Of a stretch of DNA of 64,000 nt, positions 1-64,000 are shown piece by piece. Position numbers and translations under genes: made by a program. Under the pieces are notes generated by a model. That model was not told where the DNA came from and made no database searches. It saw only the letters and a program-made list of their open reading frames with translations. How positions within the stretch are numbered: the first letter of the stretch is position 1; each line of letters begins with the position of its first letter. The DNA lies in the NCBI GenBank assembly GCA_965204745.1, contig OZ242010.1:4192001-4256000 (forward strand), given 5' to 3'. Source of the DNA: Candidatus Latescibacterota bacterium (GTDB lineage: Bacteria; Latescibacterota; UBA2968).

Positions 1-425
1 TCGTCGTTAATGCCCATCACCACCGTGGGCAAATCCCCTTTGGCGGGCGCGGAAATGATCGCCTTTTCGGCGCCATTTTCCCCCAGATGGGCCTGCGCGG
101 CCTCCTTGTCCGTGAAAAAGCCCGTGGATTCGACCACCACCTCCACGCCCAAGGCGCGCCAGGGCAACTGGCCGGGATCGCGTTCAGACAACACCGCCAC
201 GGCTTTGCCATCCACCACGAGCGCGTCGTGCCCTTCGCCCGTGCGATGCGCCACTTGCCCGGGATACCGCCCGTGCGTGGAATCGTATTTGAGCAAATGC
301 GCCAAACTCGCGGCATCGGTCAAGTCATTGACCGCCACCACATCTACGCCCCGGGCCATTGCCGCGCGAAACACCAACCGCCCAATCCGTCCAAATCCGT
401 TGATCCCCACTTTCAGTTCCGCCAT
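1..425 (-). CDS. gap: Type I glyceraldehyde-3-phosphate dehydrogenase, 5' part (runs off the window edge)
   Basis: Manual minus-strand translation from the ATG at 425 gives [20 protein letters not shown]...LLKYDSTHG...VVESTGFF...IISAP. Confidence 0.95.
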
Positions 426-440
426 AATTTCCTCCAGATC

Positions 441-1481
441 TCATCCAAAAAACACTTTGGCGATGTCGTAAAGCCCCATATCCACGGTACGCAATTTCGA
501 CACGGCCTCTTTCAAATCAATCGCGATGATGTTTTGACCGCGCAATGCGACCATCTTGCCAAAATTGCCCTCGCCTATCAGGTCGATGGCCGCAATCCCA
601 AATCGCGTGCTCAATACGCGATCATAAGCCGAGGGGCTGCCCCCGCGCTGGATATGGCCCAACACGGTTGCGCGGCTTTCATAGCTGGTTCGCCGCTCGA
701 TTTCATCGCTCAACAAATTGCCAATGCCGCCTAGACGCACATGCCCAAAAGCGTCTTTTTCGCCGGACTGCAACACCATGCTGTCGTCTTCGAGCTTCGC
801 GCCTTCGGCCACCACCACGATGCTAAATGTCTTGCCGCGCGCGTGGCGTTTGCGGATGGTATCGCACACGTCGTCCAGATCAAACGGCACTTCCGGGATC
901 AAGATCACGTCCGCGCCCCCTGCGATACCCGATTCCACGGCGATCCACCCGGCGTGGCGCCCCATAACTTCTACGACCATCACGCGGTTGTGCGATTCCG
1001 CGGTGGTGTGCAGGCGGTCTATGGCTTCCATCACGATATTGATGGCCGTGTCAAACCCAAAGGTCTGATCCGTGCCATCCAAATCATTGTCAATCGTCTT
1101 GGGCACGCCGACCACCTTGATGCCCTCTGCGCTGAGGCGATAGGCCACGCCGAGCGTATCGTCGCCCCCAATCGCGATCAGCGCGTCCAAGCCCATTTTC
1201 CTCATGCCATCTCGAATGAGCGCGCCGCCGTCTGCCCCGTCTTGATACGGATTGGTTCGCGACGATCCCAAAATCGTGCCCCCGCGCGGTAAAATCCCCG
1301 AGACAGTGTCCAAAGTGAGCGGCTGCGACCTCCCTTCGAACATCCCCTTCCAGCCTTCCAACACCCCGATCATTTCGTAATCGTAAGTTGCAATGCCCTT
1401 GCGAACGATGGCGCGGATCACCGCGTTCAACCCCGGGCAATCGCCGCCGCCGGTCAGGATACCAACGCATTTTATACCCAT
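441..1481 (-). CDS. pfkA: 6-phosphofructokinase
   Basis: Motifs GILTGGGDCPGLNAVIR, GGTILGSSR, PKTIDND, EVMGRHAG, LGHIQRGG; ATG at 1481 with a GGAGA RBS. Confidence 0.95.
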   Translation of the reverse strand: MGIKCVGILTGGGDCPGLNAVIRAIVRKGIATYDYEMIGVLEGWKGMFEGRSQPLTLDTVSGILPRGGTILGSSRTNPYQDGADGGALIRDGMRKMGLDALIAIGGDDTLGVAYRLSAEGIKVVGVPKTIDNDLDGTDQTFGFDTAINIVMEAIDRLHTTAESHNRVMVVEVMGRHAGWIAVESGIAGGADVILIPEVPFDLDDVCDTIRKRHARGKTFSIVVVAEGAKLEDDSMVLQSGEKDAFGHVRLGGIGNLLSDEIERRTSYESRATVLGHIQRGGSPSAYDRVLSTRFGIAAIDLIGEGNFGKMVALRGQNIIAIDLKEAVSKLRTVDMGLYDIAKVFFG

Positions 1482-1539
1482 GAAATCTCCTTTGCAAAAT
1501 CTCAAAATAAACGCTCTCGTGCGATTTTCAAAGGCTTCA

Positions 1540-1568
1540 AGTGTATAAAATTGTGGCATCCATGTCAA
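1540..1568 (-). promoter_or_regulatory. Sigma70-type promoter for pfkA-gap
   Basis: TTGACA-17 nt-TACACT on the minus strand. Confidence 0.65.
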
Positions 1569-1782
1569 GCCTGCCGTGAGGGAATCGGTGAATCGAGATA
1601 CGACTGCGATAGCAGTTCATCGACGAATCAGCGAATCGGCAGAACCGGGGCCAACTGACCGTTTTTCAAGCCAAGTCACCACAGGCATCGCCCTACATTT
1701 CTATCCTCGTCTCTTACCGCTTACCTCTCGCGTCTGCCCTCTTGTTGGGCGGTCGGACGAACGGGTGGGGACTGACCTCTGC

Positions 1783-1890
1783 TTCCATCTTCGGGCACGC
1801 ACACGGCGGGGCTGGGGAGCGGCGGGGATCGCACGGGTGGCTGGGCGGAGCGGATGGGCACGCACCCGGCAGGGCGCGGTGGCGGGGTTG
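1783..1890. repeat. GC-rich dispersed composite repeat (GCACGG..GGGGATCGCAC..GGGCGG); relatives at ~7075-7275, ~12965-13100 and ~13880-14020
   Basis: Shared degenerate motifs in four intergenic regions. Confidence 0.55.
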
Positions 1891-1919
1891 TCTCCCCTCT
1901 CCCCTCTTGTATCTTGGAA

Positions 1920-2100
1920 GTAAGGGTTAATTAGGAGTTGCGCCCTCGTATCGAGATAAGCCATCTTGATGCCCGGCTCGGGGAAGGCCGGCCCCTCTTG
2001 AAGGCGATGACCTTGTAGGTAAGATAGGCCCCCCGACCGCCGGGTCTATGCCGAAGAGTATCTAAGCCCCTTGAGGCTGCATATACAAGACCGGTAGACT
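1920..2100 (+). ncRNA. IS110 bridge RNA (target-binding loop 1979-2035, donor-binding loop 2044-2099); ends approximate
   Basis: Two stem/internal-loop/hairpin modules. Their loop strands match the reconstructed target (CCCCTCT at 1992-1998; AGGTAAG at 2017-2023) and donor (AGAGTATCT at 2055-2063; ATACAAG at 2083-2089). Confidence 0.88.
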
Positions 2101-2174
2101 TGGCGTCAATGGTCGGGACGCGACCCCGAGCGCGCACCAGATCCCTTACAACCCCCTCATCACAGGAGGCCCCC

Positions 2175-3182
2175 ATGTCGAAATCTCACCCCGCTTTTGC
2201 CGGCATTGATGTCAGTGCCCGCACGTTGTCCGTTGCCCTGTCCAGACCCGGACAAGCTGTCATGCAAGCGACCTTTGCCAATGATCCCCAAGCGCATAAG
2301 CGGTTGCTGAAGTGGCTCACGAAGGGCGGGCACATGGTCTCTGTGTGCCTCGAAGCGACCGGGCTTTACAGTTTGGGGGTGGCCTTGGCCTTGCATCGGC
2401 ATCGCCACACAAAGGTCATGGTCGTCAATCCCAAAGCGATGAGCAAGTACGCCCAAGCCTGCATGCAACGGGCGAAGACGGATGCGAAGGATGCGTTGTT
2501 GATCCTCGACTATGCCGAGCGCATGCCTTTTGTGCCTTGGCAAGCGCCGAGCGAGCAACGGCTTCAACTGCAAGCCCTCACCAGACGCATTGACCAACTC
2601 AAGCAGGAGATCATCCGCGAACAGAGCCGCAACCACGCGCAGAGCTACCACATCCGCAGCACACGTCTCATCGCACGCGATATTCAGGTGAATATTCGAC
2701 ACTTCAAACGCCGGATTGCATACTTGGAAAGCCAAGCCCTCGATCTCGTTTTGCACGATGAGCCCCTCAAGCGTGCCTACCAACGCCTCTGCTCGACGCC
2801 TGGCATCGCGCAAACGAGTGCCTTGCGGCTCTTGGCCGAGTTGACCCTTTTGCCAGAGGAGATGCAACCGCCCCAGTGGGTCGCACATGCAGGCCTGGAT
2901 CCCAAACCCAAACAATCCGGAACCGCCAATCCACAAAGACGCATCTCGAAAACCGGGAATAAGTACCTCCGCCATGCCCTCTATATGCCTGCCTGGGTGG
3001 CCATCAGACACGAAGGCCATGTCAAAGCCTTCTATGACCAACTCATCGCCCGCGGCAAGAAACCTTTGCAGGCTATCGTTGCGGTGATGCGAAAGTTGCT
3101 CCATTCGATCTGGGGCATGTTGCGCCATGACCAAGATTTTGAGGGCGAAAAATTCTATCGAATCACCCCGAAAACCCCTTGA
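2175..3182 (+). CDS. IS110 family DEDD transposase/bridge recombinase
   Basis: Motifs GIDVS, CLEATG, KTDAKDA, PGI, AGLDP..QSG, GNKYLR..LY, A.VAVMRKL; AGGAGG RBS before the ATG at 2175. Confidence 0.95.
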   Translation: MSKSHPAFAGIDVSARTLSVALSRPGQAVMQATFANDPQAHKRLLKWLTKGGHMVSVCLEATGLYSLGVALALHRHRHTKVMVVNPKAMSKYAQACMQRAKTDAKDALLILDYAERMPFVPWQAPSEQRLQLQALTRRIDQLKQEIIREQSRNHAQSYHIRSTRLIARDIQVNIRHFKRRIAYLESQALDLVLHDEPLKRAYQRLCSTPGIAQTSALRLLAELTLLPEEMQPPQWVAHAGLDPKPKQSGTANPQRRISKTGNKYLRHALYMPAWVAIRHEGHVKAFYDQLIARGKKPLQAIVAVMRKLLHSIWGMLRHDQDFEGEKFYRITPKTP

Positions 3183-3242
3183 CCTTTTAAGAGAGTATCT
3201 TACCTCTTACCGAAAGGCGGGGCGGAGAGGCGAGGAACTGAA

Positions 3243-5528
3243 TCATATTCCAAATCCCCCCCTGCGGTGCTCGATTTTTATCTGCGGAATGTCTTTGATA
3301 TTGAGCTTAAAAAAGAAGCCCTTGTTGAAGCCCGTGGGGTACCACGAAAATCGGGCTTCCCAGCAGTGGAGGTCGCGGTACAGGGAGAGGCTTTGCGCCG
3401 AGAGGTTGGCATCGGGCAAAATCTCCACATTGACCGCATAGTCTATCCGCAACATTTGAAGGGGATTGACGCCCAAATCCGCTTTGACCCACGAGGTTTT
3501 GCTCGATGTTGTGCCGAATCGCCGCATGGCAATGTAGTGCGAGAGGTTGAATCGCCACGGCCCGGTGCCGGAAAAATCGCTGTACAAATCGCGTTCAAAG
3601 CCAAAATCCGCATCCGAGTAATCGCGGGAGGTCGAAGAATGAGACGGTTGCGTGCGCGGATCAGCGTGACCGCCGGCAAAGCGAAAATTGGAGGTGACGG
3701 TGAGGTTTTGCAAGCGCGGGTGCAAGAGGGACCTGGCGCCCGCATCGTCGTAGAGCCTGTGCGTCATGGCAATGCGAACATCCACGCGGGAGTCCGGTTT
3801 GAGGGATGCGCGGGTGCGGAGGGAACGCCATTTTTGCGCGGGCGCGTCAAAATCGTAGCCGGTAGCTATGTTGAGCGTGGCCAGGGTAAAGCGATGAAAG
3901 TCGTCGCCGCGTTGGGTTTTGAGTTCGAGCGTATTGCCGATAGACAAGTTGACGCTGCGCCTGGCGTCATGCCACTTGCGATTGCCCCCAAAGCCAAACG
4001 CGCCGCCAAAGATGCTACCGGTCTGGCTGTAATTGAAATTGATCTGGGGGTGTAACCGATGCCGAATGCCGCGCAAGCGTCCGAGGCGCGGTTGGAAAAT
4101 GCCGTACAATGTCGTACCCGTTGCGATAGCCGCGCTGTAAGACGTGCGCCGCGTGGTCGAATCCGCGTCGCTGCGTATCAATTCCTCGCTGAGATTCAAA
4201 CTCGGCGTGAGGTCGAGCCAGCCCATGGGCCGGTGCTGGCTGTTGACCGTGAGGAGGTTTTGCAGGGAAACGCGCGCGGTATTGGACGTCGGATCTGGGT
4301 TGCGCGTGAAGTTGTTGCCCAGGTTGCTCGAAAATCCGTAGTAAAAAGCGCGATACCACGGGCCTGTGGCAGAGTCCTCGCCGCCAAAGATGCGGCGTCT
4401 GGGTTGTCGAAAACCGATGCGGGGAAAGCCCTGAAAGCTGTTGGTCTTTTTGTTCAAATCTCGGTAGTAAGTCAGGCTACCGTCGATGCTGCGCCCGGAT
4501 TCGGGCCAGCGTTTGTCAAACGACAAACTGGAGCGCAGTTGCTGGTTGAGATAGCGATACAAATTGTCGCTGTTGCGGCGGTCAAAGCTGGTGCTGGTGG
4601 AAAATTGCCCGCGCCCTCGGATGTTGGTCGTGGCATTGAGGCGGTGCTGGTGTTGCAGGTTGACGCGCCAGTCGTGGGCCGTGCCGGTCGTTGAGGTGTT
4701 GCGGTCGTAGCCGAGATCCACCGCGCCGCTGAACCTGTTTCGCACTGCGTACGCGCCCCGGGATTCGAGCAAGAAGCCTCCGCGCTCTCGAAACGTGCCC
4801 TTCACAGTGGCATCCCAATAGTCACTCGACGCGAAATAGTACCCGAGATTGCGGACGAAAATCCCATCCCGGCTGTTGTTGCCCACCCCCGGCGTGAGCA
4901 AGCCGGATTGCCGCCCTTGCTTGACCGGAAAAACGAAAAAGGGCACCCAGAAGACCGGGACAGGCCCAATGCGGAAGGTGACGGAGCGACCGATGGCTTT
5001 GTCATTTTGCAAAATGCGTACATTCTTGCACGAGAAGTCGTAGTGGACGTGATCGCGGTCGCAGGTGCTCAATGAGAGGTCATACGCATTGAGGGCGTCT
5101 TGGCCTTCGAGCGCGATTTGGGCGCCGCGGTAGTATTTTCGCTGGTGGGATGCGCGCCCGGTTCGCACGCGCCCGCGTTCCGTGTCGAGGTTGTAGCGCA
5201 TGTACGCGCCTGAGATGCGTTCCGCGCCGCGAGTGAATTGGGGCAGGCCCAGGGTTTTTGCCCCTGTGGAATCGGGCAGGGCGCGCGCCGTGACCGTGCG
5301 GGTATTTTGATCGTAGGTGATGTGCCCGGCTTTGAGCGCGATATTGCGGTAGCGCAAGGTGGCATTGCCCACGAGTTCCACCTGCTCGTCCCGCACGCGA
5401 TAGACGACCTCATCCGCGTCAAACGCGATGGAATCCCCCGGCGCGTTTTCCGGCACTTGCCCCCATCCCTGCGTGGCGCATAAGACCCATAGCGCGACGA
5501 GGCATAATTTTTTTTTTCCCATCGTCAT
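3243..5528 (-). CDS. lptD: LPS-assembly protein LptD-like outer-membrane beta-barrel
   Basis: Signal peptide, OstA-like N-terminus, STCD and RQSGLLTP motifs, RDLHCWE C-terminal motif. Confidence 0.8.
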   Translation of the reverse strand: MTMGKKKLCLVALWVLCATQGWGQVPENAPGDSIAFDADEVVYRVRDEQVELVGNATLRYRNIALKAGHITYDQNTRTVTARALPDSTGAKTLGLPQFTRGAERISGAYMRYNLDTERGRVRTGRASHQRKYYRGAQIALEGQDALNAYDLSLSTCDRDHVHYDFSCKNVRILQNDKAIGRSVTFRIGPVPVFWVPFFVFPVKQGRQSGLLTPGVGNNSRDGIFVRNLGYYFASSDYWDATVKGTFRERGGFLLESRGAYAVRNRFSGAVDLGYDRNTSTTGTAHDWRVNLQHQHRLNATTNIRGRGQFSTSTSFDRRNSDNLYRYLNQQLRSSLSFDKRWPESGRSIDGSLTYYRDLNKKTNSFQGFPRIGFRQPRRRIFGGEDSATGPWYRAFYYGFSSNLGNNFTRNPDPTSNTARVSLQNLLTVNSQHRPMGWLDLTPSLNLSEELIRSDADSTTRRTSYSAAIATGTTLYGIFQPRLGRLRGIRHRLHPQINFNYSQTGSIFGGAFGFGGNRKWHDARRSVNLSIGNTLELKTQRGDDFHRFTLATLNIATGYDFDAPAQKWRSLRTRASLKPDSRVDVRIAMTHRLYDDAGARSLLHPRLQNLTVTSNFRFAGGHADPRTQPSHSSTSRDYSDADFGFERDLYSDFSGTGPWRFNLSHYIAMRRFGTTSSKTSWVKADLGVNPLQMLRIDYAVNVEILPDANLSAQSLSLYRDLHCWEARFSWYPTGFNKGFFFKLNIKDIPQIKIEHRRGGFGI

Positions 5529-5658
5529 AAGCTCGAGACCTGCACCCCGTTCATTGTAGGGAGGGATACGAAGAAATCGCGTTGACTTTTATGGCGAAAT
5601 TTGGTCTTATTATATACCAAAACTTGGACAAATTGCGTATTTTATGACTTTGCTATGG

Positions 5659-5745
5659 GCGGACGTGGTGGAATTGGAAGACACGCCAGATTTAGGATCT
5701 GGTGGGCACAAGCCCGTGGGGGTTCGAATCCCCCCGTCCGCACCA
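5659..5745 (+). tRNA. tRNA-Leu (TAG)
   Basis: GCGGACG/CGTCCGC acceptor stem, anticodon arm CCAGA-TTTAGGA-TCTGG, long variable arm, GGTTCGAATCC, encoded CCA. Confidence 0.95.
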
Positions 5746-5770
5746 ACATTCAATGGAAAGCGAGGAATAG

Positions 5771-7033
5771 GTGGTCGCATTTTTAAGCGAAGATCGCGTG
5801 CGTGCGATTCGGGCGCGGTTTGGGTCGCCGGTGTACGTGTACGACCAGCACACGCTCGAAGCGCAGGCCGATGCCGTGTTGCACTTTCCCAATGCGTTCG
5901 GCCTGACCGCGCGCTACGCGATGAAGGCATTGCCCAACAAAGCCGTGATTCGCATTTTGACGCAAAAGGGCTTGCACCTCGACGCGAGCAGCGGGTACGA
6001 AGCCGAGCGCGCCATGCGGGCCGGCGTGCCGGGGCCTCACATCATGCTCACGGCCCAAGAGATGCCGGAAAATGTCGCGCACTTGATCGAGCAAGGCGTG
6101 ATTTTTAATGCGTGTTCGCTGAATCAGTTGCGAGAATTTGGGGACATGTTTCCCGGGCGGTCCCTTTCCGTCCGCATCAACCCGGGCATCGGCTCTGGGC
6201 ACAGCAACCGCACTAATGTGGGCGGGCCTGCGTCGAGTTTTGGGATTTGGCATGCGTACATTCCCGACGTGCATCAACTATGCAACCAGCGCGGGTTGAC
6301 CATCGCCGCCGTGCATACGCATATCGGGTCGGGCAGCGATCCCGAGGTGTGGGAACGGGTGGCGTTGATGGCATTGGACATTTGCACCGGCTTTGAACAC
6401 GCGACTACCTTGAGCCTGGGCGGCGGGTACAAGGTCGGGCGCGTGCCGGGAGAGGCATCCACGGATTTGCAGGTCATTGGCCGGCATGTGGCCGAGGCGT
6501 TTGAAATGACCGCGGGCAAGACGGGGCGGCAGTTGCATCTGGAGGTGGAACCCGGCACGTATCTCGTCGCCAATGCCGGGGCCATCGTGGCAACCGCGAT
6601 TGATGTGGTGGATACGGGCGCGCACGGGTACCGCTTTATCAAGACCGATACCGGCATGACCGAGGTCATTCGACCGAGCATGTACGGCGCGCAGCATCCC
6701 ATCCATGTCGTGCCTGCCCGAGCCGAGGCGCGCGGAGTTGGCGAGTACATCGTGGTGGGGCACTGTTGCGAAAGCGGCGATGTGCTGACGCCCGCGCCCG
6801 GCGATCCAGAGGCGTTGTCGCCGCGTCAACTCGCCCAGGCAAAGGTGGGCGATGCCGTGGTCATCGGCGGCGCAGGCGCGTATTGCGCGGGCATGTCGTC
6901 CAAAAATTACAATTCCTTTCCAGAAGCGGCCGAGGTGTTGATAGGCAATGATGGCGATTTGCACCTGATTCGCAAGCAACAGACATTGGATCAAATTTTG
7001 GCGAATGAGGTGTTGCCGGATTTTTTGCAATGA
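5771..7033 (+). CDS. lysA: Diaminopimelate decarboxylase
   Basis: YAMKA PLP lysine, HTHIGSG, LGGG, EPG.YL, GHCCESGD, GAYC. Confidence 0.9.
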   Translation: MVAFLSEDRVRAIRARFGSPVYVYDQHTLEAQADAVLHFPNAFGLTARYAMKALPNKAVIRILTQKGLHLDASSGYEAERAMRAGVPGPHIMLTAQEMPENVAHLIEQGVIFNACSLNQLREFGDMFPGRSLSVRINPGIGSGHSNRTNVGGPASSFGIWHAYIPDVHQLCNQRGLTIAAVHTHIGSGSDPEVWERVALMALDICTGFEHATTLSLGGGYKVGRVPGEASTDLQVIGRHVAEAFEMTAGKTGRQLHLEVEPGTYLVANAGAIVATAIDVVDTGAHGYRFIKTDTGMTEVIRPSMYGAQHPIHVVPARAEARGVGEYIVVGHCCESGDVLTPAPGDPEALSPRQLAQAKVGDAVVIGGAGAYCAGMSSKNYNSFPEAAEVLIGNDGDLHLIRKQQTLDQILANEVLPDFLQ

Positions 7034-7417
7034 CTTCTTTCGCCACCTCCTTCGGTGAGACGTAAGACGGGAGAAGTGAGAGGTGAGACAACCCCGCCAC
7101 CGCCCAAGGGCGATCCCCACCGCTCACCCTATCCGCCCGTGCGTGCCTCGCCTCGCCACCCATCCGCCCGTGTGATTCCCGCCGCTACCCCTGTCCTCCC
7201 GTGCGTGCCCTTCTTCTTCACTCCGCCCAAGTGCGATCCCCACCGCTCCACCCAGCCACCCGTGCGTGCCTGTCCGAAGCAGGGACTCGTTGAAGTGTCC
7301 CAGTTTCAAATTGGTATAAGTAATCCAGCGACTGAAACGGATCGCTTAGCCCATCGCTTCTTTTAACTTGTCCGTCCGCTGTAAATAGCTTATTTATAGT
7401 TTATATAGGAGGACAGC

Positions 7418-7861
7418 GTGAGAGCATTGATCCAGCGGGTTTGCAAGGCGACGGTGCGCGTTGAAGGGCGAACCGTCGGGCATATTGATCGCGGGCTTTT
7501 GATCTTGTTGGGCATTGACGTGGATGACAGTCCGCAAGCCCTGCACTACGTCGCGGAGAAATGCGTCCATCTGCGAATTTTTGAAGATGTGCAGGGCAAG
7601 ATGAACCTGTCCCTAATCGACACGGGTGGGCAGGCGTTGGTGGTCTCGCAATTCACGCTTTGCGCCGAAACCCGAAAGGGGCGGCGGCCCAGTTTTAATC
7701 GGGCCGCGCCGCCAGAGGTCGCCAACGCCATGTACGAGCAATTCGTCCAGCACTTGTGCGATTTGGGCATTTGCGCGGAAACCGGCGTTTTTGGCGCGTC
7801 TATGCAAGTCGAAATTCACAATGATGGCCCGGTGACCCTGATGATCGAGTCCGAGACATGA
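7418..7861 (+). CDS. dtd: D-aminoacyl-tRNA deacylase
   Basis: Motifs RALIQRV, SQFTL, NDGPVT. Confidence 0.95.
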   Translation: MRALIQRVCKATVRVEGRTVGHIDRGLLILLGIDVDDSPQALHYVAEKCVHLRIFEDVQGKMNLSLIDTGGQALVVSQFTLCAETRKGRRPSFNRAAPPEVANAMYEQFVQHLCDLGICAETGVFGASMQVEIHNDGPVTLMIESET

Positions 7862-8460
7862 AAAAACTCATTCTCGCTTCTGCTTCGCCTAGACGTGCAA
7901 ACCTGTTGCGCTTGTTGGACATGCCCTTTGAAATCGCGCCGAGCAATATCGACGAAACCCTCGACACCAGTTTTCCACCCGCGGATCATGTGCGGGAAAT
8001 CGCGCAGCGCAAAGCCCACGCTGTCGCCCCTCGGTTTGACCGCGCACTCGTTTTGGGCGCGGATACGGTCGTGGTGCTAGAAAACGCAATCCTCGGAAAA
8101 CCGCGCGACGCCAACCACGCCCGCGCCATGCTCGCGCAACTCTCGGGAAAAACCCATCGGGTCTATACGGGCATGGCCCTCGCGGATACGGAAACCGGGC
8201 GGACCCTTACCGAAGTCGCCATCACATCCGTCACTTTGCGCGCACTCTCGGCGCAAGACATTTCGCGCTATGTTGCCACAGGCGAATCCCTGGACAAGGC
8301 CGGCGCGTATGGGGCACAGGGCCGCGCATCCGCGTTTATTCAATCCGTGTGCGGTTGTTTTTACAATGTGGTGGGCCTGCCGCTCGCGCAATTCTGGACG
8401 CTTTATCACCGCTTGACCGGGCAATCGCCCTGGGCCGCCATCCCCGAAATCCCTTCATAA
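7858..8460 (+). CDS. maf: Maf family nucleotide pyrophosphatase
   Basis: Motifs LILASASPRR, GADTVV, DKAGAYG, NVVGLP. Confidence 0.95.
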   Translation: MKKLILASASPRRANLLRLLDMPFEIAPSNIDETLDTSFPPADHVREIAQRKAHAVAPRFDRALVLGADTVVVLENAILGKPRDANHARAMLAQLSGKTHRVYTGMALADTETGRTLTEVAITSVTLRALSAQDISRYVATGESLDKAGAYGAQGRASAFIQSVCGCFYNVVGLPLAQFWTLYHRLTGQSPWAAIPEIPS

Positions 8461-8469
8461 AATTTTGCC

Positions 8470-9714
8470 ATGGCCGATACAAAACGAGACATCGCCGAGT
8501 TGCTCAAAACGCAGCGCGAAAGTTTGGGTCTGAGCATTGACGAAATTTTCGAGCGCACGCGGATCGCGCCCGGGTTTTTGCAAGCATTTGAAGATGGCAA
8601 TTTCGACGTGTTGCCCCGCGCTTATGCGCGCCTGTTTCTCAAGACTTATGCGCGAGAACTCGGCCTCGACGCCCAAGACATCCTCACTCGTTTTGAAAAA
8701 ATTATCGCGACGCAACCCGCTCCTCCCCCGGTACAAGCCTCGCCAAAACACCGCTTGAACCTCCGACTATCCTCCCTCCTGCTGATCGCATGCGTGCTCA
8801 TCATGGCGGCGATCATTATCCTCAACCTCAGGCAAAAAACAGAACTCACGCCGCCGCTCGATCCAGCACCTTCGCAACCTCCGATTGCACAACCGCCCGC
8901 GGAGATACAACCCACACTGCAAGACAGCGCGCAACAACCAGACGATCCAACTTCGGCGTCGCTCGATACGTTGCAAATAACGCTACCCGAATCGGAAGCC
9001 AATGGGGTTGCGCCTCCATCCGAAAATCAAGAGACACCATCGCCCGCGCAAAGCGATACAATACAAATAACGCCATCCGAATCAGAAACCACGACGGCGT
9101 CTCAACCGGCAAATCAAGAGATGCCATCGCCCGTGCAAAGCGAAACAGGGCAACCAACGCCATCCGAATCAGAAGCGGACACGGCGGTAGCAAATCAAGA
9201 GATGCCATCGCCTGCACAAAGCGAAACAGGGCAACCAACGCCATCCGAATCAGAAACCACGGCGGCGTCTCAATCAGAGAATCAAGAGACACCATCGCCC
9301 GAATCGGAAAACGATGTAGGGGCGTCTCGATCAGAGGATCGAGACACGTCATCGCCCGGGCGCGAACCCGGGGGTTTGGGACCACCTGCGCCCGATGTGT
9401 TGACCACGTACAATCTGCCCCTCCCCGTCGTCATAGCCGATGGCGAGCGCATGATCCTTTCCTGCGTTGCTACCGAGAACACATCGCTATCCATCACTGC
9501 TGACGGGCGCGCTCTTTTTGAAGGTGTGTTGCCGGCCGGTAGCGCGCATCGTTGGCGGGCCAGCGATCACTTTCAGATCTATGTGCAGCGCGCCGGCGCG
9601 ATTTCGCTCTCCTTGCAGGACGCGCCCATCGAATCCGCCAGCCCACCTGACCGCAGCCTTCGCCTGAATATCTCGCGCACCTTTATTCGCGTTGAAGAAG
9701 TGGAAGAGAGGTGA
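8470..9714 (+). CDS. rodZ: RodZ-like protein (HTH, TM helix, low-complexity repeat linker, DUF4115-like C-terminus)
   Basis: N-terminal HTH (LKTQRESLGLS..LP.AYAR.FLKTYA..LGLD), single TM, repeated NQE.PSP.QSET units. Confidence 0.75.
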   Translation: MADTKRDIAELLKTQRESLGLSIDEIFERTRIAPGFLQAFEDGNFDVLPRAYARLFLKTYARELGLDAQDILTRFEKIIATQPAPPPVQASPKHRLNLRLSSLLLIACVLIMAAIIILNLRQKTELTPPLDPAPSQPPIAQPPAEIQPTLQDSAQQPDDPTSASLDTLQITLPESEANGVAPPSENQETPSPAQSDTIQITPSESETTTASQPANQEMPSPVQSETGQPTPSESEADTAVANQEMPSPAQSETGQPTPSESETTAASQSENQETPSPESENDVGASRSEDRDTSSPGREPGGLGPPAPDVLTTYNLPLPVVIADGERMILSCVATENTSLSITADGRALFEGVLPAGSAHRWRASDHFQIYVQRAGAISLSLQDAPIESASPPDRSLRLNISRTFIRVEEVEER

Positions 9715-9732
9715 GAGGCAGTTGTCAGTTGT

Positions 9733-10214
9733 CAATGCGAATTAAGCGTTGGATCCATCGCGTGCTTGTCCTTTCGCTACTCGGTGGATTCAATCCCTCT
9801 CGGTCCCGTCTCAATGGTCAACCAAGATCGAGACGTTTATTGGGACCTACCCCCCTAACCCCCCTTCCTGTGAGGAAGGGGGGAATGGCGAGAGGGTTTG
9901 TGAGGGATTTGCGCGAGAGGTTTTTGGGGTTCATGGCGTGATCCATTCGCTCAAAGCCATCAAAACAGCTAGGGATACAAACCTTCAAAAAGCCATGTGC
10001 TCCCCCTTTCCTTGTAGGAAAGGGGGCCGGGGGGATAGGTCTATGGCGGCAGGGGGAATAACATCTCTGCGTTGCGGGGAAGAACTGGAGGAGGGGCATC
10101 GTTTGTTTTTAGACACGTTCTAAGGGGCGATCCGATACTGGATGACTCGTTGAGGTCTTTGGGCGATTGGTCGAGGCTTGCTTCTTACTCGTTTTCTACT
10201 CTTAATTCGCATTG
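9733..10214 (+). mobile_element. MITE-like non-autonomous element, family A copy 1
   Basis: 14-bp TIR CAATGCGAATTAAG/CTTAATTCGCATTG; internal homology to 16157-16546 and 26071-26404. Confidence 0.7.
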
Positions 10215-10282
10215 TCAGTTGTCAGTTGTCAGTTGTCAGTCCCCACCCGACCACCCAACCTGAAGTGAGCCACACGAGGCGA

Positions 10283-10325
10283 TTAGCCACGAGCGGGGTA
10301 CAACTGGCGATAGCCCGTTCAAAGG
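10283..10325. repeat. ~50-bp dispersed repeat family C (CCTTTGAACTGGCTATCGCCAGTTGTACCCCGCTCGTG); other copies at ~36463-36515, ~50218-50368, ~56906-56950 and ~59238-59290
   Basis: Near-identical sequence at five intergenic sites, in both orientations. Confidence 0.8.
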
Positions 10326-10476
10326 GGCTTGCCTCTTGCCTCTTGCCTCTCACCTCTCACCTTTTTAGGCGATAGCCCGTTCAAAGGTGATCAGTGAGTG
10401 TAGGTCTTCTCCCGTCTTGCCTCTCACCTCTCACCTTTTTTTTAACTCCCATTACTCGCTCCTTTGAGACTCCATA

Positions 10477-12921
10477 ATGGCGCGTTCTTTTGCACACATC
10501 GTTCCTTTGGGCACGTCCTTGGGTACGTTCACCTATCGCATTCCCGACGACCTGCAATCCGACTTAAAAACGGGTTGTCGCGTGCTCATCCCCTTTGGGG
10601 AACGCTGGGTCACGGGCATTGTCGTCGGGTTTTGCGAAACGTGTGACCTCGCGCCCAATCAGATCAAGGCCATCGCCCAAATTCTCGATCCCTATCCCCT
10701 CATCACACCTGCGATGCTCGAGCTGTGTCAATGGGTGGCATCGTATTATTTGTGTAGCCTCTCCGAGGTGCTTTCCGCTGCGTTGCCCTCGGGCATTCAC
10801 TTGGATAGCGGGCAACATTTCGCCATTGATGAAGACTTTGACGCAGCGATCAGCGGCCTGCTTGCTCCGCGCCAGCGCGAGGTCGTGGCTATCCTGAACG
10901 ACCTCGGCTCCGCGTCGATGCGCCAACTGCAAAACCGATTGGGCAGAACCGGGGTGCAGTCTGCGGTGCATGGCCTGTTGCAGCGCGGGCTCGTGCGTGC
11001 GTTTCAAAAAATGTCCGCGCCAAAGGTGAGGCCCAAAACCCAACGCCTGGCCGAGCTCGTGCCCAGCGATCCGCGCTGGTTTGATCTGGAATTGCCCATT
11101 CTCGAAAAACGCGCGCCCCGCCAAGCGCAATGTATTCGCCGCCTGCGCGTAGCAGAGCAACCCCTGGCGGTCACGCAACTGGCCGCAGAGGGGATTTCCG
11201 CACGCGTGCTCAAAGAGTTGGTCAACCGCAACCTCATTCGCTTTGTGGACAGAGAAATCGTGCGCGACCCCTATATGCATGTCGATCTGCCCCCTCCCGA
11301 ACACGTCACGCCCACACCCCATCAAGCGCGGGCCATCGCGGCGATCAACGAGTGCATCGACCAAAGCGCATTTCGGGTTCACCTCTTGCGCGGCGTGACC
11401 GGCAGCGGCAAAACACTGGTCTATATTCGCGCTGTGGCCCATGCCCTCGCGGCGGGCAAAGGCGCGCTCGTTCTCGTTCCGGAAATCACGCTCACCCCGC
11501 AAACCGTGCGCCGGTTTCGCATCCACTTTGGGGATCGGGTCGCGGTCTTGCACAGCGCGTTGTCGCGCGGAGAACGCTACGACGCGTGGCGCGAGGTTCG
11601 CACGGGCAAACGCGCAGTCGTCATTGGCGCGCGCTCCGCCGTGTTTGCACCGGTCAAAAACCTGGGCCTCATCGTCATTGACGAAGAACACGACGCGTCC
11701 TACAAACAGGACGACCCTGCGCCGCGATACAATGCCCGCGATGTCGCCATCATGCGCGCCCGGTTGCAAAACCTACCCAGTGTGCTCGGATCGGCGACCC
11801 CGTCCTTGGAATCGCACCACAACGCGCAGACCGACAAATTCAGCGCGCTCACCCTGCCCGAGCGCGTGGATAGCCGCTCCTTGCCCCAGATCACCCTCGT
11901 GGATATGCGCTATGAGGGCGGCGGCTTGTTTTCCCGGCCGCTCCGGGAGAAAATGCGCGAGCGCGTCAAAAAGGGGCAGCGCGTCATCTTGTTGCAAAAC
12001 AGACGCGGGTACGCGCCCGCGGTTCAGTGCGCGGCGTGCGGGCAGAGCATCCAGTGCCACCACTGCCACGTCACCTTGACCTATCACGCGGCCCAACGCC
12101 TGATGCTGTGCCACTATTGCGGTTATGCCAAGCCCTTGCCCCGGGCGTGTCCGTCTTGCAACAGCGGCAATTTTTTGTTGCTCGGCGCGGGCACGCAGCG
12201 CGTTGAAGAAACCCTCAAGGCGCAATTTCCCGGGGTGCGCGTGTTGCGAATGGACGTGGATACGACGAGCCGCAAGGGCGCGCACGACCGCATCCTCGAG
12301 TGCTTTGCCCAAGGCGGCGCGGATATTTTGCTCGGCACGCAGATGATCGCCAAGGGACTCGATTTCCCCGGCGTGACCCTCGTCGGCGTCATCTCTGCGG
12401 ACACGGGCATTCACCTGCCGGATTTTCGCGCCAGCGAACGCACGTTTCAACTGCTCACGCAGGTCAGCGGTCGCGCAGGGCGCGGCGATATTCCGGGCGA
12501 GGTGGTCATTCAAACCTATATGCCCGACGGCGAGGCCGTGCAATGCGCGCAGCACCACGACTTCGAGACCTTTGCTCAACGCGAACTCCAAGCGCGCCAA
12601 AGCCTGGGGTATCCGCCCTTTGGGCGCATGGCCTTGTTGCTGTTCAAGGGCAAAGACCAACACGCGGTCGAGCACGCGGCCGGGCAGTGCGCCCACAGCC
12701 TGCGCGCCCATACCCCGCCCGAAGTCGAAATCATGGGCCCGGTACAAGCCCCCCTCTCGCGCATCCAAGGCACGTATCGCTGGCAGGTCTTGCTCAAATC
12801 CGATTCGCACAACCGCCTCAACACCGCGCTCCGCCATGCCGCTGTAAAATTCGGCCCCAACAAACGCGGCACCAGCGGCGTTCGCCTGGCGATCAACGTC
12901 GATCCGGTATCCATGTTATGA
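10477..12921 (+). CDS. priA: Primosomal protein N'
   Basis: Motifs GVTGSGKT, DEEHD, SATPS, two CxxC-pair Zn modules, GTQMIAKGLDFP, QVSGRAGR. Confidence 0.97.
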   Translation: MARSFAHIVPLGTSLGTFTYRIPDDLQSDLKTGCRVLIPFGERWVTGIVVGFCETCDLAPNQIKAIAQILDPYPLITPAMLELCQWVASYYLCSLSEVLSAALPSGIHLDSGQHFAIDEDFDAAISGLLAPRQREVVAILNDLGSASMRQLQNRLGRTGVQSAVHGLLQRGLVRAFQKMSAPKVRPKTQRLAELVPSDPRWFDLELPILEKRAPRQAQCIRRLRVAEQPLAVTQLAAEGISARVLKELVNRNLIRFVDREIVRDPYMHVDLPPPEHVTPTPHQARAIAAINECIDQSAFRVHLLRGVTGSGKTLVYIRAVAHALAAGKGALVLVPEITLTPQTVRRFRIHFGDRVAVLHSALSRGERYDAWREVRTGKRAVVIGARSAVFAPVKNLGLIVIDEEHDASYKQDDPAPRYNARDVAIMRARLQNLPSVLGSATPSLESHHNAQTDKFSALTLPERVDSRSLPQITLVDMRYEGGGLFSRPLREKMRERVKKGQRVILLQNRRGYAPAVQCAACGQSIQCHHCHVTLTYHAAQRLMLCHYCGYAKPLPRACPSCNSGNFLLLGAGTQRVEETLKAQFPGVRVLRMDVDTTSRKGAHDRILECFAQGGADILLGTQMIAKGLDFPGVTLVGVISADTGIHLPDFRASERTFQLLTQVSGRAGRGDIPGEVVIQTYMPDGEAVQCAQHHDFETFAQRELQARQSLGYPPFGRMALLLFKGKDQHAVEHAAGQCAHSLRAHTPPEVEIMGPVQAPLSRIQGTYRWQVLLKSDSHNRLNTALRHAAVKFGPNKRGTSGVRLAINVDPVSML

Positions 12922-13104
12922 AAAGCGAAAACCAACCACCGCTGACCACGGCTGAATCCGGGTATAGGAACGCACACGGCAGGGCAGGGGAACGGAGGGT
13001 AGCGGCGGGGATCGCACTTGGGCGGTGGCGGGGCGGTCTCACCTCTCCCGTCTTCCCTCTCACCGAAGGGAGTTGGGCGGGGAGCGGAGGAGATCGGAGA
13101 TACC

Positions 13105-13863
13105 ATGAGCCTTAAACGAGCACAGATCGCTGTTGAAACTGGGGATGTCGAAACCTTGAAGCGGCTGATAGCAGCTAATCCGGAACTGGTACATCTAACC
13201 ACTGCGGACAACCCCCGCACGCTTTTGCACACGCTTTGCGACTATCCCGGGCACAGGCCGCGTTCCCGCCTGACCGCGGAGATTTTGATTCGCGCTGGCG
13301 CAGATGTCGATGCGCGAGCCAAGTTTGAGGGCAAGACCGATCCCGGGGAGACGCCCTTGCACTGGGCGGCCAGCAGCGACGATGTGGACATGATCGAATT
13401 CCTGCTCGACAACGGCGCGAAAATCGACATAGATGGCGGTGTGATTGCCAATGGAACGCCGCTTTGGGAAGCCGTGGTCTTTTGCATGCCCAATGCCGCG
13501 GCGAGGCTGATCCAACGCGGGGCCACGTACAATTTGATGATCGCCGCAGGCGTTGGGCGGCTCGATCTCGTCGCGGAATTTTTCGACGCGCAGGGCGAGA
13601 TAACGGAGCGTGCGGGCACGTTGCCCGGCTGGTCAACGCCTCGACCTGCGCGAGACTGCATCGACAGCGCGTTTGGCATGGCGTGCCGCAATGGTCACTT
13701 GGAAACCGCCCAGTGGCTGTTGCAAAAGCACCCGGATATCAATCGCAAAAACCCCGTTGGCGAAACCCCGTTGGATCAAGCCGTAAGCCGAAAGCACGTG
13801 GCAGTGGCGGCCTGGCTGACATCTATCGGCGCGAAACAGCGCGAAGCAACCACGGATAGGTAA
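13105..13863 (+). CDS. Ankyrin-repeat protein
   Basis: GETPLHWAA, GTPLWEAV and GETPLDQAV repeats; GGAGA RBS before the ATG at 13105. Confidence 0.85.
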   Translation: MSLKRAQIAVETGDVETLKRLIAANPELVHLTTADNPRTLLHTLCDYPGHRPRSRLTAEILIRAGADVDARAKFEGKTDPGETPLHWAASSDDVDMIEFLLDNGAKIDIDGGVIANGTPLWEAVVFCMPNAAARLIQRGATYNLMIAAGVGRLDLVAEFFDAQGEITERAGTLPGWSTPRPARDCIDSAFGMACRNGHLETAQWLLQKHPDINRKNPVGETPLDQAVSRKHVAVAAWLTSIGAKQREATTDR

Positions 13864-14038
13864 TCGGCTAACCGGTCAGGAGTGGGGACGGGAACGCACG
13901 GGCGGCGGGGTGGTCGAGGATGGGCTCGCACATGGCGGGGCAGGGACGGGAAGGGGACGCACGGGCGGTGGGGTGGTCGAGGATGGGCTCGCACTTGGGC
14001 GGCTGAAGGGCGGGGCGGACTGACAAAGGAGAGAATCT

Positions 14039-14983
14039 ATGGCTCGCGTGGGACTCGTCGGACATGGTGATTTTCAAAAGCACGACACGCACGGAGCGCA
14101 TCCGGAGCGCGCGGAGCGGTTGCAGGCATTGCACGACCACTTGGATGCCACGGGCCTCGCGCAAGACCTCGTGGACCTTGCCCCGCGGCACGCGGCTATG
14201 TCATGGTTGGAAAAGGCGCACGCGCCCGAGTACATCGCCCATGTGAAAGCGCGATGCGCGCAGGGTGTTCCGTATATGGGGGATTTTGAGACCATGTTGT
14301 GTCCCCTGTCGTTTGACATTGCGCGCCTGGCCGTGGGCGCGACTTTTGAAGCGGTTGACGCGGTGATGGCCGGGCGCGTGGATACGGCTTTTTGCGCGGT
14401 GCGACCGCCCGGGCACCACGCCGAGCGCGATCGGGCCATGGGATTTTGCCTGTTTGGCAACGCGGTCATTGCCGCGCGATACGTCCAAGAAACCCATCGC
14501 ATTGCGCGCGTGGTCATTGTCGATTGGGACGTGCATCACGGCAATGGCACGCAACACATCTTGGAGGCCGACCCCTCGGTGTTTTTTTTTAGCATCCATC
14601 AATTCCCGCATTACCCCGGCACGGGCCGCACAGACGAAATCGGCATTGGCGAGGGCGAGGGGTTCACCTTGAACGCCCCCGTGCCCGCAGGCAGCGATGA
14701 CGACCTGTACTTGCGCGTGTTCGATGGCGTATTCTTGCCCGCGATGCACGCATTCCAACCGCAGTTCGTCATTGTCTCGGCCGGGTTTGACGCGCACCGG
14801 GCAGACCCGTTGTCCGGCACGCTGGTGACGGAATCCGGCTTTGCCGAGATGACCAAGCGCGTGTTGGCCGTTGCAAACGAACACGCACGCGGGCGGCTGA
14901 TCTCGGTCTTGGAAGGCGGCTACGACTTGGGCGGCCTGTCCCGCAGCGTCGCAGCACATCTCGGAGTGCTCATGGATGGATAA
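14039..14983 (+). CDS. Histone deacetylase family (class II-like) amidohydrolase
   Basis: Motifs HPE..ERL, RPPGHHA, GFCLF, DWDVHHGNGTQ, SAGFDAH..DPL, LEGGY. Confidence 0.93.
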   Translation: MARVGLVGHGDFQKHDTHGAHPERAERLQALHDHLDATGLAQDLVDLAPRHAAMSWLEKAHAPEYIAHVKARCAQGVPYMGDFETMLCPLSFDIARLAVGATFEAVDAVMAGRVDTAFCAVRPPGHHAERDRAMGFCLFGNAVIAARYVQETHRIARVVIVDWDVHHGNGTQHILEADPSVFFFSIHQFPHYPGTGRTDEIGIGEGEGFTLNAPVPAGSDDDLYLRVFDGVFLPAMHAFQPQFVIVSAGFDAHRADPLSGTLVTESGFAEMTKRVLAVANEHARGRLISVLEGGYDLGGLSRSVAAHLGVLMDG

Positions 14984-15881
14984 TTCAGCGAACAAAACTC
15001 TGGTCGCATTTCAAGGCGAGTACGGCGCGTTTAGCGAAATGGCGGCGCGTTCCTATTTTGGCGAGGATGTGCAGGTTGCGCCACAGCGCGATTTTGCGTC
15101 TCTATTTGCAGGGGTCGAACGCGGGGATTGCACGCACGGGATGGTGCCCATTGAAAATTCGTTGATGGGTAGCATTCACGAAAATTACGACCATCTGTCC
15201 GCGCACAATTTGCAGATTGTGGGCGAATTGAAATTGCGAATCGTTCACAACTTGATCGTGAATCCCGGGGTCGCGTTGGCGGATGTGCGCTCTGTTTATT
15301 CCCAAGCCCCTGCCCTGGCGCAATGTGCCGAGTTTCTCGCGTCGTTGCCGCGGGTCAAAGCGGTGATGGCGTCCGATACCGCGGGCGCGGTGAAGGCATT
15401 GAAGGCGTCGGGCGCGCGCGATGCCGCCGCGATTGCGAGTGCCCAAGCAGCCGTGGATTACGATCTGGAAATTCTACGTGCGGGCATCGAGGACGACCAT
15501 CAAAATTACACGCGGTTTTTGGTGGTGACAGCACGGGCGTTCGCGCCCGAAAAGCCGGCCATCACAGGCCCTGCAAAAACGTCGATTGTGTTTGCGATGA
15601 AAAACGTGCCGGGCGCGTTGTTCAAAAGTTTGAGCGTGTTTGCCTTGCGCGATCTCAATTTGCTCAAAATCGAATCCCGCCCCCTCGCGGGCAAGCCCTG
15701 GGAATACGCTTTTTCGCTGGATATCGAAGGCCACCTCGGACAAGAACCCTGCGCCCGCGCCATCGATCACCTGCGGGAAATCGCAACATTCGTCAAGGTG
15801 CTCGGCTCGTATCGACAAGGCGATGCGGTCGAAGGGGAAATCGTAAGACGCGAGATGAAAGGCGTAAGACGTGAGACGTAA
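14976..15881 (+). CDS. pheA: Prephenate dehydratase with ACT domain
   Basis: Motifs VAFQGE.GAFSE, PIENS, NYTRF, LLKIESRP, VLGSY. Confidence 0.93.
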   Translation: MDNSANKTLVAFQGEYGAFSEMAARSYFGEDVQVAPQRDFASLFAGVERGDCTHGMVPIENSLMGSIHENYDHLSAHNLQIVGELKLRIVHNLIVNPGVALADVRSVYSQAPALAQCAEFLASLPRVKAVMASDTAGAVKALKASGARDAAAIASAQAAVDYDLEILRAGIEDDHQNYTRFLVVTARAFAPEKPAITGPAKTSIVFAMKNVPGALFKSLSVFALRDLNLLKIESRPLAGKPWEYAFSLDIEGHLGQEPCARAIDHLREIATFVKVLGSYRQGDAVEGEIVRREMKGVRRET

Positions 15882-16042
15882 GACGTGAGACGGGAGACGT
15901 GAGACGTGAGAAGCCACCCAACCCCCTTCGCCTTTCATCCGCTTTCATCCGTGTTGCGTTTCGCTTTTCGCCTTTCACCTCTTGCCTCTCACCTCTCACC
16001 TTTTTGAGCATCGCCCCTACGAAGGGGGTTAGGTGGGGCGGA

Positions 16043-16159
16043 CTGACAACGGACAGTATTCAGTGGTCAGCCCCCACCTGACCCTACCGCCCAAGTAGTC
16101 AGTAGTCAGTCCCCGCCCGCGCCCCACCGCTATGTTCGTTAGAATTAGTCAACTGACAA
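16043..16159. repeat. 117-bp repeat family B; direct copy at 16600-16716 and inverted relative at ~52433-52548
   Basis: The two direct copies differ at one visible position. Confidence 0.85.
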
Positions 16160-16546
16160 TGCGAATTAAGAGTAGAAAGCGAGTAGGAAGCAAGCCGAGA
16201 CCAATCGCCCAAAGACATGGACGAGTCATCCATTACCGAATCGCCTTTTAGAACTCGTCGTAAAACAAACGATAGATGTTCTTCCCCTTCCTCGTAGGAC
16301 CTATCCCCCCGGCCCCCTTTCCTACAAGGAAAGGGGGAGCGCATGGCTTTTTGAAGGTTTGTCTCCCTGGCTGTTCTGATGGCTTTGAGCAAATAGATCA
16401 CGCCCTGGAAACCCAAACCCCTCGCACAACCTCTCGCCATTCCCCCCTTCCTCACAGGCACAGGCGTAGCCTACAACGAAGCGTAGCGAGTAACGGGGCC
16501 AGGGGGGTAGGTCCCAATAAATGGATGCAACGCTTTATTCGCATTG
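16157..16546 (-). mobile_element. MITE-like element, family A copy 2 (inverted)
   Basis: Same termini CAATGCGAAT..ATTCGCATTG and same internal sequence as copies 1 and 3. Confidence 0.7.
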
Positions 16547-16604
16547 ACCACTGACCACTGACCACTGACCACTGACCACTGACCACTGACCACTGACCAC
16601 TGAC
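16547..16604. repeat. Heptamer microsatellite (ACCACTG)~8; similar arrays at 16709-16766, ~15864-15910, 10212-10240, 50128-50158 and 52421-52455
   Basis: Directly visible 7-bp periodicity. Confidence 0.9.
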
Positions 16605-16769
16605 AACGGACAGTATTCAGTGGTCAGCCCCCACCTGACCCTACCGCCCAAGTAGTCAGTAGTCAGTCCCCGCCCGCTCCCCACCGCTATGTTCGTTAGA
16701 ATTAGTCAACTGACAACTGACAACTGACCACTGACCACTGACCACTGACAACTGACCACTGACAACGCC

Positions 16770-18269
16770 ATGAACCTTCACAACTATGACGCAGTGATCA
16801 TCGGAACGGGATTCGGCGGTAGCGCGTGCGCGTATGCGTTGGCCGTGGCCGGGATGAAGGTGTTGGTACTGGAACGCGGCGCGTGGGCACGGCGCGATGC
16901 CGGGGATTGGGACCCGCGTGCGGTGCTGATCGAAAAGAGCTATCGAGGGCCGTCGCCGATTTGCGTCAGGCAATACGAGGATCGGGGGTTTTCCGATGTG
17001 GTCGAGAACGAAGTGGTGGGCGGGATGTCCGTTTTTTATGGCGGGGCATCGCTCAGGTTGCGCGAGCGCGATTTGGAGGCGTGGCCCATTTCGTATTCGG
17101 ACTTGGCGCCGTATTACGACAGTGCGGAACGCCTGCTAGAAGTTCACGGCGAAGCGGGCGCAGATCCGTGCGAACCCCCGAGAGCGGGCGATTATGCGTA
17201 TCCACCCATCGCACTCACGCGGCCCGCACAGCGCGTTTGGGATGCCGGGCGCGCCTTGGGGCATCGGCCCTTTCGCATGCCGATGGCGATCAATTTTTCC
17301 AACCAGGCGCGCACGCTTTGTGTTCGGTGTTTGACCTGCGATGGATTTCCCTGCCGCATCGAGGCCAAAAACGATGTCGCGATGACCTTGCTCAACTTGG
17401 CACAGGAGGCCGGGGCCGAGGTCGTGACCGGCGTGCAGGTCGCACAGCTCGTTTGCAAGCGCGGGCGCGTGCAGGCGGTGGCGTGCGTGAATCGGCGGAC
17501 CAAAGCGGCGTTTGACGTGCCTGCTCCGGTTGCGGTTGTCGCCGCGGGCGCGTTGCAAAGTCCGGCGATTTTGTTGCGGTCGGGGCTGCGCCGATTTCCG
17601 CAGGGCGATTTGATCGGGCGTTTTTTGATGCGCCATTGCAATGCGGTTGTGGCAGGTGTGTTTCCCTTTCGCACCAATCCCGAGGGCACGTTTCACAAGC
17701 AGGTGTGCTTTTCCGATTTTTACGAGGCGTGCCGGGATTTGGACGGGCGCGCTGTCGGGGTGATTCAGGATATTTACACGCCGCCGTCCATTGCGTTGAA
17801 GCACCACGCGCCGTTTGGATTGAAGCATCTGACGGGACTGGCGGCTGGTCTGTTGCAAAATTTGTTGTGCATTGCCGAAGATGAGCCCCTGCCCGAAAAC
17901 CGCGTTACACTGGCCGATGAGAAGGATGCGTTTGGCATCCGGCGCGTGCGAGTCGCGCATCGCTATACGCCGCGGGATTGCGACCGCCGCGATTATCTCG
18001 TCGCAAAGGCCAAGGGGATTTTGCGCGCGGCGGGCGCGCTTTTTTTTTACGCGTACCGCATCGATACGTTTTCCCACGGCGTTGGGTCCGTGCGGATGGG
18101 CACTGACGCAACGACGAGTGTGTTAGACGCGAATTGCCAGTTCCGCGGGCTGGACAATTTGTTCGTAACCGACGGGAGCGCGTTCCCCACCTCGGGCGGC
18201 GTGAACCCGAGTTTGACTATCGCGGCAAATGCACTGCGGGTGGGGGATTGTATTTTGAAGAGCAGGTAA
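16770..18269 (+). CDS. GMC family FAD oxidoreductase
   Basis: Motifs IIGTGFGG, VLERG, VGGMSVFYGG, HGVGSVRMG, NLFVTDGSAFPTSGGVNPSLTI.ANA. Confidence 0.9.
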   Translation: MNLHNYDAVIIGTGFGGSACAYALAVAGMKVLVLERGAWARRDAGDWDPRAVLIEKSYRGPSPICVRQYEDRGFSDVVENEVVGGMSVFYGGASLRLRERDLEAWPISYSDLAPYYDSAERLLEVHGEAGADPCEPPRAGDYAYPPIALTRPAQRVWDAGRALGHRPFRMPMAINFSNQARTLCVRCLTCDGFPCRIEAKNDVAMTLLNLAQEAGAEVVTGVQVAQLVCKRGRVQAVACVNRRTKAAFDVPAPVAVVAAGALQSPAILLRSGLRRFPQGDLIGRFLMRHCNAVVAGVFPFRTNPEGTFHKQVCFSDFYEACRDLDGRAVGVIQDIYTPPSIALKHHAPFGLKHLTGLAAGLLQNLLCIAEDEPLPENRVTLADEKDAFGIRRVRVAHRYTPRDCDRRDYLVAKAKGILRAAGALFFYAYRIDTFSHGVGSVRMGTDATTSVLDANCQFRGLDNLFVTDGSAFPTSGGVNPSLTIAANALRVGDCILKSR

Positions 18270-18515
18270 AAAAGCCTCACCAGTGGCGTGACAATTTTAC
18301 GTGATGTAAAAAAATAAAAAGTGTCAGCAGTGCTGACACAAATTCAACCGAATGTCGCCGCAGTGCTCAAAGACGTTTATTTGTTGGCGTTTCTCGACTT
18401 ACCGACCGACCACTGCAAGCCAAATTGCAAGCGTTCTATTTGCAATGCGAAGCCGCAAAAGAACGCGGCAAATGAGCTTTGAAAAATATTCTGACGCTTT
18501 GCGAGAAAGATAGTC

Positions 18516-19478
18516 ATGGACGATTTGTCTTTTCAGAAACCGCGTATATGTATTCTCGGATGCGGGCGGATCGGCGCGCTTCATGCCCAGAATTTGCGGG
18601 GGAGGGCCGCGTTGTATTTTTGCAGTCGGTCGCGGGACAGCGCGCAGAAGTTTTATACCGCATTTCACGGGCACGGGATGTTTGGCGATCTGGATGCGGT
18701 CTTGGCGAGCGACATAGATGCGGTGGTGATCGCGTCGCCGCCGGATCAGCACGCGGATCAAGTGGTCGCGCTGTTGGCGGCGGGCAAGGCCGTGCTGGTC
18801 GAAAAACCGATGTGCGTTTCGCCAGAGGAACTCGCGGAGATCGAGGCGGCGTTGGCGCAGGTCGAATCGCCTTTGTTGATGGTCGCCGAGAATTATTATT
18901 ACAAACCCTCGCTGGCACGGCTCAAGCACCTGATTGCACGCGGTCACATCGGCGAGGTGCGGGCGGTGTCCGTGAAAAAACTCGCGATGCAACAGGCGCG
19001 GGGCTGGCGCAGTGCGTATGGCGCGCTGTTAGAGGGCGGGATTCATTTTGTCGCGCTGATTTCGGATTTGTTCGACGCCGCGCCCGAAGAGGTGGAGGCG
19101 ATTTTCCCCGGGTATTCCGGGCGCGGGGCAGAGCGCGAATCCGCGTTGCGGATGGTGTATGACAATGGCGCGTGTGGCGAGTTGCATTACTCATGGCAAA
19201 CGCGGAGTTTGACAAAAGGCGTTTTTCAGCATTCGCATATCGAAGGCACGCACGGGCGAATCGCTTTTGAGAGCAATGGCTTGTATATTTACCAACGCGG
19301 GTTTCGGATCGCGTTGCCGGGGCTGAAGGATTTGATGGGCTATCGCGCGATGACAGATGATTTTTTGGCCTGCTTGCACAACCGCACGCGCGATCCGTAT
19401 TCAAATTTTGCACGCGCAAAACGCGAGTTGGAGATCGTGTTTGAGGCGTATAGGGATTCAGTGGTCAGTGGTCAGTAG
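18516..19478 (+). CDS. Gfo/Idh/MocA oxidoreductase
   Basis: Motifs GCGRIG, VLVEKPM, GALLEGGIH. Confidence 0.88.
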   Translation: MDDLSFQKPRICILGCGRIGALHAQNLRGRAALYFCSRSRDSAQKFYTAFHGHGMFGDLDAVLASDIDAVVIASPPDQHADQVVALLAAGKAVLVEKPMCVSPEELAEIEAALAQVESPLLMVAENYYYKPSLARLKHLIARGHIGEVRAVSVKKLAMQQARGWRSAYGALLEGGIHFVALISDLFDAAPEEVEAIFPGYSGRGAERESALRMVYDNGACGELHYSWQTRSLTKGVFQHSHIEGTHGRIAFESNGLYIYQRGFRIALPGLKDLMGYRAMTDDFLACLHNRTRDPYSNFARAKRELEIVFEAYRDSVVSGQ

Positions 19479-19632
19479 GCAGCGGATGATGAAATTCGGG
19501 AAGGAGCGAGACGTGATCGAAGAATGGCGGAGACATGCCGGTGACGCCTATTGATTAGCAGTAAGCAGCAAAGGCCACGGGCGACGCCTATTCTAAAGTC
19601 GCCCAAATTTACTCTCTTATTGGAGGTATCTG

Positions 19633-20718
19633 ATGACAAAATTCGGAATGGTGTTTTTGATGCTCGCAACACTCCTCGTTTCATGTTCTGATTCTGAAAA
19701 GATTGAAACAGAACAGTCGGTTGCGTCCGATTCAGCAAAGGTTGATTCAGACGCATTGGCGTGTGTGAACAAAGGTGGCAAGTGGGGGTTTATCAATAAG
19801 GTCGGTGAGATCGTTATCAATCCGCAATTTGGCTCTGCGGGAGATTTTTCAGAAGGGTTGGCGGTGGTGAGAATCGGTGGCAAGTTTGGGTATATCAATA
19901 AGGCCGGCGAGATCGTTATCAATCCGCAATTTGACGGTCAACCGGGGCCTTTTTCAGAAGGATTGGCACCTGTGGTAATCGGTGGCAAGGTGGGGTATAT
20001 CAATAAGGCCGGCGAGATCGTTATCAATCCGCAATTTTACTCTGCGTGGTCTTTTTCAGAAGGGTTGGCGGTGGTGAGAATCGGTGGCAAGGAGGGCAAG
20101 TGGGGGTATATCAATAAGGCCGGCAAGATCGTTATCAATCCGCAATTTGACTGGGCGGAGCCTCTTTCAGAAGGGTTGGCACTAGTGGAAATCGGTGACA
20201 AGTGGGGGTATATCAATAGGACCGGCGAGATCGTTATCAATCCGCAATTTGACTTTGCGGGGTATTTTTTAGAAGGGTTGGCGGGTGTGAGAATCGGTGG
20301 CAAGCCTAATGATATTGGATTGCTCGTCGGTCGCAAGTATGGATATATCAATAAGGCCGGCGAGTTTGTTATCAAACCGCAATTTGACGATGCCGAGGAT
20401 TTTTCAGAAGGGTTGGCGGTGGTGAATATCGGTGACAAGTATGGATATATCAATAAGGCCGGTGAGTACGTTATCAATCCGCAATTTGACGATGCCGAGG
20501 ATTTTTCAGAAGGGTTGGCGGTGGTGAATATCGGTGACAAGTATGGATATATCAATAAGGCCGGTGAGTACGTTATCAATCCGCAATTTGACGATGCCGA
20601 GGATTTTTCAGAAGGGTTGGCACTGGTGAACATCGGTGGCAAGTATGGGTTTATCAACCGGGCCGGTGAGTTCGTTATCAAACCGCAATTTGACGATGCC
20701 AAGGATTTTTCCAAATGA
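19633..20718 (+). CDS. WG-repeat (KWG-like) lipoprotein
   Basis: Lipobox-like LVSC; repeated K(W/Y)GYINKAGEIVINPQFD.A..FSEGLA units. Confidence 0.9.
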   Translation: MTKFGMVFLMLATLLVSCSDSEKIETEQSVASDSAKVDSDALACVNKGGKWGFINKVGEIVINPQFGSAGDFSEGLAVVRIGGKFGYINKAGEIVINPQFDGQPGPFSEGLAPVVIGGKVGYINKAGEIVINPQFYSAWSFSEGLAVVRIGGKEGKWGYINKAGKIVINPQFDWAEPLSEGLALVEIGDKWGYINRTGEIVINPQFDFAGYFLEGLAGVRIGGKPNDIGLLVGRKYGYINKAGEFVIKPQFDDAEDFSEGLAVVNIGDKYGYINKAGEYVINPQFDDAEDFSEGLAVVNIGDKYGYINKAGEYVINPQFDDAEDFSEGLALVNIGGKYGFINRAGEFVIKPQFDDAKDFSK

Positions 20719-20787
20719 TCGCGGGTTTCTGGGCGGCGCCTCTTTCAAAGTCGCCCCATTTTTTTTGTAGCCCGGGGGATAGGTCCC

Positions 20788-22371
20788 ATGAACGACGCAC
20801 AACAACCCATCAATGCCCTGCCCCAAGGGTATCGGCTCCAGGAATATGAACTGGTGCGCGTGCTCGGTTTTGGGGGATTCGGCATGACGTATTTGGGTTT
20901 TGACCACAACTTGGACAAAGCCGTGGCGATCAAGGAATATCTGCCTTCGGATATCGCCATCCGCACAAGCAATAACAGCGTCGTGCCGCAGGCGAGCGAG
21001 TTTCAAGGCGACTTTGAGTGGGGCCTGGAACGCTTTTTGGACGAAGCGCGTACCTTAGCCCGATTTGACCATCGCCATCTCGTCAAGGTGCATCGCTTTT
21101 TTGAAATGCACAACACGGCGTATATCGTGATGGAATACGCCGAGGGCGAGACTTTGTCCGAGTATCTCAACCGCAAAGGGGTGCTAACCGAATCAGAACT
21201 CAAGGCGATTCTGCATCCGATTCTCAAGGGCTTGGCGGCGGTGCATCGTGCAGATTTTCTGCATCGGGACATCAAACCTGGCAACATCGTCATTCGCGCC
21301 GAGGATCGCTCGCCTGTGTTGATCGACTTTGGCGCGGCGCGGCAAGCGGTGGGTGCAAAGAGCCGTTCTGTGACCTCCATTGTGACTCCGGGCTACGCGC
21401 CTATCGAACAATATGAAAGCCGGGGCAATCAAGGGCCTTGGACAGATATTTATGCGTTGGCGTGCGTGTGCTATCGCGCCTTGACCGACGATGTGCCGAT
21501 TCCGGCAATGGATAGGGTGCGCCGCGATCCGCTGATTCCGGTTTCGGATCGGTGCAAGGGCCGTGCGAGCCACCAATTTCTCGCCGCCATCGATCACGCG
21601 CTACAAGTAGATGAGACTGCCCGTCCGCAAACAGTATCCGAATGGCGCGCCGAGCTGGGCGACACGCCTGTTGATGTTCCGCCGCCGGTTCCGGCTCCGC
21701 AAATCTCGTCACCGTACGTTGTTGAGCATCCTGAGCCTGCACACGCTCAAGAACCGGTTAAGGAATACAAGGGATTTAGCCGCGTGATGTGGATCGCCTT
21801 GGGCGTGCTTATGCTCGTGTTTATGGTCCTTGAAATTTCTGATTATGTTGAGGAACAACGCAAAGCAGAGATTGCACGCCAAGAGGAAATTGCGCGCCAA
21901 GAAGAATTAGCACGTAGGAGGGCAGAGGAAGCAAGAAAGGCGGAAGAAGCAAGAAGGGCAGAGGAAGCAAGAAGGGCGGAGGAAGCAAGAAGGGCAGAGG
22001 AAGCAAGAAGGGCGGAGGAAGCAAGAAAGGCAGAGGAAGCAAGAAAGGTTGAAATTCCCGATGCCAACCTTCGTGCTGTGATTGAGTACGAGTTGTACAA
22101 GGCACGCGGTGCGCCGATCACACGGGCGGACATGACGCACCTGACGCGGATAGAAGCGTCAGATGCGCGCATTAATGATTTGACAGGGCTTGAGTTTGCA
22201 ACCGGGCTGACAGGCTTAAGCCTTCCCTTCACCCAGATATCGGATATCGCCGCGCTATCGGGATTAACCAACCTGATATCGTTAGACCTTTACGACAACC
22301 CGTTGAGTGCCACATCAATCAACACGCACATTCCGGCCCTTCGGGCCAGAGGGGTTTCGGTGGATTTTTAG
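20788..22371 (+). CDS. Hanks-type Ser/Thr kinase with TM helix, charged helical stalk and C-terminal LRR
   Basis: Motifs LGFGGFG.TY, AIKE, HRDIKPGN, DFG, TPGYAPIEQ; TM; (AEEAR[R/K]) repeats; IPDANLR and LTGLEFATGLTGLSL LRRs. Confidence 0.9.
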   Translation: MNDAQQPINALPQGYRLQEYELVRVLGFGGFGMTYLGFDHNLDKAVAIKEYLPSDIAIRTSNNSVVPQASEFQGDFEWGLERFLDEARTLARFDHRHLVKVHRFFEMHNTAYIVMEYAEGETLSEYLNRKGVLTESELKAILHPILKGLAAVHRADFLHRDIKPGNIVIRAEDRSPVLIDFGAARQAVGAKSRSVTSIVTPGYAPIEQYESRGNQGPWTDIYALACVCYRALTDDVPIPAMDRVRRDPLIPVSDRCKGRASHQFLAAIDHALQVDETARPQTVSEWRAELGDTPVDVPPPVPAPQISSPYVVEHPEPAHAQEPVKEYKGFSRVMWIALGVLMLVFMVLEISDYVEEQRKAEIARQEEIARQEELARRRAEEARKAEEARRAEEARRAEEARRAEEARRAEEARKAEEARKVEIPDANLRAVIEYELYKARGAPITRADMTHLTRIEASDARINDLTGLEFATGLTGLSLPFTQISDIAALSGLTNLISLDLYDNPLSATSINTHIPALRARGVSVDF

Positions 22372-22473
22372 TTCAGTGGACAAGGCTTGAACGTTTTGGC
22401 GGTTGTAAGGCTTGTGGGGCGTGCCTACGGTTCGCCCCAACTTCACAAGGAGATGGTTAGCTAAAAAAATACA

Positions 22474-24915
22474 ATGAATTTCGATCACTTCATCACACAG
22501 GTTCGCCGAGACTACGGATATGCGGGGCAGGTCGTGCATGTGGAAACCCTGCCCGCGCAAGACGCGCTGTTTGCCGATGATGACTGCGCGCTGCATCCGG
22601 CGATTGCCGATGCGTTGACGCAACAGGGCATTGATCGGCTCTATACGCATCAGGCCGAGGCCATGTCCGCACTGCGGCGCGGGGAACACATTGTGGTGGT
22701 GACGGCGACGGCGAGTGGCAAGACCTTGTGTTATCAGATTCCGACATTGGAAGCCCTGTTGGACGATCCGCACGGCACCGCGCTATATCTCTTTCCGACC
22801 AAAGCACTGGCGCAGGATCAAGCGCGGGGCCTGGCGCGGTTCGGCGACTTGAACGCGCAGTTGAAGTTTGCGATGGGGACTTATGACGGGGACACGCCGT
22901 CCAATCTCCGCAAGACATTGCGCGAGGAAGGGCGGGTGATTTTGAGCAATCCGGATATGGTCCACGGCGGGGTGTTGCCCAATCATCCACGGTGGGCGCG
23001 CTTTTTTCAGCACTTGCGCCTCGTGGTCTTGGATGAAATCCACACGTATCGCGGGGTGTTTGGCTCGCATGTCGCCAATGTGTTGCGCCGCCTGATGCGA
23101 ATTTGCGCGCACTACGGCGCGCATCCGCAAGTCGCGTGTTGCTCCGCGACCATCGCCAATCCCAAAGCACACGCCGAGGCATTGACCGGCAGGCCGATGT
23201 CCCTGATCGACCGGGATGGATCGCCGCGGGGCAAACGGCAATTCGTGTTCTGGAACCCGCCTTTTTTGCAGGGGTCGACGAGTGACCGGCGCAGTTCAAA
23301 TACCGAGGCGCGGTGGTTGCTCGCCAAACTCATCCACAACCGGGTGCAGACCATTGCGTTTGTGCGGGCGCGCACGGCTGCCGAGGTGCTCTACCGCTAT
23401 GCCCAAGAGGATTTGTCCCGCGTGAACCCGGTGTTGGCCGGCGCGATTCGGGCGTACCGCGGCGGGTACTTGCCGTCTGAACGCCGGGAAATCGAGCAAC
23501 TGTTGTTCGAAGGCGCGCTGTTGGGCGTGGTCAGTACCAATGCGTTGGAGTTGGGCATCGACATCGGCAGCCTAAATGCGGCGTTGATCGTGGGGTACCC
23601 GGGCAGTGTGTCCAGCATGTGGCAACAAGCGGGGCGCGCGGGCCGCTTGTCCGAGACGGCACTGGTGGTTTTCGTGGCGCACAACGCGCCTATCGACCAA
23701 TTTTTGATGCGCGACCCGGCCTATTTTTTTCGACAATCACCCGAACACGCGACTATCGATCCCGACAATCCGCATCTCGTCGTTGGGCATCTGCGCTGCG
23801 CGCTACGCGAGTTGCCCATCCGCGGCGAAGAGGGCGAGGTGATGGGCGAGTTCACGGGCGCGCTGTTGGAGATTTTGTCGGACGAGGGCATGGCGCGGCA
23901 GATCGACGGGCAGTGGTTTTACAGCCGCGGCGGGTACCCTGCCGCAGAGATGGACTTACGCAACATCGGCGAGCCGACCTATGCGATTGTGGCAGACGCC
24001 GCCGAAGGCCCGCAGGTGATCGGGGCCTTGGACGAAATCAGCGCGTTTTTTCAGGTGCATACGCACGCGGTTTATTTGCACAACGGGCAGACGTATTTCG
24101 TGGATCACCTCGACACAGCGCGCAAAATCGCCCGGGTAACTCAAAAGGCGTTGGACTATTACACGCAGGCGGTTGACGAGACGCGCATTGCCGTCAATGA
24201 CGCGGAGGTGTCGGGCGCGTGGCGCGTGAGCGAGGTGTGTTTTGGCGAGGTGTCCGTGTCGTCTTTGGTGACGATGTTCAAGAAGGTGAGGTTCGAGGAC
24301 CGCGACAGCATTGGGTGGGAAAATATCGACCTGCCCGAGCGCACACTCGATACCGCGGCCTGCTGGGTCGTGCCCCCGCAAGCAGGGCTGAATCAGTGCC
24401 GGCAGTACGGGCGCGTGCCATCCGAGGGCCTAAAGGGCATCGCCAATGTGATGGGCGAGGTATTGCCCCTGTTTGCGATGTGCGACGCGATAGATATCGG
24501 CACGACGGTCGAGAGTTCCAACACGGGCCGGCCCACGGCCTTTGTGTACGACCGGTACCCGGGGGGGATCGGGTTTGCCGAAAAGGCCCATGAGATGATC
24601 GAAGACGTGATGACGGCGTGTTGGATGGTGGTGTCCGAGTGCGAGTGCGACGAGGGATGTCCCTCGTGCGTGGGCGCGCCCTTGCCCCCCGGCGGCGATG
24701 GCAATACCCGAGGGGCCATTCCAGACAAAGAGGCCGCGCTCGTTTTGCTACACGCGATGTTGGAAAAAGAGCCTTATGTGCCGCGCCAGCCGCGCCGCGC
24801 GTTTTCCCGTGCAGGGGATGGCACCGAGCGGGTTCATGCGGCGATACCGGTGCGGCCCTTGGCGGCAAATGTCGAGGCGAAAATTCGGAAAAAAGTAAAG
24901 GGGTTTCGGCGATGA
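22474..24915 (+). CDS. DEAH-box helicase with DUF1998 Zn domain (Hrq1/SftH/MrfA-like)
   Basis: Motifs TASGKT, FPTKALAQDQ, DEIH, SATI.NP, TNALELGIDIG, QQAGRAGR, CEC..GCPSC. Confidence 0.9.
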   Translation: MNFDHFITQVRRDYGYAGQVVHVETLPAQDALFADDDCALHPAIADALTQQGIDRLYTHQAEAMSALRRGEHIVVVTATASGKTLCYQIPTLEALLDDPHGTALYLFPTKALAQDQARGLARFGDLNAQLKFAMGTYDGDTPSNLRKTLREEGRVILSNPDMVHGGVLPNHPRWARFFQHLRLVVLDEIHTYRGVFGSHVANVLRRLMRICAHYGAHPQVACCSATIANPKAHAEALTGRPMSLIDRDGSPRGKRQFVFWNPPFLQGSTSDRRSSNTEARWLLAKLIHNRVQTIAFVRARTAAEVLYRYAQEDLSRVNPVLAGAIRAYRGGYLPSERREIEQLLFEGALLGVVSTNALELGIDIGSLNAALIVGYPGSVSSMWQQAGRAGRLSETALVVFVAHNAPIDQFLMRDPAYFFRQSPEHATIDPDNPHLVVGHLRCALRELPIRGEEGEVMGEFTGALLEILSDEGMARQIDGQWFYSRGGYPAAEMDLRNIGEPTYAIVADAAEGPQVIGALDEISAFFQVHTHAVYLHNGQTYFVDHLDTARKIARVTQKALDYYTQAVDETRIAVNDAEVSGAWRVSEVCFGEVSVSSLVTMFKKVRFEDRDSIGWENIDLPERTLDTAACWVVPPQAGLNQCRQYGRVPSEGLKGIANVMGEVLPLFAMCDAIDIGTTVESSNTGRPTAFVYDRYPGGIGFAEKAHEMIEDVMTACWMVVSECECDEGCPSCVGAPLPPGGDGNTRGAIPDKEAALVLLHAMLEKEPYVPRQPRRAFSRAGDGTERVHAAIPVRPLAANVEAKIRKKVKGFRR

Positions 24916-25964
24916 CCATGGATGATCGGTTGAAGAATTACTTGGAAACCTGGGTGCCCCGCATCGACGCGGAGATGTATCGGTTTTTGCCGATGAATAA
25001 AGAGCCGGTGGATTTTTTGTACGCGCCCATGCGCGATTATCCGCAGCGAGGGGGCAAGCGGTTTCGGTCCGCATTGGTGCTGTTGGGCATTGGCGCGTTT
25101 GGCGGGGATCCGACGGTGGGATTGCGAACCGCGGCGGCGTTTGAGTTGTTCCAGTCCTTCGCACTCGTTCACGACGATATCGAGGATGCGTCTTTGATGC
25201 GGCGCGGCAAGCCGTGTTTGCACCTGATGCACGGGATTCCCCTGAGCATCAACGTAGGAGACGCGCTGTACGCCAAGGTGTTTGAAATTTTGCAGGCCAA
25301 CCGCGAGGTTTTGGGCGATGCAATCACGCTCGATTTGTTGCGCGAGATGATTGTGGGCGCGCAACAAACTTTTGAGGGGCAGGCGTTGGATATCGGGTGG
25401 ATCGACGCGGAAGTGATTCCGAATGTACACGAGTTTATCGAAATGTTGCGGCGCAAGACCGGGTGGTACAGCGGGCGCGGGCCGTGTACGATGGGCGCGA
25501 TGATCGCGGGCGCGGATGGGGCGATGAAGCGGGTGATCGGCGATTTTGGCGAGGCCATTGCGGTCGCGTTTCAAATCCGCGATGATTTGCTCAATCTCTT
25601 GGTCGAAGACGCGGACGAGGCGATGGCCCCTGCGATCACGTCCGGCGGCTATGGCAAGGAGCGCGGCGGCGATATCGCCGAGGGCAAGCGCACGTTGATG
25701 GTGATCGATTTGCTCAACCGATGTACGCCCGAGGAGAATCGCGAGGTGCGCGATATTTTGGATCGAGATCGGGAAGCGACTTCGCAAGACGAGGTGGAGT
25801 GGGTGATCGAGTTGATGGCGGGGTACGGTGCGATAGAAAAGGCGCAACGAGTTTGCCACGCCCGCGCCGAATCCGCCGAGGCGCGCCTCGCGCATTTGCC
25901 ACCTTCGGAATCGCGCGAGGTGCTCAGGGACATGTGTTCGTTTTTGGTGGAACGCGCGTTTTAG
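24912..25964 (+). CDS. Polyprenyl diphosphate (GGPP-type) synthase
   Basis: Motifs GGKRFR, LVHDDIED...RRG, GQALD, KT, FQIRDD, DIAEGK; ATGA overlap with the helicase gene. Confidence 0.9.
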   Translation: MTMDDRLKNYLETWVPRIDAEMYRFLPMNKEPVDFLYAPMRDYPQRGGKRFRSALVLLGIGAFGGDPTVGLRTAAAFELFQSFALVHDDIEDASLMRRGKPCLHLMHGIPLSINVGDALYAKVFEILQANREVLGDAITLDLLREMIVGAQQTFEGQALDIGWIDAEVIPNVHEFIEMLRRKTGWYSGRGPCTMGAMIAGADGAMKRVIGDFGEAIAVAFQIRDDLLNLLVEDADEAMAPAITSGGYGKERGGDIAEGKRTLMVIDLLNRCTPEENREVRDILDRDREATSQDEVEWVIELMAGYGAIEKAQRVCHARAESAEARLAHLPPSESREVLRDMCSFLVERAF

Positions 25965-26025
25965 GTTGCCTTCTTCCTGATGTGGTCAGTCCCTGCCAGT
26001 CACCCCAAAATCGAGATGTGAGACC

Positions 26026-26052
26026 GTAGGGGCGGTGCCCCTGTGCCCGCCC
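26026..26052 (+). repeat. GTAG-type REP-like hairpin; copies at 36537-36563 (+) and 50181-50207 (-)
   Basis: GTAG-GGGCG..CCCTGTG..CGCCC imperfect palindrome present three times. Confidence 0.7.
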
Positions 26053-26070
26053 GTTTGATGATTTACTGAA

Positions 26071-26404
26071 AATGCGAATAAAGCGTTGAATCCATTTATT
26101 GGGACCTACCCCCCTGGCCCCCCTTCCTCACAGGAAGGGGGGAATGGCGAGAGGTTGTGCGAGGGGTTTGGGTTTCCAGGGCGTGATCTATTCGTTCAAA
26201 GCCATCAGAACAGCCAGGGAGACAAACCTTCAAAAAGCCATGCGCTCCCCCTTTCCTTGTAGGAAAGGGGGCCGGGGGGATAGGTCCTACGAGGAAGGGG
26301 AAGAACATCTCTCGTTGCAGAGAGGAGCCGGATGACTCGTCCATGTCTTTGGGCGATTGGTCTCGGCTTGCTTCCTACTCGCTTTCTACTCTTAATTCGC
26401 ATTG
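26071..26404 (+). mobile_element. MITE-like element, family A copy 3
   Basis: Termini AATGCGAATAAAG..CTTAATTCGCATTG; right end abuts the fsa RBS. Confidence 0.7.
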
Positions 26405-26417
26405 AAAGGAGACATCC

Positions 26418-27077
26418 ATGAAGTTTTTTATCGACACGGCCAGTTTAGACGCGATCCGCGAGGCGCAAGCCATGGGCGTGCTGGATGGCGTGACGACAAA
26501 TCCGTCGTTGATGGCGCAGGAAAAGGGGGAATTTGAGGATATTATCCGCGCGATTTGCGCGATTGTCGATGGCCCGGTCAGCGCGGAGGTGGTGAGCACG
26601 GACACCGAGGGCATGATCGCCGAGGCGCGCCGCAATGCAGCGATTCACGAGCAGGTGGTGGTGAAAATTCCGATTACGCCGGATGGGCTCAAAGCGATCA
26701 AGGCGTGTTCGGACGAGGGGATTCGCGTGAATGTGACCCTGTGTTTTTCCGCAACCCAAGCCCTGATGGCGGCCAAGGCCGGGGCGACTTATATCAGCCC
26801 ATTCATCGGGCGGTTGGACGATTTGGGGCAAGATGGCATGGAATTGATTCGCACCGTGCGCCAGATGTACGACAATTACGGATTCGCCACGCAAGTGCTC
26901 GCCGCGAGTTTGCGCTCGCCCAAACACGTCGTGGAATGCGCCCTCGCCGGCGCGGATGTGGCGACGCTCCCGCCCGACGTGTTGGGCAAGTTGCTCGCGC
27001 ATCCCCTAACCGACATCGGCTTGGAACGCTTCCTCAACGACTGGCACGCATGGCAAGCCGCGAAATCCGGGAGATAG
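26418..27077 (+). CDS. fsa: Fructose-6-phosphate aldolase / short transaldolase
   Basis: Motifs MKFFIDTA, GVTTNPSL, VVKIP, NVTLCFS, YISPFIGRLDD, LAASLR. Confidence 0.92.
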   Translation: MKFFIDTASLDAIREAQAMGVLDGVTTNPSLMAQEKGEFEDIIRAICAIVDGPVSAEVVSTDTEGMIAEARRNAAIHEQVVVKIPITPDGLKAIKACSDEGIRVNVTLCFSATQALMAAKAGATYISPFIGRLDDLGQDGMELIRTVRQMYDNYGFATQVLAASLRSPKHVVECALAGADVATLPPDVLGKLLAHPLTDIGLERFLNDWHAWQAAKSGR

Positions 27078-27328
27078 GCTATGACGCGGTACGAAACAAA
27101 GACTCAGAGAAACTGGGAGAGAAAGCAACAAGCATTCAAGGCAACACTGCGGCGTTGCAATGCCGTTGCACGCGAAGAATACCCCTGTGCTCAAATCTTC
27201 GTCAGTTCATTGGCCTCATCTTCTAATGCGTCTCGATAGTGCGAACGGGTTGACATTGGCCCCAAACCGCTCGTTGCGTGCGGCGTAGAGCCTATCGCGT
27301 GTCCTGTGGGGTTCGAGTTAAACGCCTG

Positions 27329-27508
27329 TTAAGGGACGGATACTGCACGTATTTTCGGCTTTTTTGCCAACTCGTTACGCAATGCACGAGACTGGTGCCG
27401 GTAGAACGCCAACCGCTCTTTTATCGTTCTGTCCTTGAGTTGCTCATGGTGTTCATCTCGAATACGGCGCACCATCTCAACCGCATCAAACGTTTTTTTC
27501 GCGCCCAT
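27329..27508 (-). CDS. Small 59-aa protein, probable antitoxin partner of the PIN gene (not in the ORF track)
   Basis: Manual translation MGAKKTFDAVEMVRRIRDEHHEQLKDRTIKERLAFYR...; overlaps the 3' end of the PIN gene. Confidence 0.65.
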   Translation of the reverse strand: MGAKKTFDAVEMVRRIRDEHHEQLKDRTIKERLAFYRHQSRALRNELAKKPKIRAVSVP

Positions 27509-27962
27509 AGTTGGTCACCTCGCGCGGAGAGTAAATCTGTAACGGTTTATAGCCAAGTTCCATGTTCACGGCGGTGAACATGCGTATCTTATCGAAGTGT
27601 ACAATGTGTTTGAAGTTCCAGCTAACCAATACATCTACTTCTGCGACCGAAGCCAAGGCGATATGCAACGCATCATCGAAAAAGTTGGTCGTCAGAATCC
27701 GCCTCTTTAGGTAGGTTTCAGCAAGTTGCACAGCTTCCACTGTGACGTTGAGAAATTCAGGATTCAGAGTCAAAAGTTTCGAGTAGATATCTCTAACAGG
27801 CTCAGGAGCATCTCGGATCTCTGCGTCAACGACTTCAGATACAACCGGCCTGAAGTTGCCCAAACGGAAATCCTTCATCAGCCCGTTTGACCAAGGGGCG
27901 AACTCATCGTCATGGGAGCCGCCAATGACAGAAGTATCAATATATACGCGCTGTAATTTCAT
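27486..27962 (-). CDS. PIN-domain (VapC-like) ribonuclease
   Basis: Motifs VYIDTSVIG, DDALHIA, LVSWNFKHIV, I.SPREV. Confidence 0.88.
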   Translation of the reverse strand: MKLQRVYIDTSVIGGSHDDEFAPWSNGLMKDFRLGNFRPVVSEVVDAEIRDAPEPVRDIYSKLLTLNPEFLNVTVEAVQLAETYLKRRILTTNFFDDALHIALASVAEVDVLVSWNFKHIVHFDKIRMFTAVNMELGYKPLQIYSPREVTNYGREKNV

Positions 27963-28028
27963 GTAGGCTCAATGTATGGCATCGGTGAGTTTCTGCCAAA
28001 GGCAACCGCGGAATGCAAATTAAAAGTG

Positions 28029-28913
28029 TTAGGGCATCAGGAGAAGAATCATGCGAATAAGAGCAAAAAGCCGATGAAAGAGATAATCGACATGCTCACT
28101 TTTGGCGAGTGGTTCTTGATCCGTTTCAGAATGGCGTATTTGGAAGCGATTGCCGATCTTCGTCAGTTCTTTGGCCTCCCTCTCCAATGATTCTCGGAAT
28201 TTGGGAGAGGATGGGCCGGCCGTGCGATCAAGGCGAGACGTGATCTGCGCCTTCTTGTCCGATCCGTCGCCCAGCGTCTTTAGCCGCTCCCACGCATCCC
28301 ATAGAGACTCTAAGGCTTCACGGCGTATTGCCTCGTCGGAGTCGGAAAATTTGCGCTTTGCCACATCCAACATACGATTAAGTTCAGCATCGCCCGTACT
28401 AAACTCAATCGAAGCAAGTTCCTCGCGTAGTACGGACGGCGCGAGTCGTTCGATTTCGCCTTGCCATGTGAGTTCGTAGGCGAGGCCGTTACGGCGAAAT
28501 ATCCGATTGATGTCATCTCGAAATTCGGCCTGACCGGCTTCGATATCGAAGTCCAGATGATCGTGCTTAAAAAATTCGTGATACCCGTTGCGGATGGACT
28601 TGCCAATACACCGCCAGCAGAACTCAATCATGTCGAGGATATCCAGGGTTCGCGGTGGCTTTTTATCCTCCCAAGGGTCATCCTCCTTTTCTTGCAAATT
28701 CGGGATATCGGCTTCCATAGCCAGTCTAAAGGCCCTTTTATCGGTACCGATAATTGCTCCACCATCCTCGCAAAGAATTGGATATTTTGCACCGAATGAA
28801 CCGTCATCAATCCGGGCCTGGATAAGAACCTCGATACCCTTCCATACGGGGTTGCTGATTTCTTCGTTTTCTCGGGGAGTTTCTCCTTCTTCTCGCTCAC
28901 TGAAATACATCAT
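28029..28913 (-). CDS. AbiJ-N-terminal-like domain plus HEPN-like C-terminal domain protein
   Basis: YFSER start; ILD.IEF and INRIF.RNGLAYEL segments; C-terminal LWDAWERLKT..IGNRFQIRH (Rx4H). Confidence 0.65.
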   Translation of the reverse strand: MMYFSEREEGETPRENEEISNPVWKGIEVLIQARIDDGSFGAKYPILCEDGGAIIGTDKRAFRLAMEADIPNLQEKEDDPWEDKKPPRTLDILDMIEFCWRCIGKSIRNGYHEFFKHDHLDFDIEAGQAEFRDDINRIFRRNGLAYELTWQGEIERLAPSVLREELASIEFSTGDAELNRMLDVAKRKFSDSDEAIRREALESLWDAWERLKTLGDGSDKKAQITSRLDRTAGPSSPKFRESLEREAKELTKIGNRFQIRHSETDQEPLAKSEHVDYLFHRLFALIRMILLLMP

Positions 28914-29338
28914 GAGATTATCCTCCTTGGTTTATGTCGCGTTTTTTTAGCGATTTTTGCGACAATACTATGAACGGGTTAGACAGCGGTGCTGTTATGA
29001 TTCTTCCTGACCGAAGGCACTGCCGCACCCGCCGAGCGATTGGTCTGCGGGTGCGGTGCGGAACGAATACCGCATGTATTTCTGTCCGTGCAGGGAAAAG
29101 GACAATTTATTTTTTTTTGACATTTCGTTGTCAACCCCTTTTCGCGCCCGCGGCGTAGGGTGCGTTTCTGATCCGCGGGACTGGAGGGATAGGCGGTGAT
29201 GACGTGCCCATCTCGTATTACGACCTTGCATTTGTAATCAGATTTGAAATGCTATTTATCGACCTGCTCAAGAATCACCTTTTCCATTATAGCCGTAATG
29301 CCCTCACGCAGTTCAACATGCCTACGTAGGAGCCGTCC

Positions 29339-30505
29339 CTACATATCCTTCTTTGCCTCATTGACTATGTAATCAATCGCTCCAGCCATCTCTTGACGGC
29401 GGGAGAATAATGTGCCATTCGGATTTACCAGTTTGGCATCCACTAGCAAGCCGTGTTCACTCTTGCGGCCTATCGAGGCTTTACGGATGAACTCTGCCAG
29501 AGGCTTCCAAGAATCATACTTATTCTCATTCATCCATAGATGGTAACATCCGGCAAGTACTCGAACAAACGTAACGTTATAGGCGAATGTTATGGCACGT
29601 AATTCAGGGATTTCCGGATTGTCTATCTCGCCGGACAGGAAGCCGCTATATTCCTCTCTGGTAGCAGGCATGAATTGGTCTGACCAGACACGGCAACGGT
29701 TGCATAGATCATCAAAGTTCTGCATCTGCATATAGTGTTCATTGAGATCTCGGCTGACACGTTTGCCATAGCCAACTGCCAAGCTCTTTAAGATTGTTGC
29801 CAGTTGATTGATGGCCAAGAGATGTTGGCTGGATGTAGCCACCGAGGAGCGTTCCATCTCCACTCTCCCCTTGAACACGCGACTATTATCGGCGAGCCAG
29901 ACTGCCACCCGGTTGAAAGCGTCGCGCTGGTCGAATCTTGTAACGGTGTTGCTTTCGATGCGCTTGGTCTTCGACGCGTCCACGAACATCTGCCGCAATG
30001 TCTTGATATCATCCTCTGCGTAGAGGACGACGGTCATTGAAGCTTTTCGCAATGATTCCAACTTGTCGGCACGCCGATCCGCATTCGATAGCTCGTCGAG
30101 AACATCTTGTATAGCGCGCCGTCGATGTTGACCGTCGAATATCCGCATGGTGTTGGCACGATTGGCACGGATACACAACTCACCGAAGTTTGGATTGTCC
30201 GACTCGCCTTGTTCATTAAGGTAAGGCTTGAACTCCAACGCGTCGAGCGCAATCCCAAGCATCAGTGCTCCCAGCAACCAATCGTCTTTTTCCGCTAGGT
30301 ATCTTTGAATGTTTCTCGCATGGCTGGGCGTAAGGCGGCGGTTGGCATCTCTGACCATGCTATCATCCACGCGCTGTGGTAGCAGGCCATCGAGCGTCTC
30401 AAAATCGAGTGCAAAATAATACACATCACGGCCACCCTGATGAAACCGGTGCGCGGGGACACGCAGACTGTATTGATTGTTTATAGGGCGTATGTTCAGT
30501 GCCAT
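29339..30505 (-). CDS. DGQHR-domain (DndB-like, ParB-fold) protein
   Basis: Motifs ANR.L..SHA..I..YL, IFDGQHRRRAI, RQMF.D; GGAGG RBS. Confidence 0.85.
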   Translation of the reverse strand: MALNIRPINNQYSLRVPAHRFHQGGRDVYYFALDFETLDGLLPQRVDDSMVRDANRRLTPSHARNIQRYLAEKDDWLLGALMLGIALDALEFKPYLNEQGESDNPNFGELCIRANRANTMRIFDGQHRRRAIQDVLDELSNADRRADKLESLRKASMTVVLYAEDDIKTLRQMFVDASKTKRIESNTVTRFDQRDAFNRVAVWLADNSRVFKGRVEMERSSVATSSQHLLAINQLATILKSLAVGYGKRVSRDLNEHYMQMQNFDDLCNRCRVWSDQFMPATREEYSGFLSGEIDNPEIPELRAITFAYNVTFVRVLAGCYHLWMNENKYDSWKPLAEFIRKASIGRKSEHGLLVDAKLVNPNGTLFSRRQEMAGAIDYIVNEAKKDM

Positions 30506-30540
30506 TTTCAAACCTCCAATTTTTTGTGGCGATAACTGAC

Positions 30541-32127
30541 CTAAGCGATGCTCGCTTCTGCCTGCTGTATGATGTAATTGATCGCTTGGACTACAGGCCC
30601 TTGTTGCGCGATTGGAGAAATGCCTCCGGGTGCAACCACGCCTGCGTCCACCAAGAGAGAACCTTTATTTATGCCCGGTTTCAGTGAGGCCCCCCGGAGA
30701 AAGTCTGCCAATGGTTTCCAATCGCGACCGTCTTTTATCCATTCGTGATAGCAACCGGCAAAAATCCGGATAACCGTGGCGTTATACGCCATAGTTTCGG
30801 CACGCTTCTCCGGGATGTCGGAGTTGTCAATCTCGCCAGCCATAAGATCGTTGTATTCAATTCGGGCAGCAGGCATAAAATCGTCGGCCCACGTCAAGCA
30901 ACGCTCGTACAGCGAGTCAAGGTCCAGCATGTATGCGTCGTTGCGATCCTTGCTAACACGACCTTTGTAGCCAACCTCTAAGGTTTTCAGTGTTATCGCC
31001 AATTGGTTGATGGCAATTATATTGTGACTACTCCTGGGAACAGAAACACGCTCCATCTCAACGCGCCTGACAAATAGGTCACTATTTTCCTCAATTTGCA
31101 ACGCGACCAGGTTGAAAGCGTCTCTCTGGTCGAATCTGGTTACTGTATTTCGTTCTATGGACCTGGTTTGTGCCGCGTCTGCGAACATCTGCCGTAGGGC
31201 ATCGATGTTGTCTTCGGCGTACAGCATGATGGGCAGAGAATCTTTTTTGAAGTCTGAAAGTTTTTTATTGCTCGCGTTATGGGAAAGAGTTTGGAGCGCG
31301 TCCTTGATAGCGCGGCGGCGGTGCTGGCCGTCGAACATCTTCATGCTATCAGTACGGTTGGTGAAAATAGTGAGTTCTCCTACGGAGGTTTCGGCATCAG
31401 AATCAGGCATATATGAATCGAAACTCACATCGTCCGGGGATATCCCTAGTAACAGCGTTCCCAGCAACCAATCGTTTCGGTTCTCCAGATATTCTTGAAT
31501 TTTCTTTGCGTGGCTTGGTGTCAGAGGGCGGTTAGCGTCCTTGACCACTCTATCATCCACGCGGTCAGGTAGCAGGTTATCGAGGGACTTAAGATCCAAC
31601 GTGAAGGCGTACACGTCACGTCCGCCCTGCCGGAACTTATGAGCCGGCGTCTTAAAAGGCATCAGCTCACTCCTGATATTTTCCACAGTTTGACTCCGCT
31701 TAGACTCGTTAATCTCCTTGAGCACGCCGGCAATGTCGGTTAAACGATCCACAGCGTACTCCAGTTCAATATCTTGGTTGCCGGGGTGCGACACCTTATT
31801 GCGTGCATCGGTAATCGCATACAGGGCCTCCAAAGGTTTGCTCCCGTGCTTAAAGGCATTGTGGAACACATCCCGCCAATAGACCTTAACAAGGTGCGGA
31901 AATTCATTGATGTCTATTGTCTCCTCAATGCTTCGGCCCTCGTGGAGGTTCTGTTCGAATTGGTTGTACTGACCATCTCGCAACACAGATCTTATGCAGT
32001 CTTCAACCTTTCTGCCGGGTACCCGCCTCAGGTAGCGGACGATGAAAGGCCTCATTGCATCTCGGTAAATGTCTAAGGCATCAACTACAGCCTTCTTGTT
32101 CGGACGCTCAATTATTGCCTTTGCCAT
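30541..32127 (-). CDS. Swt1-like HEPN domain fused to a DGQHR (DndB-like) domain
   Basis: N-terminal W.DVF...ARNKVSH (R109-x4-H114); C-terminal MFDGQHRRRAI; paralog of the downstream gene. Confidence 0.8.
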   Translation of the reverse strand: MAKAIIERPNKKAVVDALDIYRDAMRPFIVRYLRRVPGRKVEDCIRSVLRDGQYNQFEQNLHEGRSIEETIDINEFPHLVKVYWRDVFHNAFKHGSKPLEALYAITDARNKVSHPGNQDIELEYAVDRLTDIAGVLKEINESKRSQTVENIRSELMPFKTPAHKFRQGGRDVYAFTLDLKSLDNLLPDRVDDRVVKDANRPLTPSHAKKIQEYLENRNDWLLGTLLLGISPDDVSFDSYMPDSDAETSVGELTIFTNRTDSMKMFDGQHRRRAIKDALQTLSHNASNKKLSDFKKDSLPIMLYAEDNIDALRQMFADAAQTRSIERNTVTRFDQRDAFNLVALQIEENSDLFVRRVEMERVSVPRSSHNIIAINQLAITLKTLEVGYKGRVSKDRNDAYMLDLDSLYERCLTWADDFMPAARIEYNDLMAGEIDNSDIPEKRAETMAYNATVIRIFAGCYHEWIKDGRDWKPLADFLRGASLKPGINKGSLLVDAGVVAPGGISPIAQQGPVVQAINYIIQQAEASIA

Positions 32128-32773
32128 TTGGCACTAACCTCCATATCAACTTGTAGATCGCTGAAACTTGGGGAGTTGGTGGGTGGATAATCTGTAACAC
32201 CAACATTATCGAATTATGTTGCGCCTAAATCAAAGGGTTATTCTAATCTTTGTCAAGAGAAAAATAAAAAATAAAATAATCTGCTGTATAATTCTAAAAA
32301 CTCAAAGAGGGCTACCATTGACTTACTGTCTTGGACTTTTGGAAAAACCGATGATTTCGGCAGATTATTATTTTTTAATGTATTATGCCTATCTTTTTGA
32401 GACGGTCCATGACAAGTTCGCTATCGAGACTCCGTCACAGCACACAAAAAACGTCGACATTTTACCAGCGTCGCCGATTACCGAAAAAAATACCGCTCCC
32501 CACATCGAGAGAGCGGTATCTATGGCGTGCTCTGTGGCGCGTTATGCGTTCGCGGTTTTGTACGGCGCGGTGGCAAGTTGATTTGGTGGGGCAACGTCGC
32601 GCACGTACCGACACGGCGAATTTGTTGAGGCAGATCGCTTCGGACGCCCAAGCCCTCATCCAAAATATCCAAGCGGGAACCGCATGACACTCCCAGGCAT
32701 TGGAGGTCAAAGATCGGTTTCCGATGCATGGGTTCTCCTCGTGGTCATCAGCCACTTAGCGGAGGTTCTTCAG

Positions 32774-33058
32774 ATGAACGCAAGTCAAAAGACCATCGAC
32801 GCAAATTACACCGCTTTCCGAAAGGTGTTGCCCGAAATTATGCAACGGCAGGCAGGCCGTTTCGCGCTTATGCGGAACGAACAGATCGTGGACTTTTTTG
32901 ACACTGCGAGAGATGCGGTTACGGCCGGTGGACATCTCTATGAAGACGGTGAATTTTCAGTCCAAGAAGTGATGCGAGCACCGATCAACTTGGGGTACTT
33001 TTCTTTTTTGTTCGGCGACTGCATCAACGCATCTTTTTTCTGCCTTGCACAAACATGA
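32774..33058 (+). CDS. Small hypothetical protein (DUF5678-like)
   Basis: GGAGG RBS; NY.AF...LP.....G.FALM....IV.FFDT..DA...G pattern. Confidence 0.55.
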   Translation: MNASQKTIDANYTAFRKVLPEIMQRQAGRFALMRNEQIVDFFDTARDAVTAGGHLYEDGEFSVQEVMRAPINLGYFSFLFGDCINASFFCLAQT

Positions 33059-34451
33059 CGGATGGTGCCGGGCCGGGGTCGCACACTTCGTTGAAGGTGG
33101 CGGGTAAGGGTTGGTGGATCACGGCTTGGATGCGCGACCGTTGCAGGGCGACCACATCGGGGTGATCCGCGGCGATGTCGGTGTTTTCGTCTGGATCGGT
33201 TGCGAGATCGAACAACTCTTCTTTTGCTGGATCGTTCAAACTCACCGTGTAATTCCACTGATCATCGCGCACGGATGCGCGGCCCGTTGCCGGGCCATTG
33301 GCAAAACTCGCCCAGCCAATGACGACGTGATCGCGCACGGCCTCTGCATCGCCCGTCACCAGCGGCCAAATATCCACGCCATCCACCGCGCTGCACGGAA
33401 TATCGAGCAGGCCGAGCACCGTGGGCAACAAGTCGTGGGCTTGCACAAAACCGGAAACCCGCTTGCGAACCCCCGGATGCCGTACCATCCAATTCAGGCG
33501 CGTGTTGTATGGATGCAGGCGATCCGGCCCCTTGCCAAATTGCCCGTGATCCAAAACTTGCGTGCCGTGATCCGACAGCAACATCACAATCGTCTCGTCT
33601 TTCAACCCCAGCTCATCGATCCGATTGAGCAGGTGCCCCACCCAGCGATCTACCAGCGTGACCTCGCCAAAGTACAAGGCTCGAATCCGCGCCTTCTCCG
33701 CATCGCTCGCCCCCTCGCCCTCGTTCCCCGCGCCCGGGGAAATAAAATCCTTGCCACTCCAGTTGGACAAATAGCGATCCGCGTAGTCCCGCGGCGGATC
33801 CCAGGGTTCGTGCGGGTCAAAGGAATCGACCCACAGGAAAAACGGCGCGTTGTCCGCGTTCTCGGTCAGCCAATCCGCGGCGCGGCGAAACACCCGGGCG
33901 CAGCTGTAATCCTCCTCGCGCTGCCGAAATTTTTGGTTGAACAGGTATTGCATCAGCCCGGTGTGGCGGTCCCAGTTGATCGGCTCGCGCACATGCGGGC
34001 GCAGCAAGTGTTCAATCGCGTCTCGCGTGCCAAACCGCCAGTTGTCGTTCTCTTGCCCGCGGATGAAATCGTAGGTGACAAATCCGCGCGTGTAGTTCAT
34101 CGTGGGCTTGAACATGTGGTAAGTGTCTGCGACCAACCCGGTCAGGTACCCATTCGCCAGCAGAATTTCCGAGAGGGTATCTTGTTCCGGCGGGATTTTG
34201 TGCCAGCCTGGCGCGTGGTGCCAGTGCCCGCGCCGGTCGAAATTGTAACGCCACGGAAAGGTGCGGCGGCCCGTGAACAAACCGCGCCGGGTCTGCAACG
34301 TGGGTTGGCATTCCCCGAAAGCCCGTTCAAACACCACGGCCTCGGCTACAAACGCATCGAGATGGGGCGTTTCGACAAAACTCAGTTTTTGATTTGGGCC
34401 GACGATATCGGCGCGAAACGTGTCCAAGCAGATACAGATGACGTTCATCAC
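33024..34451 (-). CDS. Sulfatase family protein
   Basis: Motifs ICLDTFRAD, PT...RRGLFTGR, FDPHEPWDPP, SDHG, ELFDL..DPDE. Confidence 0.88.
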   Translation of the reverse strand: MMNVICICLDTFRADIVGPNQKLSFVETPHLDAFVAEAVVFERAFGECQPTLQTRRGLFTGRRTFPWRYNFDRRGHWHHAPGWHKIPPEQDTLSEILLANGYLTGLVADTYHMFKPTMNYTRGFVTYDFIRGQENDNWRFGTRDAIEHLLRPHVREPINWDRHTGLMQYLFNQKFRQREEDYSCARVFRRAADWLTENADNAPFFLWVDSFDPHEPWDPPRDYADRYLSNWSGKDFISPGAGNEGEGASDAEKARIRALYFGEVTLVDRWVGHLLNRIDELGLKDETIVMLLSDHGTQVLDHGQFGKGPDRLHPYNTRLNWMVRHPGVRKRVSGFVQAHDLLPTVLGLLDIPCSAVDGVDIWPLVTGDAEAVRDHVVIGWASFANGPATGRASVRDDQWNYTVSLNDPAKEELFDLATDPDENTDIAADHPDVVALQRSRIQAVIHQPLPATFNEVCDPGPAPSVMFVQGRKKMR

Positions 34452-34463
34452 AAACCTCCAAAA

Positions 34464-36404
34464 TTAAAAATACAAACTGTGCCCTTGCCCTTGGAAGCAC
34501 AGGGCGTCGATGACAAAGGACGCGCCAGCCGCGGAAAAGTGCCCGACCACGAGGCCCACAAAAACGGGCTTGGCGCGGTTGTAGAGCATCAGGCCGCCGA
34601 AGCGGATCAGCAGCACTTTGATGGCCCAGGCCGCGAACAGGGACAACAACGTCCACTTCACTTGCCCCACAGAGGCGATAGAAAATCCAATGGGATGCAG
34701 GCGCCACCACGCGAACCGATGGCGGCAGTACGTCAGCAAAACCGTCACGAGCGCGCCCAAGGCCAAAAACGCGAAGTGCCCGAAGCGCAGGGTTTCTGCG
34801 GCTTTGATTTTCGCCACGACCGTATCAAAGGGCACTTGGCCGCCGCGCCGAAAAACCCATTCCCCAAAATTGTACGCGCCCGAGGCGTATGCCAGTTTGA
34901 GCGAAAAATAAAAGGACACCATCAAGCTGAGGGCCAGGGCCAAGCCCACGGCGGTGAGGTACGCGCCGCGCGGAAATCGCTGCTCGCTGTGGACGCGGGC
35001 CGCGTTCGCGCCAAAGGGCATAAATGTGGCGATGGGGTCGCACGCCCAGCCGTAGGACAGGCCGAGGCCGGTCATGGTCGCGGCCGTCAAATTCGCCGGG
35101 CCGACGAGGTGCATCGCGTACGCCTGCGGCACGAGCGGGCCGCGCACGAACACCAGCCCGCCTTCGATGACGATGCGCGTGAGGCCCAAATAAAGCGTGA
35201 CAACCGCAAAGAGCAACAGCGAAGCCACGCCCGGCTGGATCCCGATGCGCGTCAGCCAGAACAAAATGTAGAGCGCGCCGAGCGCGATGCCGAGCAGGGC
35301 CGCGCGATAGCCCATGATTTCCTCGCGGTCAGACGCGCCGTCGGCCTTGCCCCGTGCGGTTCGCCACACCCCGCGCAGATGTTCGCGCGCGACCCATATC
35401 CCGCCCATCACGACCGCGACAAAGGCCCCGAACCCCTGCCAGGCCAATGCGGCCGGGCTGACCGAATACACTTCGGACGTGCCGATAGTGAACCCCGTGC
35501 GGTTGAACAGCGCGACCTCGGCCATGTTGAACAGGTTGAAAAACCACACGCTGAAAATCACATCCACATTCACAAAATACGTGATGCCCACCAACGGCAG
35601 GGACAAGTTGGTCGAAATCCCCGGCCAGACCTGCCCGCCCAGGAGGTTCAAGCGGAGGGCCGGGATAGTGGGCCAGCCCTCAAAAAAGTAGCCCGGCACG
35701 TTCCACGCGATTTTGCCCGCGGCAATGCCAAAGCCGATCCAGAACAAGCGACTCCGCATGAATTGCGGTAGCAGGCGATCCTCACCTGCGCCCACCATCA
35801 TCATCAACGGGACGTCGACCAGCGGAAAATTGAGGCGTTCTTTGTCCTCCCACTGCTTGCGAAAAACCGCGATGAGACACGTACAAAGCGTCATGGTGGC
35901 GACGATGACGGACCCCCACCAGAACAGGGGCATGACCCACACGCGCCAGGGGATTTGCGCGCCCGGGGGCAGGCCCTCGAAAAACCACGCCACTTCGCGG
36001 CCTTCGCCGGGCACGGCCCACAAGGGTACATGGCTGTGGATGAACTCGGCCCATCCATTTTCGGTCGTGGCAAAATAAAAGGGCGACGCGGCTACGGAAA
36101 TCACGTAGCCGGTCGCCCCATACGTGGGCACGGATACCGCGACCAACAGCATCATATAGACCACGCCCAACTCATCGCCGGTCAGGCCGCCGCCGCGCTT
36201 TACAGCTTTCAAGATCGGATTGAGCACCACGACGACGAGGATGAACAACGCGGCCAAGCCCAACGGAAAATAATTGGTGGTCAACAGGGTGGATCGCACG
36301 ATCCATTCGGAATACGGCGCCAACAGATTCACCGCAACGACGACGAGAACGCCAATGCCCAATGCCTTTGGCGTGAGGACGGCCGCGGGCGGGGTTTCTG
36401 ACAT
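34464..36404 (-). CDS. Polytopic membrane protein (DUF6785/DUF6784-like)
   Basis: Many TM segments; motifs RKQW...ERL.FPL, WW.LHPIG, K....RFGG..LY....P.F.GL..G; start codon uncertain. Confidence 0.7.
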   Translation of the reverse strand: MSETPPAAVLTPKALGIGVLVVVAVNLLAPYSEWIVRSTLLTTNYFPLGLAALFILVVVVLNPILKAVKRGGGLTGDELGVVYMMLLVAVSVPTYGATGYVISVAASPFYFATTENGWAEFIHSHVPLWAVPGEGREVAWFFEGLPPGAQIPWRVWVMPLFWWGSVIVATMTLCTCLIAVFRKQWEDKERLNFPLVDVPLMMMVGAGEDRLLPQFMRSRLFWIGFGIAAGKIAWNVPGYFFEGWPTIPALRLNLLGGQVWPGISTNLSLPLVGITYFVNVDVIFSVWFFNLFNMAEVALFNRTGFTIGTSEVYSVSPAALAWQGFGAFVAVVMGGIWVAREHLRGVWRTARGKADGASDREEIMGYRAALLGIALGALYILFWLTRIGIQPGVASLLLFAVVTLYLGLTRIVIEGGLVFVRGPLVPQAYAMHLVGPANLTAATMTGLGLSYGWACDPIATFMPFGANAARVHSEQRFPRGAYLTAVGLALALSLMVSFYFSLKLAYASGAYNFGEWVFRRGGQVPFDTVVAKIKAAETLRFGHFAFLALGALVTVLLTYCRHRFAWWRLHPIGFSIASVGQVKWTLLSLFAAWAIKVLLIRFGGLMLYNRAKPVFVGLVVGHFSAAGASFVIDALCFQGQGHSLYF

Positions 36405-36655
36405 GGTGCGTTGAATGGATTGTACCACGATGGGATTCTCGGAGTGATTAAGACGGGAGGGGGTTAGCCACAAAAGGCACGAGCGGGGTACAACTGGCGA
36501 TAGCCAGTTCAAAGGCACAAAAGGCGAGCAGGATGTGTAGGGGCGATGCCCCTGTGCTCGCCCTAAGATACAAGGGGAATGGCGAGAGGTGAGAGGCGAG
36601 AGGTGAGGCAACCCCGCCCATCCGCTCCCTTCAGGTAAGATACTCTCTTAAAAGG

Positions 36656-37663
36656 TCAAGGGGTTTTCGGGGTGATTCGATAGAATTTTTCGCCCTCAAA
36701 ATCTTGGTCATGGCGCAACATGCCCCAGATCGAATGGAGCAACTTTCGCATCACCGCAACGATAGCCTGCAAAGGTTTCTTGCCGCGGGCGATGAGTTGG
36801 TCATAGAAGGCTTTGACATGGCCTTCGTGTCTGATGGCCACCCAGGCAGGCATATAGAGGGCATGGCGGAGGTACTTATTCCCGGTTTTCGAGATGCGTC
36901 TTTGTGGATTGGCGGTTCCGGATTGTTTGGGTTTGGGATCCAGGCCTGCATGTGCGACCCACTGGGGCGGTTGCATCTCCTCTGGCAAAAGGGTCAACTC
37001 GGCCAAGAGCCGCAAGGCACTCGTTTGCGCGATGCCAGGCGTCGAGCAGAGGCGTTGGTAGGCACGCTTGAGGGGCTCATCGTGCAAAACGAGATCGAGG
37101 GCTTGGCTTTCCAAGTATGCAATCCGGCGTTTGAAGTGTCGAATATTCACCTGAATATCGCGTGCGATGAGACGTGTGCTGCGGATGTGGTAGCTCTGCG
37201 CGTGGTTGCGGCTCTGTTCGCGGATGATCTCCTGCTTGAGTTGGTCAATGCGTCTGGTGAGGGCTTGCAGTTGAAGCCGTTGCTCGCTCGGCGCTTGCCA
37301 AGGCACAAAAGGCATGCGCTCGGCATAGTCGAGGATCAACAACGCATCCTTCGCATCCGTCTTCGCCCGTTGCATGCAGGCTTGGGCGTACTTGCTCATC
37401 GCTTTGGGATTGACGACCATGACCTTTGTGTGGCGATGCCGATGCAAGGCCAAGGCCACCCCCAAACTGTAAAGCCCGGTCGCTTCGAGGCACACAGAGA
37501 CCATGTGCCCGCCCTTCGTGAGCCACTTCAGCAACCGCTTATGCGCTTGGGGATCATTGGCAAAGGTCGCTTGCATGACAGCTTGTCCGGGTCTGGACAG
37601 GGCAACGGACAACGTGCGGGCACTGACATCAATGCCGGCAAAAGCGGGGTGAGATTTCGACAT
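36656..37663 (-). CDS. IS110 family transposase/bridge recombinase
   Basis: Protein identical to that of 2175-3182. Confidence 0.95.
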   Translation of the reverse strand: MSKSHPAFAGIDVSARTLSVALSRPGQAVMQATFANDPQAHKRLLKWLTKGGHMVSVCLEATGLYSLGVALALHRHRHTKVMVVNPKAMSKYAQACMQRAKTDAKDALLILDYAERMPFVPWQAPSEQRLQLQALTRRIDQLKQEIIREQSRNHAQSYHIRSTRLIARDIQVNIRHFKRRIAYLESQALDLVLHDEPLKRAYQRLCSTPGIAQTSALRLLAELTLLPEEMQPPQWVAHAGLDPKPKQSGTANPQRRISKTGNKYLRHALYMPAWVAIRHEGHVKAFYDQLIARGKKPLQAIVAVMRKLLHSIWGMLRHDQDFEGEKFYRITPKTP

Positions 37664-37737
37664 GGGGGCCTCCTGTGATGAGGGGGTTGTAAGGGATCTG
37701 GTGCGCGCTCGGGGTCGCGTCCCGACCATTGACGCCA

Positions 37738-37918
37738 AGTCTACCGGTCTTGTATATGCAGCCTCAAGGGGCTTAGATACTCTTCGGCATAGACCCGGCG
37801 GTCGGGGGGCCTATCTTACCTACAAGGTCATCGCCTTCAAGAGGGGCCGGCCTTCCCCGAGCCGGGCATCAAGATGGCTTATCTCGATACGAGGGCGCAA
37901 CTCCTAATTAACCCTTAC
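37738..37918 (-). ncRNA. IS110 bridge RNA, copy 2
   Basis: Reverse complement of 1920-2100. Confidence 0.85.
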
Positions 37919-38006
37919 TTCCAAGATACAAGAGGGGAGACGTAAGATGCAATTTTAGCCACAAGCCAGGGACAGGGTCTCTGGCTCTTTTTGTGTCATT
38001 TCCGCT

Positions 38007-38190
38007 CCTTCAAATCATAACATCTTGTAACAAATCGTAACAAATCGCACATGTTACGTGAATGCGAAAGAAAGTTGATTTGATAGACGCTTCACAGGGC
38101 GTGCGTCCACGCGCTTACAACCTCGTGTCCGTCTTACAGCACCTCCACGTCCGTTTAGCGACTCGGCAGGGCTTGCCGCGTCGTAGTGTT
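38007..38190 (-). ncRNA. Putative omegaRNA scaffold overlapping the tnpB 3' end and right end; guide would be the flank starting at 38006
   Basis: Positional inference from TnpB biology; hairpin-rich sequence after the NAAINL codons; 5' end approximate. Confidence 0.5.
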
Positions 38191-39283
38191 TCAAATTGAT
38201 GGCCGCGTTCAAATCGCGGTTGAGGACGAGACCGCAAGACAAGCAGACATAGTCGCGCTGTGATAAATCCATAGCGACTTTGCGTTGTCCACAGCCTGAG
38301 CATGTCTTTGTGCTGGCAAACCACCGGTCGGCTTTTTCAAAAGCCACGCCAGACCATTGGCACTTGTATTCAAGCATGCGAAGGAATCCGCTGATACCTG
38401 CGCGGTGGAACGCACGCGACAGGCTCTTGTTGCGGCGCATACCAGCAACATTCAGCGTCTCGACAATCACCTTGCCAACGGTCGTCGCTTTGACAATCGC
38501 GGAAGTGGCTTTGTGGTGAACATCGTCGCGGATGTTGGTGATGCGCCCAAAGATGCGCTGTCGTTGGTCATACAAGCGTTGCCTGCGGTTACTGCGTTGG
38601 TTCTTGCCATGCGTGTTCTTTGACCGCGCAAGGGCTTTGTCCACACGGCGCAACTTGCGATACTGCGTATCTATCGCGCCCTTGGGATTGTCTATCGTCG
38701 TGCCATCCGAATAGGTTGCCAGCGTTTTCAATCCCATGTCGATGCCGATGGTTTCTCCGTCGCGTTTATCGGGCGGCTCCTGTCCTGTATCGACAGACAA
38801 GCAGACAAACCATCGGCCATGCGTCTTGGTTACGGTGGCTTTGACAATCGCGCCATTAAACCGCAGACGCTCGGCCATCTTGACCCAGCCAATTTTGGGC
38901 AGAAAGACCTTTTTGCCATCCACCTTGACCGTACCGGGCCCGTTATCGGCTTGATACGCACGCTTGCCAGAACGCTTGCGGTGTGTCGGGAAGCGCACGC
39001 GCAGTTTCTTGTTTCGCCAGTTCTTGATGGCTCTGTCAAGGTCGTGGATGGCATTCTTGGATGCGTATTGTGACAACTCGCCAGACCATTCATACTCGGC
39101 CTTTTTGACCACATTGAACTCGCGCTTGAGCGTATAAAGCGACTTGAACACGCCTGTATCCAGGGCGGCCTTGAACGCATTGAGCGCGTGATTGTACACC
39201 ACACGCGCATAGCCACAATGCTTTGAAAACAGCGTTGCTTGGGCTTGCGGGTGCATCAGTGCAATTTTGTGCGTCTTGACCAT
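38054..39283 (-). CDS. tnpB: TnpB RNA-guided endonuclease
   Basis: HTH (G.ARVVYN.AL), LPKIGWVK, RuvC residues GIDMG / IVE.LNV / NRDLNAAINL, Zn finger CSGCG..CLSCG. Confidence 0.93.
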   Translation of the reverse strand: MVKTHKIALMHPQAQATLFSKHCGYARVVYNHALNAFKAALDTGVFKSLYTLKREFNVVKKAEYEWSGELSQYASKNAIHDLDRAIKNWRNKKLRVRFPTHRKRSGKRAYQADNGPGTVKVDGKKVFLPKIGWVKMAERLRFNGAIVKATVTKTHGRWFVCLSVDTGQEPPDKRDGETIGIDMGLKTLATYSDGTTIDNPKGAIDTQYRKLRRVDKALARSKNTHGKNQRSNRRQRLYDQRQRIFGRITNIRDDVHHKATSAIVKATTVGKVIVETLNVAGMRRNKSLSRAFHRAGISGFLRMLEYKCQWSGVAFEKADRWFASTKTCSGCGQRKVAMDLSQRDYVCLSCGLVLNRDLNAAINLKHYDAASPAESLNGRGGAVRRTRGCKRVDARPVKRLSNQLSFAFT

Positions 39284-39456
39284 TGACCTGTCCAATATAA
39301 AAATCCGCCGATGGTTGTATCCAAAGCAAGGCTTTGCCACCGGCGGAATCAAACAAATACAAAAATGGCCTTGCTTTTGGATACACACCTTAGACGACTA
39401 CAAACGACAAAAGATTCCACCTTTTTGTGCGATTTGTGATGATTTGTTACAAGATG

Positions 39457-39828
39457 TTATGATTTTACCGCACTGTTACTTACCCCTGCTGGCATGTCGC
39501 GCTTGTGAATGTATTCCTGCCTCGCCATCATCGTCAAAATGCCCACCAAAAGACTGAGCAATAGCACCAAGCCCGCGGGCATAAATTTGCGCGTGCGGAC
39601 AAACCGGCTCAGAAAAATGCCCGTGAGCAACAGCCCGACAAGCCCGCCGGTCAAAAATCCAATTTCGGGATCGCGCAGGCTTTGCCAGAAGCCGACCAGT
39701 GCGACAGCGCCGCTGACCGCACCTGCAAACAAAGAGGCAGAACTCCCGGTCTTCACCTTCCCAACGATGCCCCCCGCGATCAACAACGCGCCGTAAATCG
39801 CCAGTGCCACTTGTGCTGTTTCGATCAT
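39457..39828 (-). CDS. TMEM14 family small membrane protein
   Basis: Motifs YG.LLI.GGI.G.VK.GS..SL.AG and RF..TRKFMPAGL. Confidence 0.85.
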   Translation of the reverse strand: MIETAQVALAIYGALLIAGGIVGKVKTGSSASLFAGAVSGAVALVGFWQSLRDPEIGFLTGGLVGLLLTGIFLSRFVRTRKFMPAGLVLLLSLLVGILTMMARQEYIHKRDMPAGVSNSAVKS

Positions 39829-39869
39829 TTCATTCTCCAAAATAGCCACTGAAACAGTCGCGCCTTATC

Positions 39870-40225
39870 GGGACCTACCCCCCTAACCCCCGTTACTCGC
39901 TTCGCTTCGTTGTAGGCTACGCCTGTGCCTTAGAGGAAGGGGGAACAGTGAGCGGTTTTGCGAGGGGATTGATGAGGGATTTTCAATCGCTTTATGCCCT
40001 CGCAAAACGCCATCAAAACAACCAGAGCGAGAAGCCATCAAAGAAACTTTACTCCCCTTTCCTCGTAGGAAGGGGGAACAGTGAGCGGTTTTGCGAGGGG
40101 ATTGATGAGGGATATTTAATCGCTTTATGCCCTCGCAAAACGCCATCAAAACAACCAGAGCGAGAAGCCATCAAAGAAACTTTACTCCCCTTTCCTCGTA
40201 GGAAAGGGGCCGGGGGATAGGTCCC
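39870..40225. repeat. Family-A-related CCCC/GGGG hairpin repeat lacking TIRs, with an internal 133-bp tandem duplication (39934-40066, 40067-40199)
   Basis: Shares the GGGACCTACCCCCCTAACCCCC and GGAAAGGGGCCGGGGGATAGGTC ends with family A. Confidence 0.75.
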
Positions 40226-40340
40226 CTCACGCAACGCCATCAGAGCAACCTAAGCCATCAAATGACCAAACGCCTTAAATGAGCAAGAAGCAACACAGTT
40301 GCTACTCTGTGCGTGTGGTCAGTCCGCATGCCTCGCTTCC

Positions 40341-42530
40341 TTACACCATTTGCCCTTCTCGAATTTCCTGACCATAGACGCGCAGGGTTTGGCCGTTGAT
40401 GAGGGCGAGGGTTTCCACCCAGCCGTCGGTTAGGGTCATGGCGCCGGCTTCGGCGTCTGTTTCGCCTTCGGATGCGCGTAGCCAGCCCTCGCCTGCTTCG
40501 GATTGGATGAAGTAGATGTCTCGACCGTCTCGCAGGGCGATTCGCCCGGCGATGCCAAGGCGGTCGTTGTCGCCTGCGATGGGGATGTGTTCGATGTGGA
40601 TGATGGGCGATTCCTCGCCCGGTTTGACGGGGTACAAGATGTAGGTCATGGCGATGGGGCCGTGGCCCGTGGTTTTGAAAATCGCGGTTGGAATGGGTTC
40701 GCACTGATAGGGGCCGCCGCGGGGGATCCAGCCCTGGACGGTCGGTTCTTCTTGACCGCTGACGATGCGTGTGGTGATGGGCGCGGTCGCAAGGGCGCGA
40801 ATGTCCAGATCGCTCTGGTCAGGCCCGTTTTTTGTGATGACCTGCCGCCCATCTATTAAAACGTCTGCATCGTCCGCGTCGAGGTGGAACAGGGCTTCGT
40901 ACTCGTGGGCCGCGTCGTCCGAGGGTTTGAGGATGTCCGTGACGATCCAGAACTCGGGTTTGACGAACAGGATTGACCGCGTGTGCGAAACGGTCTCGTC
41001 CCGGTTTGGGCCGTATCCCAAGTCGTAGGTCGCGGACGCATAATCGCATTTATCATTTGATAGCCACGTATGCGGCAGGGGCTTGGACACCACGTAGTCC
41101 TCGCGGGATTTTCCGCGTTGGTTTTGCTCCATGCCATCCACCATCACCGTATTGTGGGCGCGGGTTGACAGCACGTACGCACGCCATTGGGACGAGTCGT
41201 AGGGATAATTCCCCGGATCGACCACATGCACGCGCCCATGTGCGTAGAGGACGATGTTCAACTTGTCCTCGTGCTGATGCCCATAGCCAAAGGGGCCGCC
41301 GTCGAAAAACAGATAGCGATCATCGGGGTGCCATCCCGAGCGCATGACAAAATGCCCGGCAAAGGGAAACGCGCAGGACAGGGTTTGCGGCTCTGTGCCC
41401 TCGGCGCGTGCAGACGCGACCCATTGGAAGTCCACGCGGTTGGGGAAAAACTTGAACCCGCCGCGCATGTAGGGCGCGATGTCGGTTTGGCCCCCGTCAT
41501 TGAGCGCGGGCAAGCGCAAGTCGGGCATGGCCAAATACAGGTCGTAGTGGTACATCCGCTCCAATTTGGCGACGTAATCCGCGGGCACGGGCAAGTCGTT
41601 CAAGTGCGCGATGGCATAGGCCATCACAAAATTTCGCAGGCTCACTTGATGGTAGCCGCTCGACAACTCGATCTGCGCGCCATCCGGATAGACCTGCGCG
41701 TCCAACTCCCCATAGAGCGAGTGCATCGCGAGTTCGCGCCATTGCGCGGCTTCTTTGAACTCGGGAAACAGCGCGCCGACATGGTATTGCCCATTGGCCT
41801 GCATGGTCTGCCAGTTGCCACCGCGCGGCCATTTCGTGAGGTGGCGCGCATGCTCGACCATGCTCTTTATCATCAAACACACGTCGTCATCCACAAAGGT
41901 TTTGGAGGACAGGAAGTAGTAAAACGCCGCGGGCCAGGTTTGCCCCATCCGAATCCCACATTCAATCGTGCGCCAGCAGTTGGTGCGGGCCGTGCCCATC
42001 TCGGCGTCGTCTTTCCAAGAATTGCCATCCTCATCGATGGGTACGAGCACATGGTCGATCCAGTGCCGCATTTGCCGCACAAACGCCTCGGCGTATTTTT
42101 CGTCGCCGGTTTTCCAATACGCCTGCCCCAGCGTGACCCAAAACGGATGGCGCGACAACTGCCATGTCCATTCCCGGTAATTGATCGGGTCCAGTTCCCA
42201 GTTGATCGCGTCGCCAAACGCTCGTGCCACGTCGCAACTCGTCAGCGTATTTGCCACGATGCGGTCCGCCTTTGCGAGATCGACATCCCGGATCGCGCGA
42301 TCTCCCACGCGCACGAGCTCGACCTCTGCATCCCGGTCTTGTGGCTCGGATCGATTTTGCCAGTCGGAAAACCACTTTGGATTTTTGCGCGTGCGGACGT
42401 GTTGGGCAAACGCGCGCCGCGCCCCGGCCCAATCCCGTTCCTCCACCGCCGCTTTGATCCCCGCCATATCCGTGCGCGACAAATCAAGCGCGTCAAAAAA
42501 CCCCGCATCGCTCAACCGCGGTCCCATCAT
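40341..42530 (-). CDS. Heparinase II/III family polysaccharide lyase
   Basis: Motifs NW, QVYPDG.Q.ELS.GYH, MRSGW, GHQHEDKL, DPG.YPY, AHNTV.VDG. Confidence 0.85.
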   Translation of the reverse strand: MMGPRLSDAGFFDALDLSRTDMAGIKAAVEERDWAGARRAFAQHVRTRKNPKWFSDWQNRSEPQDRDAEVELVRVGDRAIRDVDLAKADRIVANTLTSCDVARAFGDAINWELDPINYREWTWQLSRHPFWVTLGQAYWKTGDEKYAEAFVRQMRHWIDHVLVPIDEDGNSWKDDAEMGTARTNCWRTIECGIRMGQTWPAAFYYFLSSKTFVDDDVCLMIKSMVEHARHLTKWPRGGNWQTMQANGQYHVGALFPEFKEAAQWRELAMHSLYGELDAQVYPDGAQIELSSGYHQVSLRNFVMAYAIAHLNDLPVPADYVAKLERMYHYDLYLAMPDLRLPALNDGGQTDIAPYMRGGFKFFPNRVDFQWVASARAEGTEPQTLSCAFPFAGHFVMRSGWHPDDRYLFFDGGPFGYGHQHEDKLNIVLYAHGRVHVVDPGNYPYDSSQWRAYVLSTRAHNTVMVDGMEQNQRGKSREDYVVSKPLPHTWLSNDKCDYASATYDLGYGPNRDETVSHTRSILFVKPEFWIVTDILKPSDDAAHEYEALFHLDADDADVLIDGRQVITKNGPDQSDLDIRALATAPITTRIVSGQEEPTVQGWIPRGGPYQCEPIPTAIFKTTGHGPIAMTYILYPVKPGEESPIIHIEHIPIAGDNDRLGIAGRIALRDGRDIYFIQSEAGEGWLRASEGETDAEAGAMTLTDGWVETLALINGQTLRVYGQEIREGQMV

Positions 42531-42555
42531 GTCTTTCTCCTTTCCAACTCCTGTT

Positions 42556-43347
42556 TCAGCGGTAAAAACAGAGCTTGGGAACGGCGTCTATCAAACCGAG
42601 TTCCGCGCCGTACGCGTAAAACCGTCGCAACCCCGCCAACTCGGCATCGCCCAAATCGTAGAGAATATTTCGGGTGAGATAATTCGCGTAAAACTCGGGC
42701 GGCATCGTGCGAGTCTGCGCGGCGTAGTCCTCGGCGATTCGGGAAATCATGCACCGGCCCTTTTCCTTGGCGTCGACGAGTTTGGCAACATCGTCTGGCG
42801 TCAACGCGCCAGCTCGCCCGGTCCAACAGGCATAGACAAATGGCAGGCCGGTCATCTGCGTCCAAATTTCGCCCAGGTCCAAGACGCGATAGTGGCGCAA
42901 TTCCAGCGCGGGATCGCCGATCACCAAGGCCGCATCGGCGCGGTTGAGCATCGCGTCGATCTTCGGCGGGCAAAAAAACACCTCGGGCCGAGAACCAAAT
43001 TGCCGCGCCAATGCGATTCGCGCCAGGGCCACAGAGGTGCGCGAGCCCCTGTCTAGTGCCAGCGTTTTAATGGCTTCGGGTTCTGTATTTAGGACGATGA
43101 ACACGCTGCCGACCGCGCCGTTTGACACGATGCCGACCTGTGGCACAATCCGATAGGCTTCGCTGCCGCGGCCAATTTCGATAGCGGGAATGAGGGCCAC
43201 GTCGGTTTCGCCTTTGTGCAATCGGTCGGCGCATCTCGACGGCACATCGTAGTGCAATTCAAAATCGTGCTCTATCGCGACCGTGCGAAACGCCTCGACC
43301 AAGGGCCGCGTATTTAGATATGACACCACGCCCAAACGCACAGCCAT
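42556..43347 (-). CDS. mqnA: Chorismate dehydratase (futalosine pathway)
   Basis: Motifs VSYLNTRPL, SRTSV.L, LVIGD.AL, DLGE.W...TGLPFVYA.W. Confidence 0.9.
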   Translation of the reverse strand: MAVRLGVVSYLNTRPLVEAFRTVAIEHDFELHYDVPSRCADRLHKGETDVALIPAIEIGRGSEAYRIVPQVGIVSNGAVGSVFIVLNTEPEAIKTLALDRGSRTSVALARIALARQFGSRPEVFFCPPKIDAMLNRADAALVIGDPALELRHYRVLDLGEIWTQMTGLPFVYACWTGRAGALTPDDVAKLVDAKEKGRCMISRIAEDYAAQTRTMPPEFYANYLTRNILYDLGDAELAGLRRFYAYGAELGLIDAVPKLCFYR

Positions 43348-43357
43348 TGCGACTCCT

Positions 43358-44458
43358 TTAATTGACGATCTCGTACCGCGTATTTCGCCTGATGGGCGCG
43401 TATCCCGCGTCTTTGATGAGGCGTTGCATCTCCTGAAGCGTCATCGCATCCGTATGGCTCGTGCCGGCCGCGCTGACCACATTTTCTTCCATCATCGTGC
43501 TGCCAAAGTCGTTCACCCCGTATTTGAGGCTGACCTGCGCGATCTTGGCGCCCTGCGTTACCCATGACGCTTGAAAACTTTTGACATTGTCCAAGAACAG
43601 GCGCGCGATAGCGATGGTTCGCAAGTAGTCAAACCCACTTGACTTCGCGCCATTCCACCGCGCATCGTCCGCGCCGAGTGCCGTATCATCCGGCTGGAAA
43701 TTCCACGCGATAAATGCGGTGAACCCGCCGGTCTCGTCCTGCAACTCGCGGATGCGCGCCAAGTGTTCAATGCGCTGTTCGATAGTCTCCACGTGTCCGT
43801 ACATCATGGTCGCAGAGGTGTGCATGCCCAAGTCGTGGGCGATGCGATGCACGGCGATCCATTCGTGGACGCGGTCTTTGCGAAAGCCGATGATGTCGCG
43901 CACCTCGTCCGACAGGATTTCCGCGCCCGCGCCCGGGATGGAATCCAACCCGGCGTCGCGCAACCGGCGAATGCAGTCTTCGAGGGACAAGCGCGAGATG
44001 TGCGCGATGTAGATGATCTCGGTGGCGGACAGGCAATGCTGGTGAATTTGCGGATAGCGGTTGCGAATGTCGAAAAAGAGGTCTTCGTAATAATCCACGC
44101 GCAACTTGGGATTCAAGCCGCCTTGCATCAAAATTTCACTGCCCTTGGGCACGTCGCCGCCCACGGCGATGAGTTCGTCAATTTTTTCGAAAATCTGTTC
44201 TTTGGGCAACACATAGCCCTCGTCAGAACCCGGTGGGCGGTAAAACGCACAAAAATCGCATTTCACCCAACACACATTGGTGTAGTTGATGTTGCGCCCG
44301 ATATTGTACGTCACGCGGTCCGCGGGCCATTTGCGCCGGCGCACCACGTCGGCCAACATGCCCAATTCCGACACGTTGGGATGGGCAAACAAGCGCAGGG
44401 CATCGGCTTTGGAAACGCGCTCGGCGCGATAAATTTTTTCCGCAATATCATCGATCAT
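43358..44458 (-). CDS. mqnC: Cyclic dehypoxanthine futalosine synthase (radical SAM)
   Basis: Motifs NINYTNVC...C.FCAFYR, QASWVTQG, DFGSTMMEENVV. Confidence 0.9.
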   Translation of the reverse strand: MIDDIAEKIYRAERVSKADALRLFAHPNVSELGMLADVVRRRKWPADRVTYNIGRNINYTNVCWVKCDFCAFYRPPGSDEGYVLPKEQIFEKIDELIAVGGDVPKGSEILMQGGLNPKLRVDYYEDLFFDIRNRYPQIHQHCLSATEIIYIAHISRLSLEDCIRRLRDAGLDSIPGAGAEILSDEVRDIIGFRKDRVHEWIAVHRIAHDLGMHTSATMMYGHVETIEQRIEHLARIRELQDETGGFTAFIAWNFQPDDTALGADDARWNGAKSSGFDYLRTIAIARLFLDNVKSFQASWVTQGAKIAQVSLKYGVNDFGSTMMEENVVSAAGTSHTDAMTLQEMQRLIKDAGYAPIRRNTRYEIVN

Positions 44459-45039
44459 CTCGCGTCTCCTTCGGGATACCAAAGTTCGGAGAGTGGGATT
44501 TTCAATCCCGGAAACGAGGTCGGCGCGAACACGCCTGCCCCGGACACAGTCGCCTGAAGCATGGGCACAGTGAGGTCAAACGCCTCTAATACTTTTTGAT
44601 CCGCATCGACAATCCAGTATTCCCGCACGCCAAATTCGGCATAGATTCGCTTTTTTTCGATCCGATCTCTGTGCATGCTTGAAACCGATAGGACTTCGAT
44701 CATCAAATCGGGCGCGCCCGAGATATTGGTTTCCGCGATCAGGTCCAAGCGGTCTTTTGCAATGAATAGGATATCGGGTTGGACGACGGTTTCTGCCCGC
44801 GTGCCCCTGCCCAAGATAACATCTATGGGCGAACTGAAAACCCGCCCGAGGTCATTTTGTTTGACAAAGAGGCGCAACAAACCCGTCAGTTCATCGCAAG
44901 CCCATTGATGCCTCGGTATCGGTGCAGGTGCCACGCTCAATTCCCCCCTTAAAATTTCAAAGTTAGAACTGTCTGGCGGGGTAAGCGCGAGATAATCTTC
45001 GTACGTCCACCGCACTTTTTTTTGAATAGCAACAGCCAT
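44455..45039 (-). CDS. Uma2 family (PD-(D/E)xK) endonuclease-like protein
   Basis: Motifs WTYEDY, PAP...HQ, VQPDI, APDL.IEVLS, D...K...YA.FGVREYWIVD. Confidence 0.88.
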   Translation of the reverse strand: MAVAIQKKVRWTYEDYLALTPPDSSNFEILRGELSVAPAPIPRHQWACDELTGLLRLFVKQNDLGRVFSSPIDVILGRGTRAETVVQPDILFIAKDRLDLIAETNISGAPDLMIEVLSVSSMHRDRIEKKRIYAEFGVREYWIVDADQKVLEAFDLTVPMLQATVSGAGVFAPTSFPGLKIPLSELWYPEGDAR

Positions 45040-45107
45040 CGCGCACCTCGATGAATGACCCCTCCCCCGACGCTTCAGCGCGGGGTTCTTCACATGGCGA
45101 CCAGTTG

Positions 45108-46256
45108 TCAGGCGATCACGGGGATCGCATCGGCGATTCCAAGGGGCGTTTCCGATTCGATCTCTCGATCTGTGGACAAAACGCGGTAGAGATTGTCGCG
45201 CTCGACCGGGTCGCGTCCGGCCTCGACAATGCGCTCGACGAGTTGTTTGCGCGTGAGCACTTGCCGGGTCTCGTGGTAGGAACGGCGCGTAATCTCGTAT
45301 TCTTGGATGGTGCCGTCGATATCGTCGGCGCCATACCACAACGCCACCTGCGAAATTTCGATGGTGTTCATAATCCAAAAGGTCTTGATGTGCGGGAAAT
45401 TGTCGAGCATCAAGCGGCCCACGGCGATCTCGCGCAAATCCGCAATGCCCGTGGGGCCGGGCAAATGCGCCAACTCGGTGCGCTCGGGGTGAAAGGACAG
45501 GGGGATATACGTCAAAAAGCCGCCGGTCTCGTCTTGTAAGTCGCGCAATCGCACGAGGTGATCGATGCGCTCTTGCGGGTTTTCGATATGCCCATACAGC
45601 ATGGTCGCATTGGTGTGCAAGCCAACTTCGTGCGCCGTGCGCGCCACGCTGAGCCATTGTTCGGAATCCGCCTTGGTCCAAAACAAGTCTTCTTGCACGC
45701 GGTCGCTAAACACTTCCGCGCCCCCGCCGGGAATGGACGACACGCCGGCCGCTTTGAGTTCGGTCATCACGTCTTTCAAGGGCTTTTTTGCAATGCGCGC
45801 AATTTGCACCCATTCGATAGCCGTGAACGCTTTGACCGCCACATCGGGCCGCACGTCTTTGACCGCGCGCACGATGTCGAGGTAATACGAATAGGGGAGT
45901 TTGGGATTGACGCCCGCGACCATGTGGATTTCGGAAATGGGCAGGTGGATGTATTGCAACACGCGCTTTTGGACGTCTTCGGGCGACAACACGTAGCCCC
46001 GTTCGTCTTTGGGCTTCACGTAAAAAGAGCAAAACCGACACAACTTGTTGCACACATTGGTGTAGTTGATGTGCTGATTGCGGACGTACCACGCCACCTT
46101 GCCGCACATGCGTTCGCGCACGATATTCGCCAAATACCCCACGGCATTGAGATCCGGCGTTTCGTACAGGCGCGTGCCATCTTCGGCGGAGAGCCGCTGG
46201 CCCAAGGCCACTTTTTCTTCGATATCTCGAAGTTCGTCTGGAATGTTCCGTTTCAC
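45108..46256 (-). CDS. mqnE: Aminofutalosine synthase (radical SAM)
   Basis: Motifs HINYTNVC...C.FCSF, VKAFTAIE, PGGGAEVF, HIK.FW.M, GADDIDGTI. Confidence 0.9.
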   Translation of the reverse strand: MKRNIPDELRDIEEKVALGQRLSAEDGTRLYETPDLNAVGYLANIVRERMCGKVAWYVRNQHINYTNVCNKLCRFCSFYVKPKDERGYVLSPEDVQKRVLQYIHLPISEIHMVAGVNPKLPYSYYLDIVRAVKDVRPDVAVKAFTAIEWVQIARIAKKPLKDVMTELKAAGVSSIPGGGAEVFSDRVQEDLFWTKADSEQWLSVARTAHEVGLHTNATMLYGHIENPQERIDHLVRLRDLQDETGGFLTYIPLSFHPERTELAHLPGPTGIADLREIAVGRLMLDNFPHIKTFWIMNTIEISQVALWYGADDIDGTIQEYEITRRSYHETRQVLTRKQLVERIVEAGRDPVERDNLYRVLSTDREIESETPLGIADAIPVIA

Positions 46257-46274
46257 ACCGCGCTCCTTTGGCGA

Positions 46275-46649
46275 TCAAATCTCTTGTGAGCTGAGGTTAT
46301 GGGCCTCAAATTTTTCGGGATCAAAATAACTGTCAAAGTTCAAATAATGAGACATTTTGTAAATATTGCCTTTTTTGTCTTCAACGCTGGCAAGGACCTC
46401 AAATTTACCCCACACCCAAACTGTCAACTTGCAATTTGGATTTGACAGGCTTCGTTGCACACTTTTGTGCTGAACTTGAAAGGGATGCAGAGTGTATGTG
46501 ACACGTTTGACAAACGGCACATCTGGGCCAGTCAAAAAAATAAAAATTTTGTAGTAACGTCTTTCATTTTTTGACCGGTAATAGACAACGCGTTCTCGAC
46601 CCTTGGGATCAAATGGCGTATCCGCAATCCAAACATTAAGATCTCTCAT
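46275..46649 (-). CDS. Prokaryotic YEATS (pYEATS) domain protein
   Basis: Y.IFIFL.G......V..VTY.LHP.F......V......NC.L..W.WG.F pattern. Confidence 0.75.
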   Translation of the reverse strand: MRDLNVWIADTPFDPKGRERVVYYRSKNERRYYKIFIFLTGPDVPFVKRVTYTLHPFQVQHKSVQRSLSNPNCKLTVWVWGKFEVLASVEDKKGNIYKMSHYLNFDSYFDPEKFEAHNLSSQEI

Positions 46650-46667
46650 GGTATGTCCTTTCGCAGA

Positions 46668-47210
46668 TTAGGTTCTGTTGCCCGATTCGTTTTCATCATC
46701 CCGTCCCGGACTTTCAGGAACATCACTATCCGGTGGCCGAACATCGCCAGTATCATCCTCTTTCTGTTCTGCCTCGCGTCCTACTGAAGTGGTGATGGAT
46801 TCCGCTTTTTTCCCAGCGGCAGATTCGCCAAAATAGTAACCGATAACAGAACCGATAAGCCCACCCAAAGAAGCAACGACAGCATGCAAACCATCCTTAA
46901 ATACCTCGATATCAAAGTCATTGCGCCAAGTAATAAACAATACAGACAAGAGCGCGACTACAAAAACCAAGGTTAAAGTACTCGCCAATAAATGCCTGAA
47001 ATCATTGATAATTTCTATCATGAACTGTGCTACCATATACCGAATAGAAGGTCTGTCATCGCTGTCGGTCGTTGCCTCACTTTTCCGAAAACGCCCCCAC
47101 TTAAAAAGCCATGCGGTCCATTGAATCAACAAGGTCAAAAAAAATAAAATGCCCACAAGCACTGCAAATCCGTGTGTATTTTCACTCAAAAAATCAAGAA
47201 TAGAAGTCAT
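46668..47210 (-). CDS. Hypothetical membrane protein (about 3 TM helices, GYYFG motif)
   Basis: Hydrophobic helices, GLIGSVIGYYFG, acidic tail; ATGA overlap with the recN stop. Confidence 0.7.
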   Translation of the reverse strand: MTSILDFLSENTHGFAVLVGILFFLTLLIQWTAWLFKWGRFRKSEATTDSDDRPSIRYMVAQFMIEIINDFRHLLASTLTLVFVVALLSVLFITWRNDFDIEVFKDGLHAVVASLGGLIGSVIGYYFGESAAGKKAESITTSVGREAEQKEDDTGDVRPPDSDVPESPGRDDENESGNRT

Positions 47211-48916
47211 GAAAGTTCCCTTTCTCGCAACATCTCCCGCGCGTGTTGCAGGGTCAGGTCGGAAATTTCCTCGCCGCCCATCATCAAGGCGAGTTCGCCT
47301 GCGCGTGCGTCTTCATCGAGTGGGACGACCCGCGTGACCGTGCGCTGCTCGACCACTTCTTTTTGCACCGAAAAATGCAGGTCCGCCATTTTTGCGATTT
47401 GCGGCAAGTGCGTAATGGAAATGGTTTGATAGGCCGATGACAGATCGCGCAATTTCTTGCCGACCACCTCGGCGATGCGCCCGGAAATGCCGATGTCAAT
47501 TTCGTCAAAGATCAGCACCTGCACGGAATCGGTATGCGCCAGCACGGTTTTCATCGCCAGCATAATGCGCGAAATCTCCCCGCCGGACGCCACTTTCGCC
47601 AAGGGCCGAACCGCTTCCCCCGGGTTGGTGGAGATGAAAAACTCGCCGCGCTCTATCCCGCGTGGGCCGGCTTCAAACCGCTGCCCGTCGCATTCGATCA
47701 ACCCCTGTGGGTCAACGCGCCGCTCGAGTTGCACGTCAAATTGCACATCTGTCATGCCCAGTTCGCGCAGGGCACACACGATGGCTTTGGACAATTTGCC
47801 CGCTGCTTTGTGACGCCCGCTCGAGAGTTTTTCGCAACAGGCCGCAAACGCCTGCATGGCATCGTCAATTTTGACCTGAATCTCCTGCAAAGAGGCTTCG
47901 AGTTCGTCCGACAATGCCAATTCCTCTTCCGCCTTCTCGCGATAAGATATCACCCGAGAGAGATCGCCGCCGTACTTTTTCTTCAGCGCGTTCAGGGTTT
48001 CCAACCGATCCGCGACTTCCATCAGCCGCTCGGGATTGTGCTCCACGCGGTTGGCGTAATCGCCAAAGGAACGGGCCAATTCCTCCGCGCCATAGCGCAG
48101 GCCATTGAGTTCTTCGGCGATAGATCCCAAACTCGGGTCCATTTGCGCGGCCTCGTCCAAGAGGTGCGCGCCTTCGCCGAGTTGGTCCGCCACGGATTGG
48201 TCGCCTTCGTAGAGCACATGCTCGATCTGAACCGCGATCTCGATCAGGCGTTCTGCGTGCGAGAGGATGGATCGTTCTCGTTCCAAGCGCGCGTCTTCCT
48301 CTGTTTCTGGATTTGCCGCCTGGATTTCTGCGATCTGAAATTCCAACAACGCACGGCGTTCGCGCTGGCGTTGGGCAACCGCGGTTTTTTCGATCAGCCG
48401 ATTTTGCAATGCCACCACCTGTTCGTACATTTTTTCGACCTGTGCGCGTGCGAATTGCAAGTTGCCAAACCCGTCCAAAAAGTCCAGATGCCGATCCGTG
48501 TTGAGCAGGGATTGATGGTCGTGTTGCCCGTGCAAATCGACCAAGGCGCGGCCCAAGTCCCGAAGCACGCGCACCGGAATCGCCAAGCCATTGGCATAGC
48601 ACCGGCTACGGCCTTCTGCCAACACGTCGCGGCGCACGATCAACTCGCCCTCGTCTGCGTCAATGCCTATCGCGTCTAACAGGCCGAGCAACGGATGGTC
48701 GGCATACAGTTCAAAAATGGCTTCGACCGTGCATTTTTGTTCGCCCGTGCGGATCACATCCGGACTCGCCCGCATGCCCAGCACCAGGCCCAATGCGCCC
48801 ACGAGAATGGATTTCCCCGCGCCGGTTTCACCGGTAATGATGTTTAGCCCTTTGCCAAATTCGACTTTTAGGTCGTCGATCAGGGCGTAGTTGATGACGT
48901 GCAATCGACACAACAC
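47207..48916 (-). CDS. recN: DNA repair protein RecN
   Basis: Motifs ITGETGAGKS, HGQHDHQ, ASGGEISR, IFDEID.GISG, ITHLPQIA. Confidence 0.97.
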   Translation of the reverse strand: MLCRLHVINYALIDDLKVEFGKGLNIITGETGAGKSILVGALGLVLGMRASPDVIRTGEQKCTVEAIFELYADHPLLGLLDAIGIDADEGELIVRRDVLAEGRSRCYANGLAIPVRVLRDLGRALVDLHGQHDHQSLLNTDRHLDFLDGFGNLQFARAQVEKMYEQVVALQNRLIEKTAVAQRQRERRALLEFQIAEIQAANPETEEDARLERERSILSHAERLIEIAVQIEHVLYEGDQSVADQLGEGAHLLDEAAQMDPSLGSIAEELNGLRYGAEELARSFGDYANRVEHNPERLMEVADRLETLNALKKKYGGDLSRVISYREKAEEELALSDELEASLQEIQVKIDDAMQAFAACCEKLSSGRHKAAGKLSKAIVCALRELGMTDVQFDVQLERRVDPQGLIECDGQRFEAGPRGIERGEFFISTNPGEAVRPLAKVASGGEISRIMLAMKTVLAHTDSVQVLIFDEIDIGISGRIAEVVGKKLRDLSSAYQTISITHLPQIAKMADLHFSVQKEVVEQRTVTRVVPLDEDARAGELALMMGGEEISDLTLQHAREMLRERELS

Positions 48917-48928
48917 AACGCGCCTCCT

Positions 48929-49789
48929 TCACGCATCTCGACGGTCGAGGCCCCAGTCCAATTTGCGCTGCAACAACTCGTAAAACGTCAACCCCTGCAC
49001 ATTGATAAAGCGCACCGGCTCGGAGGCGCGCTGCACTGTGACGGACTCGCCGACCCCGAGTGAACACACCGTGCGCCCGTCTGTGGATAACATGAATTCA
49101 TCGGAATGCTCGGCTAGCACCTGAATGGTCACGGATTGATCTCCGGGCATCACCATCGGACGCAGGGACAGGGAATGCGGGCATATCGGCGTGGCGACGA
49201 GCACGGACAAATTGGGATGTACAATCGGGCCGCCAGAGGACAGGGAGTAGCCGGTGGATCCGGTGGGCGTTGCCAAAATCAACCCATTGCCGTAAAACGA
49301 ACTCACCGGCGCATCGCCGACGCGCATCACCACTTGCACCAAGCGCGCCGTGACACTGCGTTCAATGACCACTTCGTTGAGGGCAAAGGCTTTGTGCGTG
49401 CGCGTTTGCGCGTGCAGGGCAATCCGCTCTTCTATCGCGTAATCGCCGTTCAACAAGCGGTCGAGGCCATCGTCCAATTCCCGGGGTTCCGCGCCGGACA
49501 AAAAACCCAACCGCCCCAAATTCACCCCCAAAATCGGCGTGCTGTGCGGATGCACTTGGGCGGCGGCGCGCAACAACGTACCATCGCCCCCCATCGCCAC
49601 GATCATATCCGCGCGCTCGGGCAACTGATCGACCGCACAAAACCACCGCGCATCGGATTTGCAGATTGGGCGCAAATTGTCGGCGATCAGCGCGTCGATG
49701 CCCCGCTGGTGGATGCGCGTTGCCAGTTGATCGACCGCAGCACCCATGCCCGGCTGGGTCGGGTTGGAAATCAGACCGATGGACTTCAT
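48929..49789 (-). CDS. nadK: NAD(+) kinase
   Basis: Motifs GGDGTLL, GVNLGRLGFL, ALNE, TPTGSTGYSLS.GGP. Confidence 0.93.
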   Translation of the reverse strand: MKSIGLISNPTQPGMGAAVDQLATRIHQRGIDALIADNLRPICKSDARWFCAVDQLPERADMIVAMGGDGTLLRAAAQVHPHSTPILGVNLGRLGFLSGAEPRELDDGLDRLLNGDYAIEERIALHAQTRTHKAFALNEVVIERSVTARLVQVVMRVGDAPVSSFYGNGLILATPTGSTGYSLSSGGPIVHPNLSVLVATPICPHSLSLRPMVMPGDQSVTIQVLAEHSDEFMLSTDGRTVCSLGVGESVTVQRASEPVRFINVQGLTFYELLQRKLDWGLDRRDA

Positions 49790-49800
49790 TCGCCTCCAAA

Positions 49801-50040
49801 TTATTCGGTATCCAGCGACACCGGTTCAAATTTTCCATCGCTGTCGCGCAGCAACACATCGACCCGTTGCCGGGCGTCTTCGAGCAAATAGCGGCAATGG
49901 TTGGATGCGGTCAGCCCTTCCTCGAATACTCGCAGGGCTTCGGACAAGGGCAATGTGCCCTCTTCCAACTGCTCGACAGCGGTTTCCAACTGCTTCAACG
50001 CCGCTTCAAATGTGGGGTTTTCCGCTTTCTCTTTCGCCAT
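49801..50040 (-). CDS. xseB: Exodeoxyribonuclease VII small subunit
   Basis: FEAALKQLE..V.QLE.G.LPL..AL..FEEG pattern. Confidence 0.93.
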   Translation of the reverse strand: MAKEKAENPTFEAALKQLETAVEQLEEGTLPLSEALRVFEEGLTASNHCRYLLEDARQRVDVLLRDSDGKFEPVSLDTE

Positions 50041-50246
50041 TGAATTGCCTTTGTGAATTGGGCCGAAGCCGCGTCCCTACACCTCTACACCTCTGCACAT
50101 CCATTGCCTCGGGGTGGAAGGGTGGGGACTGACTACTGACTACTGACTACTGACCACTGCATCTCCCCTCTTGTATCTTCGGGCGAGCACAGGGGCATCG
50201 CCCCTACACACACCGCTCGCCTTTGAACGGACTATCGCCATACCCC

Positions 50247-50327
50247 TTTTGTGCCTTTGAACTGGCTATCGCCTTTTGTGCCTTTGAACTGGCTATCGCC
50301 TTTTGTGCCTTTGAACTGGCTATCGCC
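50247..50327. repeat. Three perfect tandem 27-bp units TTTTGTGCCTTTGAACTGGCTATCGCC
   Basis: Directly visible; no spacers between units. Confidence 0.9.
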
Positions 50328-50372
50328 AGTTATACCCCTTTTGTGCCTTTTGTGCCTTTTGTGGCTAAAATC

Positions 50373-51560
50373 TCATCTCACGTCCTCAACCCGGCAGATC
50401 GCCTCGCCTTTTGCGAACTTGATGGACAGGCGTTCTTCGGGCGTCAAGACATGTGCATCGGACACTATCGAACCGTCTTCGCGCTGGATGATGCCAAAGC
50501 CGCGCGCGAGCACGGATAGGGGGCTGAGCGAGCCGAGTTTGCCCGTGAGCCGGCGGTAATCCGCCCATCGCGTTTCCAACAACCGGCGCAAAAGCGCGTA
50601 CAAATCGCCGTGCAATTCGTCGACGTGTTGCGCGTGTTGGTCGATCAAATCGGCCATGCGCCGCATGCCGTAGCTATCTTCGTAGGATTCCAGCAGATCC
50701 GCGTTCTCGTCTAACAACCGCTTTAGGGCATCGCGGGCGCGCAGGGTGAGCCGCCCGACTCGTTCGCGCACCTCCGCCACATCGCGCACCGCAATTTCCG
50801 CGGCAACAGAAGGCGTTGGCGCGCGCACATCTGCGGCGAGGTCCGCAAGCGAGATGTCGATCTCGTGCCCGACGGCTGAAATGGTGGGAATATCGGACTG
50901 GGCAATGGCCCGCACCACGCGCTCGTCATTAAACGCAGCCAAATCCTCTGCGGACCCGCCACCGCGGCCGATGATGAGCACATCGACCTCGCCAAACGCA
51001 TTCAGGTCCGCAATGCCCTGTGCAATTTCCTCTGGCGCGCCCTCCCCTTGCACGCGCGCGTGCCGCAACACGACGCGAACCCCGGCAAACCGTCGGTTCA
51101 ACACATCCAAAATATCCCGAAAAGCCGCGCCGGTTCGAGACGTGACCACCCCAATGCCGCGGGGGTATTCGGGCAGGGGGCGTTTGCGGTCTTGGTCAAA
51201 CAGGCCCTCGTCTGCCAATTTCTGCTTCAATGCTTCAAAGGCGAGTTGCTGTTGCCCCTCGCCTGCGGGCAACAAGTGGAACACATTGAACTGGTACTCG
51301 CCCCGGCGTTCGTACACCGTCAATTGGCCCTGTGCCAACGCGGCCATGCCCAATTCCGGATGAAATCCACCGATGGGACGCGACCGCCACATCACGCAGC
51401 GCAACTGGCTGTCGCTGTCCGAAAGCGTGAAATAGCGATGCCCAGATGAAGGTTGCGAAAACGAGGTCAACTCCCCGAAGACCCACATGGGTGGGAATTG
51501 CGTCTCGAGGGTTTGCTTGACGGCTTGCGTGACTTCGGATACCGAAAGCGCGTGTTCCAC
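50373..51560 (-). CDS. xseA: Exodeoxyribonuclease VII large subunit
   Basis: Motifs SGHRYFTL.D, GVVTS.TGAA..D, GRGGGS.EDL..FN.E, SAVGHE.D, RAPTPS. Confidence 0.96.
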   Translation of the reverse strand: MEHALSVSEVTQAVKQTLETQFPPMWVFGELTSFSQPSSGHRYFTLSDSDSQLRCVMWRSRPIGGFHPELGMAALAQGQLTVYERRGEYQFNVFHLLPAGEGQQQLAFEALKQKLADEGLFDQDRKRPLPEYPRGIGVVTSRTGAAFRDILDVLNRRFAGVRVVLRHARVQGEGAPEEIAQGIADLNAFGEVDVLIIGRGGGSAEDLAAFNDERVVRAIAQSDIPTISAVGHEIDISLADLAADVRAPTPSVAAEIAVRDVAEVRERVGRLTLRARDALKRLLDENADLLESYEDSYGMRRMADLIDQHAQHVDELHGDLYALLRRLLETRWADYRRLTGKLGSLSPLSVLARGFGIIQREDGSIVSDAHVLTPEERLSIKFAKGEAICRVEDVR

Positions 51561-51561
51561 C

Positions 51562-52350
51562 TTATCCCTCCATCTCGAGGCGCAACCGCTCGATGTGTTG
51601 CGCGCGGCCCGTGCGTTCGTCTATGTCGAGCAACGCCCCGCAGAATTTTATTTTTTTTTCGGCCGGCTCAAAGCGCGCGGGCATCTGCGTCATAAAGCGG
51701 ACAATCGCAGGGCCTTTTTTCGAGCCGATCACGGAATCGTGCGGCCCGGTCATGCCCACGTCTGTGATGTACGCGGTTCCGCGGGGCAAAATCTCTTCAT
51801 CCGCGGTTTGAACGTGGGTATGCGTGCCCAAGACCGCGCTGACTTTGCCATCGATGAAGTGCCCAAACGCGATTTTTTCCGAGGTCGCCTCTGCGTGGAA
51901 ATCCACGAGCACGACATGGGTTTGGGCGCGCAGTCGCGCCGCGACGGATTCCCCGGTTTTGAAGGGACATTCCAAGTTCACTTTCATGTAGGTGCGCCCC
52001 ATCAAGCTGGCTACGCCGACATAACCCCGATTGCGCGTGCGATAAACCGCGGCGCCCACGCCCTTGACCGCTTTGGGATAATTGGCTGCGCGCAAAATTC
52101 GGTCGCCGCGTTGAATGTATTTGACCGAATCCTTTTTGTCCCAAACGTGGTCGCCCATCGTGATCACGTCCGCGCCATAAGCATGAAATTCCCGCGCGAT
52201 TTTCTCCGTAATCCCAAACCCAGCCGCGGCGTTTTCGCCATTGACAATGCAGAAATCCACGCCGTGTTGCTCGATCAGTCGCGGAATCCAATACGCGGTA
52301 GCTCGTCGCCCGGGCCTGCCATAAACGTCGCCGACAAATAAAATTTTCAC
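51562..52350 (-). CDS. ymdB: YmdB-like (TIGR00282) metallophosphoesterase
   Basis: Motifs GDVYG.PGR, NGENAA.GFG, DFHAEATSEK, GTHTHVQTAD, TDVGMTGP. Confidence 0.92.
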   Translation of the reverse strand: MKILFVGDVYGRPGRRATAYWIPRLIEQHGVDFCIVNGENAAAGFGITEKIAREFHAYGADVITMGDHVWDKKDSVKYIQRGDRILRAANYPKAVKGVGAAVYRTRNRGYVGVASLMGRTYMKVNLECPFKTGESVAARLRAQTHVVLVDFHAEATSEKIAFGHFIDGKVSAVLGTHTHVQTADEEILPRGTAYITDVGMTGPHDSVIGSKKGPAIVRFMTQMPARFEPAEKKIKFCGALLDIDERTGRAQHIERLRLEMEG

Positions 52351-52570
52351 ATGTACTCCCGTTGGTTGAGATGGTGAATATACACAAAATATTTGTCGCT
52401 TGCAAAGGGCGGCGAAACGAGTTGTCAGTTGTCAGTTGTCAGTTGTCAGTTGACTAATTCTAACGAACATAGCGGTGGGGAGCGAGCGGGGGCTGACTAC
52501 TGACTACTTGGGCGGTAGGGTCAGGTGGGGACTGACCACTGACTGCTGTCAGTGGTCAGTAGTCAACCGC

Positions 52571-54133
52571 TCATCTCGCAAAATTGATCTCGCGGATTTC
52601 GCGGATGACGGTCACTCGGACTTGGCCCGGATACGTCATGATTTCCGTGAGGCGATCCGTGATTTTGGCGGCCAAGCGTTGGATGTCTTCGTCGCTGATC
52701 TGACCGCTGTTGGCGATCACGCGGATCTCTTGGCCCGCTTGCACCACATAGACCTCGCTGACCCCCTCAATCGTTCGGGCGGTTTGCTCGAGGGTTTCCA
52801 ATCGGCGCACGTAACTTTCCAGCACCTCGCGCCGCGCGCCCGGGCGCGACTTGGAGATGGCGTCTGAGGCTTCGACCAGCACGGCAATGGGCGACGCGGG
52901 TTCTGCGTCGTCGTGGATGACTTCAATCGCGTTGATCACGGTGTCGCCTTCGCCGTATTTTTTTGCCAATGCCGTGCCGTTTTGCCCGTGCGTGCCTTCA
53001 AACTCGTGGTCGAGACTCTTGCCGATGTCGTGCAACAGCCCTGCGCGTTTGGCGAGTTGCGCGTCCAGCCCCAGATGCGTTGCCATCATCCCGGCCAAGA
53101 ATGCCACCTCCTTGCTGTGGTTCAACACGTTTTGCCCGTAGCTCGCCTGAAATTGCAAGCGGCCAAGGCATTCGATCAGGCGGTCGTGTACGCCGGGGAG
53201 GCCCATGTTAAAAACGGCCTCTTCGCCCGTTTGGCGGATCAATTCGCGCATGTTCTCTTCGCACTTTTCGACCACCTCTTCGATGCGGCCCGGGTGAATG
53301 CGCCCATCGACGAGGAGTTGGTCCAAAGCGGTCTTGGCAATGGCGCGGCGAATGGGGTCAAACCCGGACAACGTCACGGACTTGGGCGTGTCATCGACGA
53401 TGATATCCACGCCGGTACACATCTCGAACGAGCGGATATTGCGGCCCTCGCGCCCGATGATGCGGCCCTTCATGTCGTCGGAGGACAACGCGACTCGGGT
53501 CACTGTGGAAGAGACCGTGTAATTGACCGCGAGGCGTTGAATTGCGGTGGCGATGATTTCTCGGGCCTCGGCGTGGGCCTTGGCCTGCGCCTCTTCCCGA
53601 ATTTCCTTGACGCGCCATGCCGCTTCGCGCTGGGCTTCGATCTCCATATTTTCCATCAACTCGCGTTTGGCCTGTTGCCGAGTGAGGGCCGCAATGCGTT
53701 CTAAGCGCGTGTTTTGCGCCTCCAACATCGCTTCCAATTCCAGTTCTTTGACCGAAATCTCGTCCTGTTGCTGTACGAGTTGCCGTTCCAATTCCTCTAC
53801 TTGTCCAAATTTTTGGTTGAGCAAATCCGCCCGCCGATTCAATTCGTGCGACTGGTGATTCAACGCCTCTTCTTTGTCCTCCATTTTCTTTTTTCGGTCT
53901 TCGAGTGCTTCTTCGGCTTGCACGCGCTCTTGATGGATCAGGTCTCTGGCTTCTAAGAGCGCGGTGCGTTTTTCGGTTTCCGCTTCTTTTTGCGCGTCTT
54001 CCAACATTTGCTCGACCGAGGCTTCGGCGCGATCAAACCTGCTTTGGGCCGTTCTGTTGCTGCTGATCCATCCCAAAACAAAGCCGAGCACCGAAAGCCC
54101 GATAGCCAATGCGATCACAACTACGGGTTCCAT
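52571..54133 (-). CDS. rny: Ribonuclease Y
   Basis: N-terminal TM, coiled coil, KH motif KGRIIGREGRNIR, HD motif LLHDIGK, RPGAR. Confidence 0.96.
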   Translation of the reverse strand: MEPVVVIALAIGLSVLGFVLGWISSNRTAQSRFDRAEASVEQMLEDAQKEAETEKRTALLEARDLIHQERVQAEEALEDRKKKMEDKEEALNHQSHELNRRADLLNQKFGQVEELERQLVQQQDEISVKELELEAMLEAQNTRLERIAALTRQQAKRELMENMEIEAQREAAWRVKEIREEAQAKAHAEAREIIATAIQRLAVNYTVSSTVTRVALSSDDMKGRIIGREGRNIRSFEMCTGVDIIVDDTPKSVTLSGFDPIRRAIAKTALDQLLVDGRIHPGRIEEVVEKCEENMRELIRQTGEEAVFNMGLPGVHDRLIECLGRLQFQASYGQNVLNHSKEVAFLAGMMATHLGLDAQLAKRAGLLHDIGKSLDHEFEGTHGQNGTALAKKYGEGDTVINAIEVIHDDAEPASPIAVLVEASDAISKSRPGARREVLESYVRRLETLEQTARTIEGVSEVYVVQAGQEIRVIANSGQISDEDIQRLAAKITDRLTEIMTYPGQVRVTVIREIREINFAR

Positions 54134-54241
54134 GGCGTTCTCCTTTCGCAAAAATAAAATGACAAAAGAAATCCCCACCGCGCTTGTATTCAATTTTGAA
54201 GGACAAACGCGGCGGGGTTCATTGCGCGGTGCGGTTGAGCC

Positions 54242-54535
54242 TCACATCCGCATGGTGCGATTGACCGAGGCGGCGAGTTGGTCGGCTTTTTCTCGGGAAA
54301 TCCGATCTATCCGGCGGCCTTCTTCTTCGATCTTAAAAAGCTCATCCGCCAGATTCACGGCGGTCAAGACGGCGATCTTCGAGTGCGTGCGAAGGGAAAA
54401 CGACTGGGCCACTTCGCGCATTTTTTCGTCGATATAACGCGCCACCTCGCGGATGTGCTCGGGATCGGCAGTGCTGACGATGCGATACTTTGATCCAAAT
54501 ATTTCAACGCGCACGTCGGACAAATCGGACATCAC
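54242..54535 (-). CDS. zapA: Cell division protein ZapA
   Basis: Motifs V.IFG..Y, VA.YID.KM, AVL.A.NLADEL; adjacent to rny. Confidence 0.88.
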   Translation of the reverse strand: MMSDLSDVRVEIFGSKYRIVSTADPEHIREVARYIDEKMREVAQSFSLRTHSKIAVLTAVNLADELFKIEEEGRRIDRISREKADQLAASVNRTMRM

Positions 54536-55287
54536 TCATTTCTCTCGGCATTGAGCGCGCTGAGGCTTTCCAACGCGGCTTCGACCTTGTTCAGGATTTC
54601 CGGCTTGTTGTCGATCAGAGGCGCGTTGTCGTTGTAAATCTCTTGCAACCGGTCGCGGTCGCTCCGCAAGTCCACCAGTTCTTCCTCGAGGAGCGAGACA
54701 TCTCCGCGCAAGGTCTGATTTTCCTGCTGCAACTCGACATTTTCGCGCTTCAAATTTTCGATAGTGACAACGGCGCGATCAATTTCCGCGACGAGACGCG
54801 CAACGCCCTCGCTCACGGCTTCGGCGTCACTGCCATCTTCGATCTCGTCCTCGCCGATCTCTTCGTCCTCCGCGTCTTCAGACTCTTCAGACTCATCCTC
54901 CGTTGCATCGTCCTCGCTGACCTCGTCGCCGGCACCCTCATCTTCGTCGTCCACGTCCTCGTCATCTGCATCTTCGACGTCCTCTGCCGTTTCGTCCTCC
55001 GCATCTTCGTCGCTAGACTCGTCGTCCTCGTCTTCGGCGTCGTCCGATTCTGCGGGATCATCGGCGTCTTCGTCTGCGGCGTCTGCATCTTCAACGTCGT
55101 CTGACTCATCGGCGTCGTCTGCGTCTTCGCCGACTTCGTCGGTTGCATCTTCAACGTCGTCTGTCCCTGCGTTACCATCTGCATCTTCGGCAACATCTGC
55201 ATCTGCGCTGACGTCTTCGGCGTCATCCACTTCTTCGACGGCCTGTACATTTTCGGCGTCGTTTGTCGCATGGGTGTTGGGGTCCAT
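54532..55287 (-). CDS. ZapB-like coiled coil with a very long acidic N-terminal extension
   Basis: C-terminal heptads (IDRAVVTIENLKREN..L..EN..L); position upstream of zapA; GGAG RBS. Confidence 0.6.
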   Translation of the reverse strand: MDPNTHATNDAENVQAVEEVDDAEDVSADADVAEDADGNAGTDDVEDATDEVGEDADDADESDDVEDADAADEDADDPAESDDAEDEDDESSDEDAEDETAEDVEDADDEDVDDEDEGAGDEVSEDDATEDESEESEDAEDEEIGEDEIEDGSDAEAVSEGVARLVAEIDRAVVTIENLKRENVELQQENQTLRGDVSLLEEELVDLRSDRDRLQEIYNDNAPLIDNKPEILNKVEAALESLSALNAERNE

Positions 55288-55330
55288 ATCCGCTCCTTGG
55301 AAACGATCAAAAACCATTGAATACAAAGCC

Positions 55331-55359
55331 AATTTAATACCATCTTAGCCGAAAGTCAA
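55331..55359 (-). promoter_or_regulatory. Sigma70-type promoter for the zapB-like/zapA/rny operon
   Basis: TTGACT-17 nt-TAAATT. Confidence 0.5.
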
Positions 55360-55377
55360 GCCCGCGATCCACATGCA

Positions 55378-55413
55378 AAAAGCGAAACCCGAACAGCACC
55401 CGGATTTCGCTTT
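55378..55413 (-). terminator. Intrinsic terminator after rplT
   Basis: AAAGCGAAA.CCG..CGG.TTTCGCTTT hairpin followed by a T run. Confidence 0.55.
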
Positions 55414-55431
55414 GTTTTTGACATGAGATGC

Positions 55432-55785
55432 TCAAGCGTTTTGCTTAACCCGCTCGGCCAGGGCCGCAAAGGCATTGGCGTCTGTGACGGCCAGATGGGC
55501 CAAAACCTTGCGGTTGAGACCGATCCCCTCGCGCTTCAAGCCCGCCATGAACCGGCTGTACGTCAAGCCGTGTTGCCGGGCCGCGGCATTGATGCGCGCG
55601 ATCCACAAAGCCCTGAAGGTTCTCTTTTTTTGCCTGCGGTCTCGATAGGCGTATTGCAAGGCTCTATCCACGGCATTGCCGGCTGTGCGGAGCAGTTTGC
55701 TGCGTCCTCCGCGATAGCCCTTGGCCCGTTTCAGAATTTTTTTGCGCCTGCGTCTCGAGGCAGGGCTGTTGGTGACTCTCGGCAT
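55432..55785 (-). CDS. rplT: 50S ribosomal protein L20
   Basis: MPRV...AKGYRG.RS...AYRDRR.KKR.FR.LWI.RINAA. Confidence 0.97.
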
Positions 55786-55818
55786 GTTGATCTCCAGTGA
55801 ACGAATTGATCGACCTCG

Positions 55819-56013
55819 CTAAGACGCCAGCATGCGGCTGACGCGGTCTTTGTCAGCCGCGTGGATAAAGGCCGTCTGACGGAGGCCCCGTTTGCGCTTG
55901 CTCGTCTTTTTGGTCAGGTTGTGCGCTGCGGTGGCTTTGCGATAGCTGATTTTGCCAGAACCGCGTTTTTTGAACCGCTTTTTGGCCCCGCTGTGGGTTT
56001 TCATTTTCGGCAC
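55819..56013 (-). CDS. rpmI: 50S ribosomal protein L35
   Basis: PKMKTHSGAKKRFK. Confidence 0.97.
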   Translation of the reverse strand: MPKMKTHSGAKKRFKKRGSGKISYRKATAAHNLTKKTSKRKRGLRQTAFIHAADKDRVSRMLAS

Positions 56014-56041
56014 GACAAACTCCTTGTGGGAACTCGGGTGA

Positions 56042-56587
56042 TTACGACTGCGATTTGGGCGCGAAGATCATCACCAACTTTCGCCCCTCGTCGCGGGGAT
56101 GCGTTTCGATCTGCCCGATATTTTGCAAATCGTTTTCGATCCGTTGCAATAAGTTGCGGCCCAGATCGCGGTGTGCATTTTCGCGGCCAAAAAACTCGAT
56201 GGCGATCCGCACTTTGTGGCGCTGGGTCAAAAATCGCTCGGCATGCCTGAGCTTGAATTGATAATCGTGATCGCTGATTCGAACGCGCATCCGAATTTCT
56301 TTTAGCTGCGAGGCAGTGTGGCGATTCTTTCTCGCTTTTTTTCCCCGCTCGTACCGGTATTTGCCGTAGTCCATGATGCGGCACACCGGAGGGCGCGCAC
56401 GGGGCGCGACTTCGACCAGGTCGAGCCCGGCCTGTTGGGCCATGGTCAGTGCTTTGCTCGTTTCGACAATGCCCACTTGAGCACCGGATTCGCCGATCAA
56501 GCGAATTTGCGGAATGCGAATCTGCCGATTCACGCGCGGGCCGAGTTCCCGCCTGGTATCCCGACGACCTCTCGAACTTCTGTTGAT
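56042..56587 (-). CDS. infC: Translation initiation factor IF-3, probable ATC start
   Basis: Motifs LDLVEV, PPVCRIMDYGKY, LKEI; strong GGAGGTG SD placed before an in-frame ATC at 56587. Confidence 0.92.
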   Translation of the reverse strand: MNRSSRGRRDTRRELGPRVNRQIRIPQIRLIGESGAQVGIVETSKALTMAQQAGLDLVEVAPRARPPVCRIMDYGKYRYERGKKARKNRHTASQLKEIRMRVRISDHDYQFKLRHAERFLTQRHKVRIAIEFFGRENAHRDLGRNLLQRIENDLQNIGQIETHPRDEGRKLVMIFAPKSQS

Positions 56588-56599
56588 ACGATCACCTCC

Positions 56600-56792
56600 A
56601 GCAAAGATGGGGTATGTCCCCGTGAGGGTTGGCGGCTTTGGCTAAAAAAATCGCGCCAGGAATTGCCGGCGCGAAAAGTGAACTCCTGGGACTGTTCGGT
56701 TAGCCGTTTTCGCCGCAAGCACCCCTCGGCAATGAGATTGTTAAGACTTTCTAAAGCGCGGTAAATTTATCATAACGACAACCGAGTGTCAA
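56600..56792 (-). promoter_or_regulatory. infC promoter and leader with a terminator-like hairpin (candidate L20 leader)
   Basis: TTGACA-17-TAAATT at 56764-56792; TCGCGCC-loop-GGCGCGA-T7 at 56644-56674. Confidence 0.55.
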
Positions 56793-56959
56793 GCGAAAAT
56801 TCTCCTATTGCGCGGGCATCAGCAGGCGAAAAACGCGATAAGACTTCGCCCTAGAGACAGGGAGCCCCCTCATTGTCTCTTTTGGACGAGCACCCACACA
56901 CTGCTCGCCTTTGAACGGGCTATCGCCAGTTGTACCCCGCTCGTGGCTCAACTCCCATC

Positions 56960-57628
56960 TCACCGATACCATTTGCCCAATATTTCATCCGATACCGAGC
57001 ACGTATAGAGCACTCGCAACGCCCACATCTTGACCACTGTGCGGACAAAGCCCTGTTCGCGCCAGCGGCGGGTGGATGTGCAGACTTGGGCATCGAGCAG
57101 CGCGAATTTGCCCAGGCGCGCCACTTGTTTGCAAAACTCGGAATCCTCAAACAACTGCAAGTTGGGAAAGCCGCCCACGGCCTCAAAGGTTTCGCGCCGA
57201 ACATAGATGCCTTGGTCCCCGTAGGTGATCCCCAAATAGCGCGACCGCATGGTGCTCAGGAATGCGACCAACCGAAAGCCGATGGTGTTTTCCGACAAGC
57301 CGAGTCGAAATCGCCCGCCCACCACATCCGGCGCGTGCAGGGATTGGCGGATTAAGGCCAACCCATTGGGGGGCAACAAAGTGTCGGCGTGCAAGAATAA
57401 GAATACGTCGCCCGTGGCCTGTGCGGCGCCGGTGTTCATCTGACGCGCCCGCCCGGTTTCTGCTGTCCGAATCCAGTGCGCGCCGGGGTATGTTTCGACC
57501 ACGCGCCGCGTGCCATCCGTGCTGCCGCCATCGACCACGATCACTTCCACCTCGTCGCAAAATCGCGCCAAGCACACGCCGATGATGCGTTCTTCGTTCA
57601 GAACCGGGATGATGACGCTGATCTGCAC
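56960..57628 (-). CDS. GT2 glycosyltransferase (TIGR04283-like)
   Basis: Motifs ISVIIPVLNE, VDGGS.D, GRA.QMN.GA, FLHADT, YGDQG, FED. Confidence 0.88.
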   Translation of the reverse strand: MQISVIIPVLNEERIIGVCLARFCDEVEVIVVDGGSTDGTRRVVETYPGAHWIRTAETGRARQMNTGAAQATGDVFLFLHADTLLPPNGLALIRQSLHAPDVVGGRFRLGLSENTIGFRLVAFLSTMRSRYLGITYGDQGIYVRRETFEAVGGFPNLQLFEDSEFCKQVARLGKFALLDAQVCTSTRRWREQGFVRTVVKMWALRVLYTCSVSDEILGKWYR

Positions 57629-57641
57629 GCCGCGGCCTCCG

Positions 57642-58211
57642 TCAGTTTTTTAAGATGGCAAAAAAACGCCGCGCATAGCTGAACAGGGAAATGACGAGCA
57701 ACACTATGCTGATGCTGACCAACGCGGGTTTGAGCGCGTCGGCCTCCCAAAAATAGGCCAAGAGCAATGCACTCAACGCGAGCGACGTGGCTTTGCCCCA
57801 AAAATTGGATGCCAACAAAATGCCGCGTCGCCTGACCAAATACATTCCGCCAAAAAAAATCGCGGCATCGCGCACCAACACAGCCGCTAAGAGCCAGACG
57901 GACAAGTTTTTGAAGCATACCAGCGCGATGGCAATGGCGCCGATGCCCACCTTATCGGCTAGCGGATCGAGGATTTTTCCCCACCGAGACGTTTCCCCTC
58001 GCTTGCGCGCCACATAGCCATCCGCCCAGTCACTTAGGATCATCACCGCGACAACGGCAAATGCCTCCCACCTGTACGCCCGCCCCAGCGCGACAAACCA
58101 CACCGCCGGCACGGTCAGCACTGCACGCACCAAACTGATGGCGTTCGATAGGGTCCAAAATCGGTTGTAGTCATCCGTTGCCATAGAGAAAGGTAGGAAA
58201 CGAGAGGTCAT
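57642..58211 (-). CDS. CDP-alcohol phosphatidyltransferase (PgsA-like)
   Basis: DWADGYVARK.G..S.WG..LDPLADK; start may be the ATG at ~58184. Confidence 0.9.
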   Translation of the reverse strand: MTSRFLPFSMATDDYNRFWTLSNAISLVRAVLTVPAVWFVALGRAYRWEAFAVVAVMILSDWADGYVARKRGETSRWGKILDPLADKVGIGAIAIALVCFKNLSVWLLAAVLVRDAAIFFGGMYLVRRRGILLASNFWGKATSLALSALLLAYFWEADALKPALVSISIVLLVISLFSYARRFFAILKN

Positions 58212-58372
58212 ACCAAGCGTATAAATTAACTCTGCATTTTAGCTCATTTTTGCAAACTGCATAACCAAATTGTCGCGTACAAAATAGGCATTCCAAATCT
58301 GATTACATCTGACTGGTATAAGACTTTACACTTCCCATCGGTGTTCATCGGTGATTGCCTTCCGCTGTTTTC

Positions 58373-59191
58373 TCAAACCGTCAGGGTCACGGAATCCCTT
58401 TTCACAATCTCTTTTTCGTACGTATAGGACTGGGTTTCGAGCAGTTCGCACGTTTCGGGTGAAAGCATCGCCAGGACCGACTCGGGAAATTCGTGGAGTT
58501 GGCGATGGTACTGCGGGCGGTAGCGCAAAATCAGAAATCGCCGATCCCGATCTTTGGGTTGCCACGCCAATGCCCCGTGCGTCATCAACTCGGTCGTCAC
58601 CACGACATCGCCCGCCTTTGCCGTCACATTCGTCACGCCCAGGGGCACATCGCTTTCCAACCAACCATCGTTGAATACATCTTGAGGCCGCTTAAAATCG
58701 CCCTTGTGTGACCCCGGCACCAGCAATAACCCACCATCCCCGGGCAACACGTCCGTCAGGTAGATAAACACCACCAGATCATCGCAGTAAATTTTCCCAT
58801 CATCGCAACTATACCGGCAGCTATACGGCCCAAAACTCTCGCGTGAACAATGCAGGCGATGCGCCGGATCCTCGGCCGCGTTGATCCGCACATCGCCGCT
58901 GTTGAGGCGCGGGCGTCTCCCGGACACCTCCAGCACAATGGGCCAAAATGACCGGTGAAAGACCAAGGCTTCCAGTGCCTTGTCAACCGCAAAGGCGTAT
59001 TTGTAGTGCGACCGATTCTCGTCAAATAGCGACGTGGAACGCCCAAACGCCTCGGGCAATTCAGCGGGCGCGGCATTCACATATCGATCCACAGCCTCTT
59101 GCGCGGCTTTCAACTCTGCGCGGCTCAGGGCTTGTTCCAAGTGCAAATACCCCATCACGTCGAACAGATAACGTTGTGCATCTGTCATCAT
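58373..59191 (-). CDS. Phytanoyl-CoA dioxygenase (PhyH) family protein
   Basis: Motifs YLFDVMGYL, YLTDV..GDGGL..VPGSHK, KAGDV......THG. Confidence 0.85.
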   Translation of the reverse strand: MMTDAQRYLFDVMGYLHLEQALSRAELKAAQEAVDRYVNAAPAELPEAFGRSTSLFDENRSHYKYAFAVDKALEALVFHRSFWPIVLEVSGRRPRLNSGDVRINAAEDPAHRLHCSRESFGPYSCRYSCDDGKIYCDDLVVFIYLTDVLPGDGGLLLVPGSHKGDFKRPQDVFNDGWLESDVPLGVTNVTAKAGDVVVTTELMTHGALAWQPKDRDRRFLILRYRPQYHRQLHEFPESVLAMLSPETCELLETQSYTYEKEIVKRDSVTLTV

Positions 59192-59305
59192 ACTCTCTCC
59201 AAAATTGCCAAAATCGGCGAGCCGTCCTGTTTCCACGCGCCTTTGAACTGGCTGTCGCCAGTTGTACCCCGCTCGTGCCTTTTGTGGCTAAGGGCCGCAC
59301 GCGCT

Positions 59306-59725
59306 TTACTCCGCTTTCCACTCCGCGATCTTTTCCTCTGCCTTGCGGCGCAATTCCCGGCCCTTGTCCGGGGTGGGGTCTTTGACAATGCCGTAAATCT
59401 GGCGGCCTTCGTGGTCTTCGGGCAGATATTCCGTAATGGGCATGCCTTCGGGTGTGACAAAGAGCAAGCAGTGGCAGTATTTGAAAATTTTCATTTCATC
59501 ACACGCGCAAACCCATTCTCGGCTGCGCTCGAGCTCGGCTTTTTTGTCAGGATAAAAATTGCACGGGCAAAGCGGGCGGCCCACGTCATCGATGTTCTGT
59601 GCAAGCCCATTGATGACCGTATCCGCGATCTCGCGGGTCGGATGCGGCGACGTCCCGGTTTTCTCCCAGTACTTGTCCGTGTAAATCTGCATCCTCTTGA
59701 GGTTTTTCTCGGTGGGTTGAGACAT
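59306..59725 (-). CDS. Ferredoxin-thioredoxin reductase catalytic subunit-like protein
   Basis: G.PLCPC, WVCAC..M, YCHCLLF. Confidence 0.88.
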   Translation of the reverse strand: MSQPTEKNLKRMQIYTDKYWEKTGTSPHPTREIADTVINGLAQNIDDVGRPLCPCNFYPDKKAELERSREWVCACDEMKIFKYCHCLLFVTPEGMPITEYLPEDHEGRQIYGIVKDPTPDKGRELRRKAEEKIAEWKAE

Positions 59726-59784
59726 AGGTCATTCCTTTACAAAGAGTTGTTGAGATAGGTCAACGCCAGAAACGTGTGGCACAA

Positions 59785-60858
59785 CTAAGGGGACTGTGTG
59801 GCAGGCCCCAAAAATCGGTTGATCGCGGTCATCAAGGTGAGGGCGATCAAGAGCAGGCTACCCAACTTAATCAGCAAGCGTTGTTCAAGAGCCTTGATCT
59901 CAGCCCGAACCGCTTGAATCTCGTTTCGCAGGGACGACTCGGTTTGCTCCAAATTGCTTTGAACCGCCTGAATCTCACTCCGCAAGGTCGCCTCGGTTTT
60001 CTCCAAATTGCTTTGAACCGCCTGAATCTCACTCCGCAGAGTCGCCTCGGTTTTCCCCAAGTCGTTGCGAACCGCTTGAATCTCGCTCCGCAGAGATGCC
60101 TCGGTCTTCTCCAAATCGCTGCGAACCGCTTGAATCTCGCTCCGCAGAGATGCCTCGGTTTTCTCCAAATCGTCACGCAGGGCTTGAATCTCGCTCCGCA
60201 GAGATGCCTCGGTCTTTTCCAAATCGCCGCGCAAAACCTCAACTTCGCTACGAACCGCTTGAATCTCACTCCGCAGAGATGCCTCGGTTTTCTCCAAATC
60301 GTCACGCAGGGCTTGAATCTCGCTCCGCAGAGATGCCTCGGTTTTCTCCAAATCGCCGCGCAAAACCTCAACTTCGTTGCGAACCGCTTGAATCTCGCTC
60401 CGCAAGGTCGCCTCGGTTTTCTCCAAATCGCCGCGCAAAACCTCAATTTCGTTGCGAACCGCTTGAATCTCGCTCCGCAAGGTCGCCTCGGTTTTCTCCA
60501 AATCGCCGCGCAAAACCTCAACTTCATTGCGAACCGCTTGAATCTCGCTCCGCAAGGTCGCCTCGGTTTTCTCCAAATCGCCGCGCAAAACCTCAACTTC
60601 GCCGCGCAAAACCTCAACTTCGCTACGAACCGCTTGAATCTCACTCCGCAGAGATGCCTCGGTTTTCTCCAAATCGCCGCGCAGGGCTTGCATCTCACTC
60701 CGCAGGGACATCTCGGTCTTCTCCAAGTCATCCCGAGTCGCCATATCCTCGCCGATTCCTTCGGCAAAGATATTCACCAAAGCATGCGCCTGATGCTCGT
60801 CAAAGTCGGCTTCCTCTTGCAACCGCAGGGACGCCTTGAGCGTATCGAATCCAATCAT
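59785..60858 (-). CDS. DUF1640/CCDC90-like membrane-anchored coiled-coil protein with an expanded stalk
   Basis: Head FDTL....L...F.E.QA.AL, ATRDDL neck, long repeats, C-terminal TM. Confidence 0.8.
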   Translation of the reverse strand: MIGFDTLKASLRLQEEADFDEHQAHALVNIFAEGIGEDMATRDDLEKTEMSLRSEMQALRGDLEKTEASLRSEIQAVRSEVEVLRGEVEVLRGDLEKTEATLRSEIQAVRNEVEVLRGDLEKTEATLRSEIQAVRNEIEVLRGDLEKTEATLRSEIQAVRNEVEVLRGDLEKTEASLRSEIQALRDDLEKTEASLRSEIQAVRSEVEVLRGDLEKTEASLRSEIQALRDDLEKTEASLRSEIQAVRSDLEKTEASLRSEIQAVRNDLGKTEATLRSEIQAVQSNLEKTEATLRSEIQAVQSNLEQTESSLRNEIQAVRAEIKALEQRLLIKLGSLLLIALTLMTAINRFLGPATQSP

Positions 60859-60984
60859 GTGGCTGCTCCTATCCTTTGTACGTTGAACACAGTGATCGCG
60901 CTGAAGGCGATCACCTATCGAACTGTCTTCATGGTACAGCAAAAAAACCCCATGAGCAAGAACAAATGTTCTTTTTTCGCGCTC

Positions 60985-63036
60985 TCACTCCTCACACCTC
61001 GCTTCTACCTTCGCCAAGTGGGGCAGATAGCCTTGTCGCTGGAGCGTGTGAATCAGGGATTCGGGTTTTATCGCGGCATTGAGAGACGCGGTGGTGGGTG
61101 AAACGCGCACGCCCAAAGCCCGTGCGACTCGGGGTTGGGCATAGAGTTCGTCGAGCAATTCACGCGACGCGGTTTTGACGAGCCCACTGTCCGGGATGAT
61201 CTCGATCTCGCCGTATTTGTCGGCGCACTCCGCGATGAGGGCTTTGACCACGTCTGGCAAACCGGCCGCGCTGTGTTGGGTCAAAAACGCTTCTATCTCC
61301 TCTCCGGACAAACCGCGTGCGAGGGCGCGGCGAATCGAATCGCGGGATAGATGAAAGCACGCCATCACATCCTGCGTCTTGAGATCGCCCAAAACACACA
61401 TGTCGAGATAGTGCGCGCAGGGAAAATCCGGCGGTAACAAAACCTCAAAATTGGGCTGCACAACGCATTTTGCATCTGCATTTTGCACGGGGACCTGTTC
61501 GAGCAGGGCGTCCTCTCGCACATCGTGCAACAGTGCGTACCCCGCGTTTGTGATCTGAAAGACCGCGGGTTTGCCTCGCTTTCGAGGTTCTGAAAACGCG
61601 CCAAAATTGCCCACGCGCACAATGCCCATCCACATCAGCGCGCCGCTGATGACGCGGCGCAACAACTCGTCGTCGGTGGTGCCGCTGCGCGTTGGGTTTT
61701 CGGCAAAATGGCGAAACGGCTCTGAAAAGCGCGTCAAAAATTGGTAATACGAAGAATACGTCATCCAGGTATCCGCGGGGCAACGCCGCAGGCTTCGCAC
61801 GATTTCCCGGCGGAGATTTTTGAGTTCGCTCATGCGCGTGCTGTCCGCTCGCGTGCGATCCGCGGACCACTCATTCCAGCGGTCGCTTTGAAACCAAAAC
61901 GCAAAACACGCCTTGCGAATGGCGATGATCTGTTCCAGCCGCGCCCCCGCATCCGCAACCACGTACCAAGCCGTGTCGCAGAGTTCCACCAGCCGATATG
62001 TTTCGGCAAAAAGCGCGAGAAACTCGACATAGCCCGGCTCGTTCTGGATGTGGCAGAGCTTGCCCGCATCTCGCAAATCGCTCTTGGAAATCCCCCCGTG
62101 CTTGAGCCTGCGCGGCAACCGGCGCGCAAAAGTGCCGAGCAATGTGGTCAAGTCGCGGATGAGATGGGCCGTGTTTTCGCGGATGGACGTAGGCGGGGAA
62201 TCCGGTGTTTCGATGAGGTCGTCCAGACGGCTTTCGAGTTGCCCGCCCCGCGCCTGCGCGATTTTGGACAAGGCCACGCGCAGGTCGGACGCCAAGCAGA
62301 TGGGGGCATCGGCCGTGGTCAGTTCCCGGTCTGGCGCGTAAAAGATCGGCATTTTCCAGCGCATGTCCTCCAACTCGCGCGTTGCGGCTTCCCCTAATTT
62401 TTTTGCGACTTTGCGCCGCGTGAGCGCGTTGTCAGCCAAGAACAAATCCAAGATGGCGCGGCGTTCTTCGCTGAGCGTGTCGAGAAAGGCGTGCAGGGTT
62501 TCGGGCGCGAGCAGGGCATTGGCAATCGCGTGGCCCACGATGGGTTTGCGCGTGTCCAAAAGGCGCAGGCCAATTCGATCTGCAAACGCGCGCAACAACC
62601 CCACGGATACGGGTTTGACCAGGGCGCGCAATCGGCCCTGATCCGCGGCGGGAATGGGAATGGATTTGAGAAGGGATTCCGGAATGCCGATCAAAACATG
62701 GGCATCGCCCAAGGTGTGCGCGTCCCGAAACACCAGCCCGGTCAACGCGCTGACTCGGGCGTGCAACCGGGGCAAAAAACCATTGGCGTAAATATCAACG
62801 GCCTCTGCCTCCAACAACTCACCCCCTTCAGCCGCGAGATTCCGCACCATCGCACGTTGCTCCTCCGACAAGGCACAAAGTCGCTCGGCCACCCGCTCGG
62901 GTTCGGGCAACACGCGACAAAGCACATCCACGAGGAAGGTTTTGTTATTCCCTCGGTCCAATACGACGCCCGCATCGCGTGCGAGTTGACGCAACGTACT
63001 GACCGGATACTGGGTAAGCGCGGCGCGAAGGGTCAT
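60985..63036 (-). CDS. Protein with a C-terminal XPB-associated (Helicase_C_3-like) domain
   Basis: VVQPNFEVL...F.LSRDSI.RAL..G.S.EEI..FL..HS...LP..V...I.E....YG. Confidence 0.7.
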   Translation of the reverse strand: MTLRAALTQYPVSTLRQLARDAGVVLDRGNNKTFLVDVLCRVLPEPERVAERLCALSEEQRAMVRNLAAEGGELLEAEAVDIYANGFLPRLHARVSALTGLVFRDAHTLGDAHVLIGIPESLLKSIPIPAADQGRLRALVKPVSVGLLRAFADRIGLRLLDTRKPIVGHAIANALLAPETLHAFLDTLSEERRAILDLFLADNALTRRKVAKKLGEAATRELEDMRWKMPIFYAPDRELTTADAPICLASDLRVALSKIAQARGGQLESRLDDLIETPDSPPTSIRENTAHLIRDLTTLLGTFARRLPRRLKHGGISKSDLRDAGKLCHIQNEPGYVEFLALFAETYRLVELCDTAWYVVADAGARLEQIIAIRKACFAFWFQSDRWNEWSADRTRADSTRMSELKNLRREIVRSLRRCPADTWMTYSSYYQFLTRFSEPFRHFAENPTRSGTTDDELLRRVISGALMWMGIVRVGNFGAFSEPRKRGKPAVFQITNAGYALLHDVREDALLEQVPVQNADAKCVVQPNFEVLLPPDFPCAHYLDMCVLGDLKTQDVMACFHLSRDSIRRALARGLSGEEIEAFLTQHSAAGLPDVVKALIAECADKYGEIEIIPDSGLVKTASRELLDELYAQPRVARALGVRVSPTTASLNAAIKPESLIHTLQRQGYLPHLAKVEARCEE

Positions 63037-63092
63037 GGGAAATTTCGGAAAAAAATTAAGACACCTACGACCCGTAAGTGCCTAAAAAAAAG

Positions 63093-63165
63093 TGGAGCCG
63101 AGCGGGATCGAACCGCCGACCTTTTGACTGCCAGTCAAACGCTCTCCCAGTTGAGCTACGGCCCC
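63093..63165 (-). tRNA. tRNA-Ala (GGC), CCA not encoded
   Basis: GGGGCCG/CGGCTCC acceptor stem with G3:U70, TTTGA-CTGGCAG-TCAAA anticodon arm, GGTTCGATCC. Confidence 0.95.
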
Positions 63166-63186
63166 ACTGCTGTGATGTGTGGTTCA

Positions 63187-63215
63187 AGAGTAACAAAATG
63201 AGAGGCCAATGTCAA
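63187..63215 (-). promoter_or_regulatory. Promoter for tRNA-Ala
   Basis: TTGACA-17-TACTCT with a TG extension. Confidence 0.6.
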
Positions 63216-63234
63216 GCAAAAAGCCGAACCGGGC

Positions 63235-64000
<766 letters not shown>

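Follow-up and report, generated by a model that had tools for sequence, protein, structure and literature searches.

The question raised by this locus is what kind of mobile element it carries, and whether the choice of its landing sites can be read from an RNA encoded within the element itself. The window (the whole 64,000-nt stretch of Candidatus Latescibacterota DNA analysed here) contains an insertion sequence body of 1291 bp at 1908–3198 on the forward strand, with a duplicated CT core on both sides. The element is confirmed as a member of the IS110 group of the IS110 family, that is, of the bridge recombinase elements. Very probably, it has been active recently and works like IS621, through a circle, a predicted bridge RNA and a guided exchange at CT.

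At the left junction (1899–1907), target positions 1–7 (CTCCCCT, 1899–1905) and a CT core copy (1906–1907) precede the left end (LE) of the element, which starts with the right donor half TGTAT (1908–1912), the reverse complement of ATACA in 2083–2087. At the right junction, the right end (RE) closes with the left donor half AGAGTAT, which together with the other core copy (3199–3200) occupies 3192–3200, and the right target half TACCT (3201–3205) follows as the flank. These ends and cores, the target CTCCCCT-CT-TACCT and the donor AGAGTAT-CT-TGTAT had been proposed in an initial annotation of the window, and every coordinate was confirmed; the exact crossover point is ambiguous within TCTT. 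A second, identical copy lies on the minus strand (36640–37930) between identical flanks (..GTCTCCCCTCT before the element and CTTACCTGAAGG after it), in agreement with the earlier statement that both insertions in the window share one target. The first 28 nt of LE have two matches in the window vs. none in 100 shuffles. LE is non-coding and 267 nt long (1908–2174), RE comprises 16 nt (3183–3198), and direct reading of the element ends, TGTATCTTGG and AAGAGAGTAT, shows that neither is an inverted copy of the other.

The recombinase gene (2175–3182, forward strand), recognized by its Pfam domains and its homology to IS621 and ISCro4, encodes 335 amino acids plus a stop codon and is preceded by a ribosome-binding site, AGGAGG (2164–2169), 5 nt ahead of the ATG. 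The protein comprises an N-terminal DEDD RuvC-like domain (PF01548; 1.2e-24, 87.3 bits with a cut-off of 29, residues 9–154) and a C-terminal Tnp domain with the catalytic serine (PF02371; 4.8e-20, residues 203–287). Its best match among solved structures is the ISCro4 recombinase (PDB 9t56; 7.6e-40, residues 7–326), and the IS621 recombinase matches at 5.8e-36 over 319 residues. Residues D12, E60, D103, D106, and S248 align with D11, E60, D102, D105, and S241 of IS621, the catalytic residues as named in the accessible portion of PMC11208158.

The LE of the element folds into two internal loops, each built of a closing stem, a guide, a hairpin, and a second guide. The minimum free energy fold of 1930–2110 (−68.4 kcal/mol) reproduces both loops together with a 5′ stem-loop (1948–1972); as a single sequence, this region reaches only z = −2.1, with 2 of 200 shuffles giving a fold at least as stable. 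The consensus fold across families lends no support to the 5′ stem-loop, which is not conserved among them. The target-binding loop (1978–2036) is closed by an outer stem of two parts (1978–1983/2031–2036 and 1986–1989/2027–2030) separated by an AA bulge at 1984–1985, and it encloses the inner hairpin AAGG/CCTT (2001–2014, pairing 2001–2004 with 2011–2014). The donor-binding loop (2039–2104) has an outer stem formed by 2039–2046/2097–2104 and 2049–2053/2092–2096 and an inner hairpin AGCC/GGCT (2065–2078, pairing 2065–2068 with 2075–2078). The stems, hairpins, and guides of both loops are all found where the initial annotation had placed them.

When pairing was assessed on a set of 23 sequences from four genomes, 98.1% of the cells of the whole structure (31 pairs) were able to pair, vs. 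28–51% with the partners slid; compensatory changes on both sides occur in 8 of the 31 pairs, and none of 500 shuffles attained any of the five measures used. In the donor-loop outer stem, both sides change in 5 of 13 pairs, and the target-loop outer helix is paired in 99% of cells with one compensatory pair. Both inner hairpins are paired in 100% of cells; the one in the donor loop has a compensatory pair, and the one in the target loop shows a GC to CG swap in a Gemmatimonadota relative. A helix 1973–1977/2039–2043, seen in the single-sequence fold, competes with the donor-loop outer stem and was rejected because it is the latter that has the covariation. Pairs of the consensus fold that join the 3′ end of a left guide to the 5′ end of a right guide were treated as spurious.

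Within the target loop, the left guide CCCCUCU (1992–1998) has the same sense as target positions 3–9 and is followed by the linker U1999, and the right guide AGGUAAG (2017–2023) is complementary to target positions 8–14 (CTTACCT). In the donor loop, the left guide AGAGUAUCU (2055–2063; AGAGTATCT in DNA) has the same sense as the RE end with the core and is identical to 3192–3200 at 9 of 9 positions, while the right guide AUACAAG (2083–2089) is complementary to CT-TGTAT at all seven positions in the window copy. The natural 7-nt right guides claimed for this element are present in both loops; according to the accessible portion of PMC11208160, such guides have previously been reported for some IS110 orthologues. 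Among the 52 full-length copies in the genome, the left donor guide is constant in 51 (variant v5 has AGCGTATCT), and the right donor TGTAT is likewise constant in 51, with a 1-nt insertion in the remaining copy. Families OY and OZ of the sister genomes have one guide mismatch at donor position 13, and the distant element L078 combines a changed RE (GAGAAAAC) with a changed left donor guide (GGAAAACC).

The dinucleotide AU (2024–2025) that follows the right target guide is complementary to donor positions 7 and 6, and it had been read as a post-exchange handshake. Covariation in a relative supports this reading: AU goes with donor AT in eight families, and in L078 a GU after the guide goes with donor ..AC-CT. 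A2024 pairs with T7 of the target as well, which leaves U2025:A6 as the only pair that separates donor from target. In the donor loop, the corresponding dinucleotide is AC (2090–2091), whose first base, A2090, complements the T at target position 7. Across seven families, the first base of this dinucleotide and target position 7 are A:T, G:C, G:T, G:C, A:T, C:C, and C:G, which makes five Watson–Crick pairs, one wobble, and one mismatch. Target and donor of the window element both have T at position 7, hence the A2090 pair does not discriminate, and A2090 is able to pair with the donor's own T7. The accessible portion of PMC11208158 reports that the IS621 mutation G166A, which creates pairing with the donor's own T7, strongly lowered recombination; a handshake base harmful in IS621 is yet carried here by a family of 45 copies.

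The genomic copies allow the guide assignments to be compared with many flanks. Open reading frames are intact in 51 of the 52 copies, one set of 30 and a second set of 8 copies are identical, and CT stands on both sides of all 52 and once in the empty site. The copies are located inside arrays of 7-nt tandem repeats, where the landing site is the boundary of a TCTCCCC unit and a TCTTRCC unit, and where the guides of a subfamily are altered, the repeat units at which it lands are altered to match. In class A (45 copies), CTCCCCT directly precedes LE in 33 copies and CCCCT occupies positions 3–7 in 41, whereas CTCCCCT accounts for only 244 of 3595 array units; the flank match is more than chance. 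Its 450 guide positions comprise 416 Watson–Crick pairs, 19 wobbles, and 15 mismatches, with 20 copies perfect and 17 deviating solely by a G:U at position 11. The exceptions are four copies with the left target TACCT (two mismatches), two with the right target CCCGT (three mismatches), and one with the right target TGCCC.

The remaining guide sets follow the same rule. Variant v5, with guides TCCCTCT/AGGTGAG, is flanked by TCCCTCT|CTCACCT (10/10); four copies with CGCCTCT/AAGTAAG guides give 38 Watson–Crick pairs and one wobble out of 40, and v8 gives nine and one out of 10. The exception is v6, a mosaic with ends like those of the 89% family and with guides TGCCTCT/AAGTAAG that stand at TCCCTCT|CTCACCT with 3 of 10 positions mismatched. 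Different ends or unrelated targets in other genomic copies would have spoken against the initial annotation; the guides predicted the flanks of the other 50 copies and also those of three further guide variants, two sister genomes, and four distant elements. Copies within a subfamily are related, as are the three sister genomes, so there were fewer independent events than the copy counts suggest.

Occupancy of the available sites depends on the quality of pairing. Perfect sites, CCCCTCTTACCT, are occupied in 20 cases and empty in 5 (80% occupancy), vs. 17 occupied and 65 empty wobble sites, CCCCTCTTGCCT (21%; Fisher p = 1.2e-7), a contrast that may serve as a field estimate of the cost of one wobble pair. 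Sites N5-CT-TACCT with another left half are occupied four times vs. 474 unoccupied matches, 72 of which fall within IS copies or at their ends. A second element, suggested by 47 matches to CCTATCTTACCT, was discarded since these matches, located within IS copies, are the reverse complement of the right guide itself. The occupation of 20 of the 25 perfect sites might also mean that the bridge RNA is used but that class A is now nearly immobile, its perfect sites being exhausted and its wobble and mismatched copies having been placed by RNAs acting in trans. The position of v6 at a site that fits the guides of v5 and not its own agrees with this, as does the trans activity of the bridge RNA in IS621 (accessible portion of PMC11208160). 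We consider such immobility rather unlikely, as 65 wobble sites remain free and 17 others carry identical copies, so that a G:U at position 11 is tolerated, just as IS621 tolerates an rG:dT pair according to the available parts of PMC11208158 and PMC11208160.

Relatives of the element extend the comparison beyond this genome. In the OY family, an AGAAAAG guide goes with CTTTTCT in 6 of 7 copies; copy L031 has one mismatched left target position and two others that only wobble, and copy L033 has one mismatch and one wobble in the right target. In the OZ family, CUCGCCUCU and GGGAG go with CTYRCCT-CT|CCCGT; no copy shows pairing at the two outermost positions of the right guide, and position 3 is mismatched in 5 of 18 copies. 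A Gemmatimonadota element has a CCGTTAG guide with CTAACGG (7/7). Eight further loci from other genera were found with the RNA model; L076, L079, L080, and L084 were left out of the guide/flank counts because they had no recombinase ORF or no element end, or because the flank fit needed an indel. The other four (L074, L075, L077, and L078) encode proteins 52–60% identical, and their left guides match at 8/9, 9/9, 5 plus 2 wobbles of 7, and 7 plus 2 wobbles of 9 positions, respectively, their right guides at 6/7, 6/7, 7/7, and 7/7.

Altogether, the left target guide covaries with the left flank in v5, v7–v9, OY, OZ, L074, L075, L077, and L078, the right target guide covaries across families at positions 10, 11, 12, 13, and 14, and every programmable position except 5 changes with its partner in at least one family. 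For nine guide families, own flanks match at a mean of 9.44 of 10 programmable positions and the flanks of other families at 5.61, and the own-flank total was attained by only 1 of 100,000 permutations. These data bear on the proposal that the recombinase protein alone reads the heptamer repeat, with LE being a 5′ leader that regulates the transposase and the guide matches being incidental. All three array-targeting subfamilies do use one kind of repeat, and its units share positions 5–9 and 14, so part of every guide match comes free, and cross-family matches within the genome reach 6–9 of 10. Recognition by the protein alone is nevertheless highly improbable: the positions that differ between subfamilies (3, 4, 10, and 13) are those that change in the guides, the unrelated flanks of OY, Gem56, L074, L075, L077, and L078, which lie outside arrays, match their own guides, and the v0 and v5 proteins differ at only 11 of 335 positions, yet their targets differ.

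The predicted RNA itself can be traced further. Covariance model R1, built from the structure, scores highest immediately upstream of the transposase gene, on the same strand, at five of five distant plasmid IS110 loci (E-values from 5.9e-15 to 8.8e-4; next best hit 0.44) and so finds the homologous RNA there. One of these loci, L069 on an Enterobacter plasmid, encodes an ISCro4/IS621-type protein (5e-188) and matches R1 at 6.9e-4, the alignment of the main hit being confined to the donor loop. An Rfam scan of 1700–3400 with E up to 10 returned no bridge-RNA family, its five matches all being weak and unrelated, and blastn of LE against E. coli genomes gave no match.

As for mobility, a contig of run X6, from another sample, represents the empty site: it joins 1904 to 3198, with 55 nt on the shorter side, and skips 1293 nt, i.e., the 1291 nt of the element and one CT. 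No RE–LE circle junction was found in four sequencing runs, all searched as contigs, and the predicted junction, as a 19-nt pattern, had no match in the assembly. An odd joint in run X1 (3220 to 1890, with 33 letters between) was considered as a junction and turned out to be an array-to-array contig. The description of the element as active thus holds as far as the 30 identical copies, the 51 intact reading frames, and the empty-site contig are concerned, and the circle form was not seen in contigs or assembly. It is very unlikely that the copies are fossils produced by segmental duplication or homologous recombination among arrays. In favour of this reading, arrays are prone to recombination, no circle junction was found in contigs or assembly, and the five 89% copies share ~25 nt of the left and ~45 nt of the right flank. 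Against it, the 30 identical copies have unrelated outer flanks past the array, the module harbouring the 89% family also exists in 11 empty copies, almost all reading frames are intact, and the empty-site contig differs by exactly 1293 nt.

The preferred IS621-like route can be outlined as follows. On leaving its site, the element would form a circle, with a single CT linking RE to LE. The junction would unite a −35-like hexamer TTGACC in RE (3179–3184, overlapping the stop codon) with a −10-like hexamer TATCTT in LE (1910–1915); across RE-CT-LE they are separated by 18 nt, and the assignment is a consensus match. The hexamers are conserved in two sister families, with a 17-nt spacer in L031 and L038, and no promoter-like site upstream of the predicted RNA in the integrated copy, nor an intrinsic terminator after it, was found. 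The junction promoter would drive an RNA of ~185 nt from LE and then the recombinase gene behind it. The donor loop of this RNA would pair with the junction and its target loop with the landing site, and the DEDD/serine recombinase would exchange strands at the CT core, aided by the two handshake dinucleotides. The sequence suggests that the RNA is expressed, that the circle forms, and that the guides may be reprogrammable, the last point being seen as natural covariation.

The element is a new and very well documented example of a known bridge-element type, and the IS621-type architecture and guide assignments put forward for it hold up across copies, variants, and relatives. According to the accessible portions of PMC11208158 and PMC11208160, on which the comparison with IS621 draws, the two share the same two Pfam domains, the same five catalytic residues, an RNA in LE, a CT core, and the loop order of stem, left guide, hairpin, right guide, and two handshake bases. 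In both, the left guide is same-sense and the right one antisense, with a one-base linker after the left target guide, and the target-loop handshake AU has the letters and place of A81/U82 with donor A6/T7 (PMC11208158). The donor, described earlier as close to that of IS621, is the same at all nine positions readable in PMC11208158 (6–14, ATCTTGTAT). A promoter formed across the circle junction is also described for IS621 (PMC11208158, PMC11208160), its counterpart here being a consensus match only.

The differences from IS621, within the same portions of those sources, are also clear. The proteins match at no better than E = 5.8e-36 (319 residues), and the targets are unrelated (CCCCTCTTACCT here vs. 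ATCAGGCCTAC in IS621). The left target guide pairs over 7 nt instead of 9 and the right one over 7 instead of 4, the right donor guide runs uninterrupted, with no bases flipped out, the first donor-loop handshake base is A instead of G, target and donor share TCT and not only CT, and the copies number 52. ISCro4 (PDB 9t56) is similar as the best solved-structure protein match and through the donor-loop hit of R1 at the ISCro4-type locus L069; it comes from a distant host and was compared by protein match and PDB entry name. Elements of the IS1111 group likewise combine a DEDD recombinase with an RNA guide, but in the available part of PMC11208160 their RNA lies in a long RE and they have subterminal inverted repeats, in contrast to the 267-nt LE, 16-nt RE, and absence of inverted ends seen here. 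Published lists of IS110 orthologues may already include relatives of the element. Our literature search found no paper that treats IS110 together with Latescibacter, and the heptanucleotide was not mentioned in the papers found that cover bridge RNA, IS110, and tandem repeats together.

Elements of the IS110 family reportedly insert into repeated extragenic palindromes (Tobes and Pareja, 2006). These resemble the present element in that a short repeat dispersed through the genome provides many landing sites; here, by contrast, the repeat is a 7-nt tandem array, and one particular unit-to-unit boundary is used. A dispersed short tandem repeat offers a route to 52 copies without gene disruption. 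The targeted repeat is greatly expanded: the two sister genomes with array-landing elements have 1558 and 1226 arrays of four units, vs. 5 in a third carrier, whose element lands elsewhere, and 0–68 in 18 other genomes of the genus. One may speculate, with considerable doubt, that element and repeat are coupled, the recombinase expanding or spreading arrays by acting on CT-containing units and site exhaustion selecting for guide switching. Natural reprogramming would then partition, at arm's length, a landing pad that the element had made for itself. A single marker (91%) places the two array-rich genomes closest to one another, so the association of arrays with the element may represent a single event.

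Bridge recombinases are under development as programmable DNA-insertion tools, and the present family offers a natural series of guide/target pairs in which the protein hardly changes: one genome holds four guide sets, and sister genomes add others. Of special interest are the guide diversification within one genome and the expanded heptamer target. Further features relevant to such tools are the continuous right donor guide and the 7-nt guides that pair completely to the left and right of the core.

The IS body, window 1908-3198 on the plus strand (1291 bp), is bordered by CT on either side (1906-1907 and 3199-3200), begins with TGTATCTTGG and ends with AAGAGAGTAT; an identical second copy lies at 36640-37930 on the minus strand. 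Its sole long ORF (2175-3182, plus strand), preceded by an AGGAGG site, encodes a 335-aa recombinase, leaving non-coding ends of 267 nt on the left and 16 nt on the right. The protein matches the Pfam families DEDD_Tnp_IS110 (1.2e-24) and Transposase_20 (4.8e-20), and its only solved-structure matches, over about 320 residues each, are the transposases of ISCro4 (7.6e-40) and IS621 (5.8e-36). Recombinase residues D12, E60, D103, D106 and S248 align with D11, E60, D102, D105 and S241 of IS621, which form its composite active site according to the available portion of the IS621 report (PMC11208158). Within IS110, the element belongs to the IS621-type group and represents no new kind of system. 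All the coordinates of the initial annotation are borne out in the window sequence, and its decoding of guides, target and donor is right.

As far as the accessible parts of the two IS621 papers go (PMC11208158, PMC11208160), the predicted bridge RNA shares with IS621 the strand rules and the order of parts, the one-base linker behind the left target guide, the GU ahead of the right target guide and the handshake AU behind it, and donor positions 6-14 are identical. By the same sources, it differs in that the left target guide (CCCCUCU, 1992-1998) pairs 7 bases here but 9 in IS621, GG 1990-1991 facing CT; that the right target guide (AGGUAAG, 2017-2023) pairs 7 bases instead of 4; and that the right donor guide is continuous. 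Longer right target guides have already been reported for some orthologues in the part available of PMC11208160.

The predicted fold of the single sequence comprises two multi-part loops preceded by a 5′ hairpin, and a consensus fold of 23 sequences retains the outer stem and the inner hairpin of each loop. The 31 noted pairs are paired in 98.1% of 620 cells, versus 28-51% with slid partners; 8 of the 31 change on both sides, covariation being mostly in the donor-loop outer stem, and none of 500 shuffles attains any of these measures. A covariance model (R1) built from the 23-sequence alignment was applied, with filters disabled, to five IS110 loci on plasmids, their proteins having 32-52% identity to the window element's recombinase. 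At all five, its best match immediately precedes the transposase gene and is on that gene's strand (Acidisarcina 5.9e-15, Vibrio 3.5e-9, E. coli 8.1e-5, Enterobacter 6.9e-4, Salinibacter 8.8e-4), with no additional match below 0.44 in these loci. The Enterobacter locus encodes an ISCro4/IS621-type protein (5e-188 and 1.5e-178), and its main match covers the donor loop only.

A blastn search of the element's own 5.48-Mb genome (G000, contig C1) returned 77 pieces, including 52 full-length copies: 31 at 100% identity (one carrying a 1-nt insertion within the left end, LE; 30 full-length identical), 6 at 99.07-99.92%, 8 at 96.13% that are identical among themselves, one each at 95.74% and 94.82%, and 5 at 88.5-89.1%. 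The 335-aa ORF is kept in 51 of them and shortened to 262 aa in the remaining one. The five 89% copies have a common flank of ~25 and ~45 nt and represent separate insertions into a repeated module, because 11 empty copies of this module exist. At least seven truncated copies begin precisely at LE position 1 and end after 59 to 878 nt (G000:C1 950646, 2089406, 4730102, 2972661, 921772, 1433018 and 2860772); fragments keeping the right end (RE) are fewer in this genome.

Nearly all copies are located within arrays in which a 7-nt unit, CTYVCBT, is repeated in tandem. Scanning both strands of the genome by regular expression yielded 632 arrays of at least three units, totalling 3595 units; the first 2 Mb hold 94 arrays, versus none in shuffled 2 Mb. 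The window itself contains such arrays at 7060-7087, 10328-10362, 10409-10436, 13038-13058, 15862-15910, 15981-16001, 21933-21953 and 36587-36607. Among the 45 copies with the window element's guides, target positions 3-7 read CCCCT in 41 and TACCT in 4, while positions 10-14 read TACCT (24), TGCCT (17), CCCGT (2), TACTT (1) or TGCCC (1). Since CTCCCCT makes up only 244 of the 3595 array units, the left-half choice is no background effect. The TGCCT sites represent G:U wobbles, because position 11 (A/G) faces guide U2020. Genome-wide, 20 CCCCTCTTACCT sites are occupied and 5 free, versus 17 occupied and 65 free for CCCCTCTTGCCT (Fisher p = 1.2e-7). Sites of the form N5-CT-TACCT with another left half are occupied in 4 cases versus 474 matches, of which 47 lie within IS copies, as the reverse complement of the right guide itself, and 25 are RE junctions.

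Variant copies of the same genome carry changes in guides and sites alike. In v5 (G000:C1:1297036-1298324), C1992 is changed to U and A2021 to G, and the flanks TCCCTCT and CTCACCT compensate both changes, so that 10 of 10 positions are paired; the linker U1999 is changed to C, and target position 10 opposite is C. Four copies with guides CGCCTCT/AAGTAAG occupy CGCCTCT or CACCTCT on the left and CTTACTT (three) or CTTACCT (one) on the right, giving 38 Watson-Crick pairs of 40, one wobble and one mismatch. Variant v8 (TGCCTCT/AAGTAAG) is found at TACCTCT and CTTACTT. The exception is v6 (G000:C1:602782-604072), where v8's guides stand between v5's flanks and 3 of 10 positions are mismatched. 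This copy is a mosaic, its body resembling the 96% family and its first 100 and last 92 columns the 89% family; possible reasons for the misfit are a conversion of its ends once it had inserted and an insertion directed by the RNA of another copy. The element is an unusually clear natural case, in which the guide variants, the saturation of sites and the repeat that serves as landing pad merit a bench test.

In v5, a single copy, the left donor guide is also altered, to AGCGTATCT, with RE still AGAGTAT and a mismatch at donor position 3. A tandem pair at G000:C1:1121593-1124180 (minus strand) consists of a 100% and a 96% copy with only CTTACCTCT between them, the second LE lying one repeat unit past the first RE.

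Related elements retain the correspondence between guides and flanks. In a protein-guided search that covered one genome per species, 26 loci were found: 7 and 18 on two Latescibacterota MAG chromosomes (OY and OZ, respectively) and one on a Gemmatimonadota MAG contig. The OY family (80-84% protein identity) has guides TCCYCCT and AGAAAAG (AGGAAAG in one copy) and, in 6 of 7 copies, flanks NCCYCCT and CT-TTTCT outside heptamer arrays. In the OZ family (76-78%), the 9-nt left guide CTCGCCTCT lies one base closer to the hairpin, GGGAG alone pairs in the right guide, and 14 of 18 copies are flanked by CTYRCCT-CT and CCCGT. The Gemmatimonadota element (48%), truncated on its left side by the contig, has CCGTTAG opposite CT-AACGG (7/7). 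R1 matches 10 of 101 genomes of the phylum, the window's own included, and 3 of 20 within the genus. Of the eight loci newly found, four are complete elements with proteins 52-60% identical, the other four being left out of the guide and flank counts: L074 (left 8/9, right 6/7), L075 (9/9 and 6/7), L077 (5 Watson-Crick plus 2 U:G of 7, and 7/7) and L078 (7 plus 2 U:G of 9, and 7/7). When nine guide families are set against nine consensus targets, guides match their own target at 9.44 of 10 positions and others at 5.61; the observed sum is reached in 1 of 100,000 permutations, and OZ is the only row tied with another column.

After exchange, AU 2024-2025 would pair with donor T7 and A6. Every family with a donor ending in AT carries this AU, and L078, with a donor ending in AC, has GU. 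The first donor-loop handshake base forms a Watson-Crick pair with target position 7 in five of seven families (A:T, G:C, G:C, A:T, C:G), with one wobble and one unpaired base in the other two. Because position 7 is T in both target and donor, A2024 and A2090 would be able to pair both prior to exchange and afterwards. The IS621 counterpart of A2090, G166A, strongly lowers activity according to the portion available of PMC11208158; the same base is present in the family of 45 copies. We read A2090 as presumably neutral in the window element, since both DNAs carry T.

The computed RE-CT-LE junction brings TTGACC (3179-3184) to 18 nt from TATCTT (1910-1915), a consensus match only; OY and OZ junctions have TTGACC or TTGAAC, 17 nt and TATCTT. 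No promoter-like site precedes the RNA in the integrated copy, a single site in 1700-3400 being no more than chance. The putative junction promoter fits the IS621 account in the accessible parts of PMC11208158 and PMC11208160. A run X6 contig joins 1904 to 3198, skipping 1293 nt, with 55 nt on its shorter side and four ambiguous letters (TCTT); it is the empty site, either at the window locus or at a near twin of it. None of the runs containing this stretch is recorded as RNA. According to their abstracts, a 2026 paper and recent preprints make the case that excision has low efficiency and may yield a circle of single-stranded DNA; junctions would then be rare in assemblies.

Matches to four-unit arrays number 1558 in the window's genome, 1226 in G007 (by coordinates, the genome of OZ), 5 in G028 (OY) and between 0 and 68 in each of 18 further genomes of the genus, a backwards control giving 0-9. 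By one 420-aa marker, the nearest relative is G007 (91%), followed by G028 (88%) and the others (81-84%); hence, the arrays may have expanded only once, in an ancestor shared by two species. At OZ loci L045, L049 and L050, another start resembling an LE (TGTATCTTCGGAC or TGTATCTTTGACC) lies 14 to 55 nt past RE in the same array, indicating several IS110-type elements stacked in one array. G-rich dispersed intergenic modules adjoin arrays at window 1760-1890 and in the flanks of 89% copies (e.g., G000:C1:3988866-3989015); examples are GGGCACGCACGGGCGG, TAATCCGCGCAATCC and the palindrome-like GTAGGCACAGGCGTAGCCTAC, which also occurs beside elements of both sister genomes. Long imperfect tandem repeats at window 59852-60787 and 19676-20745, with periods of 54/75 nt and ~102 nt, probably encode within-protein repeats.

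Follow-up and report, generated by a model that had tools for sequence, protein, structure and literature searches.

A preference of IS110-family insertion sequences for repeats scattered between genes, REP among them, is already established (PMC11208160, PMC1525189). The target of IS621 (Escherichia coli, PDB code 8wt6) is a site in REP palindromes, and the loop arrangement of its bridge RNA has been described (PMC11208160). For ISPpu9 (7/7), ISPpu10 (7/7), ISPa11 (6/6) and ISRm19 (4/4), every copy occupies a single position within a repeat found between host genes (PMC1525189); ISPa11 belongs to the IS1111 type, and its guide RNA follows the gene (PMC11187229). The IS1111-attC group and IS4321/IS5075 insert into attC sites or the inverted repeats of the Tn21 family.

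We analysed a 64,000-nt stretch of a Latescibacterota genome (the window) that carries two copies of an element very probably representing an active IS110 insertion sequence, with a DEDD/serine bridge recombinase and a left-end bridge RNA that targets a heptamer-pair site. It resembles IS621 in both protein domains, in a long left end with two internal-loop stem-loops, in a CT core, in having neither target duplication nor terminal inverted repeats, and in using a dispersed intergenic repeat as target. It differs in that the IS621 target lies in REP palindromes whereas here two neighbouring 7-nt units of a tandem array are used, and in its high copy number (52), with natural guide variants together in one genome. 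ISPpu9, ISPpu10, ISPa11 and ISRm19 likewise hold one position in a host intergenic repeat family, but what they occupy are palindromic REPs and not heptamers in tandem. With IS1111-attC and IS4321/IS5075 the element shares insertion at specific sequences of a recurrent genetic element; the targets of these, in contrast, are parts of other mobile elements, and they have a 3′ guide RNA and subterminal inverted repeats. Mechanistically the element follows the established IS110 bridge-RNA scheme, and the strategy is that of REP targeting applied to another kind of repeat. In the literature searched, with the target lists in the supplement of PMC11208160 lying outside the search, no IS110 or IS1111 element had tandem repeats or heptamers as its target, in agreement with the initial annotation, which did not recognise this as a described target class.

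Anatomy of the element

Both copies and their flanks are laid out as follows.

1891–1904, plus strand: left half-target of copy 1, two TCTCCCC units; an empty-allele contig passes through it into 3198
1905–1908, plus strand: TCTT common to both junctions of copy 1; the core CT is 1906–1907, with its second copy at 3199–3200
1908–3200, plus strand: IS110-family element, copy 1, 1,293 bp, the right core copy being counted with the element by convention
1908–2174, plus strand: left non-coding end encoding the predicted bridge RNA, 267 nt, first letters TGTATCTTGG
2175–3182, plus strand: recombinase gene, 335 aa, DEDD_Tnp_IS110 and Transposase_20 domains
3179–3200, plus strand: right end, 18 nt past the stop codon, with TTGACC at 3179–3184
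3201–3211, plus strand: right half-target of copy 1, TACC finishing a TCTTACC unit, then another TCTTACC
36634–36637, minus strand: right target of copy 2, TACC, where the array stops
36638–37930, minus strand: copy 2, identical to copy 1 at 1,293/1,293 bases
37931–37947, minus strand: left target of copy 2, TCTTACG, TCTCCCC, then TCT

The element begins with TGTATCTTGG and ends with GAGAGTATCT, with no terminal inverted repeats and no target-site duplication; the two junctions share only (T)CT (52/52 full-length copies in the host genome), as in 4/52 the TCT of the right junction is followed by C instead of T. With 267 non-coding nucleotides upstream of the gene against 18 nt downstream, the layout is that of the IS110 type and not of the IS1111 type. 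Removing copy 1 (1908–3200) leaves two TCTCCCC units followed by two TCTTACC units, and removing copy 2 leaves TCTTACG, TCTCCCC and TCTTACC, exactly as the initial annotation had read them. Were the ends joined in a circle, TTGACC would stand 18 nt upstream of the left-end TATCTT, which suggests a possible junction promoter. Assembled contigs from four metagenome runs contained no joint between right and left ends (RE–LE), the stretch turned up in no RNA run, and a megablast of the element against a plasmid collection gave no match.

The recombinase matches both Pfam domains of the family: the N-terminal DEDD RuvC-like PF01548 (residues 9–154, E 1.2e-24, 87.3 bits against a cut-off of 29) and the C-terminal PF02371 (E 4.8e-20, 72.2 bits against a cut-off of 21.3). 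Among solved bridge recombinases, compared by protein sequence alone, ISCro4 is the closest (PDB code 9t56, E 7.6e-40, residues 7–326), with IS621 at E 5.8e-36 (residues 8–326); a candidate conserved-serine stretch, RISKTGNKYLR, aligns with RMSKAGHASLR of ISCro4. The reading frame is full length in 51/52 copies in the host genome (G000) and the left ends of 34/52 are identical, which together indicate recent activity. On the question of a single origin for heptamer targeting, a tree of the transposases groups G000 with its sister genome G018, with weak support (88/57).

A predicted bridge RNA

Aligned left ends from three genomes fold into two stem-loops with an internal loop in each. The 5′ side of the first loop reads in the same direction as left target and core, its 3′ side as the reverse complement of the core and the right target; the second loop repeats this logic for the ends of the element itself. 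IS621 has been described with the same layout (PMC11208160). Judged from sequence and folding, this would be a canonical bridge RNA whose target and donor loops match both strands.

1986–2030, plus strand: target-binding stem-loop, closing stem GGCC/GGCC, apical stem AAGG/CCTT
1992–1999, plus strand: left target guide CCCCTCTT, 5′ side of the target loop, same sense as the left target
2018–2024, plus strand: right target guide GGTAAGA, 3′ side of the target loop, reverse complement of TCTTACC
2032–2117, plus strand: predicted donor-binding stem-loop with two guides
2055–2063, plus strand: left donor guide AGAGTATCT, in the sense of the element's right end
2083–2090, plus strand: right donor guide ATACAAGA, reverse complement of TCTTGTAT, which spans the core and the first letters of the left end

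Through its complementarity to a pair of adjoining heptamer units, the target loop bears out the proposal that the element is programmed against heptamers. A single-sequence fold gave z = −1.51, with 11/200 shuffles folding equally well. Compensatory changes fall at only 3/56 predicted pairs among six left ends, because these left ends are closely related. An Rfam scan of 1700–3400 with E up to 1 returned no family.

Insertion sites in the host genome

BLAST found 79 segments of the element in G000; the 52 at full length (>1,250 nt) were used for flank analysis and 27 partial ones were set aside. Once the element is removed, the site holds at least two consecutive strict TCTYNCB units in 51/52 copies and at least three in 48/52. 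The corresponding binomial probability (≥48/52, p = 0.0047) is 5e-107, a figure that presumes independent insertions, when five copies of an 88% subfamily with similar flanks may be dependent. The target site is almost confined to tandem arrays of the host's TCTNNCC units, and the enrichment of insertion flanks in heptamer arrays anticipated by the initial annotation is what the genome holds. Position and orientation are exact, within one specific unit pair and not at an arbitrary place in the array. Both flanks lie within a crude ORF for only 3/52 copies, ORFs making up 85% of the genome; 52 copies are carried with little gene disruption because the arrays are many and intergenic.

An independent metagenome run supplies the empty allele of copy 1. 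A 1,736-nt contig (depth 12.2) joins 1904 to 3198: it follows 1706–1904 with 0 differences and resumes at 3198–3700, skipping 1,293 nt, with four letters that fit both sides. This contig is the empty site that had been predicted by excision in silico, and its heptamer array is intact without the element.

Heptamer arrays

G000 contains 641 arrays of at least three units (0.47% of the genome), with up to 48 units of 7 nt, head-to-tail and in strict register. The unit formula first proposed, TCTYMCC, was too narrow; the commonest unit is TCTTGCC (698 units). The empty arrays first named in the window are all present, together with three absent from that list.

7054–7088, minus strand: 5 units, absent from the first list
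10334–10361, plus strand: 4 units
10408–10435, plus strand: 4 units
13037–13064, plus strand: 4 units, absent from the first list
15863–15911, minus strand: 7 units, inverted relative to 15980–16000, absent from the first list
15980–16000, plus strand: 3 units
36581–36601, minus strand: 3 units, adjoining copy 2

Array midpoints fall inside crude ORFs in 173/641 cases, against an ORF share of 85% of the genome. That the arrays immediately precede genes and run in sense with them, an impression from a few flanks, was considered and rejected, with 179 arrays co-oriented with the downstream ORF and 280 not, on the crude ORF map.

The arrays are modules of mosaic intergenic repeats, bordered there by G-rich linkers that are conserved, by hairpin modules and by another family of heptamers; 91 copies of the mosaics were compared unaligned. 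A right-flank module, GAAGGGGGTTGGGCGG, recurs in 52–83 of the 641 flanks, a left-flank module, TTGGGCGG, is also found, and ACTGACN arrays recur near the heptamer arrays. At 2/2 orthologous loci checked, the arrays are absent from the three nearest genomes; arrays therefore arise at new loci and not solely by growth in place. This modular setting and this absence make it doubtful that the arrays are slippage-generated, as had been supposed. The accompanying idea of a self-renewing safe harbour has support only in part: insertions are intergenic and perfect target sites recur with 14-nt spacing within single arrays, while renewal itself we only infer, array length showing no polymorphism at the single locus comparable in another metagenome run.

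RAYT (Y1 transposase, PF01797) was considered as the spreader of the mosaics and rejected for this genome: matches number 0 in G000 and G016, and are present in G018, G001 and G008.

Guides and targets change together

Guide–target agreement was scored over 5 + 4 nt, a simplified measure in which the left-guide register shifts by one base between G000 and G018. For the main guide class (n = 45), all nine positions match in 20 copies and the match is full in 38/45 when wobble of the G–U type is admitted; 7/45 leave two to three positions unpaired (for example, a right flank CCCG in two copies). The 88% subfamily, with guides CGCCT and TACT, matches its own targets at 8–9 of 9 positions (4/4 copies), and copy 1297021 (guides TCCCT and CACC) at 9/9; copy 602770 matches at only 6/9. 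In a cross matrix each guide class comes top or ties on its own targets or those of a class in the same genome.

The pattern extends to the sister genomes. In G018, 16/18 copies sit in at least two strict units, and the guide pair CTCGCCTCT/GGGAGA faces the target TCTCGCC-TCTCCC(G), a different unit pair (mostly 7/9 matched, 8 with wobble). In G016, 0/7 copies lie in arrays: the right target guide is AGAAAAGA against a target ..CT-TTTCT, so that this relative, with two to four guide changes, occupies non-repeat sites in a host genome with almost no arrays (7). Across five guide classes and three genomes, guide changes follow target changes. The covariation proposed by the initial annotation thus stands in that variants match their own flanks, in G000 and in the sister genomes; it does not stand as a match to each host's dominant heptamer, the target not being the commonest unit pair. 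In G000 the target of the sister element is commoner (164 sites) than the element's own (84 empty plus about 40 occupied).

Element copy number tracks site supply. Counting only empty sites that fit the resident element, there are 84 in G000, 129 in G018 and 5 in G016, and matches to the element number 52, 19 and 9.

Alternative explanations

The dependence could run the other way, with the element or its recombinase making or spreading the arrays through 7-nt footprints or half-site recombination, so that arrays grow round elements. A very high array load is indeed found only in the two genomes with a heptamer-programmed element (four-unit pattern counts of 1,742 in G000 and 1,472 in G018, against at most 79 in the other 19 genomes of the genus), and the left end opens with two heptamer-like units, TCTTGTA and TCTTGGA, with a second GTATCT 7 nt further in, which makes a 7-nt footprint conceivable. 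Outside element copies, G000 has the left-end motif CTTGTATCTT 160 times, and an excess of it is confined to the three element-bearing sister genomes (212, 242 and 294 copies, against at most 56). Yet there are 641 arrays for 52 elements, and a footprint model of array growth was rejected: just four TCTTGTA units lie between canonical units, and only 14/160 of the non-element CTTGTATCTT copies come after at least two units. Low-level arrays exist in genomes without the element, including 13/13 genomes of genus g6. The second family, ACTGAYN, is expanded in G000 (1,243 matches) with no IS110 aimed at it; a second IS110 lineage for these heptamers was sought and rejected, since the element's own family accounts for each of the 57 PF01548 matches in G000. 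The motif is present in G016 (242 copies), where arrays are almost lacking; G036 has a 54%-identical relative with the same left-end start and no motif excess (22 against 17 for a control), so the motif does not spread wherever the lineage occurs; and the empty allele is an intact array without an element. We consider this origin of the arrays improbable.

Still less credible is that the protein, or a slipped or triplex structure of pyrimidine-rich DNA, chooses the site and that the complementarity of the RNA loop is incidental. Every target counted as an array is a polypyrimidine tandem repeat that could adopt unusual structures, and the 7/45 main-class sites with two to three guide mismatches fit such a choice. 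Against this stand the use of one exact position and orientation in one unit pair, the joint change of guide and target over five classes in three genomes, the non-repeat sites of the G016 relative with its altered guides, and the experimental demonstration that the family is RNA-guided (PMC11208160). A description of the target as a module of REP/BIME-like mosaic repeats instead of a microsatellite, making the insertions an instance of the familiar REP-targeting habit of IS110, is a real possibility that falls somewhat short of likely. It draws on the recurring flank modules GAAGGGGGTTGGGCGG and TTGGGCGG, the ACTGACN arrays and the hairpins, and on the arrays missing at both orthologous loci, which suggests dispersal with the mosaics; it is opposed by a recognised site of two tandem units and not a palindrome, by the in-register 14-nt recurrence of targets, which amounts to tandem amplification, and by the missing REP-associated transposase PF01797 in G000 and G016. 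This account re-describes the target and is compatible with a bridge-RNA-guided IS110 element.

Proposed mechanism and significance

On the reading that we favour, an RNA-guided IS110 element aimed at heptamer pairs, the element would be excised as a circle, analogous to IS621, and its bridge RNA, presumably expressed from the left end as in that system, would recognise the RE–LE junction (..GAGTAT-CT-TGTAT..) through the donor loop and, through the target loop, base-pair with the two strands at the heptamer site. The recombinase would then exchange strands at the CT core, leaving no duplication. Point changes in the two guide segments have shifted sub-lineages to other unit pairs, and in the array-poor sister genome to a non-heptamer site.

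More tentatively, and with considerable doubt, the heptamer arrays may form a self-multiplying landing pad whose unit composition co-evolves with the guide RNA, the link between left end and host repeats being deeper than targeting. In-register duplication of a unit pair would create new perfect sites beside old ones, copy number would follow site supply, and single-base guide drift would let sub-lineages hop among the unit variants of one array family. The TCTTGTA/TCTTGGA start, and its 10-mer heading about 160 host mosaic repeats, might then mark a connection between element and host.

With this locus, tandem short repeats join REP palindromes, attC sites and transposon ends among the known natural targets of bridge RNAs. 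The 335-aa recombinase and 267-nt left end add a further compact orthologue, a candidate programmable recombinase. Three closely related genomes contain a natural reprogramming series of at least five guide classes, each with targets to match, and one class has shifted to a non-repeat site where arrays are missing. The series offers comparative material on guide drift, on the mismatches and wobble tolerated in nature, and on target supply as a limit to copy number.

Element anatomy and predicted bridge RNA

The window carries two copies of the element, whose parts are laid out as follows (sequence features of the left end are predicted).

1908–3200, plus strand: IS110-family element copy 1, 1293 bp
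Left end of the element, 267 nt: non-coding
1986–2030: loop 1 (target); 5' side CCCCTCTT, sense of left target plus core (CT); 3' side GGTAAGA, reverse complement of TCTTACC
2032–2117: loop 2 (donor); AGAGTATCT, sense of the element's right end; ATACAAGA, reverse complement of TCTTGTAT (core plus left-end start)
2175–3182: recombinase gene, 335 codons
Right end of the element, 18 nt
36638–37930, minus strand: copy 2, identical to copy 1 at 1293/1293 bases

The protein contains both IS110 domains (PF01548, E 1.2e-24; PF02371, E 4.8e-20) and matches the solved bridge recombinases ISCro4 (E 7.6e-40) and IS621 (E 5.8e-36) over nearly its full length. Its ORF is 335 aa in all copies of the own genome (G000) and of the sister genome G016 except one shortened in each: G000:C1:3890242-3891555, the single such copy among 52 (262 aa), and locus L035, one of seven in G016, which is split (189 aa). 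All IS110 defining features open to sequence tests are present, and we read the element as a canonical bridge-RNA member of the IS110 family that is apparently active.

The left ends of the 52 full-length copies comprise 10 distinct sequences, with 34 copies identical. Aligned with those of two related genomes, they are predicted to fold into two stem-loops with an internal loop in each, the same loop arrangement as that described for IS621. The fold has a z-score of −1.51, 11 of 200 shuffles fold equally well, compensatory changes affect only 3 of 56 predicted pairs, and no Rfam family matches the element region; fold support being weak by itself, the case for a bridge RNA lies in complementarity and covariation. 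By that complementarity, the guide is aimed at two adjacent heptamer units.

Insertion sites

Excision of copy 1 leaves two TCTCCCC units and then two TCTTACC, and excision of copy 2 leaves TCTTACG, TCTCCCC and TCTTACC, just as the initial annotation had read them. The empty arrays it named are real (10334–10361, 10408–10435, 15980–16000 and 36581–36601), and the window holds three more. A BLAST search of the element against its own genome (a single contig of 5.48 Mb) returned 79 segments, 52 of them full length, in sets with roughly 100%, 96% and 88% identity to the query. We analysed the flanks of these 52 copies, leaving out the 27 partial segments, by excising each at the shared TCT and counting strict in-register units (TCT, Y, N, C, B). 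At least two consecutive strict units reconstitute at 51/52 sites and at least three at 48/52, bearing out the proposed enrichment in heptamer arrays; the 641 arrays of at least three units occupy 0.47% of the genome. The binomial probability of this enrichment is 5e-107, a value that presumes independent insertions, yet five copies of the 88% set have similar flanks. Position and orientation relative to the units are identical in all copies. Among 45 main-class copies, the left flank ends in CCCC-TCT in 40 and the right begins with TACC or TGCC in 42. On a crude ORF map, both flanks lie inside an ORF for only 3/52 copies.

Contigs from four public runs were compared over window positions 1400–3700. 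A contig from run X1 (1736 nt, depth 12.2) matches 1706–1904 with 0 differences and then resumes over 3198–3700, omitting 1293 nt, with 4 letters that fit both sides of the joint; a contig from run X12 spans the occupied left junction (1400–1923). The locus is therefore polymorphic for the element, and insertion is exact, without added duplication. X1 is a sponge metagenome in which the flanks of copy 1 are present at high identity and the site is empty; the stretch occurs in runs of 8 studies, labelled as sponge or marine metagenomes or as coded organisms, one of which may have given rise to the assembly.

Individual loci add detail. At G000:C1:1121582-1124187 (minus), two copies (100% set and 96% set) lie head to tail with only TACC between them, so one inserted into a single unit at the other's edge. 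A tiny remnant at G000:C1:2459526 (plus), a duplicated CTTGTAT followed by about 15 nt of left-end start joined to TCTTGTG, looks like an internal deletion of a copy. In the 88% subfamily, all five copies (G000:C1:217971, 290002, 1307056, 2197878 and 3989006) are similarly flanked, G-rich on the left and TCTTACTTGGGGATAGGGCTTGCGGT on the right; either their setting is a conserved repeat or they were duplicated along with it.

Guide–target covariation

Each guide was scored against its copy's own flanks, 5 nt left and 4 nt right of the core.

Guide–flank pairing by guide class
Main class, 45 copies: 9/9 in 20, 8 in 18, 7 in 4, 6 in 3
88% set (guides CGCCT and TACT), 4 copies: at CGCCT-CT-TACT or one step away
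Copy 1297021 (three guide changes), 1 copy: 9/9 at TCCCT-CT-CACC
Copy 602770, 1 copy: exception, 6/9

With wobble allowed, 38/45 main-class copies are fully paired. In a cross matrix every guide class scores highest on own-class or same-genome targets, the main class reaching 8.2 on its own targets versus 4.8 and 5.0 on those of the sister genomes. Guides and flanks also match in the sisters. In G018, guides CTCGCCTCT and GGGAGA face TCTCGCC or TCTCACC, then TCT, then CCCG, with at least two strict units at 16/18 copies; in G016, none of whose 7 copies is in an array, the right guide AGAAAAGA faces a right flank TTTCT and the left flank is C-rich. Guide–flank covariation is seen both within G000 and between genomes. 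Recognition of the site by protein or DNA structure alone leaves this covariation unexplained.

By two host proteins, the nearest kin of G000 are G018 and G016 (88/88% and 88/86% identity), then G001. A one-genome-per-species scan located the family in just two further chromosomes, with one distant hit besides; among 41 genomes searched, four have it (G000, G016, G018 and G036, the last at 54% identity). A tree of 27 distinct proteins, from which two truncated rows had been removed, gives each genome's copies a clade of their own (support 100/100), so the guide variants of G000 arose within its lineage; G000 and G018 group together only weakly (88/57). The G036 relative (L069–L071), which comes from a different family within the order, shares the left-end start TTGTATCTTG and occupies non-heptamer sites; its genome has no 4-unit arrays.

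Origin and context of the arrays

Counts of the 4-unit pattern are 1742 for G000 and 1472 for G018, and do not exceed 79 in any of the 19 other same-genus genomes, many of which are single-contig; G016 has only 7. Array midpoints fall in ORFs in 173/641 cases on a crude ORF map covering 85% of the genome, so the arrays are largely intergenic. In a comparison of two loci, G018, G016 and G001 lack any array in the orthologous stretch between genes.

Little supports an origin of the arrays from the element itself: in-array TCTTGTA units number only 4, genomes without the element also have arrays, and the X1 empty allele has an intact array. A second heptamer family, ACTGAYN, has likewise expanded hugely in G000, where its three-unit form matches 1243 times (versus 2 in array-rich G018) and no IS110 aimed at it was found; heptamer expansion is therefore a property of these genomes for which the element is not needed. 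Nor are the arrays isolated microsatellites, being neighboured by recurring G-rich linkers, second-heptamer (ACTGACN) arrays and hairpin modules. The target may fairly be described as a module of mosaic REP-like repeats, a view compatible with a guide set to heptamer pairs.

The intergenic mosaic of G000 combines recurring modules: a hairpin repeat, CTACACATATCGCTCACC, a hairpin of TTTGAACTGGCTATCGCCAGTTGTACCCC, repeats of CTTTTGTGC, arrays of TCTNNCC and of ACTGACN, and G-rich linkers. This genome yielded no RAYT gene. Inverted array pairs are frequent, for example minus units at 15842–15911 and plus units at 15960–16000 of the window, and could form long imperfect hairpins. Such modules in G000 read AAAAAGGTGAGAGG...GGCCACC, and several end in a T run that looks terminator-like. 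The 10-mer CTTGTATCTT, the start of the element's left end, occurs 212 times in G000, 160 of them outside IS copies, where it mostly heads the hairpin repeat YGGGCGAGCACGGGGGCATCGCC (for example G000:C1:536073, 586195 and 778368; window ~36566–36580, minus). An excess of the 10-mer is confined to the three IS-bearing sister genomes (212, 242 and 294), the 18 others having no more than 56; within it, TATCTTTG fits the Bacteroidota −7 promoter box.

Site supply and target class

Target sites per genome
CCCCTCTTRCC (site of the G000 element), empty: G000 84, G018 17, G016 3, G001 2
TCRCCTCTCCC (site of the G018 element), empty: G000 164, G018 129, G016 16, G001 8
CYCCTTTTCTYG (G016-type site): G000 7, G018 10, G016 5, G001 5
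IS matches: G000 52, G018 19, G016 9

Arrays contain 66 of G000's 84 empty own-type sites, and the exact TACC form has only 16 empty sites left against 20 occupied. Perfect sites recur at 14-nt spacing within arrays (two places, for example, have three consecutive sites), so tandem amplification multiplies target sites. The initial proposal of a self-renewing intergenic safe harbour stands in its heptamer-pair guide and intergenic siting, whereas the idea that the harbour is slippage-made and renews itself is an inference.

IS110 elements often target repetitive elements such as REPs (PMC11208160); REP-targeting members have 4/4 to 7/7 copies in REPs (PMC1525189, table), and IS1111-type elements use attC sites, REPs and transposon ends (PMC11187229). 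Full-text literature searches, IS110 preprints and passages of these three papers yielded no tandem-repeat, microsatellite or heptamer target. The heptamer pair appears to be an undescribed target class, reached by a mechanism that is already known.

Follow-up and report, generated by a model that had tools for sequence, protein, structure and literature searches.

Two genes lie in tandem on the minus strand of the window, which is the whole 64,000-nucleotide stretch of DNA that was analysed. Gene A (30541–32127, an ORF of 528 aa) encodes a fusion of a predicted HEPN domain with a DGQHR domain, and gene B (29339–30505, an ORF of 388 aa from its ATG) encodes a DGQHR paralog without HEPN; an alternative TTG start would extend gene B to 29339–30511(-). 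Counted from the ATG of gene B, the spacer between them is 35 bp long (30506–30540, minus) and holds a GGAGG at 30513–30517, 7 nt ahead of that ATG, while a second GGAGG (32138–32142) lies 10 nt ahead of the ATG of gene A. Sequence and ORFs thus bear out the two-gene operon, with its 35-bp gap and a GGAGG for each gene, that a preliminary description of this DNA had proposed. In 25 related pairs the gap between the two genes ranges from 11 to 73 bp (median 47), and 24 of the 25 spacers contain a Shine-Dalgarno-like word. The region upstream of gene A (32128–32700, minus) is AT-rich and, besides the GGAGG, includes promoter-like hexamers; since their number is not raised over shuffled sequence (7 found, 5.8 expected), the promoter is a candidate only, and promoter and terminator pattern counts alike stand near the shuffle level.

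The two proteins resemble each other far beyond chance. Residues 158–524 of A align with residues 16–387 of B at 53% identity (198/375, E 3e-136), the motifs quoted earlier along the DGQHR region are present, and the paralogy is visible even in the DNA (70–73% over 217 and 144 nt). Judged by profile matches, both are members of the DGQHR/DndB domain family: PF14072 (Pfam DndB) scores 135.4 bits on A and 147 bits on B (E 9.3e-43) against a cut-off of 29.1, and TIGR03187 (DGQHR) scores 101.6 and 103.9 bits, respectively, against 58.85. The domain of A covers residues 161–390 (30958–31647, minus; PF14072 E 3.1e-39) with its DGQHR motif at 31318–31332, and D266–A273 (DGQHRRRA) is invariant in the aligned A-type proteins; the corresponding motif of B (30122–30136, minus) lies in a stretch, D124–A131, that is invariant in 26 of 26 B-type sequences.

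All family motifs are common to the A and B clades at a level of at least 90%. The view of B as a bare, degenerate paralog therefore had to be given up: since every family motif is kept, including DGQHRRRA, B is by its sequence not a decayed decoy, and both subunits look putatively active. Certain B-type proteins additionally end in a C-terminal Mrr_N, HARE-HTH or weak KorB/ParB-HTH domain, which points to a link of the pair with DNA; in A and B themselves, Pfam detected neither a ParB HTH nor a C-terminal dimerisation domain.

Gene A is laid out as an N-terminal Swt1-type HEPN domain, a DndB-like DGQHR domain of ParB/Srx-like character and an all-helical C-terminal domain. The HEPN_Swt1 match (Pfam PF18731; residues 17–139, 31711–32079, minus) is marginal, with E 8.4e-7 and 29.7 bits, about 2 bits above the cut-off of 27.5. 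It includes a catalytic-type motif, R109-N-K-V-S-H114 (31786–31803, minus), of the Rx4-6H class (R109-x4-H114 with N110), in which R109, N110 and H114 are invariant across 96 of 96 aligned A-type proteins; RNxxxH is also retained in the divergent pair L054. Homologs of A at E≤0.001 number 926, and among the 120 listed, 112 carry both Pfam domains (HEPN_Swt1 and DndB). The nearest folds of the predicted HEPN domain are PbAbiF (8vz6_B; Z 8.7, rmsd 3.5, 142 aligned) and the C-terminal domain of yeast Swt1 (4pqz_A; Z 8.3, rmsd 3.1, 120 aligned), both modest values, as Z below about 13 is weak for helical bundles; the HEPN proteins AF_0298 (Z 6.7) and sacsin (Z 6.2) follow, with unrelated helical proteins interleaved in the list. 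The profile match, the invariant RNxxxH and these best folds together uphold the original assignment of a Swt1-like HEPN domain with an intact RNKVSH to A only. The domain appears to be a portable effector module, because it shares 51% identity with the N-terminus of another protein of this genome, a HEPN_Swt1-DUF499 fusion whose own HEPN module reaches 43.2 bits against HEPN_Swt1.

The AF2 model of A has a mean pLDDT of 79.6. Its DGQHR domain is nearest in fold to SspE (6jiv_A; Z 6.3, rmsd 3.9, 132 aligned), and the ParB-like PadC is matched at Z 5.8. Sequence searches of solved structures returned nothing for A at E≤1 and nothing for a 96-row profile at E≤10, and a Foldseek comparison of the complete A model with the PDB gave nothing at E≤0.001. 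The C-terminal helical domain has no confident fold relative (best Z 4.0), with no HEPN protein among its matches; an Rx6H-like word in this domain has a histidine that is not conserved in either the A-type or the B-type alignment, and the match of the C-terminal domain of B to BrxU (Z 3.9) is not significant. DndB has been said to carry a HEPN domain (PMC3632139). The AF2 model of B, built from a 26-row alignment, stays mostly below pLDDT 50 over residues 1–190, and an Atlas search with residues 250–388 of B recovered DndB-family fragments only.

Conservation of the arrangement, the first check proposed for this locus, is pronounced. An A-type gene followed on the same strand by a directly adjoining B-type gene occurs at 25 of 29 related genome loci, and the B gene lies downstream at all 18 HEPN-bearing loci, in the window and in L054, whereas the most widespread flanking cluster is found at 5 of the 29 and no other neighbour is conserved. 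In the phylogenetic tree the A clade has a support of 99, the subclade of HEPN-bearing A proteins 98 and their B partners 98, while the B proteins paired with HEPN-less A genes make up a separate clade (support 96). Branching among the A proteins is mirrored among the B proteins, a pattern reproduced with added loci, and sequences from different phyla interleave in the tree. The pair is a conserved unit whose members have co-diversified. With moderate confidence, as part of the explanation favoured below, A and B may be regarded as old paralogs on the DndB/DGQHR branch of the ParB/Srx fold.

The HEPN domain, by contrast with its place in the initial proposal, does not belong to the conserved core. 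It is absent from 7 of the 25 genome pairs and from one metagenome pair, eight in total, and these show the same A/B asymmetry. Because of the seven HEPN-less genome pairs, the paralog pair is, on comparison of the sequences, the core, and HEPN is an addition to one clade; and as the asymmetry is present where HEPN is not, the idea that B evolved as an antidote to HEPN falls away. At one locus (L016) an insertion element splits the HEPN from the DGQHR part and B remains, a disruption that favours neither side of the toxin-antitoxin question.

The pair is part of an inserted island of 5.9 kb (27078–33023) that comprises, besides A and B, a PIN-like gene, an AbiJ-like gene and a 124-aa ORF. The genes flanking it (26418–27077 and 33024–34451) are adjacent, with gaps of 20, 20, 20, 265 and 688 bp, in all five pair-less genomes of the same genus that were examined; the GC content of the island is 0.50 versus about 0.58. 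Direct repeats resembling attachment sites were not found at the island flanks, and scanning the island with Rfam and for tandem repeats, in search of an AbiF/ToxI-like RNA, yielded no family and no array. Of 168 genomes from the window's phylum, 3 carry the cassette; of 401 sampled from another class, 7 gave a match, 4 of these as a pair. Most members of the family come from uncultured Chloroflexota and other environmental lineages; a metagenome contig scan gave 2 loci only, viral contigs yielded no relative, and plasmids yielded distant DndB genes only (~24% identity). The cassette is rare and patchy in its distribution, and the favoured explanation takes it, at the same even level of confidence, to be horizontally mobile.

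Outside the pair itself, the island encodes an AbiJ_NTD4 protein (28029–28913, minus; Pfam E 1.8e-14) assigned to the candidate defence family PDC-S32 (PADLOC E 3.5e-54), a gene that stands beside the pair at none of 29 other loci. The PIN-like protein (27486–27962, minus) is recognised by Atlas feature matches (0.98) to clusters named PIN or with PF01850 in about 20% of their members, and has no Pfam match. Proximity to defence genes, which had been put forward as a further check, was found in part: at 8 of the 25 pair loci, as in the island of the window, a PADLOC defence or candidate-defence gene lies at most three ORFs away, but at 17 of the 25 no PADLOC-recognised gene lies within that distance, and many neighbours of related pairs are housekeeping genes. 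A UvrD-like helicase of 754–808 aa adjoins the pair at 6 loci, 3 of them HEPN-less; at only six loci it is no obligatory third gene, and the window's genome has no close homolog of it (best E 2.6e-6, 21% over the helicase core).

The pair is independent of Dnd genes. PADLOC searches of 52 further ORFs of the window at E≤1e-8 returned, from dnd, pbe and dpd, only partial helicase-core matches to DpdF/DpdJ (the helicase at 22474–24912), and those of the five island ORFs at E≤0.1 returned, from dnd and dpd, only partial DndB/DpdB matches on A and B, in agreement with the earlier statement that the window has no dnd, pbe or dpd core gene. A and B are not DndB proper, scoring 66.7 and 69.4 bits against TIGR03233 with its equivalog cut-off of 328, nor DpdB, as NF041060 gives 33.8 and 31.9 bits against a cut-off of 300 with only the first third of the model covered. 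The window's genome has no DndC, and its sole DndD-like gene, accompanied by its own DndB-like neighbour, is located ~3.8 Mb from the pair in a cluster of a PAPS-reductase-like protein, the DndB-like protein, a PLD+SF2 helicase, a DndD-like ABC ATPase and a GmrSD_N protein. Five other pair-holding genomes have DndC in 0/5 and DndD above the cut-off in 0/5, and no modification gene recurs beside related pairs.

Modelling of the A-B complex, likewise suggested at the outset, gave an ipSAE of 0.68 (runs 0.68, 0.71 and 0.66) against 0.00 for the best control, with a partner pLDDT of at least 77 and runs agreeing in at least 55% of contacts. Among solved complexes 58 of 80 attain the ipSAE mark, and among mismatched pairs 2 of 110 do so; these counts hold only roughly because own alignments were used. 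The model supports binding of A to B through their ParB-like domains and is silent on homodimers: as A and B are paralogs and close cousins also pass, hetero- and homodimers are indistinguishable in it. The predicted interface consists of the ParB-like domain, including the QGGR, DGQHR and RQMFxDA motifs, and B touches A only at residues 161–322, never at the HEPN domain. One self-contacting column holds Ala in 94 of 96 A-type and Tyr in 24 of 26 B-type proteins, which fits hetero-pairing in the model; clade-specific columns inside the confident interface amount to only 2 of 6. In ParB, the N-domains engage each other in an NTP-dependent manner. The predicted A-B dimer resembles such CTPase clamps of chromosome segregation in its related fold, in its contact through the nucleotide-binding domain and in the conserved motifs at the interface, whereas the pair is patchy rather than universal and is predicted to be a heterodimer of paralogs.

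The impression that this architecture matches no named system was supported for the pair, for which PADLOC gives only partial DndB/DpdB matches and the literature search found no name, but not for the fusion, as Table 1 of Anantharaman et al. 2013 already records a Swt1-like HEPN fused to ParB, marked ‘mostly active’ (‘ParB (Saro_3948)’), along with HEPN fused to a DUF499 ATPase of the Ava_2192 type (PMC3710099). The window's genome has both the ParB and the DUF499 kinds, those with the related HEPN modules compared above; the table, however, gives the fusion only, with no partner paralog or conserved pair (PMC3710099). Plasmid NC_009427, sought for Saro_3948, had no HEPN_Swt1 match.

Among described anti-phage systems, the closest functional analogue, by domain content as listed, is PD-T4-2 of E. 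coli, entered with DUF262 and HEPN (PMC10952713). Both unite a domain of the ParB superfamily with HEPN, in PD-T4-2 as an NTPase within a small defence system, but the HEPN is PF18735 there and PF18731 here, the ParB-type domain is DUF262 there and DndB here, and that entry describes no paralog pair. The PADLOC models of PD-T4-2 give no match to either protein at E≤0.1. In SspE, GmrSD and BrxU, as summarised in the same source, a DUF262 NTPase with a DGQ motif controls a nuclease by binding or hydrolysing NTP, and the oligomeric state plays a part, with BrxU passing from dimer to monomer upon NTP binding and the NTPase of SspE triggering a nickase (PMC10952713). In these proteins, as predicted for A, one chain combines a ParB/Srx-like domain bearing a DGQxR motif with an effector that cuts nucleic acid; their effector is, however, a C-terminal DUF1524 DNase, in contrast to the predicted N-terminal HEPN RNase of A, they are single proteins rather than two paralogous subunits, and, unlike SspE, the pair has no link to phosphorothioate genes. 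Membership in this group was rejected, with neither PF03235 (GmrSD_N) nor DUF1524 found on A or B by Pfam at E≤0.1. Binding of ATP and GTP has been reported for a DndB-like protein (bioRxiv 10.1101/2025.10.10.680097). DndB and DpdB share the domain family (Pfam DndB, TIGR03187) with A and B, whereas tandem paralogs and a HEPN fusion are features of the pair that are absent there, and the pair lacks dnd and dpd partner genes.

Taken together, it is reasonably plausible, at about an even chance, that the pair is a stand-alone mobile two-gene anti-phage module of the abortive-infection type, in which a heterodimeric NTP switch governs a HEPN RNase effector. The nucleotide-binding domains of A and B would bring the two together as a pseudo-symmetric heterodimer, which would act, probably on DNA, as a switch or sensor dependent on NTP, and in the clade of the window subunit A would also have gained the N-terminal Swt1-type HEPN RNase. 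HEPN RNases normally need two HEPN domains. With a single HEPN in each A-B heterodimer, the RNase would therefore stay off until a trigger, either an NTP state or bound foreign DNA, unites two A subunits, and the ensuing RNA cleavage would halt the infected cell. Given the seven genome pairs and one metagenome pair without it, the HEPN RNase cannot be the general effector. The genomic context, an insert between genes adjacent in congeners and beside PDC-S32/AbiJ-like and PIN-like genes, was counted for the defence reading, as were the conserved pairing with its mirrored trees, the intact motifs of both proteins, the modelled binding and the precedents of SspE, GmrSD, BrxU and PD-T4-2. Weighed against it were the 17 loci with no PADLOC-recognised gene within three ORFs, the housekeeping neighbours, the lack of relatives on viral contigs, the low identity of the plasmid DndB genes, the HEPN-less pairs and the slim margin of the HEPN score.

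It is possible, at a low probability, that the pair is instead a toxin-antitoxin or addiction module, with A as a HEPN RNase toxin that B neutralises by forming a heterodimer that parts the HEPN domains, and with island stabilisation or stress dormancy rather than phage sensing as its role. A two-gene operon on a mobile insert would suit such a module, the modelled A-B binding would provide for the neutralising complex with its one HEPN only, and genes of toxin-antitoxin type (HicB, TumE, PaREP1, DUF5615) are frequent neighbours. But the HEPN-less pairs with the same A/B split and the mirrored trees indicate that B predates the toxin domain; B also keeps all the putative catalytic and NTP motifs, needless for a mere decoy, and in the model it leaves the HEPN domain untouched.

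An equally doubtful proposal locates the real effector in the ParB/Srx-like domain, through NTP depletion or DNA nicking, or in a recruited helicase, with HEPN as a back-up co-effector and the paralogs providing asymmetric catalysis or DNA recognition. The eight HEPN-less pairs and the helicase-associated loci, half of them HEPN-less, lean in this direction, nuclease and NTPase activities have been reported among ParB/Srx members (PMC10853773), and a 2024 Dnd paper describes fused HEPN domains as co-effectors. Yet most loci, and the genome of the window too, lack the helicase, no nuclease motif was found beyond the family motifs, and the strict invariance of the HEPN motif argues that HEPN is likely to be used where present. 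It is very improbable that the pair is an accessory regulator of DNA modification comparable to DpdB or to DndB, the repressor/ATPase of dnd genes, and working in trans on the distant Dnd/Pbe-like cluster: the shared domain family, that cluster's presence in the same genome and the description of DndB as an ATP-modulated regulator (PMC10853773) speak for it, but the cluster has its own DndB-like gene, A and B lie far under both equivalog cut-offs, five other pair-holding genomes lack DndC and any DndD above the cut-off, no modification gene recurs beside the pair, and a HEPN RNase is ill-suited to a transcriptional regulator.

Within the anti-phage reading, it is intriguing to consider a more specific scheme, for now a speculative one with a rather small chance of being right. 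The A-B heterodimer would be obligate and would act as a ParB-like NTP-gated DNA sensor, with the alanine A174 of A and the tyrosine Y30 of B at the pseudo-dyad enforcing hetero-pairing and thereby leaving one HEPN per dimer; several dimers loaded on invading DNA would unite their HEPN domains and switch the RNase on, and in some lineages the Mrr_N or HARE-HTH domains of B would read foreign or modified DNA. If so, DNA would be the template for HEPN dimerisation; we know of no description of DNA-templated HEPN activation or of such a use of the ParB fold.

To our knowledge, the DndB branch of the ParB fold has so far been encountered only in an accessory role within DNA-modification systems. 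If the pair does protect against phages, it would be a compact two-gene system built on this branch, which would then work alone, without phosphorothioate or deazaguanine marks. Two intact paralogs in fixed pairing would offer a natural case for studying asymmetry in a ParB-type NTP switch and for how a HEPN RNase stays silent, and a natural series for comparison runs from solo genes through pairs without and with HEPN to B fused to DNA readers. The defence repertoires of uncultured Chloroflexota and other environmental lineages are poorly sampled by E. coli-based screens, and it is in these lineages that this family, in which an RNase may have been added to an older pair of paralogs, mostly resides.

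The cassette consists of two adjacent minus-strand genes, A (30541-32127, an ORF of 528 aa) and B (29339-30505 with the ATG start, 388 aa), with a 35-bp gap between them and GGAGG 5' of each start codon. BLASTP aligns B 16-387 with A 158-524 at 53% identity (E 3e-136), and the duplication is still detectable in the nucleotide sequence. Both proteins match Pfam DndB (A, E 3e-39; B, E 9e-43) and exceed the cut-off of the TIGR03187 DGQHR domain; both fall far under those of the DndB equivalog (66.7 and 69.4 bits for A and B, cut-off 328) and the DpdB equivalog (33.8 and 31.9 bits, cut-off 300), and PADLOC returned nothing for either except partial DndB/DpdB matches. An extra N-terminal domain is confined to A, where Pfam HEPN_Swt1 reaches 29.7 bits against a cut-off of 27.5. 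The two-gene layout with its 35-bp gap and a GGAGG per gene, the paralogy along the DGQHR region and the presence of HEPN on the first gene only had all been put forward in the preliminary description, which is accurate in every detail checked.

The AF2 model of A has a mean pLDDT of 79.6. In it, the folds nearest to residues 7-157 are those of AbiF (Z 8.7, rmsd 3.5, 142 residues aligned) and the C-terminal domain of yeast Swt1 (Z 8.3, rmsd 3.1, 120 aligned), both HEPN proteins; nearest to residues 165-324 are SspE (Z 6.3) and PadC, which is ParB-like (Z 5.8), all these Z values being modest and the match list mixed with unrelated helical proteins. The C-terminal helical domain gave no confident match among solved structures. 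The first 156 residues of A share 51% identity (E 9e-48) with the N-terminus of an 1103-aa HEPN_Swt1-DUF499 protein encoded on the minus strand of the same genome (G000:C1:4764793-4768101; L049 6794-10102), and seven relatives hold comparable HEPN-headed open frames, mostly of 1114-1124 aa; to judge from these sequences, the HEPN_Swt1 module is portable. The HEPN_Swt1-DUF499 gene adjoins one for an AAA_15/AAA_21 ATPase. The HEPN + DUF499 architecture, of Ava_2192 type, is catalogued in PMC3710099, whose Table 1 also includes Swt1-like HEPN fused to ParB among its entries, so a HEPN-ParB fusion per se is not new; the accessible portions of that paper make no mention of a second, intact paralog kept alongside as a conserved partner.

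Homologs of A (A-types) constitute a genuine family, with 926 matches at E<=0.001 in a word-indexed search, and 112 of the best 120, at 63-76% identity, carry both Pfam domains. Scanning one genome per species yielded 29 loci, whose gene content was then established by tblastn and ORF calls. Conservation of the pairing, a check proposed in the preliminary description, is evident in 25 of them, where an A-type gene is followed by B, with HEPN in 18 loci and without it in seven; two further loci hold a lone full-length gene, one a lone truncated gene, and one (L029) decayed remains of both. At L016, counted among the 18, a 441-aa DDE transposase encoded on the opposite strand (within 5820-9116) separates a 211-aa HEPN ORF from the DGQHR part, a natural split of the fusion. 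The A-B gaps of the 25 pairs span 11-73 bp (median 47), and 24 contain a Shine-Dalgarno-like word. In quick maximum-likelihood trees (SH-aLRT support only), the A clade is set apart from B genes (99); HEPN-bearing A genes form one subclade (98), their B partners a matching clade (98), and the B partners of HEPN-less A genes a separate one (96). This outline was unchanged after addition of a divergent HEPN pair (L054), a HEPN-less pair from a metagenome (L051) and further solo genes, three of which fall outside both clades. The duplication therefore predates the HEPN fusion, and A and its partner B have been inherited and transferred as a unit.

Across 96 A-type and 26 B-type sequences, H-x-F-x-QG-x-R, ANR-x-LT..HA, FDGQHRRRA, RQMF-x-DA, RFD..FN and NQLA are at least 90% kept in both clades, only six columns are fixed differently between A and B, and HEPN R109, N110 and H114 are invariant in 96/96 A-types. 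Because the family motifs are all kept, B is not a decayed copy, and both subunits look functional. A toxin-antitoxin-like pair with B as the antitoxin is an unlikely explanation: B's motifs are intact, and pairs without any HEPN exist.

The A-B complex is predicted with an ipSAE of 0.68 (runs 0.68, 0.71 and 0.66), whereas the best of three controls scored 0.00; partner pLDDT was 77 or higher, and the runs had at least 55% of contacts in common. The calibration mark is reached by 58/80 solved complexes and 2/110 mismatched pairs, which is only a rough guide with the custom alignments used here. The confident, pseudo-symmetric interface lies wholly within the ParB-like domains (A 161-322, B 17-180) and takes in the QGGR, DGQHR and RQMFxDA motifs, with HEPN outside. 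Within it, the contacts of lowest error cluster around Tyr30 of B, which faces A 174-176 and 299. A174 and B30 occupy one alignment column, which holds Ala in 94/96 A-types, Ala or Ser in the seven HEPN-less A-types and Tyr in 24/26 B-types; a small residue opposite a large one at the pseudo-dyad would fit preferential hetero-pairing. Only two of the six clade-specific columns fall inside the confident interface. Of the proposed comparison of homo- and heterodimers, A-B binding is thus predicted, but the model does not discriminate against homodimers, with which, given the paralogy, it is compatible as well.

The pair resides in a 5.9-kb island (27078-33023) with a GC content of 0.50 versus about 0.58 nearby. 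The flanking genes are directly adjacent (gaps 20-688 bp) in 5/5 examined same-genus genomes lacking the pair, which marks the stretch as an insert in a variable spot. The insert also carries minus-strand genes for an AbiJ_NTD4 protein (28029-28913; PADLOC candidate defence family PDC-S32, E 3.5e-54; PHROG 20667) and, following it, a PIN-like protein lacking a Pfam match (27486-27962), both absent from other pair loci. Short direct repeats connect 27195-27251, in the spacer beyond the 3' end of the PIN-like gene, with 28156-28196 in the 3' part of the AbiJ-like gene (41 nt at 80%) and with 28965-28980 at that gene's upstream edge (16 nt at 81%); they may be left over from a previous copy. Counting the window's own genome each time, the pair occurs in 3/61 relatives and 3/168 genomes of the phylum; a 401-genome sample of the class holding most loci gave matches in seven (four pairs, three distant single genes). 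The trees intermix sequences that carry different phylum labels. The viral contigs searched hold no relative and the plasmids searched no close one.

PADLOC matches at E<=1e-10 were found for 13/124 ORFs flanking the 25 pair loci. With an oxidoreductase, an ABC-transporter ATPase and an HTH protein set aside, ten ORFs in eight loci are defence or candidate-defence neighbours: HEC-02B, PDC-M44B/TumE, HEC-09, PDC-S62, PDC-S44, a PD-T4-4_A-like ATPase and, directly beside pairs, a CBASS-type oligonucleotide cyclase split into two ORFs (L018 11512-12354), PDC-S34 (L019 10350-11216, 382 bits) and the PD-(D/E)XK protein PDC-S26 (L021 3925-5289, 339 bits). Flanking ORFs of the other 17 loci include no PADLOC defence or candidate-defence gene, and many neighbours are housekeeping genes. 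Elsewhere in the window, a plus-strand Ser/Thr kinase gene (20788-22368) matching PADLOC mad6 and PD-T4-6 (up to 176 bits) adjoins that of an 813-aa DEAD/DEAH-type helicase (22474-24915, plus) with partial matches to BrxHI, SngC, DruE, DrmA and DpdF, and a 444-aa ORF (38057-39388, minus) matching Cas12f/Cas12u-type models at 188 bits is probably a TnpB-like transposon nuclease, not a CRISPR effector.

The most widespread neighbour cluster is a UvrD-like SF1 helicase of 754-808 aa, found at 5/29 loci, or six with metagenomic L051: downstream on the same strand at L001, L014 and L016, upstream and divergent at L021, L025 and L051. It has a long N-terminal part of unassigned kind, matches GajB in PADLOC weakly and over the helicase core only, and has no close homolog detected in the window's genome. 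It adjoins both HEPN and HEPN-less pairs. That the true effector is the ParB-like domains or a recruited helicase, with HEPN as a back-up, seems improbable.

The pair is INDEPENDENCE from DNA-modification systems. In line with the preliminary description, which saw no dndACDE, pbe or dpd genes, dnd, pbe and dpd models match the further ORFs of the window only partially, in helicase cores. DndC has no match in the window's genome, whose sole DndD-like gene is some 3.8 Mb distant, within a Dnd/Pbe-like cluster with its own DndB-like gene (L050; G000:C1:384000-398000). All on one strand, this cluster encodes PAPS-reductase-like (281 aa), DndB-like (477 aa), PLD + SF2 helicase (766 aa), DndD-like ABC ATPase (712 aa; 109.8 bits, below cut-off), GmrSD_N (433 aa) and Ser/Thr kinase proteins and a 183-aa ORF. 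Five other pair-holding genomes likewise lack DndC and any DndD over the cut-off; a role as trans-acting regulator of a modification system is very improbable. At one of the 29 loci (L010), a queuine tRNA-ribosyltransferase gene (10797-11999; PF01702, 500.9 bits) lies immediately downstream of the pair; DpdA is a TGT homolog, and this enzyme looks like a housekeeping one.

A profile search of 1.84 billion representatives returned 867 matches at E<=0.001 and 104 at E<=1e-30. Among the top B-type matches, six proteins (P0124, P0137, P0123, P0121, P0134, P0146) bear C-terminal extensions, including Mrr_N (E 1.2e-12), HARE-HTH (E 3.5e-6) and a weak KorB/ParB-HTH; three further ones, of 130-320 aa, lack a Pfam match. 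In restriction-type proteins, Mrr_N and HARE-HTH serve as DNA-binding modules; their presence here suggests that DNA is what the B subunit binds in some lineages. HARE-HTH, as indicated in PMC10853773, recognises modified-base DNA.

In SspE, GmrSD and BrxU, a DGQ-motif NTPase domain governs a nuclease and the oligomeric state shifts with NTP, according to the accessible text of PMC10952713; A resembles them in joining a DGQ-type, putative NTPase domain to a putative nuclease, and the cassette resembles PD-T4-2, entered there with both DUF262 and HEPN, in its ParB-like plus HEPN domains. By this analogy the cassette may be read as a stand-alone defence module, a heterodimeric A-B NTP switch with a trigger-gated HEPN RNase, which we rate at about an even chance. 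The open literature searched gave no name or description for a HEPN-DGQHR gene that has a DGQHR paralog as its partner, and, as first surmised, the architecture fits no named system among those tested. The cassette is real, conserved, mobile and composed of two genes: known parts in what its sequence presents as a new arrangement, with putative function and mechanism. In the defence reading, A and B would pair into an NTP switch that would probably work on DNA; each heterodimer of the window's clade would hold a single HEPN, kept inactive until a trigger unites two A subunits and activates it, and the ensuing RNA cleavage would abort infection.

Follow-up and report, generated by a model that had tools for sequence, protein, structure and literature searches.

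Which machinery moved a TnpB-encoding element that carries a long, near-perfect inverted repeat and lacks a transposase gene, and where exactly does such an element begin and end? We addressed these questions for a locus in the genome of a Candidatus Latescibacterota bacterium (assembly GCA_965204745.1, contig OZ242010.1), analysing a window of 64,000 nt (G000:C1:4192001-4256000, where G000 is the element's own genome, which is 97.65% complete). All coordinates refer to the first letter of this window and the features are collected in Table 1.

Ends, target site and interrupted host gene

Ten copies were compared for their ends, comprising the present copy (A), its relatives B, C, D, M1–M3 and X1 from the same genome, and L022 and L024 from a Latescibacteria MAG. 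Read in the tnpB sense, the left end starts in 10/10 copies with GG, four further nucleotides and TAAC(A/T)(G/T)T, and the right end closes in all ten with (A/G)GAGC followed by GG, while the flanks beyond both ends are unrelated. Conservation among the copies reaches 10 nt (right) and 19 nt (left) past the inverted repeat, core GG included, and the contig of sister copy M1 loses similarity to the window exactly at 38002. From the copies and from the empty sites described below, the true ends lie at 38002 and 39484, i.e. 5 and 15 nt further out than the borders at 38007 and 39469 which the initial annotation had assigned, giving a length of 1,483 nt, or of 1,481 nt when the target is assigned one GG. 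The GG dinucleotides reported at those earlier borders are present on the minus strand (38007–38008 and 39468–39469), but they are internal, since conservation continues to 38002–38003 and 39483–39484. The picture of an element bounded by GG with repeated end motifs is thereby retained, with the GG at other positions than those claimed. In 10/10 copies the right end terminates in GCGG, whereas the left core GG together with the two flanking target bases reads GGGG (A, B, D, M1, M3), AGGG (C, M2, X1), CGGG (L022) or TGGG (L024), so that the left-flank target conforms to NGGG in all ten.

The element interrupts the 3' end of a gene of the Tmemb_14 family, orthologues of which are found in 21/21 genomes of the genus. 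A model of the empty site was built by script and compared, by alignment, with all 11 non-self loci that were retrieved. With a junction of four G (two flank G and a single core GG), the alignment is gapless across the modelled junction for nine of the 11 orthologous loci, and with 2, 3 or 5 G for none of them. At the 4-G junction the host ORF is extended by a tail similar to the C-terminus of the orthologues; in its present form this ORF extends to 39457, within the element. A boundary register in which the core GG would be followed by an element G was ruled out, as the orthologous sites need the 4-G junction. Under the same single-GG rule, the interrupted host ORF of L022, read by eye, comes back in frame. 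The comparison with the 11 orthologous empty-site loci revealed no target-site duplication, and there is no sign of DDE-type transposition; duplications betraying a DDE partner were one of the observations that the initial annotation had named as speaking against its own reading. The insertion as such is bridged by contigs from four studies, at the left junction in 4/4 runs and at the right junction in 3/4 runs, one of which may be the source of the assembly.

Table 1. Positions of the element, its parts and its surroundings in the window
Feature	Position	Strand	Basis
Whole element, right-end core GG to left-end core GG	38002..39484	-	Alignment of 10 copies; empty sites at orthologous loci
Right-end core GG (last bases of ...GAGCGG)	38002..38003	-	GCGG end in 10/10 copies; flanks diverge at once beyond
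Left-end core GG (39483-39484) and two target G (39485-39486)	39483..39486	-	NGGG in 10/10 copies; 4-G junction
Host Tmemb_14-family gene, 3' end interrupted	39485..39849	-	Pfam; native C-terminus reconstructed and compared with orthologues
tnpB coding sequence, intact, 409 aa and stop	38054..39283	-	ORF; Pfam; guided_TnpB; ISDra2 TnpB alignment
Right-end arm of inverted repeat, with array of ~4 10-bp motifs	38012..38051	.	Repeat search and Tandem Repeats Finder
Left-end arm of inverted repeat; 10-bp motif array	39426..39465	.	Repeat search and Tandem Repeats Finder
Predicted omega-RNA scaffold, overlapping the tnpB 3' end and reaching the right terminus	38002..38182	-	Conservation in 11 copies and hairpins
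Predicted guide template, host DNA directly past the right end, starting AAATGACAC from 38001 downward	37982..38001	-	Right-end boundary and known TnpB mechanism
Structured leader preceding the tnpB start codon, with a U-run after two interleaved helices, ~116 nt	39298..39413	-	Covariation and covariance-model matches

Subterminal arrays, transposase and family assignment

The inverted repeat that first drew attention to this locus was found in its place, with arms of 40 nt that are 95% complementary (38/40); the runner-up among the six pairs listed in 37500–40000 has 24 nt and 79%. Its ungapped score of 34 lies far above the values obtained from 60 dinucleotide shuffles of the same region (mean 12.9, sd 1.9, maximum 18), well beyond what chance would give. 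Tandem Repeats Finder reports a period of 10 in both arms (38011–38047, 3.7 copies; 39424–39447, 2.5 copies), so the ~10-bp sub-repeats noted at the outset hold at both ends. The arms are subterminal rather than terminal: the core GG lies 8 nt outside the right arm and 17 nt outside the left one, and no inverted match exists between the outermost bases of the left and the right end. Among the sister copies, the best match of left versus right end spans 32/41 positions in M1, 34/41 in M2 and 12/14 in B, and shrinks to 8 nt in M3 and to 6 nt in X1. B, M3 and X1 thus share the termini but have only short repeats or none, and the long repeat is not required in this lineage.

A TIR-type transposon of a DDE transposase, or a MITE, with tnpB as cargo and the 40-bp repeat as its true TIR would account for a repeat as long and clean as this one and for the existence of short derivatives. 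Conservation that runs past the repeat on both sides up to the core GG, an empty site without duplication and sister copies that share the termini and lack a long repeat leave this reading with a probability close to negligible. The accessible text of Chen et al. (2018, eLife, PMC6188088) gives an account of such ends. There, IS607 elements have GG at termini and targets and generate no duplication, and IS1535 carries an inverted repeat that is subterminal, in many cases imperfect and unequally spaced from the two ends, as well as four helically phased 9-bp motifs, 20–60 bp from the left end, which nucleate cooperative transposase binding. The arms described here fit this account, with 38/40 over ~40 nt being unusually clean, and by analogy to IS1535 their 10-bp arrays would be binding sites of TnpA. 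The idea of an unusually long TIR in the initial annotation was consequently abandoned: the repeat is subterminal, subterminal inverted repeats with phased motifs are described for IS607 ends in the accessible part of that article, and the present one is only the long, clean extreme of the described range. Two further sources, as far as their accessible text goes, state that IS607 elements have no subterminal inverted repeats (PMC9956272) and that IS607 ends are without inverted repeats (CboIStron preprint, bioRxiv 10.1101/2023.11.20.567912). Measured against the former statement, a repeat matching at 38/40 positions departs from the family pattern, which we counted against an IS607 assignment; a description of the family as having no inverted repeats is, as the present element shows, too strict.

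None of the ORFs inside 38002–39484 encodes TnpA. The only long one is tnpB, as had been noted, and the element is therefore a derivative and not a complete member of the IS607 family. We searched for its relatives by TnpB. A scan of genome contigs returned 39 loci, only three of which are close (71–72% identity), all from one MAG, followed by relatives with at most ~46% over parts of the protein; in a scan of metagenome contigs, none of 59 loci exceeded 38% identity over most of the protein. L022, whose TnpB is 71% identical, proved to be complete, with a length of 2,011 bp. The gene immediately preceding its tnpB is split over two frames, both of which match the serine transposase model transpos_IS607 (NF033518), one at model positions 2–98 and the other at 102–187. 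Judged from this two-frame tnpA, the closest full-length relative may itself be defective. A serine-transposase match upstream of tnpB was seen at 4/98 of the related loci fetched. The DNA of the A-type left end, searched in 41 genomes, yielded the repeat only in the own genome, with two matches to the leader part in G018, a member of the genus, and one match of 26 nt in G036.

The own genome contains six resolvase-domain matches, all of them ~200-aa tnpA genes of IS607 type followed by a TnpB-like orfB. Their elements have end motifs unrelated to those of the studied element and, by eye, AG instead of GG as core dinucleotide, and none of the six genes lies next to copies A, B, C or D. The resident genes are only 33–43% identical to the two halves of the L022 TnpA, and tblastn with these halves found nothing beyond the six resident loci. 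As a partner of the element, the resident S-type transposases were set aside for the difference in ends, which was judged by eye. The search for other copies and a trans-acting TnpA that had been proposed initially thus delivered the copies, but six IS607 tnpA genes whose ends do not match.

One may still ask whether the element is mobile at present, being moved in trans by one of these six serine transposases. Internal stops are absent from three of the six tnpA genes, S3 (the only resident tnpA scanned) exceeds the NF033518 cut-off of 110 bits with a score of 170, and A-type ends occur on four elements (A, M1–M3), which must hence have been mobilised at some time. Against this stand the unrelated subterminal motifs and termini of the resident elements with their apparent crossover at AG, and the mutual identity of 75–90% among M1–M3, which indicates an old spread. 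An empty-site joint was not seen in contigs of the four public runs either, which weighs little, as contigs drop rare variants. We therefore regard present mobility by a resident enzyme as unlikely. A transposase gene adjoining matching ends was not found in the own genome, which we counted against the IS607 reading, and the element thus looks stranded at present.

A further possibility is an IS200/IS605-type (IS1341-like) element with TnpB only, which a Y1 transposase would mobilise via hairpin ends in single-stranded DNA. TnpB scores higher on IS200_TnpB (244.5 bits, cut-off 425) than on IS607_TnpB (NF038280; 217.6 bits, cut-off 350), its best solved relative is the TnpB of ISDra2, from an IS200/IS605 element, and other TnpB elements with hairpin-like ends reside in the same genome. 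Both scores lie below their cut-offs, and NF038280 is a narrow model of 'exception' type, so that failing its cut-off says little; from the protein alone, the family of this TnpB is not assignable. The own genome has no match to the Y1 transposase domain (PF01797), the ends consist of GG-bounded direct 10-bp arrays instead of hairpins, the target is NGGG in 10/10 copies rather than a short motif like TTAC or TTGAT, and the closest full-length relative has a serine transposase gene, all of which makes a Y1-moved element very improbable. GG at termini and target in 10/10 copies, short subterminal motifs in arrays in place of terminal inverted repeats, insertion without duplication and the serine transposase gene of L022 support what the initial annotation had proposed, and the element is very probably a non-autonomous, tnpA-less insertion sequence of the IS607 family.

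TnpB, predicted guide RNA and apparent exchange of modules

The tnpB gene lies on the minus strand, with its ATG at 39283 and its stop codon at 38054. Its product matches OrfB_IS605, Cas12f1-like_TNB and HTH_OrfB in Pfam, scores 255.9 bits on guided_TnpB (NCBIfam, cut-off 100) and aligns over its full length with ISDra2 TnpB (8h1j_A, E 1e-43). In this alignment the motifs IGIDMG, VIVETLN and NRDLNAAIN, which we take to contain the catalytic RuvC residues, stand opposite their 8h1j_A counterparts; the RuvC D-E-D triad thus appears intact, as had been recognised, within a protein that combines a RuvC-like domain and zinc finger with a match to the family model of guided TnpB nucleases. Compared with copies B, C and D, dN/dS amounts to 0.15–0.16 (dS 0.58–0.84), so at the level of the sequences the gene is under purifying selection.

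Conservation in 11 copies, four TnpB-less mini-elements among them, covers the ~180 nt between the tnpB end and the right terminus, and several hairpins in this region stay paired despite changed sequence. One hairpin differs wholly between M1 and M2, elements that are otherwise 90% identical, and between the conserved core and the last ~13 nt lies the variable array of transposase motifs. Rfam, searched with E up to 1, has no match to the 3' region or the leader, neither in the window at 36000–41000 nor in six related loci. In analogy to CboIStron, the TAM is predicted to be the NGGG of the left flank, with the GCGG of the right end as spared, non-cleaved 'self' sequence, and the guide would be read from host DNA starting AAATGACAC. 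The initial annotation had predicted a TAM ending in GCGG/GG and a guide starting AGCGG. Since its border lay 5 nt from the true one, both were shifted: GCGG is the terminal tetranucleotide of the right end, the candidate TAM is found on the opposite flank, and the guide should start at the first diverging base.

The further tnpB copies in the own genome, B (1.80 Mb), C (5.32 Mb) and D (3.90 Mb), are 79–84% identical to A across tnpB and the 3' region. TnpB-less mini-elements of 487–505 nt with the same kind of repeat as A are located at 1.85 Mb (M1), 1.36 Mb (M2) and 3.40 Mb (M3), and a fourth TnpB-less element, X1, at 4.34 Mb; all four keep the predicted scaffold. Copies B, C and D share termini and TnpB-RNA core with A, but carry another type of subterminal motif, which also occurs in L022, and the left end of X1 has a third type. 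At least three arrays (A/M type, B/C/D/L022 type and X1 type) are therefore combined with one TnpB-RNA core.

A second variable module lies upstream of tnpB, where copy A has ~130 nt more than B, C and D. This stretch contains a structured leader that is absent from B, C, D and L022 and present in M1–M3, X1 and X4. It is further found directly upstream of another TnpB family, which is ~30% identical, starts with MGYxTxKFK and has hairpin-like ends; its members with the leader are X2 (4.48 Mb), two loci in G018 and truncated copies named Y1 and X3. Over 10 copies, the proposed structure pairs 91.6% of cells, compared to 29–49% when the partners are slid, 9/27 pairs have changed on both sides, and each of five measures was reached by at most 1/500 shuffles, although these figures overstate independence, since the leader copies are related. 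G-U pairs fit the tnpB-sense reading only. A covariance model of the leader (R1) yields 11 hits in the own genome, including 8 training copies, and has matches in 4 of 151 genomes of the phylum, including the own one and two other members of the genus. It might be guessed that the leader is a terminator or attenuator which shields or tunes tnpB expression. In this it would resemble the left end of IS200. In a scan for promoters of sigma-70 type we additionally noted 5 sites versus 1.5 expected, one of them between leader and tnpB ATG, which by eye is not conserved in other copies and was disregarded for this reason.

The distribution of these parts suggests that arrays, leaders and nuclease-RNA core have been reshuffled between elements. 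Going further, we tentatively consider that parts of IS607 elements are exchanged as cassettes, that copy A acquired a leader otherwise belonging to the family with hairpin-like ends, that this leader acts as a novel cis-regulatory RNA, an attenuator or insulator, in TnpB expression and that the mini-elements supply working guide RNAs to TnpB made elsewhere, a combined proposal which we rate as less likely than not. If true, the genome would hold a small network of guide-only parasites together with swappable modules for control and mobility.

Proposed movement and comparison with known systems

We propose a model in which a serine transposase, supplied in trans, would bind the helically phased 10-bp arrays in both arms of the repeat and exchange strands at the GG that closes each end, leading to a circular intermediate that would insert at a target GG without duplication. 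Retention would be provided by the active-looking TnpB with its 3' omega-RNA, whose scaffold would end in ...GAGCGG and whose guide AAATGACAC... would derive from the flank. Once the element has left, the rejoined empty site, in which the left flank ...GGGG precedes the guide match, would be cleaved by the TnpB-RNA complex, and recombination following the cut would bring the element back. With GCGG at this position, the occupied site would escape cleavage.

The current understanding of these elements is not overturned by this locus, which is of an ordinary IS607 kind, and what deserves most attention in it is the cassette-like exchange of end modules, along with the shared leader. Mosaic ends and a leader common to two TnpB families bear on how TnpB lineages switch transposase partners. 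The element moreover represents a clean natural case of IS607 ends, with crossover at GG, no duplication and phased arrays, and provides exact boundaries, a predicted guide start and a predicted TAM (NGGG, GCGG being spared) for a compact TnpB of 409 aa.

ISDra2, the prototype of IS200/IS605, is mobilised by a Y1 transposase via hairpin ends, and its TAM is TTGAT. Its TnpB (PDB 8h1j, 8bf8, 8exa) aligns with the present one in the RuvC motifs and in the zinc-finger cysteines, and in both proteins the C-terminal tail overlaps the guide RNA gene, which is predicted here. The nearest natural relative is L022 (Latescibacteria MAG, OY282377.1, 1588740-1597972). In addition to the similarity in TnpB, it has the same outermost end bases, is bounded by GG and conserves the omega-RNA-like region; unlike the element, it has a tnpA, in two frames, together with the subterminal motifs of B, C and D and no leader.

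A close described parallel is CboIStron from Clostridium botulinum, an element of the IS607 family. According to the accessible text of the preprint (bioRxiv 10.1101/2023.11.20.567912), its transposase inserts at TGGG, with GG being strict, CboTnpB uses TGGG as TAM, the guide-RNA scaffold ends in UCGG and the right end in TCGG, and position -3 distinguishes the empty from the occupied site. As far as this description reaches, both elements have GG cores at both ends, a G-rich target ending in GGG and no duplication; in both, the right end and scaffold, (N)CGG, differ from the target at position -3, and a TnpB is combined with a 3' guide RNA, in our case a predicted one. In contrast to CboIStron, the element has neither a group I intron nor a tnpA, its TAM is a prediction, its TnpB is probably only distantly related to CboTnpB, and its ends carry the 40-nt near-perfect inverted repeat.

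A structured leader shared by unrelated TnpB elements

A leader with two interleaved, covarying helices followed by a U-run was found immediately before the start codons of tnpB genes, and it is common to the IS607-type TnpB element of the window (copy A), to TnpB-less mini-elements and to a TnpB family that is unrelated and has hairpin-like ends. The leader is without a match in Rfam and is nearly restricted to three genomes of the genus. The four mini-elements, which lack TnpB, retain the leader and the two ends, as well as a guide-RNA scaffold that shows compensatory changes. It is possible that they are guide-only derivatives, reliant on TnpB produced elsewhere.

Coordinates of the features discussed (G000, the genome containing the window; C1, its contig; L numbers, fetched loci)
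Feature	Location	Strand	Remark
Leader	window 39298-39413	minus	~116 nt; directly 5' of tnpB start codon
Further leader sites, G000	1853522, 1356213, 3401482, 4339350, 4479827, 2052576, 483282, 91589		
Further leader sites outside the G000 list	L145, L149		
Mini-elements	G000:C1:1853220-1853706, 1355911-1356397, 3401166-3401670, 4339237-4339721		485-505 nt
IS110-family DEDD transposase gene	window 36656-37738	minus	
Its upstream non-coding end	window 37739 to about 37955		
Dispersed repeat	window 39848-39900		~50 nt
Insert sites, Latescibacteria MAG	L024:4225-4345; L023:3900-4000		
Other IS607-type element	G000:C1 near 210494, 3134478, 2876228, 1989429, 4364223, 4119935		L016-L021

Neighbouring sequences and inserts

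The non-coding end upstream of the IS110-family gene adjoins a host terminator hairpin, after which similarity to the window is lost in orthologous loci, and lies ~45 nt past the stretch predicted to serve as the TnpB element's guide. The dispersed repeat has >30 matches in its own genome at 91-98% identity; it also matches several genomes of the genus over shorter lengths. In one locus of the Latescibacteria MAG (L024) tnpB is broken by a ~110-nt insert, and another (L023) has lost its 5' end, the truncation lying at an insert that looks similar in kind.

Resident IS607-type elements with tnpA

The genome additionally carries six copies of one IS607-type element distinct from copy A, encoding tnpA and a TnpB-like orfB, with an in-gene stop codon in tnpA in half of them (3/6). 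Judged by eye, the dinucleotide common to both ends at their junctions is AG, not GG.
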